DNA of 64,000 nucleotides, taken from positions 6,088-70,087 of the forward strand of contig CALZJE010000003.1 of the NCBI GenBank assembly GCA_945787715.1, read 5' to 3'. Within the stretch, counting starts at the first letter, position 1. Every line of letters starts with the position of its first letter. Origin of the DNA: an uncultured Ectothiorhodospiraceae bacterium (lineage in GTDB: Bacteria > Pseudomonadota > Gammaproteobacteria > S012-40). Both the position numbers and the translations under genes were made by a program. Shown here piece by piece: positions 1-64,000 of this stretch. The notes below the pieces were generated by a model. The model ran no database searches, was not told where the DNA came from, and saw only the letters and a list, made by a program, of their open reading frames with translations.

Positions 1-338
1 AAATTAACGTTGATAAAAATCTCATTAAACAATGTTTAATTCGTACATCTATACTTTCCAATGAAAAATACCGCGGTATCAAATTGGAAATTAATAGCGG
101 CTATTTAAGAGCTTCTGCAAACAATCCTGAGCAAGAAGAGGCAGAAGACGAAATCGAAATAGACTTTGATGGCGAAAAAGTAGAGATTGGATTTAACGTT
201 AACTATCTACTAGATGCCATTACAGCTATCGATTCTGAAATTGTCCAGCTAAATGTCACCGACTCAAACGGTAGTACCTTAATTAAAGCCGATGACAGCG
301 ACGATTGCTTGTATGTAGTTATGCCCATGCGCTTATAA
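1..338 (+). CDS. dnaN: DNA polymerase III beta sliding clamp, C-terminal part (5' end lies outside the window)
   Basis: Frame 3 is open from the window edge (..ILSNEKYRGIKLEINSGYLRASANNPEQEEAEDEIEIDF..LYVVMPMRL*). This is a typical clamp domain III tail, and recF and gyrB follow directly. Confidence 0.9.
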   Translation, partial: INVDKNLIKQCLIRTSILSNEKYRGIKLEINSGYLRASANNPEQEEAEDEIEIDFDGEKVEIGFNVNYLLDAITAIDSEIVQLNVTDSNGSTLIKADDSDDCLYVVMPMRL

Positions 339-356
339 CCTAGCGCATCATTGCCT

Positions 357-3852
<3,496 letters not shown>

Positions 3853-3863
3853 TCTTCAAATGT

Positions 3864-3893
3864 GGCGCTTCTAATGAGACTGTTAGAAGCGCC
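3864..3893. terminator. Hairpin between convergent gyrB and the 3901-4374 gene
   Basis: Perfect 11-bp inverted repeat GGCGCTTCTAA-N8-TTAGAAGCGCC, located 12 nt after the gyrB stop. Confidence 0.65.
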
Positions 3894-3900
3894 ATATTAT

Positions 3901-4374
3901 CTATAGTGTAGTCGGTTTAACGCTTTTTAATTTTCCCAGCAATTCTTTTAGCATCTTTTTTTCAATCTCTAAATCTTCCATTCTTTTGGATATCTCAACA
4001 ATACTAAGTTGCTGCTTTTGCTCATAATTTGATGTAGTGTCTTGATACCAATCAAGACTAAAATCATTGATGAGTTTCTCCTGGACAGCAGGATAATTTT
4101 TAATTTCTTGCGACCAAAATTCTACATCAGTGTTAATAATATCTAACACTGAAACTTTCAATAAATCCCAGTTACCAGCAGGATCTGAAAACTCATTGGC
4201 TAAGTTAGAAAATTCCCGTTGCCTTATCACTTGCGGCGTTGTTTTATCTTTTATTACTTCCACATATCTCTTAATTTCGAAAATCGAGTTATTAAGATTA
4301 ATAATTGCCTGATCAACAGCATAGGTATTTAATGATAGGCCAGCTAACAAAACTGTAAAAATTATTTTGTTCAT
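3901..4374 (-). CDS. Hypothetical secreted/periplasmic protein
   Basis: ORF 3901..4464. The internal start MNKIIFTVLLAGLSLNTYA|VDQ gives a clean Sec signal peptide, and the longer start would run through the fbp terminator hairpin. I recognised no family motif. Confidence 0.5.
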   Translation of the reverse strand: MNKIIFTVLLAGLSLNTYAVDQAIINLNNSIFEIKRYVEVIKDKTTPQVIRQREFSNLANEFSDPAGNWDLLKVSVLDIINTDVEFWSQEIKNYPAVQEKLINDFSLDWYQDTTSNYEQKQQLSIVEISKRMEDLEIEKKMLKELLGKLKSVKPTTL

Positions 4375-4390
4375 ATATATTTCCAACATA

Positions 4391-4422
4391 AAAAAACCCG
4401 GATAAAGTATATCCGGGTTTTT
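4391..4422 (-). terminator. Rho-independent terminator after fbp
   Basis: On the minus strand: AAAAACCCGGAT-ATACTTT-ATCCGGGTTTTTTT, starting about 20 nt after the fbp stop. Confidence 0.75.
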
Positions 4423-4441
4423 AGACTTAAGCTGTTTAAGA

Positions 4442-5446
4442 TTACTCTTTATGGTATGAAACAACTCTTTCTACTTCGTTCTTAGACCCAAGTATTACAG
4501 GCACTCGTTGGTGGATAGCATTCGGCTCGATATCCATAATTCTTTCTCTACCTGTAGAACTCACTCCACCAGCTTGCTCTACGATAAAAGACATTGGGTT
4601 AGCTTCATACATCAAACGCAGTTTACCCGCCTTGGCTGGATCTTTTGTATCGAATGGATACATGAATATCCCACCACGAGTTAAAATTCTGTAAACTTCA
4701 CCAACCATAGATGCAACCCAACGCATGTTGAAGTTCTTGTCACGCGCTCCTGTAACACCATCAATACACTCTTGAACATAACGTTGAACTGGCGCTTCCC
4801 AAAAACGTTGGTTAGACATGTTAACCGCAAACTCAGCTGTGTCTTCAGGGATTGTGATATCCTTGTGAGTAAGTTTGAACTCACCCGTTCCTGGATCAAG
4901 CGTGAAACCTTGCACACCGTTTCCAGTCGTCAAAATCATTAATGTAGATGGTCCGTATAGAGTGAAACCAGCACAAACTTGTTTGTTACCATCTAGCAAG
5001 TAGTCATTTAACTTTGGATCTGTAACGCCTTCCGGGCATTTAACAATTGAAAATATAGAGCCAACAGTAATGTTCACATCGATATTTGATGATCCATCTA
5101 GTGGATCAAAATACATTAGGTATGGGCCTCGAGGATACTCAGCAGGAATGCTATAAACATCTTCTTCTTCTTCCGATGCCATTCCAGCTAGGTTTCCACT
5201 TCCTTCTGTACAACGGATAAACATCTCGTTAGACATAATGTCTAATTTCTTTTGAGTTTCACCTTGTACGTTTTCACTTTCCGCTGAACCTAGAACGCCA
5301 TAAAGCGCTCCATGGTTTATTGCATCGTGTATTTCTTTACATGCTGAAGCAACATCATCAAGTAAATCAATAAGATGTGCATCAACTGCCTCACCAGCGC
5401 GTTGCGCGTTTACAAGGTGTCTTTTTAGCGTAATGGCGTTTTCCAT
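4442..5446 (-). CDS. fbp: Fructose-1,6-bisphosphatase, class 1
   Basis: 334 aa. N-terminus TLKRHLV.., motifs [11 protein letters not shown] and [21 protein letters not shown] are typical class I FBPase. Confidence 0.93.
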
Positions 5447-5535
5447 TGTATTTCCTTAATTTTTAACAAAAGTCTTTTTTCTGCGGCGAATGATAGCAAA
5501 CTAATGCTCTAATTTCATTGTGTATGAATTGATAA

Positions 5536-6246
5536 TTAGAGAGTTGTTATTTTAGCCATCTCTTCTTCAATTTGGAATTCAACCAAATCATTTAGCTCGG
5601 TGGTAGTTTTTCCTATTGGATCAATCGCAGGAAGGATGGAAATGGTAATCGTACCAGGCTTCTTTAACATACTATGTTTTGGCCAAAACTCCCCAGCATT
5701 ATGCGCTACTGGTACAACTAATTGTCCAGTACTTACCGCGAGCCTCGCACCACCAGCTTTATACTTACCTCTTTTACCGGGAGTAATACGTGTTCCTTCT
5801 GGAAATAACACAACCCATCTTCCGTTTTTTAATCGGTTATCACCTTGTTCTATAATCTGCTCCATCGCCTTTTTCTTTGCTGATCTATCGATGGCAATAG
5901 GTTCTAACATTGCTAGTCCCCAGCCGAAAAAAGGAACACGTAATAACGCTTTTTTTAATACCCAGATCTGTTGTGGAAAAATAACTTGTAAAGCAAAAGT
6001 TTCCCATGTCGATTGATGTTTGCATAAGATGATGGATGCTTTAGCTGGAATATTTTCTTTTCCCTTTACTTTAAAGTCTAAATTACACACCTTTTTTAAA
6101 CACCAGATATTAAACCGTGCCCATTGTCGAATAAATGCATATCTCTTTTCGTAGGGAAGTGGAAAGGTCAATAACGAAGGAATTGAATACAATATAGCCG
6201 TTGTTACCATTATAAAAAAATATATATACGATTTTAATTTTTGCAT
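5536..6246 (-). CDS. plsC: 1-acyl-sn-glycerol-3-phosphate (lysophospholipid) acyltransferase
   Basis: N-terminal transmembrane segment, acyltransferase block I CKHQSTWETF (an HX4-type motif) and block III FPEGTR. Confidence 0.8.
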   Translation of the reverse strand: MQKLKSYIYFFIMVTTAILYSIPSLLTFPLPYEKRYAFIRQWARFNIWCLKKVCNLDFKVKGKENIPAKASIILCKHQSTWETFALQVIFPQQIWVLKKALLRVPFFGWGLAMLEPIAIDRSAKKKAMEQIIEQGDNRLKNGRWVVLFPEGTRITPGKRGKYKAGGARLAVSTGQLVVPVAHNAGEFWPKHSMLKKPGTITISILPAIDPIGKTTTELNDLVEFQIEEEMAKITTL

Positions 6247-6355
6247 TCTAAGTTCTAAATTGAAATTGAAGGGAGCAGCTATTATGCAAAGATAATAACT
6301 AAATTCAACCTTGTTGATTATTCACGAGAATAGTATTTTCCAATACAAAATGTAT

Positions 6356-6907
6356 TTAGCCGACACTACAGACATATTCTACCGCGTCCAATAGATTATT
6401 CTTGATTGGGATATTATGTGCTTTGAGCTCTGTTGCCTTTTCCGCGAGTGTCTTCTTGCCTTTCCCTGTCAGAACTAATATTGGTTTCACTGAGACTTTA
6501 ATTCCTGCTTCCAAATCTCTGTATGAATCACCAATGGTGTAAACACCACACAGTGATGTTTGATAATATTCTGCCATTTTAGTAAACAGACCAGAATTTG
6601 GTTTTCTACAACTACAATTATCATCTGGTCCATGGGGACAATAAATTATTGCGCTAATTTTCCCGCCTTGTTCGGCGCATAGCTGCCTGAGTTTATTATG
6701 CATTTCATTGAGTGTCTGATGACTATAATAACCGCGAGATATGCCTGATTGATTCGTCGCTACGATGATTTTAAAACCGTGTGATGTTAATCTTGCAATA
6801 GCTTCAATAGAACCTTCTTCAGGCTGCCACTCGTCTACTGTTTTTATGTAGTTATCTGAATCTAAATTTATTACGCCATCCCTATCTAATACGATTAACT
6901 TTTCCAA
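6356..6907 (-). CDS. gmhB: D-glycero-D-manno-heptose 1,7-bisphosphate phosphatase (HAD-IIIA)
   Basis: LDRDGVIN HAD motif I, VATNQSGI motif II, a Cys-rich zinc loop CPHGPDDNCSCRKP, and GDSYRD motif IV. Confidence 0.85.
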   Translation of the reverse strand: MEKLIVLDRDGVINLDSDNYIKTVDEWQPEEGSIEAIARLTSHGFKIIVATNQSGISRGYYSHQTLNEMHNKLRQLCAEQGGKISAIIYCPHGPDDNCSCRKPNSGLFTKMAEYYQTSLCGVYTIGDSYRDLEAGIKVSVKPILVLTGKGKKTLAEKATELKAHNIPIKNNLLDAVEYVCSVG

Positions 6908-8035
6908 CGTTTCTTTTTCCTAGTCTCGTCACTAATAAAATAATAAATAAATACAGGGACCGTTCACCAAATTTCAGCGAACTTTTTTCAGTTACGCTTC
7001 TAATGTCATTTTTCGTTGAATCTTTGAGTGTTGTGAGATACATCCCTGAGAGATTGTTCCAAATATGCTTTATTACATATATTTTTCCAAATTCATCCAG
7101 AGATATAGATGTTGGATGAATGGGAGGAAATCGATTATCAGTGCCGCCTTCATCTGAAAGAAATATTTTACGCAACCCACTACTAGTTTCCTGAGTTGTA
7201 TCTGACGCATTTAATACAGCAATGTAGCCGTTCTCTATCTCTGAAGTGGTTTCTTCATTCACGATATAGCTTAAGCTAACAAGTAATTCATTCTTTTCTT
7301 GGTGATATAAAATATCGCTAGGTGCAGAATCATTTGGAAATTGATGATTTCCAATTTTAACGAGTGCTGCACTTTCTGGAGTTTCATAATTATCCACTTC
7401 TAATAAAACTAACTCAGAGGCAGCCTTGCCCCGATTTACCACAAAGAGTTTGTTTTCATCAGCTAAATAAACACCCGTTGCAGTCTCTTTCCCCAAACCC
7501 AGACTAATGCTTGCGACTTCAATATTTGTTGGAGATTCTAAACTGACGAGTGAAATACCATCAACTCCATTATCATTTGTACCTATGACAAAAAGATATT
7601 GTTCATCTTCGGAGAGTACAAGACTGGTGCCACAAGGACGCTAACACCTCTATCATGAGTAACAAATAATTTGCTTTCATCATTTGTAAAAACCATACCT
7701 CTCGCAAAACTACCTGGAATTTCTGGTGAGCCAATTAGTGAATTATTTGAGGTATCGATGATATTCAGGTAGGATTTTTCATCCCCATCCTCTTCCAGTT
7801 CTGTGGTAACAAAAACGGTATCGCCAGTTTTGTTGATTAACACATCTCTTGGATTACCAAACAATTCAATCGATTCAACATAGACACTATAACTTGCATT
7901 GACTACATGTAACTGACCATGTTTGTTATCATCACCGACATGGTCTGGTACATAGGCAAAAACGTCTGCTTTTGTATAAGGGGTTAAAATGATCAAGCCG
8001 ATAAATAATAAAAAGATTTGTGAGTGTTTTGTCAT
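6882..8035 (-). pseudogene. Frameshifted secreted beta-propeller (YVTN/lactonase-like repeat) protein
   Basis: ORF 7583..8035 has a signal peptide (MTKHSQIFLLFIGLIILTPYTKA) and ends ..LFVTHDRGVSVLVAPVLYSPKMNNIFLS*. The +1 frame is open from 7640 and reads ..GTSLVLSEDEQYLFVIGTNDNGVDGISLV.., continuing into ORF 6882..7496. Blade-like units of the type 'x-D-x-x-LFV-x-N/H' occur on both sides of the break. A single indel near 7620-7645 would join the two ORFs. Confidence 0.55.
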
Positions 8036-8150
8036 AAAATTACACTAATGATTTAATTTGGGAGATATTATTTTTATCTCGGCTTCTGAGACGTAAATAT
8101 TATCTTTTTTAAAAGCGGTATATACGAATTTATAAAATAGAATTCGTCAG

Positions 8151-8594
8151 TTATCGATGAATCACATATTTACCAGAAAAACTTACGGCAATTTGGTTTT
8201 CATTTTTAATTTCGACATCCAATAATATGCGTGATCTCCCTCTTTTTTGAAAAGTTGAGATAAATTTTTCGACCACTTCCTTAGATGGCATTTTGCACTT
8301 ACCGATTATATCTGACTGTATTGCCATACTATAATCTATTTCACTATGCTGAATGACCACATGTGCTTTTATATTCTTTCTTAATAAAATCCCATATACC
8401 ATAGCCCAACCTGTGAGCACGGACACATTGTATAAACTACCACCAAATGCAGTCTTCTTATGATTTATATTGGGAGCTAATGGAGCTTTTACAACTATCT
8501 CATCATCGTTAAAACTCTCGATGCTTATCCCCATCTGGGTACTGAGTGGAATTTCAGTATGAATTATTTCTTCGATTATTTTATGTAATTGCAT
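8151..8594 (-). CDS. Hotdog-fold thioesterase, YiiD C-terminal-domain like
   Basis: 147 aa. IPLSTQMGISIESFNDDEIVVKAPLAPNINHKKTAFGGSLYNVSVLTGW resembles the yiiD_Cterm putative thioesterase family. Assigned from memory of the family pattern only. Confidence 0.55.
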   Translation of the reverse strand: MQLHKIIEEIIHTEIPLSTQMGISIESFNDDEIVVKAPLAPNINHKKTAFGGSLYNVSVLTGWAMVYGILLRKNIKAHVVIQHSEIDYSMAIQSDIIGKCKMPSKEVVEKFISTFQKRGRSRILLDVEIKNENQIAVSFSGKYVIHR

Positions 8595-8608
8595 TTTTAG
8601 GCTTATGT

Positions 8609-8905
8609 TTAACTATTGGATATTTCACGAAGCTCTTCTGTTTGCATTGGCTGTACAAAGTAATAACCTCGATAATAATGACAACTATATTCTTTTAAGA
8701 ATTCATGTTGTTCGAAAGTTTCAAAACCCTCAGCAACCACGCTCAAACCCAAGTGATGAGATATTTAAATGATAGTATCAACAATCACTTAACCTTTTCC
8801 AAAATCATCTGTCACAATTAAGACTTGAGGATATAGCTGAACGATGAACTAATTTTTCTTTAATGCATTTCGTAACTGATTTTGTAAACCCTGTTCAAGA
8901 AACCT
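8609..8905 (-). pseudogene. Degraded EAL-domain (c-di-GMP phosphodiesterase) remnant
   Basis: A single minus-strand frame reads RFLEQGLQNQLRNALKKN*FIVQLYPQVLIVTDDFGKG*VIVDTII*ISHHLGLSVVAEGFETFEQHEFLKEYSCHYYRGYYFVQPMQTEELREISNS*. EAL landmarks are present (LxxxLRxAL..YQP-like, DDFGxG, IVxxII.LAHxLGLxVVAEGVE, QGY-like), but the domain is compressed to about 100 codons and carries 3 in-frame stops. Confidence 0.6.
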
Positions 8906-9092
8906 TTAATGTCACAATATTTTGTGGAGATAAAAAAATTATTATATAAATGGTTAATGTTTTGACAGAATTACTTAAAAAAGATCCATACTCTTTTCAG
9001 TAGTTGCGTGACAATTCAGAAATACTTACAAAATACCGAAACTATTTCTGACCACATTAAATTCAATATTGAATAATAACTAATCAAATATT

Positions 9093-9860
9093 ATGCTAAA
9101 AACTCGAACAATTGTAATGATACTTTCTTTTTTTATGTCTGAAGCTAACGCCATAGTTAATATGGATAACCTCCATTTAAACTCAAATAAGGGAGGAATT
9201 TCAGGGAATTTCAATCTAAATTCATCTGGTGCATATGGGAATAGTGAACAATTTCTTATTGAAAGTGGAGCTGATTTCTATGCCAAACAATCTCAGTCAC
9301 TTCAATATTTAACACTAAACTATAGCTACGGTGAAAGTTTCTCCAAAGAAAATCAAAACAAATCCTATGTTCATCTTCGTCATATCAACAATGTAGACAG
9401 CAGCTCAACTTGGGAAATATTTACCCAAATTGAACAAAACAAATTTGCTCGATTAAACTTTAGAGGTTTAGTTGGTGGAGGCTATCGATGGAGTTTTTTA
9501 AAACATTCTAAACATAGCTCATCAATCATCGGTGTTGGTGCTTACTTTAGTGAGGAATATTTAACCCACTCTAGTGACATTAGTGAAGAAAGAAGCCTGC
9601 AATTGTTTCGAGGTAACTTCTATTGGATTTTTCGCACTAACATCTTAGAGAACATTACATTATTTAACACCACATACTATCAACCTGATCTCGAAAACCC
9701 TGATGATTACCGAGTTTTGGAAATAGCCGGGATCAAAATACCTTTATCAAAAAATTTGAGATTGAATTTATATGGGGAAGGAACTTTCGATAGCAAACCA
9801 CCAGCTAATGTAAAAAAAGGTGATTTGTCATATAAGACTGGAATTGAGTATAAGTTCTAA
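9093..9860 (+). CDS. Outer-membrane beta-barrel protein, DUF481/YdiY-like
   Basis: Signal peptide MLKTRTIVMILSFFMSEANA, alternating beta-strand pattern, C-terminal ..DLSYKTGIEYKF ending in Phe. The overall pattern matches DUF481. Confidence 0.65.
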   Translation: MLKTRTIVMILSFFMSEANAIVNMDNLHLNSNKGGISGNFNLNSSGAYGNSEQFLIESGADFYAKQSQSLQYLTLNYSYGESFSKENQNKSYVHLRHINNVDSSSTWEIFTQIEQNKFARLNFRGLVGGGYRWSFLKHSKHSSSIIGVGAYFSEEYLTHSSDISEERSLQLFRGNFYWIFRTNILENITLFNTTYYQPDLENPDDYRVLEIAGIKIPLSKNLRLNLYGEGTFDSKPPANVKKGDLSYKTGIEYKF

Positions 9861-9909
9861 AACTTAGAGACATATGCTAATACAAATGTCTCATCTACAT
9901 AGTGAAATC

Positions 9910-11973
9910 CTAAGATAACTTGGATATATCAGCAATTCGAGAAAATTGTTGATAGAGTTTTGAAAGCATCGCCAAACGATTATTTCTCACAGCTTTGTTA
10001 TCCGTCATTACCATCACGTGATCAAAAAAATCATCTATTGATTCTTTAAGTTGAGACAACAACTTCAGCGCTTGATCATAATCTTGCTTTTCAACGAGTG
10101 AATTTACATCAGACTCTAGCTCAGTTAATCGAGAATAGAGAATATTTTCTTGTTCTCCTTCAAAAAGATCAACATTAACATCTGAAGGCAACTCTTCTTT
10201 ATTTTTACGCAATATATTACTAATTCTTTTATTCGCTGCGGCTAACGCTTCTGATTCTGGTGATTTTTCAAACAACGCTACCGAATTCATGCGCGCATCA
10301 AAGTTTGCAGGTATTGTTGGCCGTGCTGCTAAAACTGCTTCGAATACTTGTGGTCGATACCCTTGCTCGTGATAGTAACCTTTCAAGCGATCCATCATAA
10401 ACTCATAAACTACGCCAACAACTTCATTATTCTTCAACGAATATTGTTTCGCTACGATTGTTAGAAGCTTATCAAGATCAAGTAGCAATGACTTTTCAAT
10501 CATTATTCGCAATATTCCCAATGTCGCCCGTCTTAATGCAAATGGATCTTTATCACCAGTGGGGATTAGGCCAATAGAAAAAATTCCAACAAGCGTATCT
10601 AATTTATCCGCCAGAGAGACAATTTGCCCAACTTTTGATGGTGGCAAACTATCACCAGCAAAGCGAGGCATGTAGTGCTCTAAAATAGCTTCCGCAACCT
10701 CTGCATCTTCTTTATCGTGAAGTGCGTAATAGCGGCCCATTATTCCCTGTAATTCCGGGAATTCACCAACCATTTCTGTCATCAAATCACACTTTGAAAG
10801 TTCTGCAGCACGCACAACGTGTTTTTTATCGACGCCAAGCTGCTTAGCAATTGCTTCAGCAAGCCCCATCACCCGAGTCGTTTTGTCGTATAGCGTTCCT
10901 AATTTGTTCTGGAAAACAACTGTCTTTAATTTTTGTAATTCAGTATTGAGCGGTGTTTTTCTATCCGTATTCCAGAAAAAATCTGCATCACTTAACCGAG
11001 GATGAATAACTCGTTCATTACCCTGTTTAACGGTATCAGGATTTTTACTGTCAATATTTGAAACAGTGATAAAACACGGCAGCAATTCATCATCTTTAAT
11101 CACATGAAAATATTTTTGATGACTTTTCATCGCTGAAACCAAAGCTTCCGAAGGAATTTCTAAAAATTTCTCATCAAAATTTCCTAAAATTGCTTTTGGC
11201 CATTCCACAAGCCCTGTGACTTCATTGAGTAATGCTTCATCAATAACCGCTAAACCATTTACTTTGAGAGCAGCTTGTTCTACTTGCGCTTTAATGGCTG
11301 CTTTTCGTTTTTCAAAATTGGCTAGCACGTGACCATTAAGTTCCAACAACGATTCATAATCTGATGGATTCGGTAATTCGATCGGTTCAGGATAGTGGAA
11401 TCGATGTCCTTTGGTTGTTCTTCCCGCTTTTAATCCGAGTACTGAACAATCGACCACGTCGCTACCGAGCAACATCACTAACCAATGAACTGGTCTTACG
11501 AATTGAGTCTGGCTGTCTCCCCAACGCATGCGCTTTGGTATAGGCAATTTAGCCAGAGCTTCTTCCACCATTGACGGAAGAAGTTCTCTTGTCTCTTCAC
11601 CTTTCACAGTGCTTCTGAAAACTAGCCAGGCCCCTTTATCGGTATCTGCTTTTTCCAATTCGTCTACTGAAACGCCACATGAGCGAGCAAATCCTACTGC
11701 AGCAGGTGTAGGGCAACCGTCCTCTTTAAACGCAGCACTCACTGCAGGGCCTCTTCGTTCAACTTCTTTGTTTTCTTGTTTTAACAAAATAGAAGATATT
11801 TTCACCGCCAATCGCCTTGGGGATGCAAAATTTTCTACTTCACCAAAAGTAACACCAGCCTTTTCCAGACTTTCAACGAGATTGTCAGAAAATGTTTTTG
11901 ATAACTTCTCTAATGCTTTTGGTGGAAGTTCTTCGGTCCCCAATTCAACAAGAAAATCTGCTGTATTTGACAT
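9910..11973 (-). CDS. glyS: Glycine--tRNA ligase beta subunit
   Basis: 687 aa. N-terminus DFLVELGTEELPPKAL and SPRRLAV. The start overlaps the glyQ stop (TAATG). Confidence 0.95.
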   Translation of the reverse strand: MSNTADFLVELGTEELPPKALEKLSKTFSDNLVESLEKAGVTFGEVENFASPRRLAVKISSILLKQENKEVERRGPAVSAAFKEDGCPTPAAVGFARSCGVSVDELEKADTDKGAWLVFRSTVKGEETRELLPSMVEEALAKLPIPKRMRWGDSQTQFVRPVHWLVMLLGSDVVDCSVLGLKAGRTTKGHRFHYPEPIELPNPSDYESLLELNGHVLANFEKRKAAIKAQVEQAALKVNGLAVIDEALLNEVTGLVEWPKAILGNFDEKFLEIPSEALVSAMKSHQKYFHVIKDDELLPCFITVSNIDSKNPDTVKQGNERVIHPRLSDADFFWNTDRKTPLNTELQKLKTVVFQNKLGTLYDKTTRVMGLAEAIAKQLGVDKKHVVRAAELSKCDLMTEMVGEFPELQGIMGRYYALHDKEDAEVAEAILEHYMPRFAGDSLPPSKVGQIVSLADKLDTLVGIFSIGLIPTGDKDPFALRRATLGILRIMIEKSLLLDLDKLLTIVAKQYSLKNNEVVGVVYEFMMDRLKGYYHEQGYRPQVFEAVLAARPTIPANFDARMNSVALFEKSPESEALAAANKRISNILRKNKEELPSDVNVDLFEGEQENILYSRLTELESDVNSLVEKQDYDQALKLLSQLKESIDDFFDHVMVMTDNKAVRNNRLAMLSKLYQQFSRIADISKLS

Positions 11974-12902
11974 TATTTAGCCTCCCCAATGTTTTTATTG
12001 AGCATAGGGAAACCCAAATTTTCTCGACAATCGTAATAAGAGTGAGCAACTGCTTTAGACAAATTTCTTACACGACCAATAAATCTTGCACGTTCTGTCA
12101 CCGATATCGCGTGACGTGCATCTAGCAAATTAAAGGTGTGTGATGCCTTTAAAACCATTTCGTAGGCAGGTAACGGCAAATTCAATTCAATGAGTCGATT
12201 ACCTTCTTTTTCATAAAAATCAAATAGTGTAAATAACGTATCTACAGGGGCATGTTCAAAATTGTAGGTAGACATCTCAACTTCGTTTTGATGAAAAACA
12301 TCGCCATAAGTGACTTTACCTTGTGGACCATTTGCCCAGGTTAGATCATACACACTAGAGACCCCTTGTATGTACATTGCGAGTCTTTCTAGACCATAGG
12401 TAATTTCACCGGTTACCGGTTTGCAATCTAAGCCGCCCACTTGTTGAAAATAGGTAAATTGCGTGACTTCCATGCCATTCAACCAAACTTCCCAACCTAA
12501 CCCCCAGGCACCAAGAGTTGGAGATTCCCAGTCATCTTCTACAAATCGAATGTCATGTTCTAGGGTGTCAAAACCAAGCATTTTCAATGAATCTAGATAC
12601 AATTCTTGAATATTATCGGGAGATGGCTTCAATATTACCTGAAATTGGTAGTAATGTTGTAAGCGATTTGGGTTTTCCCCATAACGCCCATCAGTTGGTC
12701 TTCGCGACGGCTGAACATATGCTGCATTCCATGGTTCAGGGCCAATTGAACGTAAAAAAGTCGCAGGATGAAACGTACCTGCGCCTACCTCTATGTCAAG
12801 TGGCTGAATAATCACACAGCCTTGATCTGCCCAATAGTGCTGTAGAGCAAGAATTAGCCCCTGAAAGGTTGAAATATCAACATTAGCATCCGAAATTTGC
12901 AT
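11973..12902 (-). CDS. glyQ: Glycine--tRNA ligase alpha subunit
   Basis: 309 aa. [39 protein letters not shown] is highly conserved GlyQ sequence. Confidence 0.96.
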
Positions 12903-13128
12903 ATTGTTAGTGTGTTTCGCGAAAAAAGCGTAAGTATACCGATGCCACCCTGCAAAAACTATCTTTGCTGCCTATATCTCACAGGATATTTCATGAAAGT
13001 TATAACAGAGAACTAAAAAGCAGCATTTGCTTAAATCTCCTTTTAATCAAAATGGATAATCAGATCGTAAAGTATGTGTTTATTTGAGCCGATTAACTAA
13101 ACAGACCATTTAAAGAGAATATATCAAT

Positions 13129-13701
13129 ATGTCTCAAATCATTATCGATTCAAGTAGTACAGAACAATGGCAAAAGTTGGTTCATGAAGCAGAATCTTTA
13201 TGTGAATTTCAATTAGACGAAGAGTTAGAAAGCTATTTGGTATTTTTATTAATGCGCTTTTTAGGTCGTTCGGACTTTACTTCTCGAATAATGGCGATGG
13301 ATTATCTTCATAGCCTAATCCAAACCGGTCAATTACAACAGGAAAGCTTAAGAGATGTGGGGGATCACTGTTTACTGTTTTCTGGTCTATTCCCAAAAAT
13401 AGCAGAGAGACGAAGTGTGAAAATTAGCTACTACGTTGGGATTGGCAAAAGTGCGTATAGCCACTTGGCTGATACCTGCAAAGAAAGTTTAGGAACTTTT
13501 TACCGCCAGTTAGCTGATGCTTTTGTGCAACTAATGGATATTCTTCAAGTAATTGGCAATATGCGAAACAACGCAGAAGTTCTTTCGCCATTAGAAGCAC
13601 TAGAATTATGGGGAGATACTCAAAGTAAACAAGCACTTAGATCCATCCGAAGCTTTTCAAAGGGAACACCAATAATTCATTCGCAATCCACAAAGCATTA
13701 A
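13129..13701 (+). CDS. Hypothetical protein
   Basis: 190-aa ORF with coding-like composition and no overlap with other genes. I recognised no motif. Confidence 0.45.
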   Translation: MSQIIIDSSSTEQWQKLVHEAESLCEFQLDEELESYLVFLLMRFLGRSDFTSRIMAMDYLHSLIQTGQLQQESLRDVGDHCLLFSGLFPKIAERRSVKISYYVGIGKSAYSHLADTCKESLGTFYRQLADAFVQLMDILQVIGNMRNNAEVLSPLEALELWGDTQSKQALRSIRSFSKGTPIIHSQSTKH

Positions 13702-13822
13702 ATAATATTTTCGGCATAAATAATGTATTTATTACAGTAAGCAGCTTTAGCTATCTTTAGTTTCGTGATTTGATAATTAACCCAGCCGAATTAAATTCGA
13801 AGTCTTTCTTTTCTTTTCCCAC

Positions 13823-14082
13823 AGTTATCCACTTCCTCTAATAAATAATATATCTATATATAAAAACTTATTGTTATTATTGGTTCAATCATTTTTGTGG
13901 TTAAGTTTCGATTTAGTTATATTTTTCATCATCTTACTGAGAGTTTTTTGTATTAACAAATTGTATAAATATACTTAACTAAGCTGTGGGTAACTTGTTC
14001 ACAAAAAGCGTTATTTTCCGTTCCGATTTTCTATTAACAAGTTATCAACAGTCTATTCCAATTTTATACACGTGTTTTTAAG
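13823..14082. repeat. DnaA-box module copy A
   Basis: Aligns along its length with 14462-14724. Examples: ATATATCTATATATAAAAAcTT.. against ..aTT.., and TAAGCTGTGGgTAACTTGTTcACAAA against TAAGCTGTGGaTAACTTGTTtACAAA. Both copies end in ..TTATACACG.GT..TTTAAG. Confidence 0.7.
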
Positions 14083-14461
14083 AATAAATGGCGATCTACG
14101 AGTATTTACCGTTACTAGGTTAGTTAAATACCAGTATTTTTTATGGATATGATTATTACTCGATTCAAACGCAGTGCTTTATTGCAGAAATGCTTTTAAA
14201 ATGACTGATAATTATTAACCACTCTTTTCACATTTACTCTCCAAAATAAAACATTTCTATTATTAGGGGAATAAGAGTTGAATTTAGTGATAATATTTCT
14301 TATAAGAATTTTTTGGCTTTTTACAGATCTTCAAAAACTTTCTACCGGCATAAAATTTGAATCTAATTTATTAAACATATTAACCCCTTTATGTTTTTGG
14401 CTGCTGGTTTGAGACTTCCCCTTAAAACTCAGATCAGCAGCTTTCCTTTATTATTTTTCTT

Positions 14462-14724
14462 TAGTTATTAACATCTCTATATATAAATATATATCTATAT
14501 ATAAAAATTTGTTGTTGTTATTGAGTCTAAAATATTTGTGGGTAACTTCTATTATCTTATTATTATTCAATATGTTATTTATCAGTATAAGGCTCAACAA
14601 GTTGTATGGATATACTCATCTAAGCTGTGGATAACTTGTTTACAAATATGGTCTTTTTTACATAGAAAATTTTATCAACAGCTTATACACAAGCTACACA
14701 AGTGTTATACACGCGTTCTTTAAG
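14462..14724. repeat. DnaA-box module copy B
   Basis: Direct repeat of copy A at an offset of about 641 bp. It carries the only perfect DnaA box in the region. Confidence 0.7.
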
Positions 14725-14857
14725 TCAACTTTTGATATTTTTTAACCATTTCCCTCCACTTTTTCAGCTACAATATGCAGTATTTTTTGTAATCCTCCAC
14801 CTGTTGTTATTCTAGGATCGGCTCCTTGGAGTATCTGGAGGTTATGTTTTAATTTTT

Positions 14858-15916
14858 ATGAGAGTTTTTATGAGTAAACAGCGAAAAGCCGTTGCATTAA
14901 TTTCTGGTGGATTGGATTCTTTATTAGCTGCAAAGGTATTGCTTGAGCAGGGTGTTCACGTAGAAGGAATAAATTTTTACACAGGTTTTTGTGTTGAAGG
15001 ACATACCCATGCAATACGTAAAAAAGGCAAAGATAAAGTAAAACGAAATAATGCATTGTGGTCTGCAGAACAATTAGGCATTAAATTGCATATTGTCGAT
15101 GTCATAGAAGAATACAAAGATGTTTTGATTAATCCCAAACATGGTTATGGTGCAAATATGAACCCCTGTCTGGATTGCAAAGGCTTCATGGTTCGTAAAG
15201 CAATGGAGTGGATCAAAGAAAACAATTTTGATTTTATTGTTACCGGTGAGGTTATTGGCCAGCGGCCTATGTCTCAGCGTAAAGATACTATGCCAATCAT
15301 TGCAAGAGAATCCGGAGCAAATGATCTGCTTTTAAGACCACTATGCGCCAAATATTTACCAGAAACCAAGCCGGAAAGAGAAGGTTGGGTGGATCGTGAA
15401 AAGCTCTATGATTTCAGCGGCCGTTCACGTAAACCACAAATGGCTCTAGCGGAAAAATTTGGTTTTTCCGAATATGCCCAACCCGCCGGTGGATGCTGTT
15501 TTCTAACAGATAAATCTTACTCTGATCGACTTGTCGATTTATGGAAAGCGCGTGATGATGATCGTAATTATGAAATGGATGACATCATGTTGTTGAAAGT
15601 GGGGCGGCATATACGTCCTAAACCACACTTCAAAATGATTATTGGTCGTGAAGATGGTGAAAACAAATTTATGTCTGGTTACAAAAAACAGTTTGCTCAT
15701 ATGTATGCGACTAGTTGTGTTGGTCCCCTGGTGTTAATTGATGGTCCAGCAACAGAAGAAGATTTGGCATTGGCTGCACAAATTACGGCCAGATTTAGCA
15801 AAGGAAGAACTGAGCCATCAGTAACTGTAGAAGTGACAGATGCTCATGGAGTTTCTAAACTCTTAAATGTTGCACCTCTCAAAGAACACGAAATACTTGC
15901 AGAGTGGCAAGTGTGA
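14858..15916 (+). CDS. PP-loop ATP pyrophosphatase, ThiI/MnmA-like sulfurtransferase family
   Basis: The N-terminal KAVALISGGLDSLLAA is an SGGxDS PP-loop, and conserved Cys residues (NPCLDCK, GGCCF) are present. It is translationally coupled to a TusA-like gene. The start may be ATG 14870. Confidence 0.65.
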   Translation: MRVFMSKQRKAVALISGGLDSLLAAKVLLEQGVHVEGINFYTGFCVEGHTHAIRKKGKDKVKRNNALWSAEQLGIKLHIVDVIEEYKDVLINPKHGYGANMNPCLDCKGFMVRKAMEWIKENNFDFIVTGEVIGQRPMSQRKDTMPIIARESGANDLLLRPLCAKYLPETKPEREGWVDREKLYDFSGRSRKPQMALAEKFGFSEYAQPAGGCCFLTDKSYSDRLVDLWKARDDDRNYEMDDIMLLKVGRHIRPKPHFKMIIGREDGENKFMSGYKKQFAHMYATSCVGPLVLIDGPATEEDLALAAQITARFSKGRTEPSVTVEVTDAHGVSKLLNVAPLKEHEILAEWQV

Positions 15917-16143
15917 GTGTTTATAAATTGGATGCTAGACGTTTACTCTGTCCGATGCCGGTAATTCGTACTCAGAATAAAATAAAAACACTTAAAGCGG
16001 GAGACACACTGGAAGTAATTTGTACTGATCCAGGCGTACTTCAAGATATCCCTGCTTGGTGTAGAATTAATGGACATAAGTTTCTGAGTCACGAAACAGT
16101 TGATGAAGAAATTATTTTAAAAATAGAGGTGGGCGAAGATTGA
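15904..16143 (+). CDS. TusA/SirA-family sulfur carrier protein
   Basis: 79 aa. LDARRLLCPMPVIRTQNKIKTLKAGDTLEVICTDPG has the CPxP active-site motif. Uses a GTG start and overlaps the upstream gene by 13 nt. Confidence 0.75.
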   Translation: MASVSVYKLDARRLLCPMPVIRTQNKIKTLKAGDTLEVICTDPGVLQDIPAWCRINGHKFLSHETVDEEIILKIEVGED

Positions 16144-17303
16144 GCGATCAATCGGAGCAATCTGAATCCGCAGTCAGATACCAGCAAGTAAAAAAAGTCA
16201 CCTTAATTGGTGCTCTCGTTAATGCATTCCTAGCCGCATCTAAAATTATCCTGGGTTACATTGGTCAATCACAAGCTCTAGTTGCTGATGGAGTTCATTC
16301 CTTAGCGGATCTAGTTAGCGATATTATTGTGGTATATGCAGCGAAACATGGATCCCGCCAAGCAGACGAAGACCATCCGTACGGTCACGGTCGTATAGAA
16401 ACGGTTGTAGAAGTTTTATTAGGTTTTTTGCTTATTGCTGTAGCACTTGGTATTACGATCGATGCAGTATCAAGAATTAATACGCCCGATCTACTTCTTT
16501 CGCCGACTTGGTTTGCATTAGTAGCAGCATTGATTTCGATTTTTGCGAATGAAGTGCTGTTTCAATATACATTTACAGTTGGTAAGAAAGTAAAATCCAA
16601 CTTACTCATTGCCAACGCCTGGCATCATCGAACAGACGCAATCTCTTCAGTAATTGCACTTATTGGGATTGCAGGTGCGATGCTTGGTTTTCCTTTATTG
16701 GATGCGGTAGCGGCGATTGGTGTTAGCCTTCTTATTTCAAAAGTTGGCTGGGATATTTCTTATCGTGCATTTAAAGAGCTTATTGATACTGCACTTGAAG
16801 CAGAAAAAGTTGAAAAAATAAAAGCATTAATTTTATCGGTAGATGGCGTTAAAGCTGTCCATTCTTTACGGACACGAAGCATGGGCACCTATGCTCTTGT
16901 GGATGTCCACATTTTAGTGGTAAATTCACGTATTAGTGTCTCAGAGGGACATCAGATTAGCGAAAGCGTAATGTACAGGTTACTTAAGGGGATTGATGAG
17001 GTATCCGACGTAACCGTCCATATTGATCCGGAAGATGATGAAACTTGTGCACCATGCAGATATTTGCCATTACGTAAAGATTTTCAAATTTATCTGAACT
17101 CTGTATTCGAGAACAATAGTTACTATGATCGAGTGACAAAATCTACACTGCATTATTTGAATGGAAAAATTATTGTTGAGTTGGTTTTACCGGTTTCAAT
17201 ACTAGATGAAAATATCACCGCCAGTGATATTTTTTCTTCGTTCAAAGATTTCGAAGATCCAAAAAGCTACATCGCAGAAATTAATATTCTCTTTGGATTG
17301 TGA
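16140..17303 (+). CDS. Cation diffusion facilitator (CDF) family metal efflux transporter
   Basis: Six transmembrane segments with HSLADLVSD (TM2) and WHHRTDAISS (TM5) metal-site motifs, plus a C-terminal cytoplasmic domain. Overlaps the TusA-like gene by 4 nt. Confidence 0.85.
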   Translation: MSDQSEQSESAVRYQQVKKVTLIGALVNAFLAASKIILGYIGQSQALVADGVHSLADLVSDIIVVYAAKHGSRQADEDHPYGHGRIETVVEVLLGFLLIAVALGITIDAVSRINTPDLLLSPTWFALVAALISIFANEVLFQYTFTVGKKVKSNLLIANAWHHRTDAISSVIALIGIAGAMLGFPLLDAVAAIGVSLLISKVGWDISYRAFKELIDTALEAEKVEKIKALILSVDGVKAVHSLRTRSMGTYALVDVHILVVNSRISVSEGHQISESVMYRLLKGIDEVSDVTVHIDPEDDETCAPCRYLPLRKDFQIYLNSVFENNSYYDRVTKSTLHYLNGKIIVELVLPVSILDENITASDIFSSFKDFEDPKSYIAEINILFGL

Positions 17304-17422
17304 TCTATATTGGTGCTAATTGGTTTCTGCATGTGTTTTTTTAGTGCGCTTATTAATATTTACTATAATTTATAAACGGATTTTGTTAATTAAGCTATTG
17401 TTATAAATAAGTAATTGTGTAT

Positions 17423-17438
17423 TGGCATATGTAATGCT
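17423..17438 (+). promoter_or_regulatory. Sigma-54 (-24/-12) promoter of glnA
   Basis: TGGCAT-ATGTA-ATGCT with GG and GC exactly 12 nt apart, about 59 nt upstream of the glnA ATG. Confidence 0.7.
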
Positions 17439-17496
17439 TAAATAAACAAAATTAAAATTTTAAAGTGTCTCCAATTTTATTTTAAAGGGTGAGAAA

Positions 17497-18903
17497 ATGC
17501 CGTCTAACGTTTTAAAGATGATGAAAGAATTTGAAGTGAAGTTTGTTGATTTTCGCTTCTCAGATACTCGCGGTAAACAAATGCATTTAACAGTTCCAAG
17601 TACAGCTGTTGATGAAGATTCATTAAAAGAAGGGATGATGTTTGATGGTTCTTCAATCAATGGTTGGAAGGGCATCAATGAGTCAGACATGATTTTGATG
17701 CCAGATCCAAGTACTGCGACAATGGATCCTTTCACTGAAGATTCAACGTTAAACATCGTATGTGATGTTGTTGAGCCAGCCACTATGTCTGGTTATGAGC
17801 GTGATCCTCGTTCTGTTGCTAAACGTGCAGAAGAATTTTTGAAATCTACAGGTATTGCAGATACCGCTTTCTTCGGTCCTGAAAATGAGTTTTTTGTGCT
17901 TGATGACGTTCGTTGGGGTGCTGATATGTCAGGCTCTTTTTGTAAAATAGATTCAGAAGAAGCAGAGTGGAACTCAGAAAAAGTTTATGCCGACGGTAAC
18001 ATGGGCCATCGTCCAGGTACTAAAGGCGGTTACTTCCCAGTACCACCAGTCGATTCTTTGTATGACTTGCGCTGTGCTATGACTACTGCGCTTCAGGAAA
18101 TGGGGCAAGAAGTTGAAGTGCATCATCATGAAGTAGCAACAGCTGGTCAATGTGAGATTGGTGTTAAATTCAACACATTAGTTTCAAAAGCTGACGAAGT
18201 TCAAGATCTAAAATATGTAATTCATAATGTATCGCATGTATATGGCAAGACAGCGACTTTTATGCCTAAGCCGATGGTTGGCGATAATGGTAATGGTATG
18301 CATGTTCACATGTCTCTTGCAAAAAATGGCGAGAATCTTTTTTCTGGTGATGAGTACGGTGGTCTATCTGAAACTGCACTTTTCTACATTGGTGGAATTA
18401 TTAAACATGCGCGTGCAATCAATGCTTTCGCAAATGCTTCGACAAATAGCTACAAACGTTTGGTCCCAGGATTTGAAGCACCAGTTATGCTAGCTTACTC
18501 TGCACGTAATCGTTCTGCTTCTATTCGTATTCCTTATGTCACAAACCCTAAAGGGCGTCGTATCGAAGTACGATTTCCCGATTCAACAGCAAACCCCTAT
18601 TTAGCGTTTGCTTGTATGTTGATGGCTGGTCTTGATGGAATTAAGAACAAAATCCATCCTGGTGATGCAATGGATAAAGATCTATACGATCTTCCACCAG
18701 AAGAAGAGAAAGAGATCCCACAAGTATGTTTTTCTTTCGATCAAGCATTAGAAGCACTAGATAAAGATCGTGAATTTTTAACTGCTGGTGGTGTATTTAC
18801 TGACGACATGATCGATGCTTATATTGATTTGAAAATGGAAGAAGTAACACGTTTACGCATGACAACTCACCCAGTTGAGTTTGATATGTACTATAGCTGT
18901 TAA
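17497..18903 (+). CDS. glnA: Glutamine synthetase type I
   Basis: 468 aa. [15 protein letters not shown], the [19 protein letters not shown] motif, the adenylylation-loop region NLYDLPPEE and ASIRIP. Confidence 0.97.
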
Positions 18904-18923
18904 TTTATTCTTTATTTTGTTTG

Positions 18924-18953
18924 AAAAACGCCCCTTTACGGGGCGTTTTTTTT
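18924..18953 (+). terminator. Rho-independent terminator after glnA
   Basis: AAAAACGCCCC-TTTAC-GGGGCGTTTTTTTT. Confidence 0.85.
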
Positions 18954-19043
18954 GCTGCTGAATTCTTTGATATTGCGTAGAATTATTGAGTAATAATTTC
19001 ATCAACTATTGAATCATTTAGTGACTTTATTGAGGTCAGCACA

Positions 19044-19595
19044 TTGCGAATAACTTTTCTAATACTGTTTTTCTTTTCAGCAAAACTCTCTGCTGCGGTC
19101 TACCAATACCAGGACGAAAATGGAAAGATAGTATTCACAGATAAAGAAGTACCTGGTAGCGTAGAGCGCAAAGTTCAATCACCACCTATAATTAAATTTC
19201 GCAAAGAAGAACAGGTTAAAAAAGAAATAGCGCCAACAGATAATAGTTTTACTGATATTACTGTTACAGAAAATAAAAACAAACCTAAGCCGTATACAAA
19301 ATTTAAAATTAGAAAACCGGTTGATGATGACAATTTTCGCGATAACTTAGGAAACGTACATCTGCAATTAGATATTTCACCTGGGATTCAAACTCAACAT
19401 GGTCATAAGCTCAAGGTTGAGTTTGATGGAAAAATGTTAACGGGTAGTTGGACCAGTTCAACTATCTCTTTTTTTAATGTGAATCGGGGTACTCATACAA
19501 TCCGTGCTTTCATTGTAGATAAAGCTGGTAAAAAAATTAAATCAACAAATACCAACACATTTCATCTACAACGGTTTTCGAAACTATTTCGTTAA
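19044..19595 (+). CDS. DUF4124-domain secreted protein
   Basis: Signal peptide MRITFLILFFFSAKLSA followed by VYQYQDENGKIVFTDK, which is DUF4124-like. Uses a TTG start. Confidence 0.6.
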   Translation: MRITFLILFFFSAKLSAAVYQYQDENGKIVFTDKEVPGSVERKVQSPPIIKFRKEEQVKKEIAPTDNSFTDITVTENKNKPKPYTKFKIRKPVDDDNFRDNLGNVHLQLDISPGIQTQHGHKLKVEFDGKMLTGSWTSSTISFFNVNRGTHTIRAFIVDKAGKKIKSTNTNTFHLQRFSKLFR

Positions 19596-19646
19596 TCCAC
19601 TTTCACGCGCTTCATCTGCACAATCTTTTTGTATGATTCTTATTCG

Positions 19647-19663
19647 CGCACTATAATGGTGCG
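19647..19663. promoter_or_regulatory. NtrC-type binding-site candidate upstream of ntrB
   Basis: CGCACTA-TAA-TGGTGCG compared with the enteric NtrC consensus TGCACCA-N3-TGGTGCA. Confidence 0.5.
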
Positions 19664-19758
19664 TTGTTAAAATGCGGAATTCGTATATCCCATCTCTGTG
19701 CTTGATATTTTGAATATTGCGATTGTTAACACACTGTTTTTATTCGTGATTATTTAAA

Positions 19759-20886
19759 ATGGTCGATGCGTCTTTTATTGGTTTAACTATTGCAGAGAAG
19801 TTAAATATGGTGCCGAACGAAAAGTGTAATAATTCAATATCAAAAGATTTGCTATACGCAAATATGTCTACAGCGTTGTTGCTGTTAGATGCAAATATGA
19901 AAGTTGTTGAAGCGAATCAAGCGACTGAAAATTTGCTCAATACCAGTGCAAGGCGAATTAAAGGTCTAGATGTTCATCAATTATTTGCAGGATCAGAAGC
20001 CTTTTTAAGTGCGCTCAAGCAAAGTAAGAATAATAAATTCAATGTCACTAAAAGCGAATTAGATCTACTCGTTCCTCATCTGTTACGTGTCATCAAAGTT
20101 GATTGTATTTTTTCACCAATCATCGAAAACGAACAAATTTTGATTGAGATGACGCAAATAGATGAAAAATTACGCGCGGCCAAAGAAGAGCATATTATTG
20201 AGCAGCAGGATGTTTTAAAAATATTGGTGAGAGGTTTTGCTCATGAGGTAAAAAATCCTCTCGGCGGAATTAGAGGCGCCGCACAATTACTTGAACGTGA
20301 GTTACCCTTCGATGATTTGAAAGAATATACCGACGTTATTATTGGTGAAACTGATCGCTTGCAAAAGTTGGTTGATGACATGCTGGGTCCAAATCGACCG
20401 ATGTCTAAAGAACCTGTCAATATACACAAGGTAATCGAACGAGTTCGTCAACTTGTTTTAGCTGAATCGGATGGAAAGTTGATATTCCGTCGCGATTATG
20501 ACCCAAGCTTACCGGAGATTTTTGCAGATTCAGATCAACTCATTCAATCCGTTTTGAATATAGTTCGTAACGCTAAGCAAGCAATGAATGGTGAAGGCGA
20601 AATTGTTGTTCGAACACGTTCAAGACACCATGTAATGATTGGACAAAGACATCATCGCTTGGTTGTTGGTGTAGAAATTATTGATAACGGGCCAGGGATT
20701 GCGCCTGATCTTTTAGACAAAATATTTTATCCAATGATTACCGGTCGTGCTGAAGGTACTGGGCTAGGTTTATCAATAGCCCAGACATTGATTGGCCAAC
20801 ACGGCGGTATTATTGAATGTAATAGCAAGCCTGGAGAAACAAACTTTACGTTGTTGATTCCAATTAATGCTAAGGAAACGGTGTAA
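19759..20886 (+). CDS. ntrB: Nitrogen regulation sensor histidine kinase NtrB
   Basis: N-terminal PAS domain, H-box FAHEVKNPLGGIRGAAQLL, N/G boxes IVRNAKQA and DNGPGI..GTGLGLSI. Directly precedes ntrC. Confidence 0.9.
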   Translation: MVDASFIGLTIAEKLNMVPNEKCNNSISKDLLYANMSTALLLLDANMKVVEANQATENLLNTSARRIKGLDVHQLFAGSEAFLSALKQSKNNKFNVTKSELDLLVPHLLRVIKVDCIFSPIIENEQILIEMTQIDEKLRAAKEEHIIEQQDVLKILVRGFAHEVKNPLGGIRGAAQLLERELPFDDLKEYTDVIIGETDRLQKLVDDMLGPNRPMSKEPVNIHKVIERVRQLVLAESDGKLIFRRDYDPSLPEIFADSDQLIQSVLNIVRNAKQAMNGEGEIVVRTRSRHHVMIGQRHHRLVVGVEIIDNGPGIAPDLLDKIFYPMITGRAEGTGLGLSIAQTLIGQHGGIIECNSKPGETNFTLLIPINAKETV

Positions 20887-20891
20887 ATATA

Positions 20892-22307
20892 ATGGCAAAA
20901 AAAGAACATATTTGGGTCATTGATGACGACAAATCAATTCGCTGGGTGTTAGAGCGTGCTTTAAGCAAAGCGGATATGGATGTTGATTGCTTTGAAAGCG
21001 CTTCAGGTATTCTCGATAAACTATCAAAAGGATTACCGGATGCGATAGTTTCGGATATTCGCATGCCAGGACAAGATGGTTTGGCGCTTCTTTCAGACAT
21101 TAATAAAGCTTATCCTGATCTCCCAGTAATCATTATGACGGCTCACTCCGATCTGGACAGTGCGGTATCGTCCTATGAAGGCGGTGCATTTGAATATTTG
21201 CCTAAACCCTTTGATGTTGACGATGCAGTTGATCTGGTAAGACGAGCAGTGGATCATAGTAGAAGTGCTACTACTAACGTCAGTGAACAAACTGAAGCTA
21301 CACAAACAGAAATTATTGGCGAAGCAGCAGCGATGCAGGAAGTGTTTCGAGCGATTGGGAGATTATCTCGTTCGAATATCACCGTTATGATAAATGGTGA
21401 ATCTGGGACGGGTAAGGAGCTTGTTGCGAGTGCACTTCATCGCCATAGTCCAAGAGCGTCTAATCCTTTTATCGCACTAAATACCGCTGCTATTCCAAAA
21501 GATTTATTGGAATCAGAACTATTTGGTCACGAAAGAGGTGCTTTTACTGGCGCGCAAACAACACGACGTGGCCGTTTTGAACAGGCTGATGGCGGAACAT
21601 TGTTTCTTGATGAAATTGGTGATATGCCCGCCGATTTACAAACTCGGCTTTTGCGGGTTTTAGCATCTGGAGAATTCTATCGGGTTGGTGGTCATGATCC
21701 CGTTAAAGTCAATGTTAGAATTATTGCAGCCACACACCAAGACCTGGAAGAGCGAGTAGGTAAAGGAAAATTCAGGGAAGACCTATTTCATCGTTTAAAT
21801 GTTATACGTATACATTTACCCGCCTTACGTGAAAGGCAAGAAGATATTCCACTATTGTTAAACTATTTTCTCGTTCGAGCAGCGAAGGAATTAAGTGTTG
21901 ATGTAAAAAGATTAAGGCCTGAAACTGCAAAGTTTTTGAGTCAGTTACAGTGGCCAGGTAATGTAAGACAGTTAGAAAATGTGTGCCGCTGGTTAACTGT
22001 GATGGCCCCAGGTCCTGAAATTCATGTAGAAGATCTTCCGGCGGAATTAAGAGAAGATGTGGTTAAAGCAAGCAGCAATTCTGATTGGGAAGGCGCTTTA
22101 AAGCTTTGGGCAAAAAGCAAGCTCTTGGCAGATGATCAAGGTATTATGGAGAATGCGACTCCCAGGTTCGAAAAAATATTGATAGAAGTTGCTTTAGCGC
22201 ATACCGCTGGGCGAAAACAGGAAGCTGCTAAATTGCTCGGAATTGGTAGAAATACACTGACGAGAAAGTTGAAAGAACTCAAAATAATTAGTGACGATGC
22301 AGCGTAA
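20892..22307 (+). CDS. ntrC: Nitrogen regulation response regulator NtrC (sigma-54 activator)
   Basis: Receiver domain (VIDDD..SDIRMPG..LPKP), AAA+ domain [14 protein letters not shown] loop, C-terminal Fis-type HTH. Confidence 0.93.
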
Positions 22308-22631
22308 CACTAGCTCCTGGCTATCTCCACTAACCGGTGAACTTGTACAGCAATCAAACCAATTCCTTGCACTCCAATCTCATACTCAACGGATCTTTTA
22401 AGATTTATCTTATCGGTTCCATTCCCGTATTAAACTTAGAAAAAAGTAGATTCATGAAATATACTCTGAGGGCTGTAACCCAACCCTTGTTTCGCCTAGC
22501 GATATGAAAAGCAATACTTTGTGTTTTTTTGATAGCCAGCTGCCTTTTCTAGGATAAGCCTAGAAAAATCAGTTGATCCGTGATTTAGCGCACAACCACT
22601 TGATTCACTTGGCAATATGAAAAGTATTTGA

Positions 22632-22648
22632 ATCACCAACCTGGTGAT
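22632..22648. promoter_or_regulatory. Perfect palindrome; enhancer (UAS) candidate
   Basis: ATCACCA-ACC-TGGTGAT, i.e. 7-3-7 with the same architecture as NtrC sites, located about 200 bp upstream of the sigma-54 promoter at 22837. Confidence 0.4.
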
Positions 22649-22736
22649 CATAAATATTTTCATTACGCCAATCAAACCGCACACTTGCATGCTAATTTCG
22701 CATCCAACAGATCTTTCTAGGTTAAACGTTTTTAGC

Positions 22737-22752
22737 GCGAAGTTTCCTTCGC
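22737..22752. promoter_or_regulatory. Second palindrome; enhancer (UAS) candidate
   Basis: GCGAAG-TTTC-CTTCGC, about 90 bp upstream of the -24 element. Related TTCGC motifs are at about 22707 (TTCGCATCC) and about 22790 (CTTCGCTTCGAA). Confidence 0.35.
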
Positions 22753-22836
22753 ATCAATTTACTTCATTATTCAAAAATACGAATCAATCTTCGCTTCGAA
22801 AACATTTAAGTCATTGTTTTATATATGTATTAATCT

Positions 22837-22852
22837 TGGCATTCATTCTGCT
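22837..22852 (+). promoter_or_regulatory. Sigma-54 (-24/-12) promoter of the five-gene cassette
   Basis: TGGCAT-TCATT-CTGCT with GG (22838-39) and GC (22850-51) 12 nt apart. It lies 56 nt upstream of ATG 22908, which has the SD AAAGGAG. Confidence 0.7.
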
Positions 22853-22907
22853 CCTATGCAAGAGATTAGTTTGATGTGATATTCAACCACGAATAAAGGA
22901 GAACAAC

Positions 22908-23627
22908 ATGCATGATTTAGATCAGACCCAACTCGATTATAGCCGTGCAGAGTTTGATGATGACGAGTTTGAGTTAGAAGGGGAGTTCGAAAATGATATG
23001 GCTGTGTCAGGTGCTGATGAATATGAGGATGAGGATGAGTTTGAAAGTGAATATGAGTTCGAATCCAACTTTGATGGAAACAGTCCTTTTAGTGAAGCAG
23101 AGGAAATGGAGCTTGCTGCGGAATTAATGGAAATTGCAGACGATGGGGAATTGGAATATTTTCTAGGTAGGCTGATTAAACGCGGCGCTCGACGGGTTGG
23201 TCGTAGGCTACGTAAACGTGTAGGTACACGGTTGAGAAAGGGGTTAAAAAGACTTGCTAAACGCGGTTTGAGATTCGCAGGTGGAGCTGTTGGTGGTGCG
23301 TTAGGTGGTCCTGTTGGAGCCGTGGTAGGACGAGCTGCGGGTCGTGGATTGGGAAAAGTGTTTGGACTTGAATTAGAAGGTATGAGTCTGGAAGACCAAG
23401 AGTTTGAAGCAGCGCGTCAATTTGTTCGGCTTGCAGGTGATGCTACCTCTACTGCAACAGCAATTCCCTCTTCTGTTAATGAAGAAGTTGTTGCTCACAA
23501 GGCGCTGAAAAGATCAGTGGTAAAATTTGCACCGGGACTCGCAGGTAAAACCAGACGCTCTGTTCGTGGAGAAAAATCTGGACGCTGGGTTCGTAAAGGT
23601 TCTAGCATCATTCTAATGGGTGTTTGA
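22908..23627 (+). CDS. Tripartite acidic / poly-cationic / glycine-zipper protein (candidate pro-toxin or pro-peptide)
   Basis: 239 aa. Residues 1-85 contain 35 D/E and one Arg (DEYEDEDEFESEYEFES). Residues 88-122 contain 18 R/K and no acidic residue (RLIKRGARRVGRRLRKRVGTRLRKGLKRLAKRGLR). Residues 123-153 contain 12 Gly (AGGAVGGALGGPVGAVVGRAAGRGLGKVFG). The tail is basic (..GRWVRKGSSIILMGV). Strong SD; first gene after the sigma-54 promoter. Confidence 0.7.
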   Translation: MHDLDQTQLDYSRAEFDDDEFELEGEFENDMAVSGADEYEDEDEFESEYEFESNFDGNSPFSEAEEMELAAELMEIADDGELEYFLGRLIKRGARRVGRRLRKRVGTRLRKGLKRLAKRGLRFAGGAVGGALGGPVGAVVGRAAGRGLGKVFGLELEGMSLEDQEFEAARQFVRLAGDATSTATAIPSSVNEEVVAHKALKRSVVKFAPGLAGKTRRSVRGEKSGRWVRKGSSIILMGV

Positions 23628-24946
23628 GTCCCATGACTACCCCGCTGGTACGACAAGTTCTGAGCAATGAGACTCAAGCACTGATGGCTCGTCTCAGAGG
23701 AATTAAGCCGTTTTCCTTACATGTGCCGATGGTTGCTGCCGCTGCTTTGCAAACTTCAGCTCAACAATTGATAGAGCAGCATATGCACAGGGTATTGTCG
23801 TCAGTCGCTCAGATGCTCGGAACATATGAAGACTGGTTAAATAGTGAGGCGGGGCGTCGAACCAAAGATGCCACTGCACAGCGACATCTAACACTGGTGA
23901 GATTGCGTTTCCATGCAGCATTGACGCAGTTTGATCTTTTTTCAGATGTACTTACTCAGCGTAGTGAACATGAGTTTGGTGTCTGGCTCGCTGGACTTGA
24001 TGCACTAGCAGTGGATGCATTAAAAATAGAAGGAAAATACTTCGAACTGCCAGGTGTCGCGTGTTATCTAGATCGAGGAATAGGTGCTGCTATTCGACGG
24101 GTACGTACACGCTTACCTGGCGGGCGTGAAAATCCTGTTGCTATAATTCGAGTTCCTCGTGAGCGGATGATTGGCTCAGGCATCGCTTCATCGTTGGTTC
24201 ATGAAGTCGGGCATCAGGGTGCTGCGTTGCTAAACCTTGTGGAATCATTACGAAAGGAATTGCAGAGAAAAATTCATTCTGACGGATCGCCGTGGCGTTT
24301 ATGGCAACAATGGATATCAGAAATCATTGCTGACTTTTGGTCTGTAGCGCAGATCGGTGTGGGTTCTACTTTGGGTTTAATGGGTGTTGTTAGCTTACCG
24401 CGTGCATTTGTATTTAGAATTAGTGAAGAGGATCCTCATCCTTCACCGTGGATACGAGTCATGTTGAGTGCATCGATTGGCCAAGCCCTTTATCCGGATT
24501 CTCAATGGCGTCGTCTTCGTGAAGTTTGGATGCGTCTTTATCCGCGCACAGGTATCGATCCGGAAAAGGAACAACTGTTTCAAGGTTTGGAAGCTACGAT
24601 ACAGGAGTTTGTTGAGTTATTAACTCAACATCGGCCACGAACACTAGAAGGGATATCATTGTTAGAAATTTTCCCTGTTTCAGATAGACAACCAGATCGG
24701 TTAAGAAACTTATATGGTCAATGGTCAGGGAGGTTTAACGCTTGGCGCACCTCGTCCCCGGCGTTAGCGTTTGCCGTTATCGGACAAGCACGCGCTGATG
24801 ATCGACTAAGTGTATCAGATGAATCGAATCTTATTAATAGACTATTAAACCATTGGGCATTCAATCGAAATGATTTAAATAATCAATGCGGATGTAGACC
24901 TAAGGCGAATGCATATTCAACTGCAGTTATATCTACTGCGTTATAA
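23624..24946 (+). CDS. Orphan HExxH (gluzincin-like) putative metallopeptidase
   Basis: 440 aa. SSLVHEVGHQG (H193-H197, nt 24200-24214) with a candidate third ligand E233 in WISEIIADFW. The TTG 23624 / ATG 23633 start overlaps or abuts the upstream stop, which suggests translational coupling. Confidence 0.55.
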   Translation: MSPMTTPLVRQVLSNETQALMARLRGIKPFSLHVPMVAAAALQTSAQQLIEQHMHRVLSSVAQMLGTYEDWLNSEAGRRTKDATAQRHLTLVRLRFHAALTQFDLFSDVLTQRSEHEFGVWLAGLDALAVDALKIEGKYFELPGVACYLDRGIGAAIRRVRTRLPGGRENPVAIIRVPRERMIGSGIASSLVHEVGHQGAALLNLVESLRKELQRKIHSDGSPWRLWQQWISEIIADFWSVAQIGVGSTLGLMGVVSLPRAFVFRISEEDPHPSPWIRVMLSASIGQALYPDSQWRRLREVWMRLYPRTGIDPEKEQLFQGLEATIQEFVELLTQHRPRTLEGISLLEIFPVSDRQPDRLRNLYGQWSGRFNAWRTSSPALAFAVIGQARADDRLSVSDESNLINRLLNHWAFNRNDLNNQCGCRPKANAYSTAVISTAL

Positions 24947-24957
24947 GGAGTCTTGTA

Positions 24958-26826
24958 ATGAAACAAATAGATAATATATCGATTATACAATCTCACCATG
25001 CCGTAGTGCCGGACGGTGCAGTTTCTCTACGCTTATCAGAGAACTATGTAGATGTAACAAAGTACACATATATTTGGCGTACTCCTGAATCGTTGGGTGA
25101 GTTTAATTATATTGATCAACCCAATGTTATATGGACCGCTCCATTAAAAGCAGCAGGTGTGGTAGAAATAAGCGTAGAGATTATGCCTAAAAGCGGACAG
25201 AGTGGAGGTAAGAAACGCAATACACGTGCTTCATCGGAAAATTCCACGGCTGAATCTACACATCTCGAAAATATAGAGACAATAATCATCTCAACTACGG
25301 TGGAAGTTACGCCAAATGCTTTGCCTTTAGATGTAGTTGGTGCGATTGGAGAAGGTGTTAAGGCTATCAAAGAGGGTCTACCCGGTCAGGAAATACGTTT
25401 GGAGCGACAATTTCCTGCGCTTACGCCTCAAAAATCATTGTGGGCTATTATTCGCGACCGTACCAATGCAATTTCATTTAACAATTACAAAGCATTTATC
25501 GACTCGATTATGTGTGGCGGTGATACCTATCACAGCAAACAGATTCCCCATGAAGTTAAAGAATATGTCAATTTTGATCCGAGTAAATTGCACTACCGAG
25601 GTACCGAGTCGTATGAGGTTTTACGAAAAGCGACAGAAGCATTTCTGATGCATGAAATTGGTGCTTTACCCACTCCCGTAAATGAATCTGAAAAATTTCC
25701 CTTAGCAGACCCTGCTGAACAAAAACGGCGTTTACCACAACTCGCGGGTTCAAATGACGAAGAAGTTCAAATGGAAATGGAAAGTAATCGAACTGAATAT
25801 TTAAAAACATTGGAAGACGAAAGTCGGACCTTTCCTTATTTTAAACTTATCCGCGATCGTTTAAGTGAGATACCCCTTAAACCTCCTGGCTCATCAGGAG
25901 AAGGATGTTATGGATTATTGCGTTCGCGAATTTCACCACCAATTTTACTAGAATTAATCTGGTCTTATTGGCACGAAGAAGGAGGTTTGGTGCAAACAAT
26001 GAAAGCCATTAATATGCGCTTTCAGAACCGTTTATATAATCCACGTAAAAATGGGAGCGATCCGTTGGCTAATCTTAACTTGGATCCGTTACGTCCTATG
26101 AGCAATATTATTTGGGGATATATTCAAAATGAGCACGAGCATTTAACGTTATCAAGACGCGCTTATGAATACGATCATCATTATGGATTCAGTATCGCCG
26201 GAAAGGCAGTACCCAAACTCAACTCTGCCGATAGCCGTACTAAATTTTTAGAGGCGTTTCACAGTCTTCTTCATCGTGCCTCGGTGTTTTACAAAGAGCA
26301 ATCTGATACAACTAAAGTACCCGATGGTTATCCGTTGCTAAATGGATTGAAGGAATGTCATTTGTTGCTGGCTGAAGGTGCACATAACCAATTTGGTGAT
26401 TTACCCTGGACAGCGCGTATTGAAATGCTCATCGAGCAATGGATGTTAGCGCGGCCAGAAACACGGAATTTTTTGAACCGACGAGTGATGGTGCCTTACT
26501 CAGAAGAGTGGATGCCAGCGGTTGATCAAATGAAAGACTTGCAAGGTTGGTCAGGTGGTACCGTGCGTCATTTTCGAGATCTAGGAACGTTCGGTGAACA
26601 AATCTTGTTGTCAGTACGTTATGGAGATTGGAGTGAAAATTTTAATGAAGATGAAGCCAAAATCTGGGCTCAGTATTGGCGACAGGAGATTCAAGGTTAT
26701 ATCAATGCGTATCGTTCAGTAACGAGTGTAGACTTGGGATCGGATGCAGATCTGGCAAATGCTACGCTATCTCGTCAACGATCGACTGCACCTGCCGAGT
26801 TATTGAAACAGCAAGGTACTCGTTGA
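24958..26826 (+). CDS. Large hypothetical protein, no recognisable domain
   Basis: 622-aa uninterrupted ORF with SD AAGGAG 7 nt upstream. An N-terminal ~75-aa beta-rich module and a Ser/Gly/Lys linker are followed by a Trp/His-rich helical body (LLELIWSYWHEEGGLVQTMKAINMRFQN). Confidence 0.6.
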   Translation: MKQIDNISIIQSHHAVVPDGAVSLRLSENYVDVTKYTYIWRTPESLGEFNYIDQPNVIWTAPLKAAGVVEISVEIMPKSGQSGGKKRNTRASSENSTAESTHLENIETIIISTTVEVTPNALPLDVVGAIGEGVKAIKEGLPGQEIRLERQFPALTPQKSLWAIIRDRTNAISFNNYKAFIDSIMCGGDTYHSKQIPHEVKEYVNFDPSKLHYRGTESYEVLRKATEAFLMHEIGALPTPVNESEKFPLADPAEQKRRLPQLAGSNDEEVQMEMESNRTEYLKTLEDESRTFPYFKLIRDRLSEIPLKPPGSSGEGCYGLLRSRISPPILLELIWSYWHEEGGLVQTMKAINMRFQNRLYNPRKNGSDPLANLNLDPLRPMSNIIWGYIQNEHEHLTLSRRAYEYDHHYGFSIAGKAVPKLNSADSRTKFLEAFHSLLHRASVFYKEQSDTTKVPDGYPLLNGLKECHLLLAEGAHNQFGDLPWTARIEMLIEQWMLARPETRNFLNRRVMVPYSEEWMPAVDQMKDLQGWSGGTVRHFRDLGTFGEQILLSVRYGDWSENFNEDEAKIWAQYWRQEIQGYINAYRSVTSVDLGSDADLANATLSRQRSTAPAELLKQQGTR

Positions 26827-26863
26827 TGCCCATGTTTCACCTCAACTCTTACTACTAGGAGGG

Positions 26864-27694
26864 ATGATAATGTTTGAAGATGGAGATTACGATGATTTAC
26901 GTGAGGAAAAGTTTCTGAACTGGCCAGAAAGGAACAGACCTCCACGCCTAAAAAGTCGGATTGCTGCCCTACATCGTTCTTATTCGCCTGATCCAGTAGG
27001 TCGGGTTCAGCGTAATAACTCAATACGATCAAAAGATGATATGGTGGAATTTAATTTTTCAGGTTTAGAAGTAGACGGATTTATTTCACGAGAGGTAGAA
27101 GATGAACAGTTTCTAAATTATTTATGGCCATTCTCATCAGATCCCAATATTGTGGATCGCACAGCTTATTCACCTAAGTCTAAGCGAAAGAAAATTCGAG
27201 ATATTGATACAGTTTATGCACTGGTTTTACATCAAGCAGGCTTTAGTCGTGGAAATGATCCTAAAAAATATAATAATGTGACTTCTCATTTTGTCATTAT
27301 GCCAAACGGAACTATTCTTCAACTCCACCCTTTGACTGCCTATTTATATTCTTCCAATGGGTTTAATCGGGGTAGTGTAGCTGTTGAATTTATCGGTAAT
27401 TTTCCTAGCGAGCGTGGCAGATGCTGGAAACCTGAAAAGTATGGTTGTAATCAGGTTTCAAACGATCAAATTGAGGCAGGTCGACAATTAATTAGATATT
27501 TAAGGAAAAAAATAGGGCTGACTCACGTGTTGGCGCACCGTCAATCGAGTGGTTCGAGAGGCAATGATCCGGGGCCAGACCTTTGGCACCAAGTTGGGCA
27601 ATGGGGTGTAAATAAGCTAGGGCTAAATGATGGGGGGCATGGTTTTAAAATTCAGTCGGGTAAGGCAATTCCTGATTCATGGCGTAAAACTTAG
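26864..27694 (+). CDS. N-acetylmuramoyl-L-alanine amidase, amidase_2 (AmpD/PGRP/T7-lysozyme) fold, no signal peptide
   Basis: YALVLHQAGFS (first His ligand), GSVAVEFIGNF, and LAHRQSSGSRGNDPGPDLW (His, then Asp 10 residues later, followed by DPGP). About 110 aa of unassigned N-terminal extension precede the domain. The likely start is ATG 26870, downstream of AGGAGG. Confidence 0.8.
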   Translation: MIMFEDGDYDDLREEKFLNWPERNRPPRLKSRIAALHRSYSPDPVGRVQRNNSIRSKDDMVEFNFSGLEVDGFISREVEDEQFLNYLWPFSSDPNIVDRTAYSPKSKRKKIRDIDTVYALVLHQAGFSRGNDPKKYNNVTSHFVIMPNGTILQLHPLTAYLYSSNGFNRGSVAVEFIGNFPSERGRCWKPEKYGCNQVSNDQIEAGRQLIRYLRKKIGLTHVLAHRQSSGSRGNDPGPDLWHQVGQWGVNKLGLNDGGHGFKIQSGKAIPDSWRKT

Positions 27695-27730
27695 ATCGAA
27701 AAACCATTAAATATAATCATTGAAGGAAAA

Positions 27731-28645
27731 TTGGTGAGAGATATGAGGTCTTATGAAGAACTAAGTAGAGTTTCCCATGAAAATGGCAAAGATAAAGAGT
27801 TTTATTATAAGTCGAAGGTTAGACCGGTTTCTAATTCTATGGGTGATTTTAGTCAACAGGAAATTGTTGACGATTTTGACGATAGAAAAAGACTTGGCAG
27901 TATCAAAGATACACCTTATAGGTGGATATGCATGCTGGATTTGCACACAAAAAGTGGATTATTTGGTGGGACTGGAGTACTCATTTCCCCCAGACACATT
28001 CTTACGGCTGGGCATAACCTAGATGGTTGTAATAAAGTAGTAGTGGTGCCTGGAATTAATGGTCGCTTCAAGCCATTTGGAAGTTACGAATCTACAACGA
28101 TGATTGCCCACGATAAATGGAAAAAACATAGAGACGATAATTTTGATATTGGCATGATAAAACTTTCCAAACCGGTTGGGAATCAAAGGTTTAATTCAAT
28201 AAAGGGAAATGTTCTGGGTCATTGGGGACATTCTGCTTTCGGAATGGGTACGAGAATTATACCATTTGTGCAGAGCAATCAATTAAACAAAAAAGCAAAT
28301 ATTGCTGGTTATCCAAGTGATAAAGGATTTACGCAGCTTTGGTGGGATGCGGGTAAAATTGTCAATACCGCGCCTGCCAAAGCATCAGGAGCAATCTATT
28401 ACACTATGGATACATGTGGTGCTCAAAGTGGAAGTCCAGTTTGGTTAAGAAGTAAAAGTTCAGGAGCAAGATTTTTAATTGCTATACATAGTGGTCCATG
28501 TTTATTAGATGGCTCAGATTGCAAAGAATTATCTGGAAAGCTTTGTCCCGGTAGTAGTTTACGTAAACCACACTCTTCTAATATGGGGGTATTTTTAACA
28601 GCGGGACTAATTAAGACGATTAGAAGTTGGATTCGCTCTATGTAA
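27731..28645 (+). CDS. S1B (V8-like, COG3591-type) trypsin-fold serine endopeptidase, no signal peptide
   Basis: Catalytic triad contexts ILTAGHNL (His), NFDIGMIKL (Asp) and DTCGAQSGSPVW (Ser, GxSGSPV as in V8/SspA). The likely start is ATG 27746. Confidence 0.8.
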   Translation: MVRDMRSYEELSRVSHENGKDKEFYYKSKVRPVSNSMGDFSQQEIVDDFDDRKRLGSIKDTPYRWICMLDLHTKSGLFGGTGVLISPRHILTAGHNLDGCNKVVVVPGINGRFKPFGSYESTTMIAHDKWKKHRDDNFDIGMIKLSKPVGNQRFNSIKGNVLGHWGHSAFGMGTRIIPFVQSNQLNKKANIAGYPSDKGFTQLWWDAGKIVNTAPAKASGAIYYTMDTCGAQSGSPVWLRSKSSGARFLIAIHSGPCLLDGSDCKELSGKLCPGSSLRKPHSSNMGVFLTAGLIKTIRSWIRSM

Positions 28646-28735
28646 TCGCTATTAGAAATAATACCAAACAAATTTGTTCAACGTTATAAGTATTAAAGGT
28701 TTCGATAACTAACAAGTAAGTGTATTAATGACAGT

Positions 28736-30085
28736 TTATGAATGATTTTCTTGTTGCTTGCGCAACTGTAGCGCTCGCGGCGTAATTTTTAATTGCTTTG
28801 CAATCTTCGCGGTAGAGCCATTATGTTCAGCCATAGCAACATCGATAGCAACATCGGCGGCAGCACTACTAATTTCTTTTAAGCCCACGCCCAGTGAGAG
28901 TGCTTTACGAACAGCGGCTTCAAGATCTCCACGGCGCCAGTCACTCGTTTCTCTTGTGATGTTTTGAAATTCATCGTGGGGTATATCACCGATCGTATAT
29001 TGGCCGTCGCAAACATGACGGCCTCGCATGCGTAAGCAAAGCTGTCGAAGATCACGAATATTACCAGGATAAGCACGATTAATGAGATGGTGCTGTACGG
29101 CTGAGTCGAGTTCTGGATTTATATCATTTTGATGACGGAGGAAATGTTTAGCTAACGATAGAATGTCTTCCTTACGTTGTGAAAGTGATGGCAGCGTAAC
29201 GGTCCAATCTGCGAGACGGTAATAAAGATCACGGCGAAAACGCCCTGCTTCAATTTCTTCTAATAAATTTCGATTTGTAGCGCAGACTAGTCTGAAATCG
29301 GTGTCATGCCATGTGTTGCCACCGACTCGTTTGTAACGTTTTTCTTGAAAAACGCGTAGCAGTTGCACTTGAAGATCCAATGGCAACTCGCCGACTTCGT
29401 CTAGAAATAAGACACCACCGTCGGCCCGCGAAAATGCTCCTTCACGTTGACTACCTGCTCCGGTAAAAGCACCGCGCTCGTGACCAAAAAATTCACTGCC
29501 AGATAGGCTTGGGACAATGGTGGCACAATCTACTATGCTAAGTTCCTGCTGACTACGCAGAGGATCTACGGAATGAATAACTTTTGCAGCGAGTTCTTTT
29601 CCTGTTCCCGTTTCACCGTTAATTAAAACTGCATAATCACTAAATCTCGCGGCTTCAACAATTTGCCTTAAGGCCATTAGCCAAGGTATGCTGTGGCCAA
29701 TGACGATATCTTGTATTTCTGGGGAATTAGTGATTTTATTTACTCTCTCCCAACGACGAAGACGTACTGCAATATGGTCAGCTGTTTTACCTTCGTTGTC
29801 CCATAAGACGACGTCACTCGCGCCAGCTTCAATCAAACGATATACATCGTTACTATTTAGGTAGTCTGGGTTTGTGGTTACTGCGATAACGCGCTGTTGG
29901 GTTCTACAAGAGAATTTAGAAATACAGCTATATACATTGTCATCGGCATGATCGAATACGATAATCGCGGCTTTCGCATTATCTTTTGTATCGTCAATAC
30001 AAAAAATCACGCCTCGATTAATGAGGATTTGATGGATCGAATCGCGATTCACTACACCCAAGCAATTTAGGACTGTCCGTGTCAT
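28736..30085 (-). CDS. Sigma-54-dependent transcriptional activator (bEBP) with atypical receiver-like N-domain
   Basis: AAA+ domain with GETGTGKE, an intact GAFTGA loop ([13 protein letters not shown]), Walker B LFLDEVGEL, and a C-terminal HTH (STAKIAKQLKITPRALQLR). The N-terminal ~120 aa are receiver-like, but VLWD replaces the K-P motif. Convergent with the cassette. Confidence 0.9.
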   Translation of the reverse strand: MTRTVLNCLGVVNRDSIHQILINRGVIFCIDDTKDNAKAAIIVFDHADDNVYSCISKFSCRTQQRVIAVTTNPDYLNSNDVYRLIEAGASDVVLWDNEGKTADHIAVRLRRWERVNKITNSPEIQDIVIGHSIPWLMALRQIVEAARFSDYAVLINGETGTGKELAAKVIHSVDPLRSQQELSIVDCATIVPSLSGSEFFGHERGAFTGAGSQREGAFSRADGGVLFLDEVGELPLDLQVQLLRVFQEKRYKRVGGNTWHDTDFRLVCATNRNLLEEIEAGRFRRDLYYRLADWTVTLPSLSQRKEDILSLAKHFLRHQNDINPELDSAVQHHLINRAYPGNIRDLRQLCLRMRGRHVCDGQYTIGDIPHDEFQNITRETSDWRRGDLEAAVRKALSLGVGLKEISSAAADVAIDVAMAEHNGSTAKIAKQLKITPRALQLRKQQENHS

Positions 30086-30631
30086 TTGCCACCTCTGGAT
30101 TCACACTGATTTTTTTGGGTATTACATTACCCATCTTATGTTTATTAGCTACCAGGTAATTACACAGAACCCACAAACCATGTAAATCTAGGGTGGTTAT
30201 TTCATTATGAAATTTGTTGAAGAAAGTCAATCAATCATTGAAATATTATTTATCATGGTAGAAAAAAGGTAAAACTTATAACTGTTTTTTTAAATATTGA
30301 TCAGCAATTCGTTACGATATGAAGTAATGTAGTGAAAATTACCAAAACTTAAAAACTGTGCAGTAGTTAGTACTAAACCATTGTTTTCTTAAAACTTACT
30401 TAAGACTATTTAAAGTGAGTTAATCAGAATGTCAGTAGTCGGATAATCCAATCTTCAAGTGTATTATTTCTCTTGCTGTATCCGGCAATTTAAACAACAA
30501 AATGTAGGCCAACACCGATATACATTGAAAGATATTAGATTCACCGCTTAGTTTCGTTTGATATTGGACAAGGCTATTATTTTTAAATTCTCATAATTAC
30601 GATATGATATTCATTTTTATGAATGTGAATT

Positions 30632-31096
30632 ATGTTTATCGTCGCTCTATACGAACCAGAAATCCCACCCAATACAGGAAATATTATTCGGCTTTGTTCA
30701 AATATCGGAGCTGAACTCCACTTGATAAAACCGCTGGGTTTTGATCTGGATGATAAAAAATTACGTCGAGCTGGATTGGACTATAGTGAGTGGGTGGATG
30801 TTAAAATCCACGAAAACTACGATACTTTTCTTGAGTCATTAGGCTCATCACGGATATTTGCATGTTCAACTCACGGTACTAAACGTTATACTGATATGAG
30901 CTATCGAGATGGGGATGTTTTTTTATTTGGGCCAGAGACTCGAGGTTTACCGAAAGAATTACGGTTGGATTTTCCACCAGATCAAGTGATAAAACTCCCT
31001 ATGGTGCCGAATAATCGAAGCCTGAATTTATCTAATGCAACTTCAATTATTTTATATGAAGCGTGGCGGCAGTTAGACTTTATAGGAGCAGAGTAA
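30632..31096 (+). CDS. trmL: tRNA (cytidine/uridine-2'-O-)-methyltransferase TrmL (SpoU family)
   Basis: 154 aa. ALYEPEIPPNTGNIIRLCSNIGAELHLIKPLGF and LFGPETRGLP. Confidence 0.88.
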   Translation: MFIVALYEPEIPPNTGNIIRLCSNIGAELHLIKPLGFDLDDKKLRRAGLDYSEWVDVKIHENYDTFLESLGSSRIFACSTHGTKRYTDMSYRDGDVFLFGPETRGLPKELRLDFPPDQVIKLPMVPNNRSLNLSNATSIILYEAWRQLDFIGAE

Positions 31097-31101
31097 AATG
31101 G

Positions 31102-32304
31102 CTATTCAGCTTCGATAATTGAAGCGGTTTCGTCACCAGTTTTAAAGTTGAAATTATACTCTGTACTATTTTTGCCTGACTTATCTGTTACAACCAAAGA
31201 GAACTTATGCTCACCTGCGGTTAGAGGAGCTTTCACGCCCTGGCTTTGTAGTGTGGTAAATTCCTTGGTTACCCTTTCGAATAGATTCAAAATTTCTTCA
31301 GTTTGAGGGTTTTGAAAATAAAGACCTTTCCCAGCTTCTGCAATTGCAGTTAAGCTTTGATCATCAATTTTTTCGCCAAGCCCAATAACATGCACAGTAA
31401 GATTATCAATATTACTTATTTTATTGAGGATCGTTGTCAGTGAAGTTTCTATTCGACCTGACATTAGGTATTCCGCTCCACTCGATGTAACAAAAGGATT
31501 GGGGTTTTGATCGGTGAAAGAACTGTTATCAAATTGACTATAATTGTCTGCGCCATCGGAAAAAACAAGCATCACATTTTGATGATTATTTTCTGTATCT
31601 TCTTCACTGGTTTGACTATTAATCAATTCATCCAATGTGTAATCGATAGCTGCATAAAGTTTTGTATACGTTCCATCAACTGGGCTGGGAATAGTTGTGA
31701 TATCCAGCGGTGACCAGTTTCTATTTTCATTATTCACTGCATAATAAATATATGAGTCGAACCAACTGGATTGAAAAGTGAAATCGCCGGTGCGGTTTTT
31801 CCAGAGTTCTTGGCCGGTTTGTACGCTTTTTTGAGCCGCTTGTAACATTAGCTCAAAAGATTGATTAACTTTCATTGAGTAGCTTGTGTCGAGAACCAGA
31901 TTATAATGAACATTGTACGCGAGTTCTCGTGCACTACTGCTCAAATGGTACTCGACATCAAAGTCTTCATCATCGATTTTTAGCTCTACATCGATTTGAT
32001 CAGGTGTGAGTGGGAGATTATTGTCAGTTCTCGGAATGAATTGCAGAACTATATTAGTAGTACCATGATCTCTGTCGTAGCTTATTGTTGGTTTAGTTAC
32101 CAAATCTATTTTAACATTGCCCGAATAGTTACCTTGATTTTCAGTTTCTGAATCTTTGGGTTCCGTTTCTAACTCATTTTGATCTTTATTCTTTTTTTGT
32201 TTATCAATCTCATTGAGATTACCACCACCACAGGAAATAAGTGCGAACGTAAAAAGCATTACTATTACTAAATCATGGCATTTTACTAGCGTTGTTTTTT
32301 GCAT
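31102..32304 (-). CDS. von Willebrand factor A-domain lipoprotein
   Basis: Lipobox FALISC|GGG. MIDAS-like LVLDTSYSM, then MLVFSDGADN and VHVIGLG. Confidence 0.65.
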   Translation of the reverse strand: MQKTTLVKCHDLVIVMLFTFALISCGGGNLNEIDKQKKNKDQNELETEPKDSETENQGNYSGNVKIDLVTKPTISYDRDHGTTNIVLQFIPRTDNNLPLTPDQIDVELKIDDEDFDVEYHLSSSARELAYNVHYNLVLDTSYSMKVNQSFELMLQAAQKSVQTGQELWKNRTGDFTFQSSWFDSYIYYAVNNENRNWSPLDITTIPSPVDGTYTKLYAAIDYTLDELINSQTSEEDTENNHQNVMLVFSDGADNYSQFDNSSFTDQNPNPFVTSSGAEYLMSGRIETSLTTILNKISNIDNLTVHVIGLGEKIDDQSLTAIAEAGKGLYFQNPQTEEILNLFERVTKEFTTLQSQGVKAPLTAGEHKFSLVVTDKSGKNSTEYNFNFKTGDETASIIEAE

Positions 32305-32427
32305 GCTAACCTCAAAGAGTTTCTTTAATAAAAAATAGATTTATTTTGGGCCTATTAAAACAAAGACTATCCATTTAGACAAAAGTTTATCTTTTAAATG
32401 GGAATATATTCGAGGCGAAATGGGTTA

Positions 32428-33447
32428 TTAAATTTCAGCGCGAATTTCACGATTCAATAAATCATGACCAGCCTGTTTTGCAGATTTATTTTGATAAAGG
32501 ACTTCGTATACTTGCTCGACAATGGGCATTTGAATCCCCATTTTATTCGATAGCAGGTATACTTTTTCAGCAGTTTCCACACCCTCTGCTACTTGTCCCA
32601 ACTCATCGAGTATTTGTGATATCGATTTGCCTTGTGCTAAACCTAAGCCTACACGACGATTTCTTGATTGATTGTCTGTACAAGTAAGTACTAAATCACC
32701 CAGCCCAGCAAGACCCATAAACGTTTCTTGATGGGCCCCAAGAGCGACACCTAGGCGAGAGATTTCTGCCAATCCTCGCGTAATAACAGCAGTGCGAGTA
32801 TTTGCGCCGAAGCCTAAGCCGTCTGCTATACCTGCTGCGATTGCAATAACATTTTTTACAGCACCGCCTATTTCAACGCCAATCACATCAGAACTTGTAT
32901 ATGCACGAAAATGATCGTTGGTTAACCATTTCGCATATTTTAATGCAAACGCCTCATCCTCTGAGGCAACAGTTACAGCTGTTGGCAATTCATGTGCAAC
33001 TTCTTTGGCAAAGGTTGGCCCAGATATGATGCAAAGTTTAAGATCATCACCCAGTACTTCATGTACAACTTCGTGTAGAAGCTTTAAGCTTTCTGGCTCC
33101 AATCCTTTGGTCGCAATTGCAATTCCCATGTGGGGCTTATAATAGGGTTTTATTTGTTCAAGACTATTTCTAAAACCTTTTGAAGGTACAGCCATTAGAA
33201 TGGAATTTACGCTTTCTAAGGCTTTTTCAAGATTTGCTTCAGGCTGTAACATTAATGGAAAAACAATATCGGGCAGATAAGTTTCGTTTCTACGATCATC
33301 TGCCATTTTTGAGACTCGGTCAGAGTTTCTTCCCCAAAGGAAAGTTTTGTGACCATTACTAGCAAGAAGCACAGCTAAAGCTGTGCCCCAAGATCCTGCA
33401 CCTAAAACAGCGACTGAATTATTTTGCATATAGCTCGGAGATTTCAT
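32428..33447 (-). CDS. gpsA: NAD(P)H-dependent glycerol-3-phosphate dehydrogenase
   Basis: VAVLGAGSWGTALA Rossmann motif, GAVKNVIAIAAG and SRNRRVG. Confidence 0.95.
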   Translation of the reverse strand: MKSPSYMQNNSVAVLGAGSWGTALAVLLASNGHKTFLWGRNSDRVSKMADDRRNETYLPDIVFPLMLQPEANLEKALESVNSILMAVPSKGFRNSLEQIKPYYKPHMGIAIATKGLEPESLKLLHEVVHEVLGDDLKLCIISGPTFAKEVAHELPTAVTVASEDEAFALKYAKWLTNDHFRAYTSSDVIGVEIGGAVKNVIAIAAGIADGLGFGANTRTAVITRGLAEISRLGVALGAHQETFMGLAGLGDLVLTCTDNQSRNRRVGLGLAQGKSISQILDELGQVAEGVETAEKVYLLSNKMGIQMPIVEQVYEVLYQNKSAKQAGHDLLNREIRAEI

Positions 33448-33464
33448 GAATTATCCGAGTTTTA

Positions 33465-33950
33465 TTAATGTGTGGTTTCAGGTGCTGCTTGTTGCTTTTG
33501 AGCTTGCTGCATATGCTGTTGATATAATGCATCAAAATTAACAGGCGCCAAAAGCATTTGTGGGAATCCACCCTTAACAACCAAGTCAGAAATAGCTTCG
33601 CGTGCGTAAGGGAAAAGAATATTTGGACAGTAGGAACCCGCCATCATACCCATTTCCTGGTCTACGTAACCCTTGATAGTAAAAATACCGGCTTGTTTAA
33701 CTTCACAAAGATAGGCAGTTTCTTCACCTATTTTTGCGGTTACAGTAATGGTTAATACAACTTCATGAACACCTTCGCTGAGGGTAATAGCGTTATTACC
33801 TAACTGTAAGCCAATTTCTGGTTCCCATTTTTTTTGGAAAATTGCAGGAGTGGTTGGTGCTTCGAAAGAAACATCTTTCAGGTAGATCTTTTGGATTGCA
33901 AACTCTCTTTCGTTTGCTGGATTTGCATTTGTAGTGTTCTCGTCACTCAT
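33465..33950 (-). CDS. secB: Protein-export chaperone SecB
   Basis: 161 aa. [16 protein letters not shown].. and [23 protein letters not shown]. Confidence 0.93.
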
Positions 33951-33963
33951 AATATTACCTTTG

Positions 33964-34407
33964 TTATAGTGTATTTAATTTGTTATTAATCCATTGTAAG
34001 AGCTGCGGTAATTGCATTGCACCGGAGATTCGATCAATTTCTTTACCCTGCCGGTATAGGACAAGTGTGGGAATGCTACGAATATTAAATTGTGCACCCA
34101 AAGTTTGTTCTACTTCTGTATTAACTTTACCAATACGTATTCCAGGTTCCATTGATTTAGCTGCTTCTTCCAAAACAGGCCCCATCATTTTACAGGGACC
34201 GCACCAAGGCGCCCAAAAATCCACAAGTATAGGCAGTTCGCTCTTAACAACATGCGCAGAAAAAGATGATTGTGTGAGATTAACAGGTTTTTTTTCAAAA
34301 AGTGTAGATTTGCAACTGCCACACTTGCCGTCATCTGAGAGTTTTGATACTGGCAGGCGATTCAATTTATCACAGTGCGGGCAGGCAATAATTATAGACT
34401 GATTCAT
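33964..34407 (-). CDS. trxC: Thioredoxin 2 (zinc-finger N-terminal extension)
   Basis: CPHC..CGSC zinc finger followed by the WAPWCGPCK active site. Confidence 0.88.
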
Positions 34408-34883
34408 TCTTTTTCGGTTTGTTTTGCAATGAGTTTTTCAGATTTTTTGTTGCGTTTAGTTTCTTTGCTGATAGGTAGGTTGGCATTTATCCAACCATTG
34501 ATTCCACCGTCAATATTGTACATTGATGTGAAGCCGTGTTTTTTAAGAATAGTTCCTGCTTGTTTAGAACGCATCCCTGTTTGACAATAAAGAATAATAT
34601 TTTGACTCTTATAATCTGTCAGTTCTTTTATTCGATTTGCCACTGCCCCCAAAGGTATATGGAGCGAATCCATGATATGCCCTTCTTTAAATTCTTTTTC
34701 GAGGCGAACATCTAGTACGACGGTATTTTCATCATTCATTAAGCGAACAGCTTCTTGCGGTTTGATTGTTTTAACACCAGTAAGAATTGGTTCCAAGAAT
34801 GAGCGACCTAGTAATATTACAATGAATACGAAAGCCGCCGAGAAAATCCACTCTTCAAACAAAAAGTCTATAAATTGTTCCAT
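34404..34883 (-). CDS. Membrane-anchored rhodanese-domain protein (YibN-like)
   Basis: N-terminal transmembrane segment, rhodanese domain with the active-site loop YCQTGMRS. Occupies the upstream position in a yibN-(g/t)rx-secB-gpsA arrangement. Confidence 0.8.
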   Translation of the reverse strand: MEQFIDFLFEEWIFSAAFVFIVILLGRSFLEPILTGVKTIKPQEAVRLMNDENTVVLDVRLEKEFKEGHIMDSLHIPLGAVANRIKELTDYKSQNIILYCQTGMRSKQAGTILKKHGFTSMYNIDGGINGWINANLPISKETKRNKKSEKLIAKQTEKE

Positions 34884-35088
34884 GATAATCCATCAGTTTA
34901 AAATAAGATAAGTATCGATTCAGGATGACTTCCTGGTCGAAATAGGCCCGCTATTCTACCTGTTGTATGTTCTAAATGCGATGGGAGAAAGATTTTGAAT
35001 AGATTTGATTAACCATAGAAACTCGATAGATGACAAATATGTTCTGGTTTATCATTATTCAAAATGATAAAATGCCGCCGTTTGTGAT

Positions 35089-35418
35089 TTATTGGTTGGC
35101 TTTAATGTGGTCACTACAAAAGACGTCGCGCATCATATCGATTAATCGTAATGTTCGAGCGTCTTCAATTTTGTAATAGACACGATTAGCATCTTTACGG
35201 GAAGAGAGAATGGCTTTATCCCGCAAAATTGCGAGATGTTGCGAGATGTTACTTTGAGAAGTACCTACGAGTTCAACAATATCTTGGACACTAACTTCAT
35301 TTGAACCCAACATGCAGAGAATTTTTAATCGAAGAGGGTGAGCCATCGCTTTCATTGATAACGCAGCACGTTCAATATCTTCATCACGAGTGATTAGCAT
35401 ATTTTTGGCAGTTTCCAT
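35089..35418 (-). CDS. ArsR/SmtB-family transcriptional regulator
   Basis: AHPLRLKILCML..VSVQDIVELVGTSQSNISQHLAILRDKAIL..RVYYKI is a winged HTH. Confidence 0.8.
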   Translation of the reverse strand: METAKNMLITRDEDIERAALSMKAMAHPLRLKILCMLGSNEVSVQDIVELVGTSQSNISQHLAILRDKAILSSRKDANRVYYKIEDARTLRLIDMMRDVFCSDHIKANQ

Positions 35419-35675
35419 GATTTTAGTATTCCCGTTTTGTGTTATTAATTGCGATTAATCTCCGGCCACCTTTAGAGAATCGACAGTAGATTTAGCTTCT
35501 CAATTAAATTCGATAAGCAATTTTTGAATGATCTACGACTTTGTTATGGCAAAGATTATACAATAATACGCTTTTGGAAAAGAGTGAATAATTGGGATTT
35601 CCCTTATTAAATGGAGATTTTTTTAATCTTTTTATAAGTCGTACAGTTTTTAAACTAATTTGATGTAGAGAGTAT

Positions 35676-37229
35676 ATGAGTATAAAACATCGCCCGGTTG
35701 CTCTAATTATTTTGGATGGTTGGGGTTATAGTGAAGAACCAGAAAATAACGCAATCTATTCTGCAAAAACACCCAATTGGGATCAGTTATGGGAGCGTTA
35801 TCCACATACATTGATTCGTGCTTCAGAGTCTGCTGTTGGCTTGCCCGCTGATCAAATGGGGAATTCCGAAGTAGGTCATCTCAATCTTGGTGCTGGTCGT
35901 GTTGTTTACCAGGAAATTTCGCGTATTGCGCATGCTATCAAGTCTGGTTCATTTTTCTCCAATGGTGTATTGACCGCCAGTGTGGATCAAGCAATTGAAA
36001 ATGATAAAGCTATACATATTATGGGCCTGTTGTCCGATGGTGGCGTACACAGCCATGACAAACATATCCATTCGATGGTTGAACTTGCCGTTAAACGCGG
36101 TGCAAAGAAAATATATCTCCATATTTTTTTAGACGGTCGTGATACTGCCCCTAAAAGTTCAGAAATCTACATAAAAAGCTTAGAAAACAAGTTAACAGAA
36201 CTTGGTGCTGGCAAACTGGTTTCAATGATAGGCCGTTATTTTGCTATGGATAGAGACCATCGCTGGCCAAGAATTAAAAAAGCTTATGATCTAATTGCTC
36301 ATGGCATGGGTAAACATTCAGCGACAACTGCATTAGAAGGATTGCAAGCTGCCTATGAGCGAGGTGAATCGGATGAGTTTGTTCAAGCAACATCCATTCA
36401 TGCTGAAGGTGAATCCGCCGTCAGCATTGAAGATGGAGATTCAGTTATCTTCATGAATTTCAGATCTGATCGTGCGCGTCAAATTACACGTCCTTTTATC
36501 GAAGCAGATTTTGATAAATTTGATGTTGGTGATGCGCCTAAATTGGGCTCTTACGTGAGCCTAACAGAATACAATTCCGAATTTGACGTGAGAGTCGCGT
36601 TTCCACCTGAACGTTTACGTAAAGTATTTGGTGCCTATATTTCAGATTTGGGTCTACGCCAGTTAAGAATTGCAGAAACTGAAAAATACGCGCATGTAAC
36701 CTTCTTTTTAAATGGTGGAATTGAGACACCGTACCCAGGTGAAGAGCGAATACTTGTTCAATCACCAGATGTTGCGACTTATGATTTGCAGCCTGAAATG
36801 AATGCTCCTCTATTGACAGAAAAGTTAATAGAAGCTGTTAACAGTAAGAAATTTGATACTATTATTTGCAACTATGCAAATCCTGACATGGTCGGCCATA
36901 CGGGTAATTTTGAAGCAACTGTTAAAGCCATTGAAGCACTTGATGTTTGTATTGGTGAAGTTGTAGAAGCCATAAAAGCGGTAGGCGGAGAAGTATTAAT
37001 CACAGCAGATCATGGTAATGCAGAGCAGATGTTGGATAAAACGACGGGCCAAAGACACACGGCCCATACGCTTAATCCTGTACCGTTCTTATACATCGGT
37101 CGTAATGCAAAATTAGCGAATTCCGGCGCTTTGTCAGATGTAACACCAACAATGCTGTATTTGATGGGGCTTGATAAGCCACAGGAAATGGGTGGTCAGT
37201 CATTGGTGGAGTTGATAGATACTCATTAA
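35676..37229 (+). CDS. gpmI: 2,3-bisphosphoglycerate-independent phosphoglycerate mutase
   Basis: PVALIILDGWG, MGNSEVGHLNLGAGR and ITADHGNAE. Confidence 0.95.
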   Translation: MSIKHRPVALIILDGWGYSEEPENNAIYSAKTPNWDQLWERYPHTLIRASESAVGLPADQMGNSEVGHLNLGAGRVVYQEISRIAHAIKSGSFFSNGVLTASVDQAIENDKAIHIMGLLSDGGVHSHDKHIHSMVELAVKRGAKKIYLHIFLDGRDTAPKSSEIYIKSLENKLTELGAGKLVSMIGRYFAMDRDHRWPRIKKAYDLIAHGMGKHSATTALEGLQAAYERGESDEFVQATSIHAEGESAVSIEDGDSVIFMNFRSDRARQITRPFIEADFDKFDVGDAPKLGSYVSLTEYNSEFDVRVAFPPERLRKVFGAYISDLGLRQLRIAETEKYAHVTFFLNGGIETPYPGEERILVQSPDVATYDLQPEMNAPLLTEKLIEAVNSKKFDTIICNYANPDMVGHTGNFEATVKAIEALDVCIGEVVEAIKAVGGEVLITADHGNAEQMLDKTTGQRHTAHTLNPVPFLYIGRNAKLANSGALSDVTPTMLYLMGLDKPQEMGGQSLVELIDTH

Positions 37230-37293
37230 TTTTTTCAGTTTTGCCGGAATGTTTGATTAGCAATCATTCCGGTGTTCTTCTAAAGGAAAACAG

Positions 37294-38475
37294 ATGAATC
37301 ATAGGAAAAGCGTTTTTTATGTTTCATTTTTTCTATTAATAACTTTTCTTCTCTATCTATCTCCCGCACCCGCCGCTAAAGAGACTTCTCCACAGGATAA
37401 AATTAATTTACTTAAGTTAGAAATTAAAAATATTAAAGCTGAACTTGATAAGCAGCAACATACTAAATCCAAAACGAATAAAGAGCTTAACCACTTTGAT
37501 ATCGAAATTGCTGAACTTAGTCGCCAATTACGCTTAATTAGGCAAGAAAGTATAGATATCGATATAGATTTAAAAAAGCTTGTCGAGAAAAAGAACAGTC
37601 TTACAACTAGTATATTTGCTAATAAGGCATCTCTCGCTCAAATTGCGCGCACTTTTTATATGCTTGGTGAGCAAAATTATTTAAAAACATGGGTCAACAA
37701 CGAAGATGTTGGAAGACTTTCACGCACAAAAGTCTACTTTGAATATTTACATAATGCTTATCAGCGAAAATATAGCCAACTTGACTCTGAGTTAAAGCAG
37801 AAAAAAAGTTTGTTATCTCAATTAGAAAAGAAACAAAAACATCAAACGGATTTGTTGGCACAAGTTACCGATCAAAAAGACAAATTGAGCACTAAACAAA
37901 CGCTCAAAAAGGATTATCTAAAAAAGTTAGATAAACAAATTAAAGCAAAACAAAGAAATATTTCACTTCTCAAAAAAGATCAAAAAGGGCTGGAAAAACT
38001 AGCGAAGGCAATTCTTAACCGAAAAAAAGAGGCCAAAAAGCGCGCTACATCCGGCATGGCTTTCGCAAATAATAAAGCAACACTTCGCTGGCCTGTTTTA
38101 GGCAAAGTTACCAACAAATTTGGAAGCTCCCGACTGGGTGGAAAATTGAAATGGCAGGGTGTATTAATAACAACAAAATTTGGTGCCGAGGTCAGAGCTG
38201 TAGAAAAAGGCCAAGTTGTTTTTGCAGATTGGTTAAGTGGTTACGGTTATGTTTTGATACTTGAACACAGTGGTGGTTATATGAGCTTATATGGCCATAA
38301 TCGACAACTTCTTAAAGAGGTTGGAGAGTCCGTCAGTAAGGATGAATTGCTTGCCGAAGCAGGAAGTAGTGGACGAGGCGGTGATCCGGCACTATATTTT
38401 GAAATAAGGCATGAGGGAAAGCCGGTAAACCCAGTGAAATGGATGATTTCCAAAAATGCTCGCCAATCTGGATAA
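37294..38475 (+). CDS. envC: Murein hydrolase activator EnvC-like (coiled coil + LytM/M23 domain)
   Basis: Signal/transmembrane segment, a long K/Q-rich coiled coil, and a C-terminal LytM domain (GYGYVLILEHSGGYMSLYGHN..LYFEIRHEGKPVNP). Follows gpmI, as in the enteric arrangement. Confidence 0.8.
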   Translation: MNHRKSVFYVSFFLLITFLLYLSPAPAAKETSPQDKINLLKLEIKNIKAELDKQQHTKSKTNKELNHFDIEIAELSRQLRLIRQESIDIDIDLKKLVEKKNSLTTSIFANKASLAQIARTFYMLGEQNYLKTWVNNEDVGRLSRTKVYFEYLHNAYQRKYSQLDSELKQKKSLLSQLEKKQKHQTDLLAQVTDQKDKLSTKQTLKKDYLKKLDKQIKAKQRNISLLKKDQKGLEKLAKAILNRKKEAKKRATSGMAFANNKATLRWPVLGKVTNKFGSSRLGGKLKWQGVLITTKFGAEVRAVEKGQVVFADWLSGYGYVLILEHSGGYMSLYGHNRQLLKEVGESVSKDELLAEAGSSGRGGDPALYFEIRHEGKPVNPVKWMISKNARQSG

Positions 38476-38749
38476 AATTCATGAAATATCCGGGTTAAAA
38501 TTGATATAAGATTGAAAGTCATACGATTATTATCTCACCCTAAATTTTATTATGATTTAATAGTGATACTAATTTTGATAGAGTTGGTCGGTTAAGAATT
38601 CTCAGCTGCAAAACTAATAAAGTGTTTTGCGATTGCCGAAATTTATTATGGAACTACCGATTAGTTAATTGAGACATGCCGCATCAGAAGTTTCCTGATA
38701 TACGTGATATTTATTACAGAGAATCCGGCCTTGAGTCGGGGAGCAAAGA

Positions 38750-40048
38750 ATGAAACCAACATTACGAAATTTTTCTATTCTGAGTATCGGCCTAGTACTT
38801 GGTGTGAGCCTGGCCATTACTCAAGGTGTAATCGCTGAGAGTAATTCCAAATCTGAATTAACGCTGCCGGTTGATGAATTAAGAGCATTTACTGAAGTTT
38901 TTGCAAAGATCAAAAATGACTATGTAGAACAGGTTGACGATAAAACACTATTGGAAAATGCTATACGAGGCATGCTATCTGGTTTAGATCCTCACTCCAG
39001 TTATCTGGACCCTGAAGGTTATAAAGAGCTGCAAGTGGGAACCACGGGTCGATTTGGTGGCCTAGGTATTGAGGTAGGAATGGAAGATGGTTTTGTAAAA
39101 GTTATCTCTCCTATTGATGACACGCCGGCTAAACGGGCAGGAATACAAGCAGGTGATCTTATTGTTCGATTGGATGATACGCCGGTAAAAGGTCTCACAT
39201 TAAGCGAAGCAGTTAAAATTATGCGCGGAGAGCCTGATTCAGAAATTGTACTAACCGTTGTTCGCGAAGGTGAAGATAGGCCACTAAAGATTACCATCAA
39301 GCGAGACATTATTCGTGTTAAATCTGTAAAAAGTAGAACACTCGATGAGGGTTATGGTTACATTCGCATTACCAGCTTTCAATCTAAGACAGGTGAAAGT
39401 CTGTTAGAAGAACTTGAAAATCTTAAAGATGAAAATAAAAACGGATTAAAAGGGTTAGTACTTGATTTGAGGAATAATCCTGGTGGTGTACTAAGCGCTG
39501 CTGTGGATGTGTCGGATGCATTTTTAACCAAGGGTTTGATTGTTTATACTGAAGGAAGAGATCAAGATTCTCGTCTGAAATTTAGTGCGACCCCAAATGA
39601 TGCTATCGACAACTCTCCTATCGTAGTATTGGTTAATGGTGGATCAGCTTCAGCATCAGAAATTGTTGCAGGTGCTCTACAAGATCATAAACGAGCAATC
39701 ATCATGGGGGAAAAAACATTTGGCAAAGGCTCTGTGCAAACAATTTTACCCATGAATAGCAATGCCGCATTAAAGCTAACTACCGCTCGTTACTACACGC
39801 CACTGGGTCGATCTATCCAAGCGGAGGGAATTGTTCCTCATATCGAACTTGAACCATTAAGGGTTTCAAAGGTGGATTCTGGCTTTAAGCGAATTAAAGA
39901 GGCTGATTTAACAGGTCATTTAGAAAACGGTAAGGGTGAAGGTGAAAGTAAGGATAAAAAAGAAGACTCATCTGATATAGCGGATAAAGATTATCAACTT
40001 TATGAAGCGTTAAACACGCTGAAAGCGATTAATATATCCCGTCTTTAA
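38750..40048 (+). CDS. ctpA: Carboxy-terminal processing protease (S41A)
   Basis: Signal peptide, PDZ domain (GGLGIEV..AGIQAGDLIV), LDLRNNPGG, and the catalytic GGSASASEI..GKGSVQ. Confidence 0.9.
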   Translation: MKPTLRNFSILSIGLVLGVSLAITQGVIAESNSKSELTLPVDELRAFTEVFAKIKNDYVEQVDDKTLLENAIRGMLSGLDPHSSYLDPEGYKELQVGTTGRFGGLGIEVGMEDGFVKVISPIDDTPAKRAGIQAGDLIVRLDDTPVKGLTLSEAVKIMRGEPDSEIVLTVVREGEDRPLKITIKRDIIRVKSVKSRTLDEGYGYIRITSFQSKTGESLLEELENLKDENKNGLKGLVLDLRNNPGGVLSAAVDVSDAFLTKGLIVYTEGRDQDSRLKFSATPNDAIDNSPIVVLVNGGSASASEIVAGALQDHKRAIIMGEKTFGKGSVQTILPMNSNAALKLTTARYYTPLGRSIQAEGIVPHIELEPLRVSKVDSGFKRIKEADLTGHLENGKGEGESKDKKEDSSDIADKDYQLYEALNTLKAINISRL

Positions 40049-40060
40049 GTTTGAATCATT

Positions 40061-40092
40061 AAAAAAAGCGCCATAAGGGCGCTTTTTTTTTA
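40061..40092. terminator. Bidirectional Rho-independent terminator
   Basis: AAAAAAAGCGCC-ATAAG-GGCGCTTTTTTTTT between convergent ctpA and the 40121-40696 gene. Confidence 0.8.
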
Positions 40093-40120
40093 CCTCAAAA
40101 CTTGGTGTTTAATGTAAGTT

Positions 40121-40696
40121 TTAATCGTTAAGAAATGATATGGAGCCGCCATACATAAAAAAGTCATCTAAACCATCTGAGAGGAAATAATTTCGTACAA
40201 ATACACCCAGACGAACCTTTTTATTAATAGCGAAGTTGGAGCCAAACTCAGGAAAAATACCAACATATCCGTTATCGTCTGAATTATTTGTACAATACAT
40301 ACACTCGATAATCTCGCTGTAAAGCCCACCTACTCCCCAAAAAAAAGACAATCTACCGGGTAGACGTATGCCGCTGGAGATCTCTAGACTTGAACTGAGA
40401 TACCGTGGATTTGAAAGTAAACTTAAACTAATACCAATTTTTCCATACATAGGGACATCATCGAAAGTCGATTCTTTGATAGCGTAAGCGCCAGCATGTG
40501 CATGTTCTGTGCGGCTCAAACTTTTACTATTAACAGCTTTCAGGGTATTGAAAGTTACTGAGCCATCAAGACTGACATATAACCTTTGGGTGTCAGGCTT
40601 GTTAGTATTTTCATCGGTAAGATCTAAAGAAATATCCTCAGCATAAGAAGAGTTAACAAATAGCGACAGGAAAAGTGCGTATGCAATATTTTTCAT
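40121..40696 (-). CDS. Hypothetical secreted protein (possible small beta-barrel OMP)
   Basis: Signal peptide MKNIAYALFLSLFVNSSYA|ED and an alternating-residue pattern. No family recognised. Confidence 0.45.
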   Translation of the reverse strand: MKNIAYALFLSLFVNSSYAEDISLDLTDENTNKPDTQRLYVSLDGSVTFNTLKAVNSKSLSRTEHAHAGAYAIKESTFDDVPMYGKIGISLSLLSNPRYLSSSLEISSGIRLPGRLSFFWGVGGLYSEIIECMYCTNNSDDNGYVGIFPEFGSNFAINKKVRLGVFVRNYFLSDGLDDFFMYGGSISFLND

Positions 40697-40931
40697 ATTT
40701 TAATATGTCGGCTGATGATCGAATTCATATACTAAAAGAATAACTATTCTAAATTTAAAATTCATTTGTTTGTTTCTGTTAAGTATATGCTTTTATGAAT
40801 GTTATGAGCATTGATTTTTAAAGTAACGCTAGATATAGTCCTAACACTGGTTTATGTTACCGCCCATTATACGTGTTTTTATTGACTGATCATCCATTGA
40901 TCACCTGCCGGACGGCTTTCTAAAACGATTT

Positions 40932-41792
40932 ATGCCTATTTTTAGCTTGTTGAAAAGATCAGTAACCCAGGAGTGGATACGGAATATCATGCCCATTCCT
41001 AAACTAATATGGCTTTTATCGCTATTATGTTTTCTGGTTGCTGCTCCATTATCTGCAAATGATGATTTGCCATATGTTGCAATAGTCGTCGATGATATTG
41101 GTGATAATTATCCTCGTGGACTAAGAGCGGTCAAACTTCCGGGTCATGTTACTTATTCCATTCTTCCACATACACCATATGGCAAAAATTTAGCTGATCG
41201 AATAAATCGTTCTGGTCGAGAAGTTATGCTTCATATGCCGATGCAGCCGTTGGGTGACGAGAACATGGGCCCCGGTGGATTGCTCAACACAATGCCAAAA
41301 ACGCTATTTATTAAAACGGTTAGAAATAACATCGCTGCAATTCCCTATATCGCAGGCATCAACAATCATATGGGCAGTTTGTTAACTCAACAATCGATTC
41401 AGATGAATTGGTTAATGCATGAGCTGAATGATAATAACGATTTCTATTTTGTTGATAGTTATACTCACGCTGGCAGTGTCGCTTTCCGAACCGCACAGAG
41501 GTTTAATGTACCAAGTACGACACGCGATATTTTTCTGGATCATGTTATTGACGCTGGTGAAATAGAAAAGCAATTCTTACGCCTCATAAAAAGAGCCCGA
41601 ATTTTTGGAAGTGCTCTCGGTATTGCTCACCCCCATATGGAAACTTTGCTTGCTCTGGAATACTGGATTCCACAATTAGCGGCTGAAGGTATTGAATTAG
41701 TACCGGTCAGCCAATATATAGAGTTGAAAAATCAAAGGAGTCCAACATGGCAAGCGTCCTTATCCCCCTCGCGCAAGGCTGCGAAGAACTAG
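40932..41792 (+). CDS. Divergent polysaccharide deacetylase family protein (YibQ-like)
   Basis: VAIVVDDIGDN, ILPHTPY, MLHMPMQP and NNHMGS. The start may be Met20 (40989). Confidence 0.8.
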   Translation: MPIFSLLKRSVTQEWIRNIMPIPKLIWLLSLLCFLVAAPLSANDDLPYVAIVVDDIGDNYPRGLRAVKLPGHVTYSILPHTPYGKNLADRINRSGREVMLHMPMQPLGDENMGPGGLLNTMPKTLFIKTVRNNIAAIPYIAGINNHMGSLLTQQSIQMNWLMHELNDNNDFYFVDSYTHAGSVAFRTAQRFNVPSTTRDIFLDHVIDAGEIEKQFLRLIKRARIFGSALGIAHPHMETLLALEYWIPQLAAEGIELVPVSQYIELKNQRSPTWQASLSPSRKAAKN

Positions 41793-42301
41793 AAGCCATC
41801 ACAATTGTTGATTTATTGCGTAGAGCGGGTATCGAAGTTGTTGCAGCTGGATTAACTCATGAGCCGATTAAGGCGAGTCGCGGTACCACCCTAATTGCAG
41901 ATTCTCTATTAAGTGATGTAATCGATCGTGACTATGATATGGTCGTGCTACCCGGTGGTTTGCCAGGTGCAGATCATTTAAACGGCAATAGGCAATTGCA
42001 TCAGTTGTTACAAAAAATGAATTCAAACGGAAAATGGTTAGCGGCAATTTGTGCAGCACCAAAAGTTTTTGCGAAAGCTGGTTTGCTTAAAGGTAAAAAA
42101 GCGACAAGTTTTCCCGGTTCATTGGATGGATACGATCTTTCAGAGATAGATTATCGGGAAGAAGCTATTGTGATTGATGGGAATTTGGTCACATCGCGTG
42201 GCCCTGGTACAGCAATGGATTTTGCTTTAACGTTAATTGAACTGCTGGAAGGCAAAGAAACAAGAGATGCAGTAGAAAAGCCATTACAACGCCCAACTTA
42301 G
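41747..42301 (+). CDS. DJ-1/PfpI family protein (YajL-like)
   Basis: VLIPLAQGCEELEAITIVDLLRRAG, VLPGGLPGA, and the nucleophile elbow AAICAAP. Confidence 0.85.
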   Translation: MASVLIPLAQGCEELEAITIVDLLRRAGIEVVAAGLTHEPIKASRGTTLIADSLLSDVIDRDYDMVVLPGGLPGADHLNGNRQLHQLLQKMNSNGKWLAAICAAPKVFAKAGLLKGKKATSFPGSLDGYDLSEIDYREEAIVIDGNLVTSRGPGTAMDFALTLIELLEGKETRDAVEKPLQRPT

Positions 42302-42309
42302 AATCGCTA

Positions 42310-42353
42310 GGAGCTTGTCCGAGTATGCGTTCTATTCTCGGACAAGCTCCTTT
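42310..42353 (+). terminator. Strong hairpin terminator
   Basis: Perfect 14-bp stem GGAGCTTGTCCGAG-N13-CTCGGACAAGCTCC followed by TTTGG. Confidence 0.75.
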
Positions 42354-42436
42354 GGAACTGTGCTGATATTAATCAGTCTACGTAGTCATTCTACGACATT
42401 ATCTATTAAACACTATATTTTGGAAGATACATCTAC

Positions 42437-43408
42437 ATGAGTTCTGCATTTGAAAGCATCAAATCTTATTTAAACTATCTTGATCAGCAAATTATTGGTC
42501 AAACTACTTTAACTAAACGCCTATTTATTGCACTACTTGCTGATGGTCATTTGTTAGTGGAAGGTGCACCAGGATTGGCTAAAACCACAGCAATCAAAGC
42601 ACTTTCAGATGGTTTGGAAGGAGACTTTCATCGAGTTCAGTTCACACCAGATTTATTACCAGGCGATTTAACCGGCACAGAAATCTACCGCCCACAAGAT
42701 GGATCGTTCGTTTTCCAACAAGGTCCGTTGTTTCATAATCTCTTATTAGCAGATGAGATCAATCGCGCTCCTGCAAAAGTGCAATCAGCTTTATTAGAGG
42801 CAATGGGTGAACATCAAATTACAGTGGGCAGAACAACTTATAAACTGCCTGAACTATTTTTGGTAATGGCAACGCAAAATCCCATCGAACAGGAAGGTAC
42901 ATATCCATTACCTGAAGCACAATTAGATCGCTTTTTACTTCACGTCAATATTACTTATCCTAGTATAGAATCTGAAAAGAAAATTCTACAATTGGTGAGA
43001 AACCAGGCTTTATCAAAACCAGTAACAGCAGTAGAAAAGCCTGAAGAAGTAACCCAAGCTATGCTGTTTGAAGCCCGCGAAGCGACTTTGAATTTACATA
43101 TGTCAGATGCGATCGAAGAATATATTGTGCAACTTATCGCAGCTACACGTAATCCATCGGTATACGGCGATGATTTGGCGAACTGGGTGATGTATGGTGC
43201 CAGTCCTCGTGGGACTATTGCATTGGATCGCTGTTCCCGTGCAGTTGCATGGTTAGCGGGTCGTGATTATGTTTCACCGGAAGATGTGCAGGAAATTATC
43301 GGTGATGTATTGCGTCATCGTATCTTGATGTCATTCGAGGCAGAAGCTGAAGGAATCACTTCAGATAAGTTTATTGAAGAGTTGGTTAATCGCGTTCCTG
43401 TTCCATAA
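42437..43408 (+). CDS. moxR: MoxR-family AAA+ ATPase
   Basis: GHLLVEGAPGLAKT, LLADEINRAPAKVQSALLEAM, and ATQNPIEQEGTYPLPEAQLDRF. Confidence 0.92.
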   Translation: MSSAFESIKSYLNYLDQQIIGQTTLTKRLFIALLADGHLLVEGAPGLAKTTAIKALSDGLEGDFHRVQFTPDLLPGDLTGTEIYRPQDGSFVFQQGPLFHNLLLADEINRAPAKVQSALLEAMGEHQITVGRTTYKLPELFLVMATQNPIEQEGTYPLPEAQLDRFLLHVNITYPSIESEKKILQLVRNQALSKPVTAVEKPEEVTQAMLFEAREATLNLHMSDAIEEYIVQLIAATRNPSVYGDDLANWVMYGASPRGTIALDRCSRAVAWLAGRDYVSPEDVQEIIGDVLRHRILMSFEAEAEGITSDKFIEELVNRVPVP

Positions 43409-44359
43409 ATGGAAAATATCAATCTAAACGAAGTTCCCGATAACGTACTAGTATCTTTAAATAGTTTACTGGCGTTACGATATAGCAGTGGAAAAACTTT
43501 TCACAAAACCTATAAAAAGTCAGGCGCACTAATGTCTGGTAATTTTTCGTCGCCATTCAGAGGTCGTGGTATCGATTTTTCTGAAGTCCGTTTATATCAA
43601 CCGGGCGATGATATTCGCAATATGGATTGGCGCGTCACTGCACGCACCGGCAAACCTCATACAAAATTATTTACTGAAGAACGTGAACGCCCGGTTTTGT
43701 TTGTCTTCGACAGTGGTTCGAGCATGCAGTTTGGAACCAAAGTCGCATTTAAAACCGTGACTGCGGCAAATACCATTGCAATACTGGCTTGGTCGGCAAT
43801 ATCACATGGTGATCGTGTCGGAGGATTGCTATTTGACGGTGAAAATCATGAAGAAGTAAAACCAGCAGGTGGTAAACGCGGCATCTTGAAATTTTTAAAA
43901 AAACTGGTGGATTGGAACAAACAAAGTTTTATTAATCGATCAGAAACCCAGGCGACAAATTTTCATGACGTCGTCGCGCGTTTAAGAAGAACAGCAAAAC
44001 CCGGTAGTCTGGTTTATATCGTGAGTGACTTTATAAACCTTGATAGAAACTCACAGCTCCACTTAGGGCAGATAGCTCAACATTGTGATATTGTTTTAAT
44101 ACAAATTTTCGATGTTATTGAAAAAAATCCACCACCACCGGGAAGTTACATGATCACCGATGGTAAAACATTTGAAAATTTGGCGATGGATAGTGGTGAT
44201 ATGCAAAAGGCATTTCAAAATGAATTTACACATCGGCAAGAAAATATCCAAAAATTTTGTACTAGACACGGCATCCACTATCTATCCTTAAGCAATGCGG
44301 ACAATGTACAACAAGTTGTCCGTGATGAACTGACACACAAAATTCTCAAGACGTTATAA
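43409..44359 (+). CDS. DUF58-domain protein (MoxR partner)
   Basis: FRGRGIDFSEVRLYQPGDDIRNMDWRVTART. Its start abuts the moxR stop. Confidence 0.85.
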   Translation: MENINLNEVPDNVLVSLNSLLALRYSSGKTFHKTYKKSGALMSGNFSSPFRGRGIDFSEVRLYQPGDDIRNMDWRVTARTGKPHTKLFTEERERPVLFVFDSGSSMQFGTKVAFKTVTAANTIAILAWSAISHGDRVGGLLFDGENHEEVKPAGGKRGILKFLKKLVDWNKQSFINRSETQATNFHDVVARLRRTAKPGSLVYIVSDFINLDRNSQLHLGQIAQHCDIVLIQIFDVIEKNPPPPGSYMITDGKTFENLAMDSGDMQKAFQNEFTHRQENIQKFCTRHGIHYLSLSNADNVQQVVRDELTHKILKTL

Positions 44360-44361
44360 AC

Positions 44362-44835
44362 ATGGATCAACTTCAAGAAGCACTAAAAGACTTGAGAGAT
44401 ATACATCAACCAGATCCGGTTTCAATCTGGCCACTGGCTCCCGGTTGGTGGATATTAATCGTTCTAGTGCCGGTGTTGATTTTCTTAATTCGTTATTTAA
44501 TGAAACGAAAAAGTACACCTAATTACAAAAAACTCGCATTAGAAGAACTGCAAAATATTATCGCCGATTTCGAAATTCAGCGAAACAGTCACAAAACAAT
44601 TGGTGAGATTTCGCTTTTTATACGCAAAGCACTAGTTGCAAAAAAGGGTAATGAACAAATAGCAGGCTTAATTGGTGATGACTGGCTGGATTATCTCGAT
44701 AAGATCAGTGGCACAGAACTATTTTCAAAAGGTGGTGCATCAATTATTGCAACATCGCCTTATCGTAAACAGCATGAAGATCACGATTTGCAAGATCTTT
44801 TTTCGGCAACAAAAAGTTTGGTTAAAAAACTATAA
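44362..44835 (+). CDS. DUF4381-like single-pass membrane protein
   Basis: LRDIHQPDPVSIWPLAPGWWILIV.. followed by a transmembrane segment. Its position in the bat operon fits the family. Confidence 0.6.
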   Translation: MDQLQEALKDLRDIHQPDPVSIWPLAPGWWILIVLVPVLIFLIRYLMKRKSTPNYKKLALEELQNIIADFEIQRNSHKTIGEISLFIRKALVAKKGNEQIAGLIGDDWLDYLDKISGTELFSKGGASIIATSPYRKQHEDHDLQDLFSATKSLVKKL

Positions 44836-45839
44836 TGTTTCAATTTGAATGGATCGAAATGTTTCTTTTTTTACCATTACCGTGGCTTGTTACACTGTTA
44901 TTGCCTGGTGATGAGTCAAAAACATCTGCATTGAAAGTGCCTTACTTTAAACAGTGGCATAAAATTCAACAGAGTGTACGTTCAGTTTATCACGGCAAAC
45001 GCAAATCAAGTGTGCTGTTATATTTAGCGTGGGCATTGTTTATCACCGCTGCAGCAAAACCCATGTGGATTGGTGATCCAGTCAGTTTACCTTTGACTGG
45101 GCGTGATCTAATGATGGCTATTGATCTTTCTGGCAGCATGGAAAACCCCGATTTTCTACTCAATGGAGAAAAGGTTGATCGATTAACAGTTGTAAAAAAC
45201 GTCGCAGGCGATTTTATTGCCCGTCGTCAAGGTGATCGCATTGGGTTGATTTTGTTTGGTCGTCGTGCCTATGTGCAAACTCCGCTGACCTTTGATTTAA
45301 AAACTGTTGAATACATGCTGAAAGAAGCTGAGATCGGTTTGGCTGGAAAAGAGACAGCGATTGGGGATGGAATAGGCTTGGCGGTTAAACGACTGCGTGA
45401 CAAACCGGAACAGAGTCGAGTTTTAATTCTCCTCACAGATGGGGCTAATACTGCAGGTGAGATAGAACCACTAAAAGCGGCAGAATTGGCAAAAGAATTA
45501 GGATTAAAGATTTATACGATTGGTGTCGGTGCAGACTCCATGGAAGTCCAAACTTTTTTCGGTCGAAGTCGAGTAAATCCATCTGCTGATCTGGATGAAG
45601 GAACATTAACGAAAATTGCCGCCGAAACCGGTGGTGCCTATTTTCGCGCCAAAGATACAAAGGGGCTGGAAGACATCTACAAAAAGTTGGATGAACTGGA
45701 ACCAGCAATACAAGAAGCTGAAACATTACGACCTCAAAAATCGTTATTCTTTTGGCCTTTGTTAGCAGGTTTGTTAATCGCTTTCATTTACAGCGTTATA
45801 AACACAAAAATTATTTCGTTAAAGGGTGGTAGAGCGTGA
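44835..45839 (+). CDS. batA: VWA-domain membrane protein BatA
   Basis: MMAIDLSGSM (MIDAS), LLTDGANT, and flanking transmembrane segments. Confidence 0.85.
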   Translation: MFQFEWIEMFLFLPLPWLVTLLLPGDESKTSALKVPYFKQWHKIQQSVRSVYHGKRKSSVLLYLAWALFITAAAKPMWIGDPVSLPLTGRDLMMAIDLSGSMENPDFLLNGEKVDRLTVVKNVAGDFIARRQGDRIGLILFGRRAYVQTPLTFDLKTVEYMLKEAEIGLAGKETAIGDGIGLAVKRLRDKPEQSRVLILLTDGANTAGEIEPLKAAELAKELGLKIYTIGVGADSMEVQTFFGRSRVNPSADLDEGTLTKIAAETGGAYFRAKDTKGLEDIYKKLDELEPAIQEAETLRPQKSLFFWPLLAGLLIAFIYSVINTKIISLKGGRA

Positions 45840-47659
45840 TGGAACAAATTCACTTTATGCGTCCCTATTTTTTCCTTTTATTTGTGGTGCTGGTTTTTCT
45901 TTTGTGGCGTTTATACAAGGCGTCGAAGAAAAACAGCGCCTGGTCAGATGTATGTGATCAGCAGTTGATTTCTTATCTATTAGTACAAACGGGGAAGAAA
46001 CGCAGCTACATTCCACTATTTTTACTTGCCGTTGTTGGTGTCTTAACTGTGATTGCTATGGCAGGTCCTGCCTGGGAAAAATTACCACAAGCCGTTTATA
46101 AAGATGAATCTGCACGTGTTTTTGTGTTGGATATGTCGCGCTCCATGGATTCCACGGATATTATCCCTAGCCGCGCTGACCGGGCAAAACTAAAATTGAT
46201 CGATCTACTCAAAGCTAATAAAGAAGGACAGTCAGCACTGGTTGTTTTTGCAGGCCAAGCACATATTGTTTCACCTCTAACAGATGATAGTAAAACTATC
46301 TCAAACATGGTGCCGAGTTTATCGACGGATATTTTACCAGTGCAAGGTAGTCGAGCTGATTTGGCCATCAAAAAAGCGGCATTACTCCTACAACAATCCA
46401 ACAGTGCTACCGGCGATATCATTATGATTACAGATGGTGTCAATCTTGGAAAATCATTAACTCTTGCTGAAAAAGCAGCAGCACGTGGTTATCGATTATC
46501 AATCATCGGTATTGGTACTGAGCAAGGTGCACCTGTTCCCGTTGCATCTGGTGGCTTTTTGAAAGATAACAATGGTGCCATTGTTTTACCTAAACTTGAT
46601 CGAAGTGAATTAAAAGAGTTGGCACTCGCCGGATCAGGGCGTTATCTCGATTTTGCTGTGGATGATAAAGATGTCAGACAGTTGATCACTTCAGCAAATG
46701 ATCGTGAATTAAATAACGAGAATCCTTTCACCCGTGATGTGGATCTCTGGCAAGACGAAGGACATTGGTTTCTGCTCGCTGCACTCCCATTTGCTGCATT
46801 AGGATTTCGTAGGGGATGGTTGGGTTCGGTTATCCTGGTATCGTTTATGTTACCTTCGAATGAAGTTTATGCCTTTGAATGGAAGGATCTTTGGCAAAAC
46901 AAAAATCAACAAGCAGCAGAACAACTACAACAGGGCAATGCTGATAAAGCGGCAACGTTATTTAAAGAAGAGAACTGGAAAGGTACGGCGTACTATCGTA
47001 ATGGTGATTTTGAAAAAGCGGCTGAGTATTTTTCTGAAACGGATTCGCCAGATGGAAAATACAACTACGCTAATGCATTAGCCAGGCAAGGCAAGCTACA
47101 AGAAGCGATGGATCTCTATGATGAAGTGTTGAAAGATAATCCCGAACATGAAGATGCAAAATTTAATAAAGAACTGGTCAGCAAGTTAAAACAAGAGCAG
47201 CAATCTGATCAAAAATCGGAGAGCGATGAGAATCAGGATGGTGAAAAGCAGGACGGTGAAAAAAACGACCAGCAAGATCAGTCACAATCTGATGAGTCAC
47301 AAGAGTCCGATCAACAGCAACAAAATCAATCTTCCGAATCTCAAGATGGAAAGGAAGGTGAGCAAGACCAGCAACAAATGAACGAACAAAAAGAATCTGA
47401 ACAACAACAATCAGAAGAGCAAAAAGCAGCTCAACAGCAACAAGACGAACAAGAGCAAGACAGCCAGCAAGAAGAACAAGTGCAAAAGCAGGAAAGTGAA
47501 GATAAGAGTGCCGAAGATGCTGAACGCAAGGAGATTCGACAAGCTACAGAACAGTGGTTAAGGCGAATACCCGATGATCCTGGTGGCTTGCTACGTGAGA
47601 AATTTCGCCGGGAAAATTTGCGTCAACGAGGTAGAGAAAATACGGAGGACGAGTGGTGA
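45836..47659 (+). CDS. batB: VWA + TPR protein BatB (BatB/BatC-like fusion) with acidic low-complexity tail
   Basis: VFVLDMSRSM, MITDGVN, TPR repeats (YYRNGDFEKAAEYF, ALARQGKLQEAMDLYDEVL), then a Q/E/D/S-rich tail. Confidence 0.8.
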   Translation: MMEQIHFMRPYFFLLFVVLVFLLWRLYKASKKNSAWSDVCDQQLISYLLVQTGKKRSYIPLFLLAVVGVLTVIAMAGPAWEKLPQAVYKDESARVFVLDMSRSMDSTDIIPSRADRAKLKLIDLLKANKEGQSALVVFAGQAHIVSPLTDDSKTISNMVPSLSTDILPVQGSRADLAIKKAALLLQQSNSATGDIIMITDGVNLGKSLTLAEKAAARGYRLSIIGIGTEQGAPVPVASGGFLKDNNGAIVLPKLDRSELKELALAGSGRYLDFAVDDKDVRQLITSANDRELNNENPFTRDVDLWQDEGHWFLLAALPFAALGFRRGWLGSVILVSFMLPSNEVYAFEWKDLWQNKNQQAAEQLQQGNADKAATLFKEENWKGTAYYRNGDFEKAAEYFSETDSPDGKYNYANALARQGKLQEAMDLYDEVLKDNPEHEDAKFNKELVSKLKQEQQSDQKSESDENQDGEKQDGEKNDQQDQSQSDESQESDQQQQNQSSESQDGKEGEQDQQQMNEQKESEQQQSEEQKAAQQQQDEQEQDSQQEEQVQKQESEDKSAEDAERKEIRQATEQWLRRIPDDPGGLLREKFRRENLRQRGRENTEDEW

Positions 47660-49443
47660 GTAAGCGAGATAGAACAGTTGAACCATGGAAAGTGACACAA
47701 CCCAATGTTTCCCAGTTTAATCGCCTGGTCATCCTATTTTTATGTTTATTTTTTGCGTTTGATGTTAGCGCGAAAGTAAAAACGATGGTTGATCGAACCA
47801 CCATAGAATTTGGCGAAACCTTTCAATTAACCGTCGAAACCGACGGTGATGAACCTGAGTTGGATGTGCTTGAAAACCAATTCAACGTATTGGGAACTTC
47901 CGTGAATACTAGTGTGAGCATTATTAATGGTTCCTTGGAAAGTGTTAAAAAATGGATCGTGACACTGTCACCAATCCAAATAGGAAGCTTTGTCATTCCC
48001 GGCATTCGAGCAGGTAATAGCAAATCGGCACCTATACAAGTGGAAGTGATCCAACCAGTGATTCAAAAATCGGGAGAAGGACGGGATATTTTTCTCGAAG
48101 CTAAGGTAGACACCCCTAAAGCCTATGTGCAATCACAAGTTGTTTACACTGTGCGTTTATATCGAGCCGTTGAAATTCGTGAAGCATCACTGACTGAACC
48201 GGATTTGAATGACGTGGTACTGGAGCGTTTTGGTGAAGACATAACGTTTCAAACGCGTCGTAATGGTCGGCTTTATCATGTCACGGAGCGCAAGTTTGCT
48301 ATCTTTCCACAAAAGAGTGGAACATTGAATATACCGCCTGTGATATTCCAAGGTCAGATTCCCGATACCCGTTCGGGCCAACAACGTCAAACTAACGATC
48401 CATTCAATCGGTTTTTTCAAACCCAGCGCATGAAACGAATTCGAATTCAAAGTGAAGCTGTGGATTTAGACGTTAAACCGGAACCAGCAGCAACCAGTGC
48501 CAAGCATTGGTTGCCTGCTAAAGCATTTGAAATAACAGAAGCCTGGTCACCAGACCCACCAGTATTTAAAGTGGGTGAACCGATCACGCGAACACTGCGT
48601 ATGGAAGCGACAGGCCTGACTGGCGCTCAGTTGCCTGAACTAAAACTGTTTAACTCAAACGGCATAAAACAGTACAACGATCAGCCCGTGGTTGAAACAA
48701 AGTGGATTAATGCTTCATTGCATGGAATTCGTGTTGAAAAGTTTGCCATTGTACCAACGGAGAGTGGCAAATTAGTGCTTCCTGAAATTCGTCTCTACTG
48801 GTGGGATACAGAATTTGAGCGTGAAAAATCAATCTCAATTCCACCAAAAGTGATTAATGTTGCGGTAGCAGATAATGTAGCTCCTGCACCCCAAATACAA
48901 CAGTCAGCAGCTACCATTTCGGAAGAATCAGTTAGCAACATGGCTGATACAGCGAAAGACGTGGTTAAAATAGTTGTTGATGCAGGTAGGTGGCCACTCA
49001 TTGCATTGGTGTTAGGCCTGGGTTGGTTGGCCACGATTATCGCAATAGTGATTTTATGGCGACGGCAGAAAACCTTGGAGCCAGGCGTAGCTAGCACTAA
49101 CTCTTCTGTTGTTGATCAAGCTTCCATTGCACAAGCTAAAAGCCAATTAAAAACTGCGTGTAACGCAAACGATGCGGCGGCAGCTAATCAAGCGCTACTT
49201 ACCTGGGCCTCTGCAATGTGGCCAGAAGACCCACCGAGAAGTTTGTCCGTCATTGCTAAAAAAATGCACGATTCGACGTTAAGCCAACAGTTTAGGGAGT
49301 TAAACCATCGACTTTATTCAAAAGAAGAGAGAGCATGGGATGGTAATGCGTTTTGGAATGACATCTCTGTAAGGTTAAAAAAAACTCGGGAAACGAAAAA
49401 TAAAAAGGTAGAATCGTTACCAGATCTGTATCCACAATATTAA
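47653..49443 (+). CDS. batD: BatD (oxygen-tolerance) family protein
   Basis: N-terminal signal, repeated beta-sandwich-like modules, one C-terminal transmembrane segment (WPLIALVLGLGWLATIIAIVILW). Last large gene of the bat operon. Confidence 0.8.
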   Translation: MVSKRDRTVEPWKVTQPNVSQFNRLVILFLCLFFAFDVSAKVKTMVDRTTIEFGETFQLTVETDGDEPELDVLENQFNVLGTSVNTSVSIINGSLESVKKWIVTLSPIQIGSFVIPGIRAGNSKSAPIQVEVIQPVIQKSGEGRDIFLEAKVDTPKAYVQSQVVYTVRLYRAVEIREASLTEPDLNDVVLERFGEDITFQTRRNGRLYHVTERKFAIFPQKSGTLNIPPVIFQGQIPDTRSGQQRQTNDPFNRFFQTQRMKRIRIQSEAVDLDVKPEPAATSAKHWLPAKAFEITEAWSPDPPVFKVGEPITRTLRMEATGLTGAQLPELKLFNSNGIKQYNDQPVVETKWINASLHGIRVEKFAIVPTESGKLVLPEIRLYWWDTEFEREKSISIPPKVINVAVADNVAPAPQIQQSAATISEESVSNMADTAKDVVKIVVDAGRWPLIALVLGLGWLATIIAIVILWRRQKTLEPGVASTNSSVVDQASIAQAKSQLKTACNANDAAAANQALLTWASAMWPEDPPRSLSVIAKKMHDSTLSQQFRELNHRLYSKEERAWDGNAFWNDISVRLKKTRETKNKKVESLPDLYPQY

Positions 49444-49452
49444 AGGTTTCCA

Positions 49453-50043
49453 ATGGCTGGCAAACAAAAATCTAAAAGAAATTTAAAAAAAGAGGTTGTT
49501 CGTCTTTTTGAGCGATCATTTGATCTACAAAAACTGGATTACAAAAAACGCAGTATGTCATTAAAGCCAAAATCCATGTTGGTGGGTTTAGGTGTGGCAG
49601 CTGGTCTATATATCATTGGATTTGCATTGGCAAATTACGCAATGAGTAACAATGTTATTCCCTTGGAAGCCTTTGCAAAGCTGGTCTGGATAATGATGAT
49701 TCCAACAACTATCGTGGGAGCTCTAGCTTGGCAGATTGCAAAAAACCGAATGGAGTATCCTATTCGTCAGGATGTGCGTGAATATATGCACGGCCTGGAA
49801 CAGACAGGTGGATTATTGTGGAAATTCTCTCCGCTGATGGATATTATTGGTATAGACGATATGACCACCAAACGCGCACTAGCCCAATCCAAAGAGGACA
49901 AGTGGGAAGAAATAGAAATTGAAGACTACACCGATGCCGTATTTGCCCTGAACAAAGCGTTAGAGGGAACGGAAAACAAACAGTTTTCAACAGTCGTTGC
50001 AGAAGCCGTGTTAGAAAATTTCGGTAAGCTAGAAGCCAATTAG
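49453..50043 (+). CDS. Hypothetical two-TM membrane protein
   Basis: 196 aa with two hydrophobic helices (LVGLGVAAGLYIIGFALANYA and LVWIMMIPTTIVGALAW). Begins 10 nt after batD. Confidence 0.45.
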   Translation: MAGKQKSKRNLKKEVVRLFERSFDLQKLDYKKRSMSLKPKSMLVGLGVAAGLYIIGFALANYAMSNNVIPLEAFAKLVWIMMIPTTIVGALAWQIAKNRMEYPIRQDVREYMHGLEQTGGLLWKFSPLMDIIGIDDMTTKRALAQSKEDKWEEIEIEDYTDAVFALNKALEGTENKQFSTVVAEAVLENFGKLEAN

Positions 50044-50053
50044 GCATCTTCAG

Positions 50054-50761
50054 TTGAAAAAAGGAACAGACTATCAGGTGAGAGTAAGTGCGCGCGCTAA
50101 ACGCATGCGTATTAAAATCTCACCTGTTGGTAGTATAGAGGTTGTTATTCCAAAGCGAATATCATCCTTAGAAGTTGATCACTTTGTGCAAAGTAATATT
50201 GACTGGATCAACAACACCCAACAAAAACTCTCCGCACTTCGAGAAACAACACCTGAACTTGATTATTCCCCTCCCGATACCATTAACTTTGTGGCTGTCG
50301 ACAAAATATTCACCGTTCACTATAAATCCAATACCGACGAAAAATCTATCGTCGAAGATGGCCGACGACTAGCTATCAATGCATCTAATGATGATGAACG
50401 TCGAGATATTCTGAAATTTTGGCTTCGACAAAAAGCCAAACAAATACTCACACCCTGGATAAGCGAAGTCGCTCAACAACACGGATTTCAATTCAACCGA
50501 GTTACCATCAAAGCACAAAAAACTCGTTGGGGTAGTTGTTCCGCGATAAAGAATATTAATCTGAATAGAAATCTTCTTTTTGTTCCACCTGAGCTCGTTC
50601 ATTATTTGTTTGTTCATGAGTTAAGTCATTTGATTCATCTAAATCATTCGGCGGAGTTTTGGGATTTGGTTTCAACGTTTGAGCCTGGTTATAAACAACT
50701 AGATATGGCGCTAAATCGGGCGACACGGGATGTACCGTTGTGGGCTATGGATTTAAATTAA
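50054..50761 (+). CDS. YgjP-like (DUF45, M48-superfamily) metal-dependent hydrolase
   Basis: RWGSCS and VHELSHLIHLNHSAEFW (HExxH). Uses a TTG start. Confidence 0.8.
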   Translation: MKKGTDYQVRVSARAKRMRIKISPVGSIEVVIPKRISSLEVDHFVQSNIDWINNTQQKLSALRETTPELDYSPPDTINFVAVDKIFTVHYKSNTDEKSIVEDGRRLAINASNDDERRDILKFWLRQKAKQILTPWISEVAQQHGFQFNRVTIKAQKTRWGSCSAIKNINLNRNLLFVPPELVHYLFVHELSHLIHLNHSAEFWDLVSTFEPGYKQLDMALNRATRDVPLWAMDLN

Positions 50762-50830
50762 CAAGCTTAGTCAAAAGATATTTCTTTTAAGGGTACTGAT
50801 CCCTTTTATACATATTAAAGAAAATAATCA

Positions 50831-51280
50831 ATGCAAAAATTAATACGTAGAAAGATATTTCTAATACTACTATTTGCATGCCTGCCTATAAATTCTGCGG
50901 ATTTCGTTCTCCCTATTGAGTTAACTTGTAAAATATTCTTTTCAAATTATGCTGGTGTGAAACAGGCGGAAATTACAAGAATAGTTGTTTTGAAACATCT
51001 AAAGCATAATGCGAATGGCAGGGAAATGATTTCTCAAACCGATGATTTTGAGTTTTGGGTTATGTTGCACAGTGCTCAAACGCTTGATGGAAAACGATTT
51101 GTGAATAATTTTCAAGTTGCTATAAAAGAAAAAAAGACCGGTTTATTCGCACACGCGATGAGTGATTCCAGTCATTCATTTGACGTTAAACCAAAATCTG
51201 CAAGAATTAGTTTCGTGGAATATCATCCGGAATCTTTTATTGAAAGCGGTGAGTTATTTTTTAAGTGTGACTCTTTTTGA
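50831..51280 (+). CDS. Hypothetical secreted protein
   Basis: 149 aa with signal-like MQKLIRRKIFLILLFACLPINSA. No family recognised. Confidence 0.4.
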   Translation: MQKLIRRKIFLILLFACLPINSADFVLPIELTCKIFFSNYAGVKQAEITRIVVLKHLKHNANGREMISQTDDFEFWVMLHSAQTLDGKRFVNNFQVAIKEKKTGLFAHAMSDSSHSFDVKPKSARISFVEYHPESFIESGELFFKCDSF

Positions 51281-51443
51281 AGCTATTTCGCGGCTGAAGG
51301 GGCAATCATTAGGATGAAAGAAACAGGTATATAGCACAACCCTATTTTCACTCCTCCTCATTCTTAGTTCAGATGGTAAAAATTCGTTGGAGGTCTGTGT
51401 GCATTAGCTATCGAAGTCAAAAAGCTAGCAAATTATCTTGAAT

Positions 51444-51587
51444 AAAGGGGTCGGTACCGAATGGCACTAACTTAAGCCCTTTCATCATTTATCAGTTTTT
51501 CAGAAATGCTATGTATAAAGGGTTTAAGTCACTGAACAAACTATGACAAATGCCCTTAAGGGAGTGGCATTCGGTACTGACCCCTTT
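51444..51587. repeat. 144-bp inverted-repeat element (MITE-like or structured RNA)
   Basis: The arms AAAGGGGTCGGTACCGAATGGCACT (51444-68) and AGTGGCATTCGGTACTGACCCCTTT (51563-87) pair at 23 of 25 positions, one of the two exceptions being G.U-compatible on the + strand. A nested hairpin pairs ACTTAAGCCCTTT (51470-82) with AAAGGGTTTAAGT (51517-29). The palindrome CCCTTAAGGG lies at 51553-62. Confidence 0.5.
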
Positions 51588-51714
51588 CCCGCTACTTGTT
51601 AGATGAAATAAATAAGCGGATATATTAATTTTTCTATTTATACTGTGCTTATAAAAGCGATTAAATTTATAGGTTGGCGCATATCAAAAGCAGTATGCGC
51701 CAGATATTGATTGT

Positions 51715-53040
51715 TTACAGTGTGGCACACAGTTGTGGGTCAAACGGTGGTTCACAATCTGTGCAGCTTAGACTGTTCCATCTCTTTTTCTTGCCATTAC
51801 GGGTTAGGTTGTCGACCCAGTTTGTAAATCGTACGCCCTCTGCACTGTTCTCAGTGTAATAAAAGTTCTTAGTGAATGCATCGGTCAACACCGTATGGTC
51901 CATACCTTTACCGATGTAGTATCGATAATTTGATGCAGATGCTGTGAGCGAGAAGGATTTTTCCATACGCGCGTTCCATTCACAAAATGTCTTGTTCGAA
52001 ATATTCTTCCAAAAACTGGGATTGTCTGGATTGTTCATAATGTTAAGAAACTGCACCTGGACCGAATCCCATGCAGTGGAATATTGCGCAATACGAACTT
52101 TGTAGTTATTAGCAATGCTGGTCATTATTGTTCTGTTAAATGTTAGCGCGTTAAAATTACCGAATTGCTCAAAGCCTGTTACCCAAATTGGAAATGTATT
52201 TTCTGTCCCCCAATTGCTACCCGTCGAAAATATAGAATCAATAAAATCCTGAGTCAATACCCAGGCAGAACCATCAGAAATCAACGCGTGTTTTGCTTTA
52301 GGAAAAGCTCTTTCCAGATAGGGGAAGTTTAGAGTAGCACCGTAGCTGCCAGCGCTGGTGCCAGCGACAAGTAAGTGTTTTAGAGATGACTTTTTCCTAC
52401 GTGATGAGAATTTTTTCTTTGCCCAATCACGAACCGCTAAAAAATTATCAAATCCTCGATGTTGAACCATTACAGGTGCCCCTGGAATGCCCGATATTAG
52501 ACCAAGCTGATCTTGATAAATTGTATTTTTACTTCCAATGTGAATATCGCCTGTACAGTTAGGGATGAAAATCATACTCCAATTGCGGTAGGGATTTTCA
52601 CGGCGAGTTGAATCCAATATGCCGCCAGCATTTGGTGAATTGTCAGTTAATAGGTTTGGATTATAAATTGGATTATCCACATTACTCAGAGAAGTTAAGC
52701 AAGTGTGATCATTCCAACAGGCGCCGCCGCCATTAAAAAAGACTAGCAATTTATCCTTTTTACCTTGTTTGAAAAAAAAGTGGTAAGCATGCTCTTCATT
52801 CAGTGGTTGAGAGGGATCTGCTGAGTCATATCCAAATGCACAACCGGGAGAAATATCTTTTTTGTTGCCATCATCATCGATTATTTGCATATGAGCAGGC
52901 ACGTCAATTTGTTGCCAATTAGTGTTTTTTTGTGGCTTATGTTTATATTTATTTTCCTTTGATGCTATTGCAGGAGTACTCAGTAGTATTGATGCGCATA
53001 TCACTGCACTTAATAGGGTGAATCGCCGATAAAAATTCAT
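51715..53040 (-). CDS. Secreted esterase, pectin-acetylesterase/Notum-like family
   Basis: Signal peptide (..LLSTPAIA|SK), LLVFFNGGGACWNDHTC and LLVAGTSAGSYGA (GxSxG), which resemble PAE-family blocks. Assigned from memory. Confidence 0.55.
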   Translation of the reverse strand: MNFYRRFTLLSAVICASILLSTPAIASKENKYKHKPQKNTNWQQIDVPAHMQIIDDDGNKKDISPGCAFGYDSADPSQPLNEEHAYHFFFKQGKKDKLLVFFNGGGACWNDHTCLTSLSNVDNPIYNPNLLTDNSPNAGGILDSTRRENPYRNWSMIFIPNCTGDIHIGSKNTIYQDQLGLISGIPGAPVMVQHRGFDNFLAVRDWAKKKFSSRRKKSSLKHLLVAGTSAGSYGATLNFPYLERAFPKAKHALISDGSAWVLTQDFIDSIFSTGSNWGTENTFPIWVTGFEQFGNFNALTFNRTIMTSIANNYKVRIAQYSTAWDSVQVQFLNIMNNPDNPSFWKNISNKTFCEWNARMEKSFSLTASASNYRYYIGKGMDHTVLTDAFTKNFYYTENSAEGVRFTNWVDNLTRNGKKKRWNSLSCTDCEPPFDPQLCATL

Positions 53041-53632
53041 TTTAAGTCCTTTTTAGTTTTGCAACTTCCGTATATAACATAATTGTTGATCGCAGCTTTC
53101 TTGCGGATTGTTATATTTTGTTAAAACTTGAAAGCATAGATCTGCACAGTGAATATACCAGATTAAACTAATATTGAACGCCCATTATAATTAAAAGAAA
53201 TTGTTGATAACTATTCAGGCGCCGTTTTTTGTACGTTTTGATTCCAGTTGAGAAAAATGAATATATTTGTGACGGATGATTATATTGGTATTGTTTAAAA
53301 CTGAGTTGCTTTTTTCTACAACTTTCCACAGCATCTACGGAGCTTAATCTAGAGTTGGTGCTTGGCATAAATTGATGATTACATGATGCCGGCTACATTA
53401 GAGGTAATAAAACTGTATCTAAAGGAATTGGACTCAAAGTGAACAGAGCATTAGATATAGTTATTGTTACTAAGTTGAGCATGTTCTAATTGGAAATAAT
53501 GTTTATAGGGAGAAATACAATCAAATATGTGCTAGATATTTTGTTGATTATTAGTTTATCAACTATAGTTATATGCGGGGTTACACTCAACATATGTAAG
53601 CCGCAAACATAGAAGTACCGAAGCTTTTTTAT

Positions 53633-54799
53633 GTGATTAAAAATAGGTATTGGAAAAATTTGTTAAGCTTGAGAAACATGACTATGTTGACTGAAAAATT
53701 ACAAACAAATATAAATTTAACACTAGCCGTATTAATAATCTTGTTTTATGGCGGTGTTGTCGCCGCGCAGCCCTTTAAATTAAATACCATAGCCGAAGGT
53801 TTAGAGCATCCATGGGGAATGGCATTTTTACCTAATGGTGATATGTTGGTGACTGAACGACCTGGCCGTTTACGTTTAATTCGCGATGGTAAGTTGATAA
53901 GGCAAGCGATTGTTGGGTTGCCAAGAATTGAGGCGAATGGCCAAGGTGGTTTGCTTGATGTCGTGTTACATCCAGACTATTTGAAAAATGGTTGGATTTA
54001 TTTTTCCTATGCTGAACCTGGTTCGGGGGGGGTTGGTACTGCGGTGAGCCGTGCACGTTTGAAAGGCCTGCAATTATTGGATGTGGAAAAAATATTTAGC
54101 ATGAATATTAAAAGTGGTGGAGGTCGGCATTTTGGTTCTCGTCTATTGTTCGATCAAAAGAGATATCTTTATATAACTGTCGGTGAACGAGGTGATAAAG
54201 AAAGAGCCCAATTGTTGAATGATCATGCAGGTTCAGTGATACGTCTATACGATGATGGTCGAATTCCAAAGGACAATCCATTTGTTAAACGAGCGGATGT
54301 TAAAGCTGAAATTTATTCCTATGGTCATCGTAATCCACAGGGCATGAGTCTGCATCCACAAACTGGCGATGTGTGGATACATGAACATGGTCCTCAAGGT
54401 GGGGATGAACTAAATCGTATACAATCGGGAAATAATTATGGCTGGCCAGTGATTACTTATGGTGTGAATTATTTTTTTGGTACAAAAATAGGCGAGGGAA
54501 CACATAAAGCTGGCATGGAGCAGCCACTCTATTATTGGGTGCCATCTATCGCACCTTCTGGTATGGCTTTTTATACCGGTGATAAATTTCCCAGATGGAA
54601 AAATAACTTGTTCATCGGTTCATTGAAGTTTCAGTTATTGGTGCGACTAGAGCTACTAGGTGAAAAAGTAGTGAAAGAAGAGCGTCTATTGGAAGGTAAG
54701 CTGGGGCGTATTCGAGATGTACGAACAGGTCCTGATGGTCATCTCTATTTGCTCACCGACGAAAAAAATGGCATGGTCGTTCGCTTGGAGCCATTGTAA
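53633..54799 (+). CDS. PQQ-dependent soluble sugar (aldose) dehydrogenase, YliI-like
   Basis: LEHPWGMAFLPNGDMLVTERPGRLRLI, GLLDVVLHPDY, YSYGHRNPQG and NYGWP. The start is probably an internal Met near 53678-53684. Confidence 0.88.
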   Translation: MIKNRYWKNLLSLRNMTMLTEKLQTNINLTLAVLIILFYGGVVAAQPFKLNTIAEGLEHPWGMAFLPNGDMLVTERPGRLRLIRDGKLIRQAIVGLPRIEANGQGGLLDVVLHPDYLKNGWIYFSYAEPGSGGVGTAVSRARLKGLQLLDVEKIFSMNIKSGGGRHFGSRLLFDQKRYLYITVGERGDKERAQLLNDHAGSVIRLYDDGRIPKDNPFVKRADVKAEIYSYGHRNPQGMSLHPQTGDVWIHEHGPQGGDELNRIQSGNNYGWPVITYGVNYFFGTKIGEGTHKAGMEQPLYYWVPSIAPSGMAFYTGDKFPRWKNNLFIGSLKFQLLVRLELLGEKVVKEERLLEGKLGRIRDVRTGPDGHLYLLTDEKNGMVVRLEPL

Positions 54800-55048
54800 G
54801 ATATTTTTTTTCCATTCTCATAATTTTTCTTTCGCTTATTATATTTTTAATTGAAGAAAACCCAAATTTGGTTTGAATTTGGGGGATAAGATTTTCTAAT
54901 TTTTTTTGACTTCATGCAGAAAGACAAAAGACTTTGTAAGTATCAGGTTCGCATTGAGCGAATTATTTAATGTATTGAAGATAACTTTAACAAAAGAACT
55001 TCGCTTAAGGAAGTTGCTGAAGCCTTAATTTTTGGAGGGTGAAATCGT

Positions 55049-55729
55049 GTGATGAAAAAACTGTTAATTATAATTAATTTGTTGATACTCTCAGCCTGTT
55101 CATCGGAACCCTATGTTATTAAACCTATTGAAAGGGATAGTTCACCTAAGCACTCGGCAATATTCGTCGTTAGCCATGACTGGCATACTGGATTTGTCAT
55201 TCCCGCTGAGGATATCCAATTATATATTCCTGAGTTGCGAGAAAGGTATGGAGATACACCCTATATTGAGTTTGGTTGGGGAGATAAAGGTTTTTATCAA
55301 GCAAAAGAAATAACCGCGGGATTGGTACTAAGAGCAGTATTTTGGCCAACAGAATCAGTTATTCATTCAGTAGCTGTGCCTGAAAAAGTTGAAAGATATT
55401 TTAAAAATAGTCTAGTCGAGAAAATATGCCTTAATAGTAGTAGCTTCACTTCACTATTGCATTTTATTTCTAATAGCTTTTATAAAAAAGAAAAAAATAG
55501 AGTGTTGGAGCTTGAAACTGGGATATATGGGAATAGCCAATTTTATAAGGGAACTGGTGATTATTATCTAATGAATACCTGCAATAAATGGACAGCCAAA
55601 GGCTTAAGTAGTGCGGGGTTTGACATATCACCGACACTCAATCTAACAGCTAGCAGTGTTATGAATTTTATCGTGTTGCATAATCAAAAACAAAAAAATA
55701 CATTGAGTAATGGGATTGTGTCTTGCTAA
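55049..55729 (+). CDS. Lipoprotein, DUF2459/TIGR02117-like
   Basis: Lipobox LILSAC|SS. VVSHDWHTGFVIP and YIEFGWGDKGFY resemble the TIGR02117 family. Assigned from memory. Confidence 0.5.
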   Translation: MMKKLLIIINLLILSACSSEPYVIKPIERDSSPKHSAIFVVSHDWHTGFVIPAEDIQLYIPELRERYGDTPYIEFGWGDKGFYQAKEITAGLVLRAVFWPTESVIHSVAVPEKVERYFKNSLVEKICLNSSSFTSLLHFISNSFYKKEKNRVLELETGIYGNSQFYKGTGDYYLMNTCNKWTAKGLSSAGFDISPTLNLTASSVMNFIVLHNQKQKNTLSNGIVSC

Positions 55730-55774
55730 TCAAATGCTTATTCTAGGGTTATCGTGTAGTATTTTTTGGAATAA

Positions 55775-57217
55775 TTAGTGAGAAAAAACCAACGGTAGAA
55801 ATTTAAGAATGAAAAACGTTATTAGTACACTTCCAACTATATTCAATAAAAATCCTGTTTTTGCCATCTGCTGTATAGTTACATAACGACTACTGTATAC
55901 AATTGCATTTGGGGGTGTTGCTACAGGTAACATAAATGCAAATGATGCGGAGATCGCAACAGTAGCCATGAGGTACATAGGTGGCAATTGCATGACTTCT
56001 GATAATGCAATCATTACCGGTATTAGTATGCTTGCAGTTGCGGTGTTGGATGTAATTTCAGTGAGAAAGATAATTAAGAGCGACAAAGCGAATATAATAA
56101 TTAAAATATTCACACCTTCAAGGAAATTTAGCTGACTTCCAATCCAGATTGTTAAACCTGATTCGCTAAAACCTGAAGCGAGTGCAAATCCACCACCAAA
56201 TAGAATCAAAATATCCCACGGCAGTTTTTTTGTTGTTTCCCAATCCATTAGCCGTGTTGAGCCATTCTTGGCGGGAATCATAAATAAAAGTATTGCACCA
56301 ATGATGGCGATTGTGGAGTCTTTAATCTGCCTAAAAATTTCAATGTCGATTAAACCACGGGCGATCCACCCAACAGCAACCAGAAAAAATACGATAAGTA
56401 CTTTTTTCTCTTCAGTGGTTAATTGCCCTAGCTTAGCAAGTTCATCTTTGATCAGAGTTTTATCAAAGGTATTTAATGATGAGTGTTCTTTCTTTTGTTG
56501 ATAGCTTAGGTAGATCCAAACAATAGCGAGAAAGATACATGAAAGAGGAAGTGCAAAGGTTAGCCAATCAAAAAAGCTGATGCTTGTATCGAGTTGTTGC
56601 TCCAGAATGCCTGCTAAGATAGCATTTGGTGGAGTACCAATTAATGTCGCAACGCCACCAATTGATGCTGAATAAGCAACGCCTAACATTAGTGTCATGC
56701 CAAAAATAGATTCTCTTGAGTCGTCAATTTTTTTGATAACAGCAATTGCAATGGGTATCATCATAAGTGTTGTGGCCGTGTTTGATATCCACATTGACAA
56801 ACACGCAGTGGCTAACATAAACCCCAGAAGTATTTTTTTATGACTACTACCCACAATAAGAATAGTTTGAAGCGCAATACGTTTGTGTAGATTCCAACGC
56901 TCGATACAGAGCGCGATAATAAATCCGCCGAGAAAAAGAAAGATAATGTGATTTGAATACGCACTAGTGACATTATTAACATTCATCACATCAAGCGTTG
57001 GAAATAAGGCAATGGGTAGTAAAGCAGTGATGGGGATAGGTATAGCTTCAGTAATCCACCAAGTAGCCATAAGTGCAGCAATTGCGCTAACACTTAAAGC
57101 TGCAGGATTCATTGAATGCTGAAGTGGAAGGAATAGAATTAGCAGAAATAGCAAGAGTCCGCCAAAAAAACCCAGGTTTTGTCGCGATAGGATAATCTGT
57201 GGAAAGTGTTTGCCCAT
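55775..57217 (-). CDS. SLC13/DASS-family sodium-coupled anion (sulfate/dicarboxylate) symporter
   Basis: 480 aa, polytopic, with the repeated hairpin motifs SNTATTLMMIPI and SNTATASILIPV. Confidence 0.85.
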   Translation of the reverse strand: MGKHFPQIILSRQNLGFFGGLLLFLLILFLPLQHSMNPAALSVSAIAALMATWWITEAIPIPITALLPIALFPTLDVMNVNNVTSAYSNHIIFLFLGGFIIALCIERWNLHKRIALQTILIVGSSHKKILLGFMLATACLSMWISNTATTLMMIPIAIAVIKKIDDSRESIFGMTLMLGVAYSASIGGVATLIGTPPNAILAGILEQQLDTSISFFDWLTFALPLSCIFLAIVWIYLSYQQKKEHSSLNTFDKTLIKDELAKLGQLTTEEKKVLIVFFLVAVGWIARGLIDIEIFRQIKDSTIAIIGAILLFMIPAKNGSTRLMDWETTKKLPWDILILFGGGFALASGFSESGLTIWIGSQLNFLEGVNILIIIFALSLLIIFLTEITSNTATASILIPVMIALSEVMQLPPMYLMATVAISASFAFMLPVATPPNAIVYSSRYVTIQQMAKTGFLLNIVGSVLITFFILKFLPLVFSH

Positions 57218-57280
57218 CGCTATCTCTTTTCAATTGCTAACTCAAAACTCGCGTCGTTATTGAGTGTCATAATGTAAATA

Positions 57281-57631
57281 TTATTCAAATGCTAAGTAAA
57301 CTTTATCTTCTTCAATGCTGACACCATAAGTTTTTAGATCTTTTTGACTTCTGATGAAGTTTAGTGCCTGTATGCCTGGTGGAAAGTTTGCCCACAACTC
57401 GGCTTTACCAGTTTTAATATCAAATTCAGCGCGATGGAATTTACATTGAATACGGCAATTATCAATTATTTGTCCTTTTTCAAGAGGTGCGGATAAATGA
57501 GGGCATTTTGATTGTGTTGCAAAAAAACCATCGTCTAAATGAAATAGAATAATTTTTTCATTGTTGACGATAAAAGACTTCATTTCACCAGCTGCTAACG
57601 CTGTGGTATCGCACACATACTCTTTACTCAT
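57281..57631 (-). CDS. Rieske [2Fe-2S] domain protein
   Basis: CPHLSAPL..(18 aa)..CKFHRAEF is a CxH...CxxH motif. Confidence 0.8.
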   Translation of the reverse strand: MSKEYVCDTTALAAGEMKSFIVNNEKIILFHLDDGFFATQSKCPHLSAPLEKGQIIDNCRIQCKFHRAEFDIKTGKAELWANFPPGIQALNFIRSQKDLKTYGVSIEEDKVYLAFE

Positions 57632-57663
57632 TTCCGCTTCCTCTTAATTTTTCTAGGTTTAGG

Positions 57664-60591
57664 CTATATATAGTCATTCAACTCGGTCGGATAGTCATGT
57701 TTTAGTGCTGCAATCGCTTTTTCTCGACGCTCTTTTAAAACGGACAGACGTTCATTTGATACTGGTCCGGTACAAAGCCAATTTGCTTCTGTTTCCAGAA
57801 ATTCTTCCCAGGTGCCCTTCTCTTCATGATTTTGAAGTTTTTTTGATAAACGCTGTGCTTGAATCTTTAAACGATCTTCGGCGCTATCCTGTGGTGTTTC
57901 AATATCAGCCAATACTTCTAACTGGGTTGTGGTCATTTTTAAGTTTTCGTAATTTTGTTCAAGAATATCTGTACTATTATTTAACAACAGTTGGTTCAAC
58001 TGATTTATTCGATGTTCGAGCTTCTTCTGCCAGTCGGATTCGCTTATTTGCTCCGCTTGACTTAATTTAGCAATAATTGCGTCCACTTCTTCTTTCGCTT
58101 TATTTTGTTCAATAGCCAGTTCAGCAGTTTCACATAACATAGCAGATTCTTTAAGTGCTTTTAGTATTGAAAGTTTTTCTAACTTGCCGACGGATTCCAG
58201 CTTTCGTTCAAAAATATCTATGGCATCATTGACGCGTTTTTTGAGCTCTTTTTCCTTGTCCTTCACATTAGTAGATATGGATTGAAATTCTGCTTTAAGT
58301 TTTTGGAAAGAGGATTTTACTTCATCAATTTCTTCAACTGATTTTTGTGCCAACTGTTCAATCTGCTGACAAAGCATCTCTTTGTTGTTTATTGTTTCTG
58401 CTGCTTGTTGTTCTTTTTTCTCTTGCTCTTCATGACGCCGCGTAAAAACTTTATCACAAGCCTGTTTGAAAATTGTCCAAAGTTCGCGTTCTTTTTTAGG
58501 TTCGATTCGACCAGCATTTTTCCACGAAGTTTGTAATTCCTTCGCTTTTGAAATTGCCGTTCTTAAGTCTTCTATAGAAGTGAGTTCATTTGCGGCGTTA
58601 ATTAAGTCTTGCTTGGCATCGAAGTTTCGAGCCCACTCTTCTTTGAGTTTATCTCGCAAAGTGTTGTACGCAGTGTAAAATCGCTTGTTGAGCTCTTTTC
58701 TTTTTTCGTGATCGGTTTGTCCGAGTGATTGCCACTCACCTTTTGCTTGCCGGTGAAGTTGTTCAACTTTTTTCCAATCAATAGTTTCCCAATTAGTAAT
58801 CTTGATGAATTGTTCAAAATTTTCAAGAAACTCAACACGGCTCTGATAATTTTTCTCTCGAATTTCGGACTCTTTTTCAAAATATGCTTTGCAGGGTTCA
58901 TAGGCCTTATCACAGACTTCTTGAAATTTTTCCCACAATTCTTGAGATGTCTCCTTTTCCGAGGCACCGAGATTTTTCCACTCTTTTCTAGATTGGCTAA
59001 CAATAAATGCGATCTCTTTTGGATCATCATTGCTGTCGATCAGTGTTTCAACTTTAGCGATTAATGCTTCCTTCTGAGGGGTATTTGCCCAACTTTTCCA
59101 GTTGTTTAACTCATCAATTTTTGCCGATGCAATCGATAGATGGTTTTTATATTTTTGAAGACCTTTGACATTTAGCTTTTCGAGCTTTTTTAAAACTCCT
59201 TGCACATTTCTCTTGATACTAATGGCATCTTTAAGAATGCCCTGTTCCAAGGCTTCATTCAGTTTAGGAAGTTTATCTTTAACTTCGTCAATGAGCTTAC
59301 TGATGCTTTGCTCTTTTTCTTCAAGTTTGTTGATGGCTTTATTGATTTTATTACTGATTCTATTTTTTGCATTAAGCGCATCGGTGGATAAGTGACCGAT
59401 GCTCAGTGTCGTGAGTTGTTTTTGAGAATTTTGAATGTTGCTTTCAGTGATTCTTGCGATACTACTTAATGCACGATCGACATTTTTTTCGAGTGTAATT
59501 AGTTCGCTTAGCTGTGATTTTTCACTTTCAGCAGTTTTGATGATTGTTTTGATGGATCTAGAAATATCATTGAACTGCGTAGTAAGTTCAGTCTCCAGCT
59601 CAGAGGGGAGTTGTTGAATTGAGTGCCAGAGTCTTTCTTTCTCGCGGATAATTTCTTTGTGAGAATTTATCTCTTCATCGTTAAAATTGGGATTTTCTCC
59701 AAATGAGGCAAGTAAACTACTTAACTCAGAAATGATATTTTGTTTTTCTTTTTTTATTGGTAAAAGTGCTGCTTCTTGCTTGAGCTGCTCCTCATATCGT
59801 TTAAGGTAATTTTGATAATTTTTGTTAAATTGATTTTTGGCATCTTCAAAACGGTTGAGCAATTCAAGTGTTTGGCCTTCTGAAAGCTCTTGCCACTGAC
59901 TAGATAGATTATCAAATTGAATTTTATCTCTTTCCCAAAGCCCTTTTGTTCCCAATGCTTCCATTTTTGAACAAAGCGTTTTTTGGTCATTTAAGCGTTT
60001 TATCGGCAGCTCTTCTTGCCTAGTAATCTCATCAAGCTTCTCTTTTGCGATACGGCTAACAACTTTATCTTTGGTTTTTGTGGCTTTAAAAATCCTTTCT
60101 AATGTTGATTTTTGTGTTATTTGGCTAATCGCCGTTTTGCGTATTTCCGCATCGTTATCATTTATGGCAAGATTGCCCAGCAATGACTCCCGATTCACTT
60201 TTTTAATAGCGGTTAAACGCAATGCTGGTGTGACGCCTTTTTGAGCGATATATTCCACAACTTTAAGATTATCCAGCTGGGAGACTTTTTCCTGCCGTTG
60301 TTCATTGTTGAGGCTGCCCTCAGCTTCCCCCGATAACATTTGGCATAATATCTTATTGCCCAATTCATTAATCTTATTGTCGCTATCAGCTAGTGCGATT
60401 TTGTTGACAGCTGCCAAGTCGATTAAGCGCTTTAATGCGAGTAATCGTAATTCAGGAGAAGGATCATGAGTTGCAATCTGCATGAATACGTCTTGATGTG
60501 ATTCTTTATCCAGGTGTATCAACGCTTGTTTGCGGATTTCAGGATCACTATTTTTCCATTTTGGCTTGAATAGGTTTTGAAATAATTTCAT
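57664..60591 (-). CDS. DUF349-repeat protein (large, helical)
   Basis: 975 aa. N-terminal HEAT-like repeats, then repeated W(K/Q)xxG...ELWxxFxxxCDxxF units (ELWEKFQEVCDKAY, ELWTIFKQACDKVF). Confidence 0.75.
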   Translation of the reverse strand: MKLFQNLFKPKWKNSDPEIRKQALIHLDKESHQDVFMQIATHDPSPELRLLALKRLIDLAAVNKIALADSDNKINELGNKILCQMLSGEAEGSLNNEQRQEKVSQLDNLKVVEYIAQKGVTPALRLTAIKKVNRESLLGNLAINDNDAEIRKTAISQITQKSTLERIFKATKTKDKVVSRIAKEKLDEITRQEELPIKRLNDQKTLCSKMEALGTKGLWERDKIQFDNLSSQWQELSEGQTLELLNRFEDAKNQFNKNYQNYLKRYEEQLKQEAALLPIKKEKQNIISELSSLLASFGENPNFNDEEINSHKEIIREKERLWHSIQQLPSELETELTTQFNDISRSIKTIIKTAESEKSQLSELITLEKNVDRALSSIARITESNIQNSQKQLTTLSIGHLSTDALNAKNRISNKINKAINKLEEKEQSISKLIDEVKDKLPKLNEALEQGILKDAISIKRNVQGVLKKLEKLNVKGLQKYKNHLSIASAKIDELNNWKSWANTPQKEALIAKVETLIDSNDDPKEIAFIVSQSRKEWKNLGASEKETSQELWEKFQEVCDKAYEPCKAYFEKESEIREKNYQSRVEFLENFEQFIKITNWETIDWKKVEQLHRQAKGEWQSLGQTDHEKRKELNKRFYTAYNTLRDKLKEEWARNFDAKQDLINAANELTSIEDLRTAISKAKELQTSWKNAGRIEPKKERELWTIFKQACDKVFTRRHEEQEKKEQQAAETINNKEMLCQQIEQLAQKSVEEIDEVKSSFQKLKAEFQSISTNVKDKEKELKKRVNDAIDIFERKLESVGKLEKLSILKALKESAMLCETAELAIEQNKAKEEVDAIIAKLSQAEQISESDWQKKLEHRINQLNQLLLNNSTDILEQNYENLKMTTTQLEVLADIETPQDSAEDRLKIQAQRLSKKLQNHEEKGTWEEFLETEANWLCTGPVSNERLSVLKERREKAIAALKHDYPTELNDYI

Positions 60592-60957
60592 TATGATGTC
60601 GCTTAGGTTTGAGGTTGATTATATAGTAAGCAGAACTTTACTCTGATTTACTAAGCCGATACTAAGAAGCCACATAACAGTGGTAGAGTTTTGATGGTGG
60701 TCTTCTGCATCTGATGCGTGCTAAATGTGAGTTGTAGATAATCCATAGATTCATTCCATTGACTCAAGGCTTATGACACACAGTGTTAGTTTGCATGCAC
60801 AAATCCCCATCATCAACTTAATATTATCGGATGACTAATATATAAGTCATAACTCTTGTTTAACCTATTAATCTTTTACAATATTTCCATAACTAAAACA
60901 ATCGCCTGATGCCGTTGTGGACAAAATACATGCATATTGTAAAGTTTATGAAATAAA

Positions 60958-60975
60958 TGTCATAGATTTGTAACA
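60958..60975 (+). promoter_or_regulatory. Pho box upstream of phoB
   Basis: TGTCATA-GATT-TGTAACA: two 7-bp half sites 11 bp apart, about 50 bp upstream of phoB. Confidence 0.55.
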
Positions 60976-61025
60976 ATAGATCGTTTTAATAACAGCAAAT
61001 TTCCATAATGATTTATGAGTGTGTC

Positions 61026-61715
61026 ATGTCTCTAAAAATATTACTTGTTGAAGATGAAGCGGCAATACGTCAAATGCTGGTTTTCGCGCTACAACAACAG
61101 GGTTTCGAAGTTTTGGAAGCGGGAAATACTCAAATCGCTTTTGAGCTATTAGCCAGTAATGATATTGATTTGTTAATTCTTGACTGGATGTTACCGGGTA
61201 TTAGCGGTGTTGAACTCTGTCGTCGATTGAAAAAAGATACTAGTTCGAAACATATTCCTATCATTATGTTGACTGCGCGTGCTGAAGAAGATGATAAAAT
61301 TCAGGGATTAAATGCCGGCGCTGATGACTATTTAACCAAGCCATTTTCGCCAAGAGAACTTATTGCGCGTATCAATGCGGTTCTACGTCGAGTAAGCTCT
61401 AAGAAGACTGAGGATAGTATTATGGAATTCGGTGGTTTGCAGTTAAATGAAAAAAGTTACCGAGTAACAAGTAATCGCGAACCTCTTCAAATTGGGCCGA
61501 CTGAGTTTAAATTGTTGCATTTTTTTATGTCTAACCCAGATAGAGTCTTTACCCGGGCGCAGCTTTTGGATAATGTGTGGGGCAATGAAGTGTATGTCGA
61601 AGAGAGAACCGTTGATGTGCATATTCGTCGGCTCCGAAAAGCGTTAGAGCAGGGGCATCATGATCATATGATTCAAACCGTACGTGGTGCAGGTTACCGC
61701 TTTTCATTGAACTAA
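61026..61715 (+). CDS. phoB: Phosphate regulon response regulator PhoB
   Basis: KILLVEDEAAIRQML, LDWMLPGISG, LTKPFSPREL, and an OmpR-type winged helix (VDVHIRRLRKAL..TVRGAGYRF). The start is taken at ATG 61026. Confidence 0.93.
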   Translation: MSLKILLVEDEAAIRQMLVFALQQQGFEVLEAGNTQIAFELLASNDIDLLILDWMLPGISGVELCRRLKKDTSSKHIPIIMLTARAEEDDKIQGLNAGADDYLTKPFSPRELIARINAVLRRVSSKKTEDSIMEFGGLQLNEKSYRVTSNREPLQIGPTEFKLLHFFMSNPDRVFTRAQLLDNVWGNEVYVEERTVDVHIRRLRKALEQGHHDHMIQTVRGAGYRFSLN

Positions 61716-61751
61716 CATTCGGCAAAGTCCAGGCCACTAAATAAATCTATT

Positions 61752-63080
61752 ATGTATTTTTCAGAATATTGGCGATTATTTTTATTAGTATTCTCTGCCG
61801 GGATTGTCGGTTTGGTAATTGATCAATTGCTATTTGGGATACTTATAGGCGTCTCGATCTATTTAGTGCGCCATCTCAAGTATATCCGAAAACTCCATAA
61901 GTGGCTGAGCAATACCAAAAGTAGTCAAGAGCCACCTGAAGGTTCTGGAATCTGGTTCGGTATTTTCAGTAAGATCTACGCGTTACAAAAACGAAATAAA
62001 AGCCAAAAAATAAAACTAGCATCTGCATTAACCCGATTTCAGGAAGCAGCATCTGCAATGCCCGATGCTATGGTCATCTTGACTCAAGAAGGAAAAATCG
62101 AGTGGTTTAACCAGGCCGCAAAATTCTTGCTGGGGCTCAAATCACCGCAAGATATTGATCAACATATCATCAATTTGATCCGATTCCCGGCATTTAAAAA
62201 ATATTTAGATGATCAGCAAAGGGATGAAGAAGGACTGGAGATTATTTCACCTTACAATGAGAGATTAATTCTTCAGCTTCGTATGGTGCCTTATGGTCGC
62301 GGAAAGGCACTTTTGGTGGCAAGAGATGTGACGAGAGTTAGCCAACTTGAGCAGGTTCGTCGTCATTTTGTGGCAAATATTTCACATGAGTTACGCACGC
62401 CATTAACTGTATTAACGGGTTATATGGAAACACTGCTTGCCAATGATGAAAGTAATCAGAATGATTGGCATCAACCTGTTCAACAGATGTATTCTCAAAC
62501 AAATCGCATGCAAGGAATCGTTAAAGATCTACTCTTGTTAACGCGTCTTGAAAACTATAATCAAGAAGTTGAAGGAACGACAGTTAATGTCACTGAATTA
62601 ATTGAAATGTTGTTGGAAGAGGCCAGAATGCTTGGTCATAACAAGAAGCAAGCGCTAACTGCAGATTATGACACCAGCTTAAAGTTAAAAGGTAAACGGG
62701 AAGATCTGCAGAGTGCATTTTCAAATTTGGTGAGTAATGCGGTCAGATACACGCCTGAAAACGGCAAAATTCACATAAAATGGTTTCAGGATGAAGCAGG
62801 TGCTCACTTTGTGGTTGAGGATTCAGGAATGGGTGTGTCTAAGATGGATATTCCTCGACTGACTGAACGCTTTTTCCGTGTAGATGAAGCTCGATCGCGT
62901 GAGACAGGTGGCACTGGGCTCGGCCTAGCAATCGTTAAGCATGTGTTAAATAGCCATAATGGCAATCTCTCGATTAAAAGTTCTTTAGGTAAAGGTAGTG
63001 CTTTCTCCTGTAACTTTCCATTAGATAGAATCGTGTCTGAAAATGCAGTCGTTCCGCTAGAAAGTAATAAATCGGCTTAG
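61752..63080 (+). CDS. phoR: Phosphate regulon sensor histidine kinase PhoR
   Basis: N-terminal transmembrane hairpin, PAS domain, H-box FVANISHELRTPLTVL, and GTGLGLAIVKHV. Confidence 0.9.
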   Translation: MYFSEYWRLFLLVFSAGIVGLVIDQLLFGILIGVSIYLVRHLKYIRKLHKWLSNTKSSQEPPEGSGIWFGIFSKIYALQKRNKSQKIKLASALTRFQEAASAMPDAMVILTQEGKIEWFNQAAKFLLGLKSPQDIDQHIINLIRFPAFKKYLDDQQRDEEGLEIISPYNERLILQLRMVPYGRGKALLVARDVTRVSQLEQVRRHFVANISHELRTPLTVLTGYMETLLANDESNQNDWHQPVQQMYSQTNRMQGIVKDLLLLTRLENYNQEVEGTTVNVTELIEMLLEEARMLGHNKKQALTADYDTSLKLKGKREDLQSAFSNLVSNAVRYTPENGKIHIKWFQDEAGAHFVVEDSGMGVSKMDIPRLTERFFRVDEARSRETGGTGLGLAIVKHVLNSHNGNLSIKSSLGKGSAFSCNFPLDRIVSENAVVPLESNKSA

Positions 63081-63185
63081 GAGTCCTGTCACACTCCTAG
63101 CCCGTCGCTTTAAAATTACTGCTTTGTTGCACTTTTTCTCATTATTTCACCATTTAATTTACTGATTTCATTGGCTGTAATAATA

Positions 63186-63226
63186 CTGTCATATTTATGT
63201 AATAAAACTGTCAGCAAATGGATTCA
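63186..63226 (+). promoter_or_regulatory. Tandem Pho boxes upstream of pstS
   Basis: CTGTCATATTT-ATGTAATAAAA-CTGTCAGCAAA-TGGATTC, with TGTnA half sites in 11-bp phase at 63187, 63198 and 63209. Confidence 0.6.
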
Positions 63227-63297
63227 TACTTCCCCAAAATTTAAACAGTCGTTTTCTAATTAATGACTGAGACGGTTTCACATTTAGGAGTGTTTTA

Positions 63298-64000
63298 ATG
63301 AAAACGAGAATTACATCTATACTATCGGCGATGGTGATTGGGCTATCTGCCAGTAATGTTATGGCAAGTAAAGTTGATCCAGACTTACACGTTTATGAAA
63401 AAGTGAGTGGTGTTTCTGGTAACCTTTCAAGTGTAGGTTCAGATACGTTGGCAAATTTAATGACTTTATGGGCTGAAGCGTTTAAAACTGCTTACCCCAA
63501 TGTAAATATCCAAATCCAGGCAGCTGGTTCTTCTACTGCTCCTCCTGCGTTAACGGAGGGTACTGCGAACTTCGGCCCCATGAGCCGCCAAATGAAGAGT
63601 AAAGAGATCGAAGCATTTGAGAAGAAATATGGTTACAAACCTACAAAAATTCCAGTCGCGATTGATGCGTTGGCGGTATACGTTCATAAAGATAATCCGA
63701 TTAAAGAGCTAACTATTCCACAAGTTGATGCGATATTTTCTTCAACAAGAAAATGTAACTACGACGAAGACTTGACCACTTGGGGTGATCTTGGACAAAC
63801 AGGTGCGTGGAAAACTCGCAGCATCCAACTATTTGGTCGTAACTCGGTTTCTGGTACTTACGGTTATTTCAAGAAGAAAGGGCTGTGTAAAGGCGATTTC
63901 AAAAACAATGTAAATGAGCAGCCTGGTTCTGCTTCTGTTGTTCAATCTGTTTCGACGTCACTAAATGGTATTGGGTATTCAGGCATCGGCTATAAAACAT
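63298..64000 (+). CDS. pstS: Phosphate ABC transporter substrate-binding protein PstS (3' end outside the window)
   Basis: My own translation: [23 protein letters not shown]|[54 protein letters not shown].. SD AGGAG is present. The frame stays open to the window end. Confidence 0.88.

Follow-up and report, generated by a model that had tools for sequence, protein, structure and literature searches.

Does a gene-free gap about 10 kb from gyrB, carrying two look-alike clusters of DnaA boxes, hold the replication origin of a chromosome, or is it a sink for DnaA? Bacterial origins are usually seen as fixed beside dnaA or mnmG, and relocation has been inferred only across very distant groups. We analyzed the gap within a stretch of 64,000 nucleotides, referred to as the window herein, from an uncultured gammaproteobacterium with a GC content of about 38%. 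The proteins of the window match only uncultured gammaproteobacteria, and the nearest named relatives stand at ∼72 to 77% identity. All of the genomes that we compared are metagenome assemblies, and the evidence consists of sequence statistics. On this evidence we consider it probable, with good confidence, that the gap holds a DnaA-dependent chromosomal origin that was relocated about 14 kb from dnaA and then duplicated in tandem.

The gap and its setting

The gap is flanked by a conserved 190-aa ORF and a PP-loop/NFACT-R gene (Table 1), and to the right of the latter follow, in order, TusA, a CDF transporter and glnA. The original prediction of an AT-rich, gene-free gap about 10 kb from gyrB was borne out, as gyrB ends 9.85 kb away and the gap contains no conserved ORF. 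The ORFs in the gap are all short (≤61 aa) and none stays open in relatives; for instance, in two related loci, L167 and L169, stop codons interrupt the sequence orthologous to the 61-aa ORF, which lies in the second of the two clusters. No RNA family was matched by Rfam at the gathering threshold over the whole window or at E ≤ 1 over positions 13500 to 15000, a tRNA scan gave no match in the gap, and a sigma-70 promoter scan yielded fewer sites than were found in shuffles. None of the indicator genes of replication (dnaA, dnaN, mnmG and others) adjoins the gap. GATC occurs four times in the 1156 bp, about the chance level, and three of these sites (14093, 14326 and 14432) lie between the modules, where two had been counted before. 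As GATC is not enriched, Dam/SeqA-type sequestration is not indicated by the sequence.

Table 1 Positions of the gap, its putative origin elements and the neighboring genes in the window
Feature	Position	Strand	Remarks
recF	351-1430	+	window gene
gyrB	1405-3852	+	window gene
unnamed gene	9093-9860	+	window gene
glyS	9910-11973	-	window gene
glyQ	11973-12902	-	window gene
190-aa ORF, conserved, without known family	13129-13701	+	left flank of gap
gene-free gap	13702-14857 (1156 bp)		GC 27.9%
first unit of tandem duplication	13712-14345	+	begins at CGGCATAAA, holds cassette A
candidate oriC cassette A	13813-14074	+	nhmmer E = 9e-65; orthologous to L167A, L169A
box A0 TTATCCACT	13825-13833	+	1 mismatch; left of AT tract A
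AT tract A, candidate unwinding element	13839-13881	+	ATATATCTATATATAAAAA then T-rich CTTATTGTTATTATT
box A1 TGTGGTTAA	13896-13904	-	R1-like; 14 bp right of T-rich run
IHF-like site A TTCATCATCTTA	13925-13936	+	conserved pattern TCA(A)-N4-TTA
box A2 TGTGGGTAA	13985-13993	-	left member of inverted pair
box A4 TTATCAACA	14042-14050	+	right member of inverted pair; start 57 bp from A2 start
distal box-like 9-mer TTATACACG	14064-14072	+	2 mismatches; conserved in window-clade cassettes
hairpin GCTGCTG...CAGCAGC and T-rich run	14399-14463	+	between cassettes; 15 bp
candidate oriC cassette B	14454-14715	+	nhmmer E = 1e-63; orthologous to L167B, L169B
box B0 TTATTAACA	14465-14473	+	2 mismatches
AT tract B, candidate unwinding element	14466-14522	+	ATATATCTATATATAAAAA then TTTGTTGTTGTTATT
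box B1 TGTGGGTAA	14537-14545	-	R1-like
IHF-like site B TTCAATATGTTA	14566-14577	+	
box B2 TGTGGATAA	14626-14634	-	perfect match
tandem boxes B3 TTATCAACA and B4 TTATACACA	14672-14691	+	B4 start 57 bp from B2 start
distal box-like 9-mer TTATACACG	14705-14713	+	
PP-loop/NFACT-R gene	14858-15916	+	right flank of gap

Two homologous cassettes in one gap

A direct repeat of 170 nt runs through the gap at 72% identity and an offset of 641, and a profile search delimited two copies, cassettes A and B, with no third copy within the window. These results agree with the two homologous modules of ∼260 bp, offset by ∼641 bp, that had been described at the outset. The homology of that unit stood and its size did not: CGGCATAAA occurs at 13712 and again at 14346, so the duplicated unit is longer, about 634 bp. 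Within the first repeat unit, 256 bp (14082 to 14337) are without counterpart in L167 or L169. Cassettes A and B of the window are 67 to 72% identical. Two further details of the original prediction recurred upon inspection of the copies, namely the AT tract that opens each module, with ATATATCTATATATAAAAA once per cassette at 13848 and 14489, and the paired motif TAAGCTGTGG(G/A)TAACTTGTT(C/T)ACAAA, which we found in both.

DnaA boxes and unstable DNA

A published criterion for oriC asks for at least three DnaA boxes with at most one mismatch to TTATCCACA (PMC4403523). The gap contains eight such boxes, compared to 0.40 ± 0.65 (maximum 4) in 1000 dinucleotide shuffles. They span 13825 to 14691, four per cassette, and make up 8 of the 34 boxes of this quality in the 64-kb window. 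When up to two mismatches were allowed, our recount gave 16 boxes rather than the 12 reported earlier, against 5.0 ± 2.2 (maximum 12) in the same shuffles; the perfect box TGTGGATAA that had been pointed out is indeed present.

The second hallmark of an oriC, an AT-rich unwinding element beside the box array, was also found. We calculated duplex stability as a nearest-neighbor profile over 41-bp stretches (Weigel's preprint used SIDD). Across the 64-kb window, no 41-bp duplexes are less stable than 13839 to 13879 and 14466 to 14506, in the two AT tracts; the B tract is the least stable and the A tract second. The two values, -35.9 and -35.7 kcal/mol, lie about 4 SD from the window mean of -51.7 ± 3.8 kcal/mol.

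An R1-type box is expected as a reverse-oriented TGTGNAWAA on the right side of the DUE, at a distance of about two helical turns. The R1-like boxes TGTGGTTAA (13896) and TGTGGGTAA (14537) have the expected position and orientation, and each differs from TGTGNAWAA by one mismatch, at position 6. The IHF-like sites were named after the IHF consensus, which we take to be WATCAANNNNTTR. The BUS pattern calls for a DnaA-trio (NAN) run of at least three within 16 bp of the DUE-proximal box (PMC8287927). By eye, neither R1-like box is preceded by a threefold NAN within 14 bp on the + strand. CAA TAA TAA CAA TAA can be read there on the complement, but as we understand the BUS orientation the run would have to be on the other strand.

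Read along the + strand, one origin unit would be a cassette of about 250 bp that begins with a very unstable AT tract with a T-rich run at its end, continues with the reverse-oriented R1-like box about 14 bp to the right and then the IHF-like site, and ends with a strong inverted pair, TGTGGATAA-N48-TTATCCACA, in which a second, tandem box precedes the right member. The cassette most likely works in the manner of the left half of E. coli oriC: DnaA would occupy the strong inverted pair as well as the R1-like box, bending of the DNA at the IHF-like site would carry the DnaA oligomer to the T-rich strand, and the AT tract would then melt and the helicase be loaded. This layout fits the E. coli scheme of ssDUE recruitment, in which DnaA at R1 and the next box, assisted by an IHF bend, holds the T-rich strand (PMC5716108).

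Strand bias switches at the gap

The raw GC skew changes sign near 13 to 14 kb, and its cumulative minimum within the 64-kb window is at 14801. Since gene orientation also changes there, we took the GC3 skew, that is, G versus C at third codon positions in + strand coordinates, gene by gene. This measure was independent of gene strand: in a fit with two terms, strand contributed 0.01 and side 0.13. The 12 genes on the left had a mean GC3 skew of -0.14 and the 40 genes on the right a mean of +0.14 (Mann-Whitney p = 2e-5). Every gene from recF to glyQ was negative, including all + strand genes left of 13 kb (recF, -0.11; gyrB, -0.16; the gene at 9093-9860, -0.34), and minus-strand genes on the right were mostly positive. 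The likelihood change point fell at 15535. Its 2-lnL support spans 12108 to 17291, a width of about 5 kb that separates neither cassette A from cassette B nor the gap from sites a few kb off. Within the 64-kb window and at this resolution, the switch in strand bias that marks an oriC lies at the gap. Because skew is negative to the left even for recF and gyrB on the + strand, these two genes are therefore on the other replichore than the genes right of the gap, and an origin adjacent to dnaA would give another pattern.

The cassette in relatives

With the PP-loop protein we fetched 80 loci from genomes and 80 from metagenomes, and all of the former and most of the latter were too distant. None of these distant relatives has a box cluster beside the PP-loop gene, and blastn of the gap against them returned low-complexity matches only. 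Nearer loci, L081 to L091 (79 to 84% protein identity), are syntenic, with glyS-glyQ followed by the 190-aa gene and then the PP-loop gene. The gaps in these loci, of 138 to 766 bp, contain 0 boxes and no cassette match. Several of these gaps contain one or two genes for a hydrophobic peptide of 26 to 27 aa.

Cassettes in the same gap as in the window were found in loci of the same 90% protein cluster, two in L167/L168 and in L169 and one in L165. In L167/L168 and L169, each cassette has a perfect inverted pair with starts 57 bp apart. The window, L167, L168 and L169 are separate assemblies, and all of them have the two-cassette structure.

Using RecF relatives, we fetched dnaA regions located on the same large contigs. 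One of them, L173, shares a 697-kb contig with L083, which has no cassette in its glyQ-side gap; in the dnaA-dnaN gap of L173, TGTGGATAACTTGTT...N...TTATCCACAG comes first and an AT tract next. An equivalent arrangement is found in the rpmH-dnaA gap of L174 (contig of L081) and L175 (contig of L086). Once those of the window are reverse-complemented, ten cassette copies are colinear: box pair, IHF-like TAA-N5-TGA, R1-like box and AATAAYAAYAATAAGTTTTTATATATA. The AT tract is nearly invariant across all cassettes. We then searched 2.1 Mb of related loci with a profile built from seven window-clade cassettes. The sole full-length matches outside the clade were L174 (E = 5e-16) and L175 (7e-14) in rpmH-dnaA, and L173 (7e-14) and L123 (2.5e-7) in dnaA-dnaN, each colinear over about 210 of the 265 profile positions. 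The genome of L123 has a GC content of 56%.

In L173, L174, L175 and L167 the cassette coincides with the switch in strand bias. GC3 skew flips between rnpA and dnaA, at the rpmH-dnaA cassette, in L174 and L175, and between dnaA and recF, at the dnaA-dnaN cassette, in L173. In L167 it flips at the cassettes in the 190-aa/PP-loop gap, as in the window. The cassettes of the window are thus homologous to elements at the skew switches of L173, L174 and L175, which is the homology to relatives' origins sought of an oriC. The strand-bias switch and this homology strongly support the original prediction of a chromosomal origin at an odd place, and the location is unusual as it was said to be, given that the relatives' cassette adjoins dnaA.

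The gene flanking the gap on the left bears on the orientation of the cassette. In Weigel's survey, transcription of the gene on the left side of the DUE runs away from the DUE (counter-clockwise), with no exception among confirmed origins. The 190-aa gene (+) reads towards the AT tract of cassette A and breaks this rule, which the homologous cassette obeys in L173 (dnaN) and L174 (dnaA). The breach in the window would arise because the cassette was inserted inverted.

The dnaA region of the window's clade

The window excludes its own dnaA region, and we inferred the absence of a cassette there from L170 and L171/L172. RecF identity (89% for L170 and 78% for L171/L172), together with GC content and the samples that they share, rather than physical linkage to a cassette, places these loci in the window's clade. 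The cassette profile had no match in L171/L172, including the mnmG and rpmH regions of L171, or in L170, whose contig ends 170 bp upstream of dnaN. Just past the dnaA stop codon, L171 contains a decayed remnant with a left box and its flank, ATTGAATAACGTGTTTAC, and a perfect right box, TTATCCACA. GC3 skew was negative in every L171 gene from gidB to gyrB and in L170 from dnaN to gyrB. Counting genes from dnaA to gyrB, 9 of 9 were negative in the window, L170 and L171 taken together, compared to 0 of 8 in L174 and L175.

In E. coli, DnaA-box clusters exist outside oriC; one of these is datA, which includes an IHF site, lacks a DUE and lies apart from the origin. The gap could accordingly be a datA- or DARS-like DnaA locus, or a DnaA-controlled promoter for the PP-loop/TusA operon, with the origin still at dnaA. 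Besides the E. coli precedents, this reading draws on the window's own dnaA region being outside the sequence and on L171, which keeps one perfect box in each of the rpmH-dnaA and dnaA-dnaN gaps. It is opposed by the negative GC3 skew of recF and gyrB in the window and of the L170 and L171 genes, the opposite of what accompanies the dnaA origin in L174 and L175, by the missing cassette match in L170 and L171/L172, by homology over the whole length to the element at which relatives' skew flips, and by the presence in the gap of the two least stable duplexes of the window. We regard a regulatory locus as quite improbable. The datA-like sink named in the original prediction is likewise unlikely for an element at the skew switch, in the least stable DNA, of a clade whose sampled dnaA-side contigs (L170 and L171/L172) gave no cassette match.

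We also weighed whether the gap holds the origin of a mobile element that has integrated here, be it a plasmid, a phage or another kind, or whether the assembly is at fault. In favor of this, the content of the gap varies among relatives (138 to 1156 bp) and the cassette occurs at three chromosomal sites. There are, on the other hand, no integrase, transposase or replication-initiator genes and no terminal repeats around the gap, and its flanks are syntenic housekeeping genes. The copies are too different from each other (67 to 72% identity) for a collapsed or expanded repeat, and the same structure turned up in separate assemblies of the clade. Both possibilities seem to us very remote, and we return to a relocated chromosomal origin.

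Origin and retention of the two copies

In a distance tree, the A copies group together, the B copies group together and the single L165 copy lies outside both. Identity is 0.69 to 0.76 between A copies and 0.75 to 0.78 between B copies, compared to 0.63 to 0.70 between A and B. With L165 outside both groups, the tandem duplication is younger than the arrival of the cassette in the gap, and it predates the divergence of the window, L167 and L169. Comparison with relatives, in which the cassette adjoins dnaA (in rpmH-dnaA or dnaA-dnaN), indicates that in the window clade it was copied, inverted, into the 190-aa/PP-loop gap. The old dnaA-side copy then decayed, and the new copy was duplicated in tandem after the L165 lineage split off. 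One cassette at three sites, with the strand bias following it and a remnant at the old site, provides a concrete copy-then-decay route of relocation.

That A and B were kept in three lineages suggests that both are in use, at least as DnaA-binding platforms. Alternatively, one cassette could be the working origin and the other redundant or auxiliary, serving as a DnaA-loading or titrating platform, or decaying; a "downgraded" oriC1 predicted in Halomonadaceae offers a parallel for a decaying copy. Bacteria normally have one origin, predicted dual origins often have one weaker member, and L165 has just one cassette. Within the window itself, cassette A has no perfect box, compared to one perfect box and a tandem pair in B. 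Against a single active copy, the AT tract, R1-like box, IHF-like site and box pair have been kept in both A and B of the window, L167 and L169, and both copies of L167 and L169 have perfect box pairs. Moreover, A-A and B-B identities exceed those between A and B, so both copies have been retained since before the lineages split. We rate the single-active-copy reading at slightly less than an even chance.

A broader proposal would have a portable oriC cassette, at no fewer than three intergenic sites within ∼20 kb in related genomes, move by copy-then-decay via dual-origin intermediates, with the window as a frozen state in which two functional tandem origins are kept by selection across species. 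We put this forward tentatively and consider it doubtful as a whole. If both copies do fire, this bacterial chromosome would be a natural case of two DnaA origins firing from one intergenic region. The tandem pair offers a natural test of DnaA-limited initiation with two adjacent origins.

Comparison with known origins

The cassettes resemble the left half of E. coli oriC in having a T-rich AT tract, a reverse box ∼14 bp to its right, an IHF-like site and further boxes (PMC5716108). Unlike E. coli oriC, they have no 13-mer repeats and no enrichment of GATC, and their strong boxes are an inverted pair spaced by 48 bp; the cassettes also lie outside mnmG-mioC, with the left-flank gene reading towards the DUE.

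Pseudomonas and Halomonadaceae have two nearby complete origins, oriC1 (rpmH) and oriC2 (mnmG), each with a DUE, R1-type box and IHF site, and in this respect they are similar to our locus. Their origins are 5 to 30 kb apart in different intergenic regions, ancient, and not recent duplicates of each other, whereas the cassettes described here are tandem duplicates 641 bp apart in one gap that is neither at rpmH nor at mnmG. We rejected a Pseudomonas-type dual origin on these grounds, together with the lack of a cassette match at mnmG and rpmH of L171. Tandem complete cassettes kept in three lineages would be a dual origin unlike oriC1/oriC2.

The bipartite origin of the original prediction did not hold. 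Bipartite origins consist of two box clusters split by a spacer gene, usually dnaA, with a DUE in only one of them (PMC4285127). Those of B. subtilis and H. pylori share with the gap two separated DnaA-box clusters, but here there is no spacer gene or conserved spacer ORF, and each copy is complete with its own AT tract, the two having arisen by tandem duplication.

Among known systems, the closest case of two oriC copies in tandem is DU1 of M. bovis BCG Pasteur, a recent 29.7-kb dnaA-oriC duplication in a laboratory-passaged vaccine strain whose copies are identical according to Gao. Like DU1, the locus is a natural tandem duplication that places two oriC copies, here putative, on one chromosome. 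Unlike DU1, only ∼0.63 kb is duplicated, the copies are ∼70% identical and the arrangement is conserved across lineages. We class the gap as a probable DnaA-dependent oriC that has been relocated, inverted and duplicated in tandem. Predictors that use indicator genes or left-gene direction may overlook the origin proposed here.

Lastly, the hairpin noted earlier between the cassettes, GCTGCTG...CAGCAGC followed by a T-rich run, proved to be real, with a 15-bp stem, a dG of -22.9 kcal/mol and z = -4.4. A terminator scan missed this stem because its loop is 14 nt. In the MAFFT alignment in which we followed hairpin covariation, L169 is shifted by one base. The hairpin and T-run look like an intrinsic terminator. 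They are conserved, lie immediately upstream of cassette B and may protect it from transcription.

The putative origin cassette and the dnaA-dnaN gap in relatives

In the far more distant genome L123 (56% GC, PP-loop protein identity 72%), the putative origin cassette is found in the dnaA-dnaN gap. Since the AT tract of this cassette, CCTAATAACAACAATAAGTCTTTATATATAAAAACTTATT, is nearly identical even at 56% GC, this candidate unwinding sequence is conserved over a wide GC range. The contig closest to the window (L170, RecF identity 89%) ends 170 bp upstream of dnaN (positions 1-170), within a long inverted repeat (GGAAAGTCATTTTGA...TCAAAATGACTTTTCC), which leaves the nearest relative's dnaA-dnaN gap unreadable.

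Two boxes in tandem and in the same orientation, T.ATCCACAGCTT.TCCACA, were common to the dnaA-dnaN gaps of three related loci and were present regardless of whether the gap held an origin cassette. This pair may be a control site for the dnaN promoter or else an old part of the origin.

Surroundings of the duplicated cassettes

Immediately upstream of cassette B, the second of the two in the window, lies a hairpin (ΔG −22.9 kcal/mol, z = −4.4) whose structure is retained in the relatives L167 and L169, each with two cassettes in this gap. It resembles an intrinsic terminator and could insulate cassette B against transcription. The 190-aa ORF on the other side, before cassette A, gave no Pfam or NCBIfam match; it is conserved here in all syntenic relatives, cassette present or not. 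Downstream lies the PP-loop gene, whose product combines a PP-loop ATPase with an NFACT-R (DUF814) RNA-binding domain in a single fusion protein of unusually high conservation (70-89% identity over many gammaproteobacterial families); in relatives, a TusA-like gene comes next.

In several relatives without a cassette at this site, the gap that separates the 190-aa ORF from the PP-loop gene holds one or two tandem genes for hydrophobic peptides of 26-27 aa (MGNQTxxVIFxGLxLxLFVLLPxMAN-like), preceded by a conserved motif, TTGTGGTAAA ... TAATGCTAAGGTTTA; this small-peptide gene is absent from the window. Elsewhere in the window, two further small groups of DnaA boxes (≤1 mismatch) were observed.

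Table. Coordinates of features in the window and in related loci
Feature	Locus	Position	Strand	Remark
190-aa ORF	window	13129-13701	+	transcribed towards cassette A
Hairpin and T-rich run	window	14399-14463	+	15-bp stem, 14-nt loop, then T-rich run
PP-loop gene region	window	14858-16143		downstream of putative origin
DnaA boxes (3 within 300 bp)	window	54082-54380		inside gene 53633-54799
DnaA boxes (2)	window	60733-60924		intergenic region 60592-61007
Cassette	L123	110-329		dnaA-dnaN gap
Small-peptide gene	L081	9740		
Small-peptide genes (2)	L084	1864 and 2224		
Small-peptide genes (2)	L085	2339 and 2719		
Small-peptide gene	L086	9403		
Small-peptide genes (2)	L087	736 and 1097		
Tandem box pair	L171	8690-8707		dnaA-dnaN gap
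Tandem box pair	L174	8720-8739		dnaA-dnaN gap
Tandem box pair	L175	8566-8585		dnaA-dnaN gap

Follow-up and report, generated by a model that had tools for sequence, protein, structure and literature searches.

The window, by which we mean the whole 64-kb stretch of DNA analyzed, contains a spacer (22308-22907) between the stop codon of ntrC at 22307 and the ATG at 22908 that begins an uncharacterized gene cassette (Table 1). The cassette encodes a 239-aa protein (g1) with an acidic N-terminus followed by an Arg/Lys-rich and Gly-rich segment, a 440-aa protein (g2) with an invariant HEVGHQ motif, a 622-aa protein (g3) of no known family, an Amidase_2 cell-wall amidase (g4), a trypsin-like peptidase (g5), and finally a sigma-54 activator (bEBP). 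Searches of g1-g3 against Pfam, NCBIfam and PADLOC gave nothing, as did sequence searches of the PDB with g2 (as a profile) and g3, and an exact-sequence look-up of the g2 protein (P0001) returned no contig on record. The g1-g2-g3 core is present in 80 related loci, and the cassette is spread over more than 550 species-level genomes of many phyla. It often includes a trypsin-like peptidase and a peptidoglycan amidase. In the literature, we found nothing specific on the cassette, its enhancer, or links between miniature transposons (MITEs) and sigma-54.

Table 1. Features in and around the ntrC-cassette spacer (coordinates of the window)
Feature	Position	Strand	Details
Genuine NtrC-type box upstream of ntrB	19647-19663		CGCACTA-TAA-TGGTGCG; 3/14 consensus mismatches
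Insertion (island), 8.3 kb	22311-30592		Control region and six-gene cassette; absent in L083, L084, L085
MITE fragment, right half	22329-22402	+	nhmmer E=1.1e-4, profile positions 79-164
MITE fragment, left half	22445-22512	+	nhmmer E=5.3e-5, profile positions 15-69
Full-length MITE copy, 166 bp	22558-22723	+	nhmmer E=1.6e-40, profile positions 2-167
7-3-7 palindrome, perfect	22632-22648		ATCACCA-ACC-TGGTGAT; hairpin apex of MITE; centre 22640
UAS-A, distal dyad, perfect 6-4-6	22737-22752		GCGAAG-TTTC-CTTCGC; centre ~118 bp upstream of inferred start
UAS-B, proximal dyad	22779-22794		ACGAAT-CAAT-CTTCGC; centre ~76 bp upstream of inferred start
IHF-like site (tentative)	22807-22819	-	AAACAATGACTTA; 1 mismatch to WATCAANNNNTTR
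Predicted sigma-54 promoter	22837-52	+	TGGCATTCATTCTGCT, TGGCAT-N5-TCTGCT; GG 22838-39, GC 22850-51
RBS AAGGAG and ATG of first cassette gene	22896-22910	+	AAAGGAGAAC-ACATGCATGAT conserved with L081
Cassette genes g1-g5	22908-28645	+	ORFs; Pfam, NCBIfam, PADLOC searches
Cassette sigma-54 activator (bEBP)	28736-30085	-	AAA+ domain, GAFTGA loop, C-terminal HTH; Sigma54_activat E=3e-56

The sequence features named in the original prediction for this spacer were all found where it had placed them. Shuffling the 600 bp at matched composition gives an expectation of 0.37 perfect palindromes with arms of at least 7 nt and 1.4 with arms of at least 6 nt; the spacer has 2 and 5. Matches to the sigma-54 consensus with at most two mismatches showed no enrichment over the whole window (21 observed, 32.5 expected). 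Neither of the two palindromes discussed below is remarkable by such within-window statistics alone, and it is cross-genome comparison that tells the real elements from the incidental ones. An Rfam scan of 21800-23400 at E values up to 1 gave no RNA family, and scans of 22000-23200 gave no terminator and three sigma-70-like hits, the number expected by chance. Two small ORFs in the spacer, 22337-22507 (+) and 22496-22690 (-), fall inside MITE sequence and for this reason were not accepted as genes.

The promoter TGGCATTCATTCTGCT is a GG-N10-GC element 56 nt upstream of the ATG. Against the consensus TGGCAC-N5-TTGCW, its GG and GC doublets are intact and exactly 10 nt apart, and the two mismatches (TGGCAT, TCTGCT) fall outside the core. 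A comparable promoter, with at most two mismatches and within the 250 nt that precede the first cassette gene, occurs in 66 of 73 orthologous loci from many phyla, the background being 0.05 expected per 250 nt; our simple promoter scan gave none in the other seven. For pairwise alignment of the control region, we used as reference the nearest cassette relative, L081, whose g2 is 72% identical, and its promoter TGGCATCTATTCTGCT is in register with that of the window. These observations uphold the earlier reading of the -24/-12 element, and we take TGGCATTCATTCTGCT to be, as far as its conservation can tell, a genuine sigma-54 promoter. The organism's possession of sigma-54 is implied by its NtrC and a conserved glnAp2-like promoter (17423-38). 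We infer that transcription starts near 22863, which would leave a leader of ~45 nt before the coding region, with a strong ribosome-binding site.

Counted to the first base of the -24 element, the two dyads UAS-A and UAS-B lie 99 and 57 nt upstream, UAS-B being 42 bp, or four helical turns, downstream of UAS-A. They thus have the placement usual for upstream activating sites, which tend to occur in twos or more along one face of the helix, from tens to a few hundred base pairs away from the promoter. UAS-B is imperfect, its left arm agreeing with the GCGAAG half-site at 4/6 positions. The original prediction had mentioned additional TTCGC repeats near the 6-4-6 palindrome; one of these, at 22790, is the right arm of UAS-B, and the second dyad itself had been missed. 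The alignment with L081 is conserved in islands only, namely the two dyads, a block lying between dyads and promoter, the promoter itself and the ribosome-binding site, and nothing upstream of UAS-A aligns. UAS-A is kept in L081 at an identical distance to the promoter (100 nt) with a different 4-nt spacer, and the counterpart of UAS-B is ACGAAT-ACCG-TTTCGC.

The same pattern extends to the more distant relatives. The core CGAA-N6-TTCG was found upstream of the promoter in all 68 loci compared, at 127 sites in total, and its density of 7.5 per kb is ~140-fold higher than that of flanking DNA (0.054 per kb over 1.04 Mb). In 59 of the 68 loci there are two sites, spaced 41 or 42 bp apart without exception. 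Their positions, 45-230 bp upstream of the sigma-54 promoter, fall into discrete classes, of which -99/-57 is the commonest; this and -88/-46, the two commonest with a short spacer, are offset by 11 bp. The consensus of the dyad family is (G/C)CGAA(A/G)-N4-(C/T)TTCG(C). Conservation in orthologous loci had been proposed as a check on the motifs. Both the dyad core and the promoter are conserved, with the counts given here, and this result, together with the match in L081, favors the suggestion that the 6-4-6 palindrome is a candidate site for the cassette's own activator. Elsewhere in the window, CGAA-N6-TTCG also matches at 10438 and 27185, and we treat these two as chance because ~3 are expected at background density. 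The IHF-like site overlaps a block, TAAnTCATTG, conserved with L081, and 24 of the 68 loci have an IHF-like site between dyad and promoter, where 6.4 would be expected.

The cassette activator has an intact GAFTGA loop in the translation of 28736-30085 and an uncharacterized N-terminal domain of ~125 aa without a Pfam match. It reaches the cut-off of none of the named NCBIfam equivalogs, PspF, RtcR and NorR included. An ortholog of 42-55% identity stands at the cassette end in ~40 loci, a count to be read with the fact that in about half of the loci this gene lies beyond the fetched flank. Its HTH helix, GVTDRALQxRR, is conserved in 39 loci as (G/K)(V/I)T(D/P)RALQxR(R/K), alongside the dyad motif conserved in 68/68. 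We therefore infer that this activator is the protein binding the dyads. The mechanism that we propose is the standard one for sigma-54 promoters: activator dimers would bind UAS-A and UAS-B on the same helix face and form an active AAA+ oligomer, which, by looping of the DNA over a short AT-rich spacer with a possible IHF site, would make contact with the sigma-54 holoenzyme at the promoter and drive promoter opening with ATP, allowing g1-g5 to be transcribed. On this evidence, the region ~22737-22907 is probably a sigma-54 switch run by the cassette-encoded activator, and the sequence upstream of it transposon debris.

The upstream part was assigned with an nhmmer profile built from 107 metagenomic MITE copies, the window being excluded, and the census of the 64-kb window amounts to one full copy and two fragments. 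The full copy has terminal inverted repeats CCTAGAAAAATCAGTTG (22559-75) and CAACAGATCTTTCTAGG (22705-21) and folds over its whole length into one long hairpin (-26.4 kcal/mol, z=-5.4). The left-half fragment is followed at 22537-22553 by an orphan inverted repeat of the right-end type, which has 2 mismatches to the terminal repeat. In metagenome contigs, we found at least 120 matching stretches and at least 108 distinct full copies, 163-201 bp long with size classes of 163, 182 and 201 bp, on many contigs and in many unrelated intergenic contexts. Synteny with the window, at 78-87% nucleotide identity, is seen in some of these contigs. Of 65 complete metagenomic copies, 48 have a perfect 5-bp target duplication at their ends, against 6.1 expected, and the copy in the window retains 3/5 bases (ATAAG/TTAAA). 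Filled and empty sites are seen between close relatives, L084 being filled and L083 and L085 empty, and between L157 and window position ~4434. The homologous insertion in L084 is at an unrelated site, and its target duplication was unreadable by the filled-versus-empty comparison, the intergenic regions being too diverged. The MITE matched no Rfam family and appears to be specific to this low-G+C gammaproteobacterial lineage.

The MITE also accounts for the direct repeats ATATGAAAAG that the original prediction had listed as unexplained: ATATGAAAAGCA at 22502-13 lies in the left-half fragment and ATATGAAAAGTA at 22615-26 in the full-length copy, and both are internal sequence of the element, as seen also in a 26-nt direct repeat (22486-22511 and 22599-22624). 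In all likelihood, the whole of 22311-22723 is transposon debris. The full MITE ends 13 bp before UAS-A and so sets a bound, on the upstream side, to the sequence that the promoter requires. Most likely, then, the spacer is a composite of two unrelated parts, this debris and the control region, and what resembles a real gene switch would be confined to the last ~170 of its 600 bases.

The perfect 7-3-7 palindrome belongs to the debris. Its centre coincides with the midpoint of the two terminal inverted repeats of the full MITE, and the apex of the family reads TTCACC-AACCA-GGTGAA; the T giving the 7-N3-7 form is a single-base variant found only in the window copy when this and the at least 108 distinct metagenomic copies are compared. 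The palindrome had been credited with the geometry and half of the bases of the NtrC consensus. The geometry is right and the base count is not, as 10 of the 14 specified bases match. Matches of this quality number 21 in the window against ~14 by chance. Genomic SELEX of Escherichia coli NtrC found GCAnnA/TnnTGC highly conserved within the 17-bp (T)GCA(CC)A-N3-T(GG)TGC(A) (PMC8743547), and among the four mismatches of the palindrome are a T for G2 and an A for C16. The closer NtrC-like site described before ntrB, CGCACTATAATGGTGCG, is present; its GCAC...GTGC is invariant in four related genomes, as is GTGC/GCAC over the lineage's glnA- and ntrB-upstream sites, whereas the 7-3-7 palindrome has GTGA/TCAC. 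It was found neither in L081 nor in the other cassette control regions compared. We rejected its identity as an NtrC box on its disagreement with the consensus and with the lineage's own sites and on its lack of conservation in orthologous control regions.

The position of the cassette next to ntrC was pointed out in the original prediction, and comparison with three close relatives, whose NtrC belongs to the same 90%-identity protein cluster, speaks against a regulatory meaning of it. In blastn alignments, homology with both L083 and L085 ends at 22310; with L083 it begins again at 30593. The gene maps of L083, L084 and L085 have no cassette between ntrC and a SpoU-type methylase gene. The G+C content is 0.41-0.48 within the island and 0.35-0.40 outside. 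The cassette and its switch thus probably came by horizontal transfer into the ntrC-methylase spacer, and NtrC appears to be its neighbor by accident, a proximity that would carry no regulatory meaning.

Two other readings give the 7-3-7 palindrome a function. NtrC-P bound at this site (~-223) could co-activate with the cassette activator and tie the cassette to nitrogen status, a dual input that the 7-N3-7 geometry, the matching consensus bases with the inner CACCA/TGGTG among them, and the ntrC gene directly upstream of the spacer would all suit. We consider this highly improbable: the palindrome is the apex of a multicopy MITE and takes the 7-3-7 form in a single copy, no other cassette control region compared has it, the G and C conserved in the E. 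coli box and in the lineage's glnA and ntrB sites are replaced, equally good matches are about as frequent as chance provides, and the adjacency to ntrC is recent and not common to relatives. Known NtrC enhancers use paired sites, and this one is single. That both palindromes are instead sites of the cassette's own activator has perhaps the slimmest chance of all, even though each is a perfect dyad and the two precede the same promoter. Their half-sites, TCACCA and GCGAAG, are unrelated and their spacers are 3 and 4 nt; the enhancer motif is CGAA-N6-TTCG, whose second site is already provided by 22779-94; and the 7-3-7 sequence is part of the MITE and shows no conservation together with the cassette.

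The remaining alternatives leave the palindrome aside. MITEs can carry or create regulatory sites, and an effect on expression is compatible with the presence of this one: co-opted secondarily, its hairpin might stop or process read-through from glnA-ntrBC, or it might affect the enhancer as a spacer or as bent DNA. Effects of REP, ERIC and Correia palindromic repeats on mRNA stability or termination are known, the hairpin here is very stable and close to UAS-A, and no intrinsic terminator was found from ntrC to the cassette. The hairpin lacks a T-run after it, however, other cassette loci function without such an element, and its copies sit in many unrelated intergenic contexts, so that we regard co-option as unlikely, while noting its compatibility with our main explanation. 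It is very unlikely, finally, that the dyads are bound by another regulator such as a repressor, with the activator working from another place or free in solution. DNA-binding domains are missing from some bEBPs, but the cassette activator has a C-terminal HTH, whose recognition helix and the dyad motif are conserved side by side across phyla; paired sites four helical turns apart and 45-230 bp upstream of a sigma-54 promoter have the architecture of an enhancer, and no other regulator gene travels with the cassette among the related loci.

The preferred reading, a sigma-54 switch under the cassette's own activator, has close parallels. As in glnAp2 of E. coli and Salmonella, a -24/-12 promoter has ahead of it two dyads that share a helical face and lie ~70-120 bp from the start, and the activator, like the NtrC of that system, combines an AAA+ domain and a GAFTGA loop with a C-terminal Fis-type HTH. 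Unlike in glnAp2, the sites are CGAA-N6-TTCG rather than GCAC-N7-GTGC and 41-42 bp rather than ~32 bp apart, the N-terminal domain of the activator is uncharacterized, and the targets are genes of unknown function and not of nitrogen assimilation. The pairing of one activator gene with one adjacent operon and an enhancer at most ~130 bp from the promoter resembles dedicated modules of the PspF/psp type, and the enrichment of IHF-like sites between enhancer and promoter resembles their IHF-assisted loops, although the activator falls below the PspF, RtcR and NorR equivalog cut-offs and the IHF site in the window is a one-mismatch match only. The MITE, in turn, is similar to Correia, ERIC, RUP and BOX/REP-type elements in being non-coding and intergenic, with terminal inverted repeats, 5-bp AT-rich duplications, more than 100 copies, insertion polymorphism between relatives and a single whole-element hairpin; it differs from them in its lack of an Rfam match and its apparently lineage-specific distribution. 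We are fairly confident that this is an ordinary kind of control region beside transposon debris. Its architecture is textbook sigma-54 biology and will not surprise a specialist.

The comparison removes as wrong a tempting link of nitrogen control from NtrC to the cassette, and it shows that a perfect palindrome with the geometry of a transcription-factor site can be the mere tip of a mobile repeat. It also defines a module of ~170 bp, in which two CGAA-N6-TTCG dyads are combined with a sigma-54 promoter and, optionally, an IHF site, and which travels with an uncharacterized cassette through many phyla. This opens the regulation of the cassette to direct tests and lets its regulon be computed across hundreds of genomes. 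As to what the cassette does, the composition of its proteins, with an acidic pro-region and a cationic, glycine-zipper-like segment in g1 and an HExxH motif in g2, permits speculation. Tentatively, and with more doubt than belief, we suggest that it is a new kind of system, a tightly gated, protease-activated module attacking membranes or cell walls, which could serve regulated self-lysis, antibacterial attack or anti-phage suicide. If this is true, the pair of CGAA-N6-TTCG sites 41-42 bp apart would give a handle on the inducing signal and the regulon of the system.

Upstream of the noncoding spacer the gene order is glnA, a DUF4124 gene, ntrB and ntrC, and downstream follow five same-strand genes, g1–g5, the first a 239-codon open reading frame. 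Every motif listed in the original prediction was found in the sequence. By themselves, the spacer motifs are statistically unremarkable: a shuffled version of the 600 bp is expected to hold 0.37 palindromes having 7-nt arms and 1.4 having 6-nt ones, and sigma-54 consensus matches with two or fewer mismatches were not enriched in the window. Comparison with other genomes was therefore needed to decide.

Features of the spacer, its motifs and the neighboring genes (window positions)
Feature	Position	Strand	Remarks
Upstream region of glnA	17304-17440		two conserved TTGGTGC-type half-sites ~32 bp apart
Sigma-54 promoter of glnA	17423-38		TGGCATATGTAATGCT, conserved
NtrC-type site before ntrB	19647-19663		CGCACTA-TAA-TGGTGCG; CGCACTATAATGGTGCG
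ntrC	20892-22307		
Noncoding spacer	22308-22907		
MITE right half	22329-22402		profile match E=1e-4
MITE left half	22445-22512		profile match E=5e-5
Direct repeats	22502 and 22615		ATATGAAAAG(C/T)A
Orphan MITE right-end repeat	22537-53		
Full-length MITE	22558-22723		profile match E=1.6e-40
17-nt inverted-repeat arms	22559-75 / 22705-21		
30-nt inverted-repeat arms	22609-38 / 22642-71		
7-3-7 palindrome	22632-48		ATCACCA-ACC-TGGTGAT, perfect
UAS-A (6-4-6 palindrome)	22737-52		GCGAAG-TTTC-CTTCGC, perfect, distal
UAS-B	22779-94		ACGAAT-CAAT-CTTCGC, imperfect, proximal
IHF-like site (tentative)	22807-19	-	1 mismatch
GG-N10-GC element (predicted sigma-54 promoter)	22837-52		TGGCATTCATTCTGCT
g1	22908-23627	+	239 aa; N-terminal third acidic, then Arg/Lys-rich stretch, then Gly-rich (GxxxG-like) segment
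g2		+	440 aa; invariant HEVGHQ motif
g3		+	622 aa
g4		+	Amidase_2 protein
g5		+	trypsin-like peptidase
Sigma-54 activator gene	28736-30085	-	after g5, convergent with g1–g5
SpoU-type methylase gene	30632		

Searches of Pfam, NCBIfam, PADLOC and PDB gave no match for g1–g3. The g2 protein is strongly conserved and occurs very widely: of 8000 scored candidates, 5431 matched with E ≤ 1e-3, typically at ~55% identity, and species-representative genomes from many phyla yielded 558 confirmed loci. Genomes bearing g2 include Nitrosomonas, Competibacteraceae, Accumulibacter, Methylococcales, Janthinobacterium and Variovorax, as well as Acidobacteria, Chloroflexi, Planctomycetes, Verrucomicrobia, Nitrospira and others. 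The g1–g2–g3 core was constant in the 80 loci fetched, and the accessory genes (Amidase_2, trypsin-like peptidase) differed from locus to locus. In many loci, the g1-like gene nearest the promoter starts ~700 nt before the g1 copy that adjoins g2 (6537-7148 in locus L002; 6574 and 7282 in L020), which suggests tandem paralogs; the layout of g1 itself is reminiscent of a cationic peptide neutralised by a pro-region.

Among 73 loci with a g1-like first gene, 66 carried a sigma-54 promoter with intact GG/GC and two or fewer mismatches within 250 nt upstream; the background rate of such matches in the same loci is 0.05 per 250 nt on each strand. In L081, a metagenome contig with the nearest cassette relative (g2 72% identical), TGGCATCTATTCTGCT is in register with the window's element. 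Both comparisons argue that the −24/−12 promoter of the original prediction is real. Aligning the window with L081 gave footprint-like conserved islands amid DNA that cannot be aligned, namely CGCGAAG....CTTCG, ACGAAT.....TTCGCTT, TAAnTCATTG, the promoter, and the ribosome-binding site with the start. In both sequences the first dyad lies 100 nt from the promoter and 42 bp from the second dyad.

We scanned 250 nt of upstream region in the 68 loci with a promoter and found the CGAA-N6-TTCG core in all 68, in total 127 sites, giving a density of 7.5 per kb; the 1.04 Mb around these loci has 0.054 per kb. Two sites were present in 59 loci, always at a spacing of 42 bp (41 loci) or 41 bp (18 loci), and the logo across loci reads (G/C)CGAA(A/G)-N4-(C/T)TTCG(C). 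Positions relative to the promoter fall into discrete classes: −99/−57, the commonest and the window's own; −88/−46, one helical turn from it; and ~−167/−125. Because such pairs are kept across loci, the 6-4-6 palindrome, one proposed reading of which had been a site for the dedicated activator, can be equated with the distal enhancer dyad, UAS-A, a predicted activator site. The additional TTCGC repeats noted near it gain a partial explanation, one being the right arm of the imperfect proximal dyad, UAS-B. Loose-core matches at 10438 and 27185, outside the control region, are probably fortuitous, as ~3 are expected in 64 kb at background density. The IHF-like site covers the conserved TAAnTCATTG block, and such sites lie between dyad and promoter in 24 of the 68 loci compared with 6.4 expected; loci of the long class (~−167/−125) usually have a TTTCAAT-N3-TTA IHF-like site ~52 nt before the −24 element.

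The convergent activator gene encodes an AAA+ protein with a GAFTGA loop and, at its C-terminus, a weak match to HTH_8; its score reached the threshold of none of the named bEBP equivalogs in NCBIfam. Activators 42–55% identical to it lie at the far cassette end, usually convergent, in ~40 of 80 loci. The C-terminal HTH is conserved across 39 loci (consensus GN-QRAA--LGVTDRALQ-RR; KITPRALQLRK in the window), as would fit a conserved recognition sequence. From co-occurrence and architecture, we infer that the cassette activator binds the CGAA-N6-TTCG dyads. Its ~125-aa N-terminal domain (residues 1–125, 28736-29110), without match in a Pfam search, is presumably signal sensing.

The 7-3-7 palindrome had been credited with NtrC-site architecture. 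Repeat analysis placed it at the exact center of nested inverted repeats, and the stretch 22555-22725 (171 nt) folds into a single hairpin (−26.4 kcal/mol, z=−5.4). A homologous segment of ~200 nt occurs in the relative L084 at an unrelated site, the spacer upstream of glyQ, where L083 and L085 have none. Scanning metagenomes with a degenerate core of 22 bases gave at least 120 matching stretches on many contigs, some syntenic with the window at 78–87% nucleotide identity. When aligned, the 108 distinct full-length copies run from CCTAGAAAAA...CAGTTGATCC to ...TTCTAGG, with similarity ending beyond, and come in size classes of 163, 182 and 201 bp; a perfect 5-bp AT-rich duplication flanks 48 of 65 complete copies compared with 6.1 expected. 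In the relative L157, whose nucleotide identity to the window is 84–87%, a copy of ~160 bp is inserted at 5511-5671 and the equivalent window site (~4434-4439) is empty, which indicates that this MITE, a small mobile repeat with terminal inverted repeats, has moved since the two lineages diverged. A family profile that left the window out recovered one full copy and two halves in it; together with the orphan end, these make up most of 22311-22723, and the direct repeats, originally noted as unexplained, are internal to its copies.

The family apex reads TTCACC-AACCA-GGTGAA, and the T giving 7-N3-7 with TGGTG is found only in the window copy; the palindrome is the tip of a MITE hairpin. In the E. 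coli NtrC box from genomic SELEX, (T)GCA(CC)A-N3-T(GG)TGC(A), the GCAnnA and TnnTGC are highly conserved (PMC8743547). The palindrome has T for the conserved G and A for the conserved C; with four mismatches in 14, a match of its quality was met 21 times in the window compared with ~14 in shuffles. On these grounds an NtrC site here is unlikely. GCAC/GTGC is kept in all four genomes compared in the lineage's own NtrC sites, two half-sites upstream of glnA and a full box before ntrB; for the ntrB box, the comparison covered the window and its counterparts in L083, L084 and L085. The half-sites and promoter of glnA form a glnAp2-like arrangement common to the four. The ntrB box holds a TATAAT hexamer, and its arrangement is that expected for NtrC autorepression of an ntrB promoter, as in E. 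coli glnL.

The position directly downstream of ntrC, noted in the original prediction, likewise lost its weight. Three contigs carry an NtrC of the window's 90%-identity cluster; in two of them a SpoU-type methylase gene directly follows ntrC, and in the third (L085) other genes do. Nucleotide homology to L083 and L085 ends at 22310 and resumes with L083 at 30593, and the stretch between these breakpoints is therefore an insertion of 8.3 kb, whose G+C is slightly higher. The adjacency of the cassette to ntrC is thus recent. In L083 the ntrC–methylase spacer is 350 nt long and contains, at 11530-11650, a long palindromic element of another kind, ctttggccagcgctttaggcttgaag...cttcaagcttacagctttggccaaaggccaaa, and that of L084 is only 37 nt; since L083, L084 and L085 differ there, the junction after ntrC is a hot spot of insertions and rearrangement.

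The functional control region is thus predicted to span ~170 bp (22737-22907), in the order UAS-A, UAS-B, possible IHF site, sigma-54 promoter, leader and ribosome-binding site. Between the end of the full MITE and UAS-A lie 13 bp, which is consistent with all sequence beyond UAS-A being dispensable. The hairpin may still have a secondary effect on read-through from ntrC, as no terminator was found between ntrC and the cassette. Most likely is the standard dedicated-activator mechanism, in which dimers of the activator would bind both dyads, which are separated by four helical turns, then assemble into oligomers and loop to the closed sigma-54 complex to open it with ATP. Our literature search, incomplete in coverage, found neither the enhancer motif nor the rigid 41–42-bp pairing for this activator family. 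The architecture of the control region is textbook; what is unreported, so far as we found, is the specific CGAA-N6-TTCG pairing for an unnamed activator family.

What the first reader, a model, noticed from the sequence alone, without database searches (positions are those of the whole stretch)
22308..30631. Insert boundaries: a likely acquired block between ntrC and trmL without mobility genes
The block from the ntrC stop to the trmL start is flanked by two unusually long non-coding stretches (about 600 bp and about 545 bp). Its coding DNA looks GC-richer than the surrounding ~38-40% GC genome by eye, for example at 23200-24900. There is no tRNA, integrase, transposase or obvious flanking direct repeat. 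That suggests an old or non-canonical acquisition, or a lineage-specific accessory locus.
Basis: inference. Interest (0 to 1): 0.4.

Follow-up and report, generated by a model that had tools for sequence, protein, structure and literature searches.

The report
Sigma-54 cassette inserted between ntrC-trmL
Six genes (8.3 kb) were inserted, probably long ago, between two housekeeping genes that touch each other in related bacteria; the insert is a self-contained gene cassette with its own sigma-54 switch, found in many bacterial phyla, and I found no description of its function.

Summary
The ntrC stop and the trmL start are 8,324 bp apart. The block is flanked by 600-bp and 546-bp spacers, two of the four longest of 54 in the window. 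No tRNA, integrase, transposase or boundary repeat is present.

The GC excess is real: 23-24 kb is the richest 1-kb bin, at 0.477. It lies only at codon positions 1+2, because the proteins are rich in Gly/Ala/Arg/Pro. GC3 and codon usage match the host.

Synteny decides the question. The two closest relatives found have the same gene order, but ntrC and trmL are 1 and 21 nt apart. None of 160 related loci carries the block there. So it is an insertion, compositionally ameliorated and without a recognisable vehicle.

The cargo is a conserved cassette:
- A: a protein with an acidic N-terminal part, then a basic stretch and a glycine zipper.
- B: an HExxH protein.
- C: a 622-aa protein with no detectable known fold.
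- D: an endolysin-like amidase.
- E: a trypsin-like protease.
- R: a convergent sigma-54 activator.

The left spacer holds a -24/-12 promoter and a dyad, both conserved across phyla. A, B and C match no family in Pfam, NCBIfam, PADLOC or PHROGs. Function is unknown. My best guess, at low confidence, is a tightly gated effector that is activated by proteolysis and acts on the cell envelope.

The parts
20892..22307 (+). ntrC (left flank, host gene). Its last ~8 residues (KIISDDAA) differ from the relatives' ending (DITES / NITES), so the left junction lies at or just inside the 3' end.
   Evidence: NCBIfam TIGR01818, E 2.8e-223. Junction sequences.
22308..22907 (.). Left spacer (600 bp, GC 0.37). 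It is part of the insert. Its promoter-proximal ~170 bp is the cassette's sigma-54 regulatory region. The distal ~430 bp is unassigned.
   Evidence: No counterpart in L087/L088, where ntrC and trmL are 1-21 nt apart. Long regions upstream of gene A (300-800 bp) also occur in most of the other cassettes.
22738..22751 (.). Dyad CGAAG-N4-CTTCG, candidate enhancer (UAS) for the cassette's activator. It starts 100 nt upstream of the -24 GG.
   Evidence: Unique in the window (0.05 expected). An exact dyad sits at the same 100-nt distance in L083, and at 101 and 60 nt in the Myxococcus cassette. One-mismatch copies occur in Nitrosomonas and Rapidithrix.
22783..22796 (.). Second dyad, CGAATCAATCTTCG (one mismatch to the first), 45 nt downstream of it.
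   Evidence: Read from the sequence and from the alignment with L083. Myxococcus also has two dyads, 41 nt apart.
22837..22852 (+). Sigma-54 (-24/-12) promoter TGGCAT-N5-TCTGCT. It ends 56 nt before the ATG of gene A.
   Evidence: A GGCA(C/T)-N6-(C/T)TGC element lies upstream of gene A in the cassettes checked from L001, L002, L083, L084/L086, L167 and L169; the scan found none in L168. The window's glnAp2-like site at 17423-17438 serves as an internal positive control.
22353..22371 (+). Copy 1 of the motif ATCAAACY-N5-CTTGCA. Copy 2 is at 22671-22689 (+). Copy 3 is at 22857-22875 (-), just downstream of the promoter. Function unknown.
   Evidence: Three matches in the window, all in this spacer; 0.11 expected, and 0 of 100 shuffles reach 3. 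Not found in L083. Copies 1 and 2 extend to about 55 nt of similarity.
22908..23627 (+). Gene A (239 aa). Residues 1-85 have net charge -34. Residues 86-150 (net +21) hold a basic stretch followed by a glycine zipper (FAGGAVGGALGGPVGAVVG). Conserved features: N-terminal MHDLDxT, the GLELEGMSxEDxEFE block, and the C-terminal GRWxRKGxxIxLMGV.
   Evidence: No Pfam, NCBIfam, PADLOC or PHROGs family; only sub-threshold glycine-zipper hits. At least 577 homologues.
23624..24946 (+). Gene B (440 aa from the TTG; the database homologue starts 3 codons later). It has an N-terminal helical bundle plus an invariant HEVGHQ motif and downstream E233/D237, so it is predicted to be a zincin-like metallopeptidase.
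24958..26826 (+). Gene C (622 aa). It has an N-terminal Ig/PKD-like beta-sandwich (residues ~9-117) and a highly conserved all-alpha domain (~150-622) with many invariant His, Glu, Arg and Trp residues (for example EYDHHYG and AHNQFGDLPW).
26864..27694 (+). Gene D (276 aa), an Amidase_2 (PGRP / T7-lysozyme / AmpD-type) N-acetylmuramoyl-L-alanine amidase with no signal peptide. It is an accessory gene, absent from the closest cassette (L083).
   Evidence: Pfam PF01510, E 4.4e-12. Best PHROG family is endolysin, E 6.9e-12. 57% identical to the amidase of the Nocardiopsis cassette; H123 and H225 are shared, and position 235 is Asp here and Cys there.
27731..28645 (+). Gene E (304 aa from the TTG; an ATG lies at codon 5), a trypsin-like serine protease with no signal peptide.
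   Evidence: Pfam Trypsin, E 2.2e-9. H95, D139 and S233 are invariant in four cassette proteases. Weak PADLOC hits to protease domains of defence proteins (LmuA, E 3e-6).
28736..30085 (-). Gene R (449 aa), a sigma-54 enhancer-binding protein convergent with the operon. It has an unassigned N-terminal domain (1-125), an AAA+ domain with the GAFTGA motif, and a C-terminal HTH.
   Evidence: Pfam Sigma54_activat, E 3e-56. GAFTGA read from the translation. The N-terminal domain has no family. Its identity tracks that of the cassette: 71% in L083 and 45-50% elsewhere.
30086..30631 (.). Right spacer (546 bp, GC 0.29). It is part of the insert. It must carry the promoter of R (minus strand) and a replacement promoter for trmL, which abuts ntrC in the relatives.
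   Evidence: The promoters are inferred, not located.
30632..31096 (+). trmL (right flank, host gene), intact from residue 1.
   Evidence: NCBIfam TIGR00185, 195.6 bits against a cut-off of 190.6. Residues 1-153 align with TrmL of L087/L088.

Best explanation
The interval 22308-30631 is a true insertion into a junction that is otherwise tight, and in the nearest relatives is probably co-transcribed. It was acquired long enough ago that synonymous sites and codon usage have equilibrated with the host. No trace of the vehicle remains.

The insert is one functional unit. It is an operon (A-B-C-D-E) driven by a sigma-54 (-24/-12) promoter, plus its own convergently transcribed enhancer-binding activator, R. 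The left spacer holds the operon's remote-activation region: two CGAAG-N4-CTTCG dyads about 100 and 55 nt upstream of the promoter. The right spacer holds the promoter of R and whatever now drives trmL.

A-B-C-R is the invariant core of a cassette found in at least eight bacterial phyla. D and E are interchangeable accessories.

Shown:
- the insertion itself
- cassette unity
- the conserved promoter and dyad
- the catalytic motifs of B, D and E

Inferred (mechanism, low confidence, about 0.3): R senses an unknown signal through its N-terminal domain and switches on an otherwise silent promoter. A is made as a self-neutralised pro-protein. B and/or E cleave it to free the polycationic glycine-zipper part, which attacks the membrane. 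D, a cytoplasmic endolysin-like amidase, then reaches the cell wall. This would amount to inducible autolysis, abortive defence or a competition module.
For: Insertion:
- L087 and L088 share the window's gene order, but the ntrC-trmL gap is 1 nt and 21 nt against 8,324 bp.
- trmL lies close downstream of ntrC in many other gammaproteobacterial lineages.
- 0 of 160 anchored loci carry A/B/C there.

Old acquisition:
- GC3, codon usage and dinucleotide signature are host-like.
- In all eight cassettes examined, GC tracks the flanking DNA (0.41-0.75), and GC3 ranges from 0.30 to 0.97.
- The closest cassette, L083 (68-78% amino-acid identity), lies in 0.50-GC DNA with different neighbours.

No vehicle:
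- No tRNA, integrase, transposase or boundary repeat.
- C is absent from 50,697 phage records and 2.9 million viral contigs, and present on only 4 of 72,556 plasmids, all megaplasmids.

One unit:
- A, B, C and a convergent activator co-occur in all nine contexts examined.
- The identity of R tracks that of the cassette.

Sigma-54 control:
- A -24/-12 element lies upstream of A in six of the seven other cassettes scanned.
- The dyad is conserved at the same distance in the window, L083 and Myxococcus.
- R has the GAFTGA motif.
- In Nocardiopsis the cassette includes its own rpoN.

Mechanism hints:
- A has charge -34 over residues 1-85 and +21 over 86-150, plus a glycine zipper.
- B has an invariant HEVGHQ motif.
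- E has an invariant Ser-His-Asp triad.
- D is endolysin-like, with conserved His residues at the expected zinc-site positions.
- Accessory genes in other cassettes bind peptidoglycan: PG_binding_1 in Nitrosomonas, and a weak OmpA-like hit in Pelagibius.
Against: The nearest relatives are only 73-77% identical in NtrC and TrmL. The insertion therefore cannot be dated, and presence/absence among truly close relatives was not seen.

The mechanism is weakly supported:
- A has no canonical transmembrane helix (maximum 19-residue hydropathy 1.36), and none of the six proteins has a signal peptide.
- The protease fold of B was not confirmed by structure search.
- C, the most conserved protein, has no assigned role.
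- Half of the cassettes replace the protease and amidase with a BioF/Kbl-type acyltransferase plus Amidohydro_2, which fits a lysis model poorly.
- The promoter and dyad are motif matches, not mapped sites.
Confidence: 0.85

Rival explanations
1. The block is ancestral at this position, and the relatives lost it by deletion.
For: The block is compositionally indistinguishable from the host at synonymous sites. The nearest relatives are fairly distant, at 73-77% identity.
Against: Loss would have to be precise enough to leave 1 nt or 21 nt between intact ntrC and trmL. It would also have to recur in many lineages in which trmL follows ntrC closely. The cassette sits at unrelated positions in every other genome examined.
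Confidence: 0.06
2. The block is a recent horizontal acquisition from a GC-richer donor: a classical genomic island whose mobility genes lie outside the block or were just lost.
For: Total GC is 3 points above the flanks, and the richest 1-kb bin of the window lies in gene A/B.
Against: GC3 (Mann-Whitney p = 0.93), codon usage (z from -1.4 to +0.4) and the dinucleotide signature are host-like. The GC excess is explained by Gly/Ala/Arg/Pro-rich proteins. There is no tRNA, integrase, transposase or repeat. The nearest known cassette is only 72% identical at the DNA level.
Confidence: 0.04
3. The block is an assembly artefact: a chimeric contig joining two organisms.
For: The exact-product look-up for gene C found no contig on record.
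Against: Proteins identical to A and C, and to B apart from its start codon, are listed from an NCBI source on two contigs, the longer 182.5 kb. Both junctions lie in continuous sequence. Synonymous composition matches the host on both sides. Host synteny resumes exactly after the block.
Confidence: 0.02
4. Functional rival: the cassette is a peptide-maturation (RiPP or bacteriocin-like) locus. A would be the precursor, B and E the leader or processing proteases, and C, together with the BioF-like acyltransferase and amidohydrolase of other cassettes, the modifying enzymes.
For: Gene A is duplicated in tandem in Geotalea and Nitrosomonas. A has a conserved N-terminal part and a glycine-rich middle. 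There is an HExxH protein next to it. Other cassettes carry PLP-dependent acyltransferase and amidohydrolase accessories.
Against: A is 205-400 aa long, and its conserved blocks are spread along the whole length, including the extreme C-terminus, rather than forming a leader plus a hypervariable core. No transporter or immunity gene is present in any cassette. No known RiPP enzyme family matches.
Confidence: 0.15
5. Functional rival: the cassette is a Psp-like envelope-stress response. A would be a membrane-binding protein that also restrains the activator R, as PspA restrains PspF, and the enzymes would remodel or repair the wall.
For: R lacks a recognisable sensor domain, and its AAA+/HTH part scores best against the RtcR_PspF2 model (PADLOC, E 4e-82). 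A is the first gene of a sigma-54 operon, as pspA is. Accessory proteins in other cassettes bind peptidoglycan. A published comparative analysis links sigma-54 to control of the cell exterior (PMC3162934).
Against: A has no PspA/IM30 match. No interaction between A and R was tested. Two proteases and an endolysin-like amidase are not typical repair functions.
Confidence: 0.15

Closest known systems
Psp system (PspF activator with the sigma-54-dependent pspA operon)
   Same: It has a dedicated enhancer-binding protein without a receiver domain, a -24/-12 promoter with upstream dyads, and a first gene product that probably associates with membranes.
   Different: A shows no PspA/IM30 homology. 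The activator is convergent and downstream of the operon rather than divergent and upstream. The cargo includes two proteases, an amidase and the unknown protein C.
Rtc RNA-repair system (RtcR with rtcBA)
   Same: The AAA+ domain of R scores best against RtcR-type models (NCBIfam NF038308, E 2.8e-77; PADLOC RtcR_PspF2, E 4e-82). The operon is a tightly silent sigma-54 unit that spreads as one piece.
   Different: Only the AAA+/HTH part of R matches (residues 122-440). The CARF sensor domain is not matched, and there is no RtcA or RtcB.
Phage holin-endolysin lysis cassettes, and protease-activated pore formers such as bacterial gasdermins
   Same: There is a cytoplasmic, signal-less Amidase_2 whose best viral family is endolysin. 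Proteases are encoded next to a protein with an autoinhibitory-looking acidic part and a membrane-active-looking part.
   Different: A has no transmembrane helix. There is no homology to holins or gasdermins. The cassette is absent from the phage and viral collections.
Genomic islets at conserved junctions (lineage-specific accessory loci without mobility genes)
   Same: Insertion is between two conserved core genes, with no integrase, tRNA or repeats. Other lineages carry different cargo at the same junction: a pilus-usher cluster in L096, and a two-component system with an LTXXQ protein in L106.
   Different: Here the cargo is a complete regulatory and effector unit that recurs across phyla.

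Membership tests
Integrative mobile element / classical genomic island | Integrase, recombinase or transposase gene | tested here: not met
   None of the six proteins matches such a family in Pfam or NCBIfam. The spacers contain no meaningful ORF.
Integrative mobile element / classical genomic island | tRNA/tmRNA target or flanking direct (att) or inverted repeats | tested here: not met
   No tRNA in the window. The longest boundary repeat is 10 nt, reached by 25-29% of shuffles.
Integrative mobile element / classical genomic island | Composition deviating from the host | tested here: not met
   GC3, codon usage and dinucleotide signature are host-like. Only GC at codon positions 1+2 is raised, by amino-acid content.
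Integrative mobile element / classical genomic island | Presence/absence relative to related genomes | tested here: met
   Absent from the same junction in L087 and L088 (1 nt and 21 nt gaps) and in all 160 anchored loci.
Sigma-54-dependent operon with a cognate enhancer-binding protein | -24 GG / -12 GC promoter at the correct spacing upstream of the operon | tested here: met
   TGGCATTCATTCTGCT at 22837-22852. Equivalent elements in six of the seven other cassettes scanned. This is a motif match; the transcription start was not mapped.
Sigma-54-dependent operon with a cognate enhancer-binding protein | Activator with a sigma-54-interaction AAA+ domain and GAFTGA loop | tested here: met
   PF00158, E 3e-56. 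GAFTGA is present in the translation.
Sigma-54-dependent operon with a cognate enhancer-binding protein | Upstream activator sequence bound by the activator | tested here: inconclusive
   The CGAAG-N4-CTTCG dyad is conserved at about 100 nt in the window, L083 and Myxococcus. Binding was not tested.
Sigma-54-dependent operon with a cognate enhancer-binding protein | Transcription depends on rpoN and the activator | not testable with these tools
   Needs mutants and RNA measurements. Indirect support: the Nocardiopsis cassette carries its own rpoN.
Psp system | PspA/IM30-family effector | tested here: not met
   No PspA match for any block protein.
Rtc system | CARF sensor domain on the activator, and RtcA/RtcB genes | tested here: not met
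   The PADLOC and NCBIfam RtcR models align only to residues 122-445 of R. The N-terminal domain has no family. No RtcA or RtcB is present.
Catalogued anti-phage defence systems (PADLOC 2.0) | Match of the core proteins to a system model | tested here: not met
   A, B, C and D have no hit at E <= 0.1. E has only weak protease-domain hits. R hits only generic RtcR/PspF models.
Holin-endolysin lysis cassette | Peptidoglycan hydrolase without a signal peptide | tested here: met
   D matches Amidase_2 and a PHROG endolysin family, and has no N-terminal hydrophobic segment.
Holin-endolysin lysis cassette | Small membrane protein with at least one transmembrane helix | tested here: not met
   The maximum 19-residue hydropathy of A is 1.36 (the glycine zipper). 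No block protein exceeds 1.5.
Zincin metallopeptidases (for protein B) | HExxH motif with a downstream third ligand | tested here: met
   H193, E194, H197, E233 and D237 are invariant in 43 sequences.
Zincin metallopeptidases (for protein B) | Zincin fold recognised by structure or profile comparison | tested here: inconclusive

The most novel reading that the evidence does not exclude
The A-B-C plus activator cassette is a previously undescribed effector system that spans many phyla and is gated by sigma-54. Its core would be a self-neutralised polycationic glycine-zipper pro-protein, a dedicated metalloprotease, and an enzyme-like protein of a new fold. It would be used for inducible attack on the cell envelope, as abortive defence, autolysis or competition. 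It would depend on sigma-54 so strictly that it carries its own rpoN into Actinobacteria, a phylum reported to lack sigma-54.
Probability: 0.3. Interest if true: 0.75.

Novelty: new variant of a known kind. Interest (0 to 1): 0.5.

Why it matters
For this genome, the result settles the question. The block is an inserted accessory unit, and both long spacers belong to it. The insertion also cut trmL off from the ntrBC genes that directly precede it in the nearest relatives.

More broadly, the cargo is a compact cassette that appears uncharacterised:
- Its three core proteins match no family in Pfam, NCBIfam, PADLOC or PHROGs, and no solved structure.
- The core proteins are 40-58% identical between cassettes from different phyla.
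- The profile of protein C matches about 1,400 clusters (at 50% identity).
- The promoter and enhancer architecture is conserved from Gammaproteobacteria to Myxococcus.

The Nocardiopsis version carries its own sigma-54 gene. That makes the dependence on this sigma factor explicit, and it contradicts the published statement that Actinobacteria lack the sigma-54 system (PMC3162934).

Because the unit is small and self-contained (five or six genes and one activator), it is directly testable by heterologous expression.

Tried and rejected
- **Rfam.** The block at relaxed threshold and the whole window at gathering threshold gave nothing.
- **tRNA scan.** Nothing found.
- **Boundary direct or inverted repeats.** Chance level.
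- **Spacers against all 170 fetched loci and the window.** No significant similarity, and no meaningful ORFs.
- **Exact-product look-up of gene C, to identify the source genome.** Not on record. Cluster listing gave no accession or name. The organism stays unidentified.
- **Genome scan with NtrC.** It was useful for broad synteny but not for close relatives.
- **Sequence and profile searches of B and C against the PDB.** Nothing useful.
- **AlphaFold-database fold search.** The library was unavailable.
- **PADLOC and PHROGs for A, B and C.** No hits.
- **N-terminal domain of R.** Only sub-threshold ankyrin-like noise.
- **Phage, plasmid and viral-contig searches for a vehicle.** None found, apart from four megaplasmids whose records carry no usable annotation.
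- **Seven literature searches** on sigma-54, enhancer-binding proteins, glycine zipper, amidase, trypsin, defence and Actinobacteria. None described this cassette.
- **Rejected readings.** A recent foreign island (contradicted by GC3 and codon usage). A classical holin (A has no transmembrane helix). A functional link to ntrC (the cassette has different neighbours everywhere else).

Full report
**1. The observation**

The ORF map and family scans confirm the layout:
- glnA (17497-18903)
- a DUF4124 gene
- ntrB
- ntrC (20892-22307)
- six genes of the block
- trmL (30632-31096)

The two non-coding stretches are 600 bp (22308-22907) and 546 bp (30086-30631). They rank 2nd and 4th of the 54 intergenic gaps in the window.

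The GC impression is correct for total GC. The bin 23001-24000 has GC 0.477, the highest of 64 one-kb bins, against a window mean of 0.388. The excess sits entirely at codon positions 1 and 2 (Mann-Whitney p = 0.004). GC3 is 0.28-0.35 against 0.313 +/- 0.030 (p = 0.93). Codon-usage likelihood scores give z from -1.4 to +0.4. The dinucleotide signature (delta* 44, against 31.5 +/- 9.1 and a maximum of 49) is like the rest of the window. The cause is protein composition: Gly+Ala+Arg+Pro makes up 0.25-0.35 of the block proteins against 0.213 +/- 0.040 elsewhere.

There is no tRNA or tmRNA, no Rfam match and no integrase or transposase. No boundary repeat exceeds chance.

**2. Is it an insertion?**

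A genome-collection scan with NtrC returned 80 loci. I ran tblastn with the window's genes against these loci. Many gammaproteobacteria have ntrC followed closely by trmL, and then gpsA-secB-rhodanese on the other strand. None has the block's genes after ntrC.

A metagenome scan with TrmL found two much closer relatives:
- L087: GC 0.40; GlnA 88%, NtrC 77%, TrmL 75% identity.
- L088: from a 130-kb contig, GC 0.44; NtrC 75%, TrmL 73%, SecB 79% identity.

Both have the window's order: glnA-DUF4124-ntrB-ntrC-trmL-orf400-gpsA-secB-thioredoxin-rhodanese. The ntrC stop and the trmL ATG are separated by 1 nt in L087 and 21 nt in L088, against 8,324 bp in the window. The whole interval, both spacers included, is therefore extra DNA.

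Deletion in all the others would require repeated precise excisions, so I consider it unlikely.

The same junction holds unrelated cargo in other lineages: a CS1-type pilus-usher cluster of 6.7 kb in L096, and an SDR, an LTXXQ protein and a response-regulator/kinase pair of 4.5 kb in L106. It is thus a recurrently variable spot.

One consequence follows by inference. In the relatives trmL abuts ntrC. In the window it is 8.3 kb away and must use a promoter in the right spacer.

**3. How old, and how did it arrive?**

The block's synonymous composition equals that of the host. In all eight cassettes examined, cassette GC tracks the flanking DNA (0.41 to 0.75), and GC3 ranges from 0.30 to 0.97. 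These cassettes are therefore long-term residents wherever they occur.

The closest relative of the window's cassette is a metagenome contig, L083. Its proteins are 68-78% identical and its DNA 72% identical. It lies in 0.50-GC DNA, its neighbours are different, and it has no amidase gene.

Protein C has no relative in 50,697 phage records or 2.9 million viral contigs. It occurs on only four of 72,556 plasmids, all replicons of 1.4-2.8 Mb. No vehicle can be named. Illegitimate recombination, or homologous replacement from a relative that already carried the cassette, remains possible but untested.

**4. What the block is**

The block has six genes.

- **A (239 aa).** No family matches. The alignment of 35 homologues and the window sequence show, in order:
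  - an N-terminus that is nearly invariant (MHD-L/I-D-R-T);
  - a variable run of acidic and aromatic repeats (net charge -34 over residues 1-85);
  - a conserved helix (EEMELAAELLEV...ELExFLG);
  - a basic stretch and a glycine zipper (net +21 over residues 86-150);
  - the block GLELEG(M/L)SxEDxEFE;
  - HAPGL;
  - a conserved extreme C-terminus, GRWxRRGxxIxLxGV.
- **C (622 aa).** It has an Ig/PKD-like N-terminal domain and a strongly conserved all-alpha domain with many invariant His, Glu, Arg and Trp residues. There is no structural match beyond the Ig domain, and no sequence or profile match in the PDB.
- **D (276 aa).** An Amidase_2 enzyme whose best viral family is endolysin. His123 and His225 are shared with its Nocardiopsis homologue, and position 235 is Asp here and Cys there.
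- **E (304 aa).** A trypsin-like protease with an invariant His-Asp-Ser triad.
- **R (449 aa, opposite strand).** A sigma-54 enhancer-binding protein with a GAFTGA motif, a C-terminal HTH and an unassigned 125-residue N-terminal domain.

None of the six has a signal peptide or a clearly hydrophobic helix.

**5. It is one conserved unit**

A, B, C and a convergent downstream activator occur together in every context examined:

| Source | Gene content |
|---|---|
| Pelagibius | A-B-C, an OmpA-like protein (weak hit), trypsin-like protease, then R |
| Metagenome contig L083 | A-B-C, protease, R |
| Rapidithrix | A-B-C, BioF-like acyltransferase, trypsin-like protease, Amidohydro_2, R |
| Geotalea | A-A'-B-C, aminotransferase-family protein, a weak GIY-YIG-like protein, Amidohydro_2, R |
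| Nitrosomonas | A-A'-B-C, aminotransferase-family protein, PG_binding_1 protein, Amidohydro_2, R |
| Myxococcus | A-B-C, BioF-like acyltransferase, a 295-aa protein, R |
| Nocardiopsis | B, rpoN, A, C, Amidase_2, R |

The identity of R follows that of the cassette: 71% in L083 and 45-50% elsewhere.

Family sizes:
- More than 4,451 hits for C and more than 5,431 for B among the scored candidates.
- At least 577 hits for A.
- 1,395 clusters at 50% identity match the C profile among 1.84 billion representatives.

Named sources span Alpha-, Beta-, Gamma- and Deltaproteobacteria, Bacteroidota, Actinomycetota, Chloroflexi, Acidobacteria and Methylomirabilis. All are labelled hypothetical, apart from occasional 'DUF697 family' labels on A.

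**6. Regulation**

A -24/-12 element, TGGCAT-N5-TCTGCT, lies at 22837-22852 and ends 56 nt before the ATG of A. The window's own glnA promoter-like site at 17423 is found by the same search. Equivalent elements precede gene A in Pelagibius, Geotalea, L083, Nitrosomonas, Nocardiopsis (also before B) and Myxococcus. The scan found none in Rapidithrix.

Aligning the otherwise diverged upstream regions of the window and L083 shows conserved islands. The clearest is the dyad CGAAG-N4-CTTCG. It is unique in the window (0.05 expected) and starts 100 nt upstream of the -24 GG in both. Myxococcus has two exact copies at 101 and 60 nt. Nitrosomonas and Rapidithrix have one-mismatch copies, and the window has a second, one-mismatch dyad at 22783. 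This is the expected layout for enhancer sites of R. Binding is inferred, not shown.

The Nocardiopsis cassette encodes its own divergent sigma-54: a full-length alignment to TIGR02395 with E 7e-52, below the curated cut-off. A published survey states that Actinobacteria lack the sigma-54 system (PMC3162934).

**7. Likely mechanism**

What is shown: a self-contained sigma-54-gated operon with two probable proteases and a probable cell-wall amidase.

What I infer, at about 0.3 confidence, runs in four steps:
1. The promoter is silent until R is triggered through its N-terminal domain.
2. A is made with its polybasic, glycine-zipper part neutralised by the acidic N-terminal part.
3. B and/or E remove that part.
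4. The freed polycation perturbs the membrane and gives the cytoplasmic amidase D access to the wall.

Against this reading:
- A lacks a true transmembrane helix.
- C has no role in the model.
- Other cassettes swap the protease and amidase for a BioF/Kbl-type acyltransferase plus an amidohydrolase.

Two rivals cannot be excluded: a peptide-maturation locus and a Psp-like envelope-stress module (about 0.15 each).

**8. Comparison with known systems and novelty**

In regulatory logic the cassette works like the Psp and Rtc modules. It fails their membership tests: it has no PspA, CARF domain or RtcA/B. It also fails the tests for catalogued defence systems, holin-endolysin cassettes and integrative elements (see the membership table). 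Seven literature searches found no description of it.

As a genome feature, the insertion is an ordinary islet without mobility genes at a variable junction. The interest lies in its cargo, a widespread and apparently uncharacterised sigma-54 cassette.

**9. Limits**

- The source organism was not identified.
- The closest relatives are only 73-77% identical in the flanking proteins.
- Promoters and enhancer sites are motif-level predictions.
- The fold of C rests on a model of moderate confidence (mean pLDDT 76).

Noticed in passing
L167 7120-15018 (Nocardiopsis sp. YSL2, GCA_030555055.1): In this 75%-GC actinomycete the cassette is B, rpoN, A, C, Amidase_2 and then the activator. It carries its own divergent sigma-54 gene and has -24/-12 motifs before both B and A. 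A published survey states that Actinobacteria lack sigma-54 (PMC3162934).
   Followed up: partly
window 22353-22371 (+), 22671-22689 (+), 22857-22875 (-): The motif ATCAAACY-N5-CTTGCA occurs three times in the window, all in the left spacer (0.11 expected). The third copy is inverted and lies just downstream of the sigma-54 promoter. It is absent from the closest cassette (L083), so it may be a site for a host-specific regulator. Unexplained.
   Followed up: partly
L096 1214-7865; L106 5467-10000: Other gammaproteobacterial lineages carry unrelated cargo between ntrC and trmL. L096 has a CS1-type pilus-usher cluster. L106 has an SDR, an LTXXQ (Spy/CpxP-like) protein and a response-regulator/kinase pair. 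The junction is a recurrent site of lineage-specific gene gain.
   Followed up: partly
window 30086-31096: In the nearest relatives trmL starts 1-21 nt after the ntrC stop and is probably co-transcribed with it. In the window it is separated by 8.3 kb and must depend on an unidentified promoter in the AT-rich right spacer (GC 0.29).
   Followed up: no
window 13702-14857: This is the longest gap without an ORF of at least 100 aa in the window (1,156 bp, GC about 0.30). It has no tRNA and no Rfam match.
   Followed up: no
L002, L084-L086, L168, L169 (cassette accessory genes): There appear to be two accessory sets. One has a trypsin-like protease with or without a wall-binding or wall-cleaving protein (window, Pelagibius, L083). 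The other has a BioF/Kbl-type PLP acyltransferase, in most cases with Amidohydro_2 (Geotalea, Nitrosomonas, Myxococcus). Rapidithrix has both. Gene A is duplicated in tandem in Geotalea and Nitrosomonas, and is about 400 aa long in Nocardiopsis and some metagenome homologues.
   Followed up: partly
window 31102-32304 (-): A 400-aa ORF between trmL and gpsA has no NCBIfam family, yet it is conserved in position in L087 and L088 (42-44% identity).
   Followed up: no
plasmid records NZ_CP032685.1, NZ_CP032690.1, NZ_CP118611.1, NC_010625.1: Homologues of protein C (39-46% identity) lie on megaplasmids or chromids of cultured strains: Rhizobium sp. CCGE531 and CCGE532, Ensifer adhaerens, and Paraburkholderia phymatum STM815. 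These strains could serve as experimental hosts.
   Followed up: no

Follow-up and report, generated by a model that had tools for sequence, protein, structure and literature searches.

The cassette and its distribution

The window, i.e., the entire 64,000-nt stretch of DNA that was analysed, contains a real and self-contained gene cassette for which no earlier characterisation was found. We tentatively favor the reading that it is a sigma-54-locked module that would breach the envelope of the cell in which it resides, thus releasing the enzymes that it encodes. The first-pass annotation of the window was confirmed in that a -24/-12 promoter is followed by five closely packed genes, here called g1 to g5, on which the gene for a sigma-54 enhancer-binding protein (bEBP) with a GAFTGA motif converges, and each feature described was recovered in place (Table 1). 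The tight gene spacing also holds, including the gap before g3; the gaps before g4 and g5 are set at the values in the table, and the 4-nt overlap between g1 and g2 depends on the start codon of g2.

Table 1. Features of the cassette in the window
Feature	Coordinates	Strand	Remarks
Predicted upstream activator site 1, GCGAAGTTTCCTTCGC	22737..22752		Perfect palindrome; starts 100 nt upstream of the -24 element
Predicted upstream activator site 2, ACGAATCAATCTTCGC	22779..22794		One mismatch; starts 58 nt upstream of the -24 element
Sigma-54 (-24/-12) promoter, TGGCAT-N5-CTGCT	22837..22852	+	Conserved upstream of g1 in 65/76 loci
g1, 239 aa	22908..23627	+	No Pfam, NCBIfam or PDB relative
g2, 440 aa from TTG, or 437 aa from ATG 23633	23624..24946	+	Candidate metallopeptidase
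g3, 622 aa	24958..26826	+	Starts after 11-nt gap
g4, 276 aa, effector	26864..27694	+	After 37-nt gap; acidic N-terminus, predicted Amidase_2 N-acetylmuramoyl-L-alanine amidase domain at ~95-275
g5, 304 aa, effector, S1 serine protease	27731..28645	+	After 36-nt gap; Trypsin match 2.2e-9
Dedicated sigma-54 enhancer-binding protein, 449 aa	28736..30085	-	Sigma54_activat 3.1e-56

A survey of cassette homologues yielded approximately 80 related loci in at least 12 phyla. They share a common layout, in which two palindromic sites, a sigma-54 promoter, g1, g2, g3, a variable block and the bEBP gene follow each other in this order, with g1 present in one or two copies at the head of the operon. In counts that include many truncated contigs, g2 was found in 80, g3 in 75, g1 in 73, and the bEBP gene in 52 of these loci. 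The five genes had been regarded as the unit, but this was not borne out: homologues of the three proteins of unknown type, g1, g2, and g3, do recur together with the bEBP, whereas Amidase_2 and S1 protease genes vary by locus. Judging from these comparisons, the core that does not vary comprises g1-g2-g3 and the bEBP, and the many interchangeable effectors include the amidase and the S1 protease. The notion of a single sigma-54 unit with its own activator was upheld, since the promoter, the conserved pair of palindromes and a bEBP orthologue are found again in other phyla.

The cassette is horizontally mobile. Across the approximately 80 loci, no flanking gene is conserved, the neighbors being different in every locus, and no conserved transporter or transmembrane protein was found. 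Neither were immunity genes seen in the loci. The proteins g1, g2, and g3 had zero matches in Pfam, NCBIfam, PADLOC, and PDB, and profile, PADLOC, PDB, and literature searches revealed no described system that joins these parts, as had been surmised.

Promoter and activator

In the promoter of the window, TGGCATTCATTCTGCT, the GG and GC are in the canonical -24/-12 spacing, and the ATG of g1 is located 56 nt downstream; the intervening DNA includes the Shine-Dalgarno sequence AAGGAG. The motif by itself is not significant, with four matches in the window vs. 2.06 expected. One of these four matches is the classical glnA promoter. Its position is conserved: 65 of 76 loci have TGGCA-N7-TGC shortly before the first g1 gene, vs. 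0.034 expected per 600 nt. When at most one mismatch is allowed, the palindromic motif nCGAAr-N4-yTTCGC is present in 55 of 65 loci (background 0.022 per 310 nt), its position peaking at -100 and -58, and 38 of the 65 loci, like the window, have exactly two sites at this spacing. Presumably, the bEBP binds these two palindromes.

In the bEBP, an N-terminal domain (residues ~1-125) precedes the AAA+ domain, which carries GAFTGA, and an HTH forms the C-terminus. Residues G205, T208, and A210 of GAFTGA are invariant across 39 orthologues, which agrees with the earlier description of this loop as intact. Identity within the orthologous group is 40-48%, and the nearest relative is 71% identical. 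The N-terminal domain has no Pfam match in any of the 39 members. The cassette resembles sigma-54 regulons with a dedicated bEBP, for example PspF-psp and RtcR-rtcBA, in its -24/-12 promoter, in the palindromes that precede it, and in having the gene for a GAFTGA AAA+ activator close by. However, its bEBP is far under every NCBIfam equivalog cutoff (the best being RtcR, with 261 bits vs. 650), the N-terminal domain is without match, and the regulated genes are new.

In Nocardiopsis, rpoN is located inside the cassette, and in Chloroflexi it adjoins the cassette. Actinobacteria were reported to be devoid of sigma-54 (PMC3162934). Thus, sigma-54 control is obligatory, as one would expect if the cargo is dangerous.

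The core proteins g1, g2, and g3

The g1 protein starts with an invariant MHDLD sequence, which is followed by an acidic region with a charge of -34, a polycationic amphipathic helix and Gly-zipper with a charge of +21, and a conserved C-terminal domain (LELEG...GRWVRkG..IILMGV). It is conserved over its whole length, without a hypervariable core. In g1 homologues, the acidic and cationic charges compensate each other (r = -0.80, n = 96, phylogeny uncorrected). The cationic helix is amphipathic, the best 18-residue window (residues 86-103) having a muH of 0.99; for the 36-residue cationic segment, the maximum muH is 0.86, which was reached by 37 of 2000 shuffles of the segment. Thus, g1 looks charge-masked, and the charge compensation and the amphipathic helix are in line with the earlier proposal of a self-neutralized, membrane-active pro-peptide. 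The holin part of that proposal was not retained: g1 has no transmembrane segment and is, therefore, not a holin in the family sense. In other loci, amidases and PG_binding proteins carry the g1 module as a fusion, direct fusions to amidases being found in Nitrosomonas and elsewhere. Extended GxxxG zippers serve as membrane-active elements also in the antibacterial proteins CdzC/CdzD of Caulobacter (PMC5380434) and Tde1 of Agrobacterium (PMC10240207), a role proposed here for g1. The Cdz proteins differ in their small size, in their type I export and in having an immunity protein, whereas g1 has no exporter and contains, besides its acidic and cationic regions, a conserved C-terminal domain.

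The two possible starts of g2 are equally likely, since the database protein (P0121) counts 437 aa; the ATG leaves a 5-nt gap after g1. An HEVGH sequence at residues 193-197 is invariant in 43 homologues, E233 and D237 are likewise invariant, and an arginine-rich loop is found at residues 151-181. This is consistent with the supposed HExxH protease, but the AF2 model (pLDDT 87.7) has no zincin fold match, and no fold or sequence relative was found in PDB. A weak Sec-like stretch that had been noted in this protein is not a signal peptide, as it sits within a conserved, confidently modeled N-terminal helical bundle.

The g3 protein combines a variable N-terminal Ig-like beta-sandwich (residues 1-117) with a conserved all-alpha core of ~470 aa, which has 61 invariant positions. 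It could be an obligatory partner, with scaffold, chaperone, inhibitor, or enzyme as candidate roles.

The variable block

The g4 protein matches Amidase_2 (4.4e-12) and also phage endolysin families. H123, E175, and H225 are invariant in its family and D235 is present in the window, the zinc ligands thus being kept, and the H-to-D spacing of 10 is that of AmpD-like zinc sites. Identity is 52-60% between g4 and the amidase domains found on effectors of other loci, and 57% between g4 and the amidase of the Nocardiopsis cassette. The closest solved relatives of g5 are V8-type glutamyl endopeptidases (2e-6), and H95 and D139 are conserved in its family. Hence, both original assignments, amidase_2 and V8-like S1 protease, stand. 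The Kyte-Doolittle mean stays below 1.6 for every 19-residue segment of g1-g5, consistent with the reported lack of convincing signals, and signal peptides were also not found on the variable-block effectors.

The suspected focus on murein extends to the other loci. Among 56 variable-block proteins, PG_binding_1 was found in 29, PG_binding_3 in 16, OmpA in five, Amidase_2 in three, and VanY in two, and muramidase, CHAP, and 3D once each; S1 proteases are also among the types, and multi-warhead architectures occur. Many effectors have in common an acidic leader at the N-terminus, with an Arg/Pro-rich stretch behind it. The leader motif, xxx[FL]xFE[AT][EI]PFE or MH..CxCxxC, recurs on effectors whose enzymatic types are unrelated, usually starts at residue 5, and is present in 30 of 157 in-operon non-core ORFs vs. 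10 of 562 flank ORFs. The canonical leader is not recognizable on g4 and g5 of the window, and the effectors themselves do not show charge scaling as in g1.

This organization is reminiscent of polymorphic toxins, such as T6SS effectors of the Tae/Tge type and the colicin-like pesticin, in which a constant N-terminal part is combined with swappable C-terminal murein-degrading domains, and warheads turn over fast between related loci, as they do here. However, the cassette lacks a secretion apparatus, PAAR, VgrG, Rhs, a receptor-binding domain and adjacent immunity genes. Effectors with a leader, an Arg/Pro-rich stretch, PG_binding and a hydrolase, as well as the fusions of the g1 module to amidases, are natural counterparts of Artilysins, which link a murein hydrolase to a polycationic peptide (PMC4161244). 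Artilysins, in contrast, are man-made and have no masking region, and outer-membrane crossing by the natural proteins is putative.

It had been suggested that the proteases strip the Glu-rich pro-region from g1. As S1 proteases are found in only ~8 of 80 loci and carry elsewhere the same leader as the murein-binding effectors, they are more likely cargo than maturation enzyme. Nevertheless, given its affinity to Glu-specific V8 proteases, g5 is possibly a maturation enzyme in this window.

A module that may breach the envelope

In the reading that we favor, a murein-attack kit would be stored in the cytoplasm behind a sigma-54 lock. The bEBP, with its novel N-terminal domain as the sensor of a signal, would turn on the otherwise silent promoter. 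The g1 protein would be membrane-active, with its polycationic helix and Gly-zipper neutralized in cis by the poly-acidic N-terminal region, until this mask is removed or displaced, for which g2 and, in the window, possibly g5 are candidate enzymes. The unmasked module might then damage the cytoplasmic membrane from inside, whereby the leaderless amidase g4, or other effectors in relatives, would gain access to murein and breach the envelope. Lysis or leakage, with release of the enzymes, would be the outcome. The absence of immunity genes fits self-lysis, yet it would expose sister cells to any enzymes that act from outside.

Similarly, in phage-type holin-endolysin(-spanin) lysis cassettes and their domesticated form, the type 10 secretion system (T10SS; PMC10847048, PMC10109510), murein hydrolases without signal peptides depend on a small protein that is expressed together with them and causes a membrane lesion, expression is under tight control, and lysis or release of cytoplasmic proteins, proposed here for the cassette, is the outcome; the phage endolysin matches of g4 are a further likeness. 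T10SS also provides natural examples of lysis-based release of signal-less proteins (PMC10847048). Different from these systems, the cassette contains no holin or spanin and was not found in phage records or viral contigs, its core proteins are unrelated to any lysis protein, its control is by sigma-54 and a bEBP, and its effectors are polymorphic, with leaders and polycationic stretches.

Several observations do not sit easily with this reading. The g1 protein has no canonical transmembrane helix, and neither holin nor spanin is present. The HExxH of g2 is not backed by a zincin fold, g4 and g5 lack a recognizable canonical leader, and the charge correlation of g1 is uncorrected for phylogeny. 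The model also has no place for g3 or for the accessory BioF/Kbl-like PLP enzyme, Amidohydro_2 and M20 dipeptidase.

Alternative explanations

Non-lytic export is a less likely explanation, although one to be taken seriously. Here, g1-g2-g3 would constitute a new translocation or targeting pathway that recognizes the acidic leaders and delivers murein-remodeling or antibacterial enzymes to the periplasm or the outside, sparing the producer, with g2 as leader peptidase. The positional leader motif on unrelated enzyme types and the combination of a constant leader with variable warheads, which is the logic of secreted polymorphic toxins, argue for it; the arginine-rich loop beside the HExxH of g2 could bind acidic leaders, and a T6SS effector needs a glycine zipper for membrane translocation (PMC10240207). 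However, three soluble-looking proteins without transmembrane helix or ATPase would make a very small machinery for crossing one or two membranes, immunity genes are absent, and the leader is unrecognizable in the lineage of the window. Moreover, the obligatory sigma-54 lock, with rpoN carried into phyla without sigma-54, suggests that the products are hazardous to the producer.

We consider it improbable that the cassette serves in abortive infection, with the bEBP sensing phage and the cell being lysed early. A tightly silenced suicide module with a patchy, horizontally transferred distribution would match the Abi pattern, and a protease with a masked pore-former recalls bacterial gasdermins, in which a membrane-active protein is held by an intramolecular inhibitory segment, as proposed for g1, and proteases are encoded alongside. 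Unlike in gasdermins, to which g1 has no sequence relation, the apparent masking is electrostatic (see above) and cleavage is putative. Furthermore, g1-g4 match no PADLOC model, only ~10 single defense-model matches were found among 137 flanking proteins, neither phage records nor 2.9 million viral contigs contain the cassette, which was found only on four megaplasmids or chromids, and simple suicide does not need polymorphic murein-binding warheads with polycationic segments.

Slightly more doubtful still is a RiPP-like peptide maturation or other biosynthesis, in which g2 and g3 would act on g1 as their precursor, joined in other loci by the PLP enzyme, the amidohydrolase, and the M20 peptidase, with the murein enzymes as accessories. 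The one or two copies of g1 at the head of the operon, its invariant N-terminus and HExxH partner, and the presence of the BioF/Kbl-like, Amidohydro_2, and M20 genes in more than half of the loci are consistent with this option. On the other hand, g1 is conserved over its full length and its module is fused to large enzymes, and the window and its nearest relatives keep the core without all three accessory genes.

The cytosolic recycling or scavenging of muropeptides or peptides upon nitrogen limitation, proposed earlier as an alternative, is very improbable. It would fit that cytosolic AmpD belongs to Amidase_2, that the cassette adjoins glnA-ntrBC, and that some relatives have an M20 dipeptidase and an amidohydrolase. 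However, none of the other loci has ntrBC as a neighbor, a bEBP with predicted binding sites belongs to the cassette itself, the PG_binding, OmpA-like, muramidase, CHAP, VanY, and 3D domains act on or bind polymeric, intact murein, a permease is absent, and the architecture of g1 would have no role there.

Possible functions of envelope breaching

If the cassette indeed breaches the envelope of its own cell, the polycationic segments of the effectors could help the released enzymes to cross the outer membrane of neighboring cells, as engineered polycation-endolysin fusions do (PMC4161244). The altruistic release of bacteriolytic enzymes, programmed death, and the release of DNA or public goods are candidate purposes of such a module.

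Organization of the cassette

Between ntrC and a trmL-like gene, the window carries five co-directional genes and one convergent gene. The first three encode an acidic, polycationic and Gly-zipper-containing protein (g1), an HExxH protein (g2) and a 622-aa protein (g3). They are followed by genes for an amidase (g4) and a serine protease (g5), whilst the convergent gene encodes a sigma-54 enhancer-binding protein (bEBP). Intergenic gaps are 11, 37 and 36 nt. An ATG at 23633 is an alternative start for g2, given a length of 437 aa for the database protein. Pfam assigns g4 to Amidase_2, g5 to Trypsin and the bEBP to Sigma54_activat, to which NCBIfam, PADLOC and PHROGs added matches of g4 to endolysin families and partial matches of the bEBP in its AAA+ part. 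In contrast, g1, g2 and g3 have no match in any of these four libraries, and single-sequence and profile searches against PDB sequences gave nothing meaningful. The first-pass annotation had located the genes, gaps, promoter and protein families accurately; its interpretation, a protease-gated lysis module of five genes, is only partly supported.

Features of the window and of related loci (L numbers), with coordinates in the respective sequence
Feature	Position	Strand	Remark
-24/-12 motif TGGCATATGTAATGC	17423-17437		60 nt 5' of glnA
glnA	17497-18903		followed by ntrB and ntrC
ntrC	end 22307
26-nt direct repeat	22486-22511 / 22599-22624		ntrC-g1 spacer
30-nt imperfect palindrome	22609-22671		ntrC-g1 spacer
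Palindrome, distal	22737-22752		perfect
Palindrome, proximal	22779-22794		one mismatch
Sigma-54 promoter	22837-22852		TGGCAT-N5-CTGCT, 56 nt 5' of g1 ATG
g1	22908-23627	+
g2	23624-24946	+	alternative start 23633
g3	24958-26826	+
g4	26864-27694	+	Amidase_2
g5	27731-28645	+	Trypsin
bEBP	28736-30085	-	Sigma54_activat
trmL-like gene	start 30632
400-aa ORF	31102-32304	-	lipoprotein-like N-terminus (LISCGG)
L086, Nocardiopsis sp. YSL2	7060-15132		rpoN inside cassette
L038	18581-20032		rpoN-cassette locus
L073	16175-17521		rpoN-cassette locus
L003	5160-6518		rpoN-cassette locus
L011	13028-14125, 17100-17942		accessory genes (PLP, Amidohydro_2 or M20)
L052	6443-7924		accessory gene (PLP, Amidohydro_2 or M20)

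The G+C content of the cassette is 0.41-0.48 (window 22500-29500) vs. 0.35-0.40 in the flanking housekeeping genes, which is consistent with horizontal acquisition. Downstream of the neighboring gene lies an ORF with a low-complexity acidic region and a lipoprotein-like N-terminus. Rfam gave no match anywhere in the window.

Distribution and conservation

The cassette system is real and widespread, and its regulatory architecture is conserved. With 8,000 candidates scored per family, relatives of g3 form more than 4,400 and those of g2 more than 5,400 clusters at 90% identity; all are annotated as hypothetical, and none has a Pfam domain. Relatives of g1 number 577. Identity within the core families is ~45-58% between phyla. 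A scan of one genome per species yielded at least 558 loci with a g2 relative, in Chloroflexota, Alpha-, Beta- and Gammaproteobacteria, Planctomycetota (anammox), Nitrospirota, Acidobacteriota, Verrucomicrobiota, Myxococcota, Desulfobacterota, Calditrichota, Deinococcota and Methylomirabilota; relatives of g1 are found in Actinomycetota and Bacteroidota as well. Cultured carriers include Janthinobacterium lividum, Variovorax, Paraburkholderia phymatum STM815, Ensifer adhaerens and Myxococcus.

HMM scanning of 83 fetched loci revealed a nearly universal order, i.e., one or two copies of g1, then g2, g3, a variable block of 1-6 kb and the bEBP gene, the latter mostly convergent. Clustering of all ORFs in the loci gave six conserved families only: g2 (80 loci), g3 (75), g1 (73), the bEBP (52), a PLP enzyme (45) and an Amidohydro_2 protein (42). 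In more than half of the related loci, a divergent PLP acyltransferase of the BioF/Kbl type directly follows g3 and an Amidohydro_2 protein directly precedes the bEBP; approximately one in ten carries an additional M20 dipeptidase. L011 and L052 are examples of loci with such accessory genes. The PLP and amidohydrolase genes are absent from the whole 64-kb window, and the window has no M20 gene either. Its nearest relative (78% identity in g3) is arranged in this way as well, with g1-g2-g3, a trypsin-like gene and the bEBP gene.

The same clustering found no gene common to the flanks across related loci and, hence, the position beside glnA-ntrBC is accidental to the window genome. The alternative offered in the first-pass annotation, nitrogen-linked muropeptide recycling, leaned on this adjacency and fits poorly. 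A phage origin was rejected, as neither the 50,697 phage records nor the 2.9 million viral contigs searched contained a match. Also the possibility of a plasmid-borne element was rejected: among 72,556 plasmid records there were four full-length and two partial matches, and all four full-length ones are on megaplasmids or chromids of 1.4-2.8 Mb.

Putative sigma-54-dependent regulation

Regulation is the best-established part of the system, although RpoN dependence itself is inferred, with indirect support from the association of rpoN with the cassette in Actinobacteria and Chloroflexi. When compared with the consensus TGGCAC-N5-TTGCW, the window promoter has GG at -24, GC at -12 and canonical spacing. 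A TGGCA-N7-TGC motif is present just upstream of the first g1 in 65 of the 76 loci, where 0.034 would be expected per 600 nt. An unbiased search for shared palindromes 5' of these promoters revealed GCGAA-N6-TTCGC in 30 of the 65 loci (shuffled controls, three at most). With up to one mismatch allowed, the site is found in 55 of them, with exactly two copies in 38, against a background of 0.022 per 310 nt. The sites start ~100 and ~58 nt 5' of the -24 element, and the window has both at exactly these positions. They are putative binding sites for the bEBP.

The 600-nt spacer between ntrC and g1 also contains a direct repeat and an imperfect palindrome. These were considered as activator sites and dropped after the cross-locus motif search in favor of the two shared palindromes; they may be insertion remnants or other regulatory sites. 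A second -24/-12 motif in the window precedes glnA and, together with the order glnA-ntrB-ntrC, constitutes the classical arrangement of a nitrogen-regulated glnA promoter.

The AAA+ domain of the bEBP matches Sigma54_activat (PF00158, 3.1e-56) and carries GETGTGKE, LFLDEVGE and GAFTGA, of which G205, T208 and A210 are invariant in orthologues. The C-terminal helix-turn-helix matches HTH_8 weakly (E = 0.009), and the N-terminal domain of ~125 aa belongs to no Pfam family in any of 39 orthologues. The bEBPs of the loci form one orthologous group, with 40-48% identity to that of the window. It differs from named equivalogs, such as RtcR, NorR, NtrC and PspF, for which all NCBIfam scores are far below the cutoffs; the best match, RtcR, reaches 260.8 bits (cutoff 650) and covers the AAA+ part only.

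The sigma-54 system was reported to be missing from Actinobacteria and present in only some Chloroflexi (PMC3162934). In Nocardiopsis sp. YSL2, rpoN is located inside the cassette between g2 and g1, in the order promoter, g2, rpoN, promoter, g1, g3, Amidase_2 gene and bEBP gene, with -24/-12 motifs before g2 and before g1; the amidase shares 57% identity with g4 of the window. Furthermore, rpoN adjoins the cassette in two Chloroflexi and in one further locus. In these cases, the sigma factor may be spreading inside an operon under its own control. The conserved promoter, sites and bEBP, together with the association of rpoN with the cassette, thus argue that sigma-54 control is an obligatory, co-transferred part of the system.

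The core proteins g1, g2 and g3

The g1 protein starts with an invariant MHDLD and a poly-acidic region, followed by a conserved helix (EEMELAAELL...ELExFLG), a polycationic stretch, a GxxxG zipper and a conserved C-terminal domain ending in GRWVRrG..IILxGV. In 96 HMM-aligned homologues, the acidic charge varies from -10 to -43 and the cationic charge from +6 to +26, and the two compensate each other (Pearson r = -0.80, all homologues being counted irrespective of kinship). An earlier correlation with boundaries set by regular expressions was discarded, because such boundaries can create a correlation artificially. The helical hydrophobic moment is highest in the cationic segment (0.99 in the 18-residue window 86-103); the maximum over this 36-residue segment, 0.86, was reached by 37 of 2000 shuffles of the segment. 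The first-pass annotation had hypothesized a holin/endolysin-like module with g1 as the membrane-active protein. Holins are small proteins that span the membrane with one or more helices, whereas g1 has no transmembrane helix: the highest Kyte-Doolittle mean over 19 residues, found in its Gly-zipper, is 1.36, and no such segment in g1-g5 reaches 1.6. It does not match the PHROG lysis families either.

The g2 protein is modeled confidently (pLDDT 87.7), with a predicted N-terminal three-helix bundle, a β-hairpin and a helix (residues 186-202) bearing HEVGH at 193-197; E233 and D237 are on a helix further on (231-244). Both these residues and HEVGH are invariant in 43 sequences, and an invariant arginine cluster (residues 151-181) lies N-terminal to HEVGH. 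This arrangement in the model, with HExxH on a helix and a downstream Glu, is gluzincin-like; neither a zincin fold nor profile similarity to a known peptidase family was found. In the g3 protein, a variable Ig-like domain is combined with a conserved α-core, in which 61 positions are invariant; the core has no match in the PDB. For none of the three core proteins did sequence searches or fold searches of solved structures reveal a recognizable relative.

Effectors of the variable block

The 56 proteins encoded between g3 and the bEBP gene are dominated by peptidoglycan-related domains: PG_binding_1 was found in 29, PG_binding_3 in 16, Trypsin or Trypsin_2 in five to six, OmpA-like in five, Amidase_2 in three, VanY in two, and Muramidase, CHAP, 3D, DUF2272 and Extensin-like_C in one each. 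Architectures include leader, PG_binding, g1 module and Amidase_2; VanY, PG_binding and 3D; two copies of PG_binding and CHAP; and Amidase_2 with muramidase. The g1 module, i.e., the part of g1 from the conserved helix onward, is fused elsewhere to amidases and PG_binding proteins. None of the effectors has a signal peptide. Instead, an N-terminal leader motif, xxx[FL]xFE[AT][EI]PFE at residues 5-13, is present in 30 of 157 non-core ORFs in the operons vs. 10 of 562 flank ORFs. Behind it follow an acidic run and an Arg/Pro-rich polycationic stretch (mean charge ~+9 over 80 residues); no scaling between acidic and cationic charge was found in the effectors. Others start with MH..CxCxxC, followed by a g1-like module. 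The leader is carried by amidase, VanY, CHAP, PG_binding and trypsin-type proteins, and the latter are therefore placed with the cargo.

In the window, g4 and g5 are the two effectors of the variable block. The canonical leader is not recognizable on either, the N-terminus being merely acidic. The families assigned to them in the first-pass annotation, an Amidase_2 and an S1 serine protease, were borne out by Pfam (PF01510, 46.9 bits, cutoff 26, and PF00089, 37.9 bits, cutoff 20.6, respectively), and their catalytic residues are intact. In g4, the predicted zinc ligands comprise the invariant H123 and H225, with D235 ten residues further on, and the amidase domain shares 52-60% identity with its counterparts in effectors of other loci. 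In g5, the putative triad is represented by TAGH (H95), D139 and GAQSGSP, and the closest solved chains are glutamyl endopeptidases (2e-6).

A [PV]F[SE]E/S motif directly follows the acidic prefix in g1 (SPFSE, residues 59-63) and in effector leaders (EPFE; L005, L019, L021 and others), and is located before the amidase domain of g4 (WPFSS, residues 88-92); the Nocardiopsis amidase has WPFSS as well. The motif possibly marks a common site of recognition or cleavage.

Possible function of the cassette

The promoter type, the AAA+ activator core, the amidase and the S1 protease are ordinary members of known families. Functionally closest to the cassette are holin-endolysin cassettes together with the T10SS, polymorphic murein-hydrolase toxins, protease-gated pore formers, glycine-zipper killers (Cdz, Tde1) and engineered Artilysins. 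However, it lacks the transmembrane holin of the first, the gasdermin or zincin fold of the pore formers and the exporter of the glycine-zipper killers. As in polymorphic toxins, a constant N-terminal part, here the leader, is joined to variable C-terminal domains in effectors of related loci, but neither a neighboring immunity gene nor a secretion apparatus of a known kind was seen; no further conserved gene and no transporter was found in 80 loci. In full-text searches of the literature on sigma-54, bEBPs, glycine zippers, murein hydrolases, anti-phage systems, T10SS and polycationic endolysins, no account of the cassette came up. It has no name in the libraries searched, and its three core families have no known relatives.

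The evidence points to a murein-attack kit that is synthesized and stored in the cytoplasm and is controlled by a type of promoter without activity until an activator turns it on; the cassette brings this promoter type with it on transfer. A breach of the cell's own envelope with release of its contents is a plausible outcome, if just short of a probable one. Upon activation of the bEBP, g1 would be unmasked and would damage the cytoplasmic membrane from the inside; the leaderless hydrolases could then reach the murein, and the envelope would be breached and the contents released. This mechanism is the most economical one. It does not account for g3, for the PLP, amidohydrolase and M20 genes, for the sensory input or for the [PV]F[SE]E motif. 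With more hesitation, g1-g2-g3 may be viewed as a previously unrecognized, phylum-spanning machine for envelope breaching or protein release, with a polymorphic set of murein hydrolases that bear a dedicated N-terminal signal, for targeting or processing, and with a portable transcriptional lock. The lock would consist of the bEBP, the two palindromes and the sigma-54 promoter, with rpoN carried into Actinobacteria and located beside the cassette in Chloroflexi.

The main rival is non-lytic export, in which the leaders would be true targeting signals and g2 the leader peptidase. We consider this rather unlikely. Abortive infection is a possible purpose, but it has no contextual support: besides the phage and viral records, a defense-island context was looked for and found no support, and in PADLOC g1-g4 have no matches, g5 matches only the protease part of LmuA and the bEBP only the AAA+/HTH part of RtcR models, so that the cassette does not correspond to a known anti-phage system. 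A RiPP-like pathway and muropeptide recycling fit poorly, being at odds with the conservation of the locus and the murein-directed variable block.

Significance

The three core families are large and nameless, without a Pfam or NCBIfam model or a structural relative. If the envelope-breaching reading of g1-g2-g3 is true, they would amount to a bacterial lysis or secretion system of a new class, and to a new bacterial route for folded murein hydrolases out of the cytoplasm or for self-killing. This would account for operons of hypothetical genes in nitrifiers, methanotrophs, anammox bacteria, Acidobacteria, Janthinobacterium, Variovorax and rhizobia. It would also provide natural charge-masked fusions of polycation and lysin, i.e., the design principle of the engineered Artilysins. 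Finally, the set of sigma-54, activator and enhancer would travel as a portable safety lock, bringing rpoN into Nocardiopsis, a member of the Actinobacteria.
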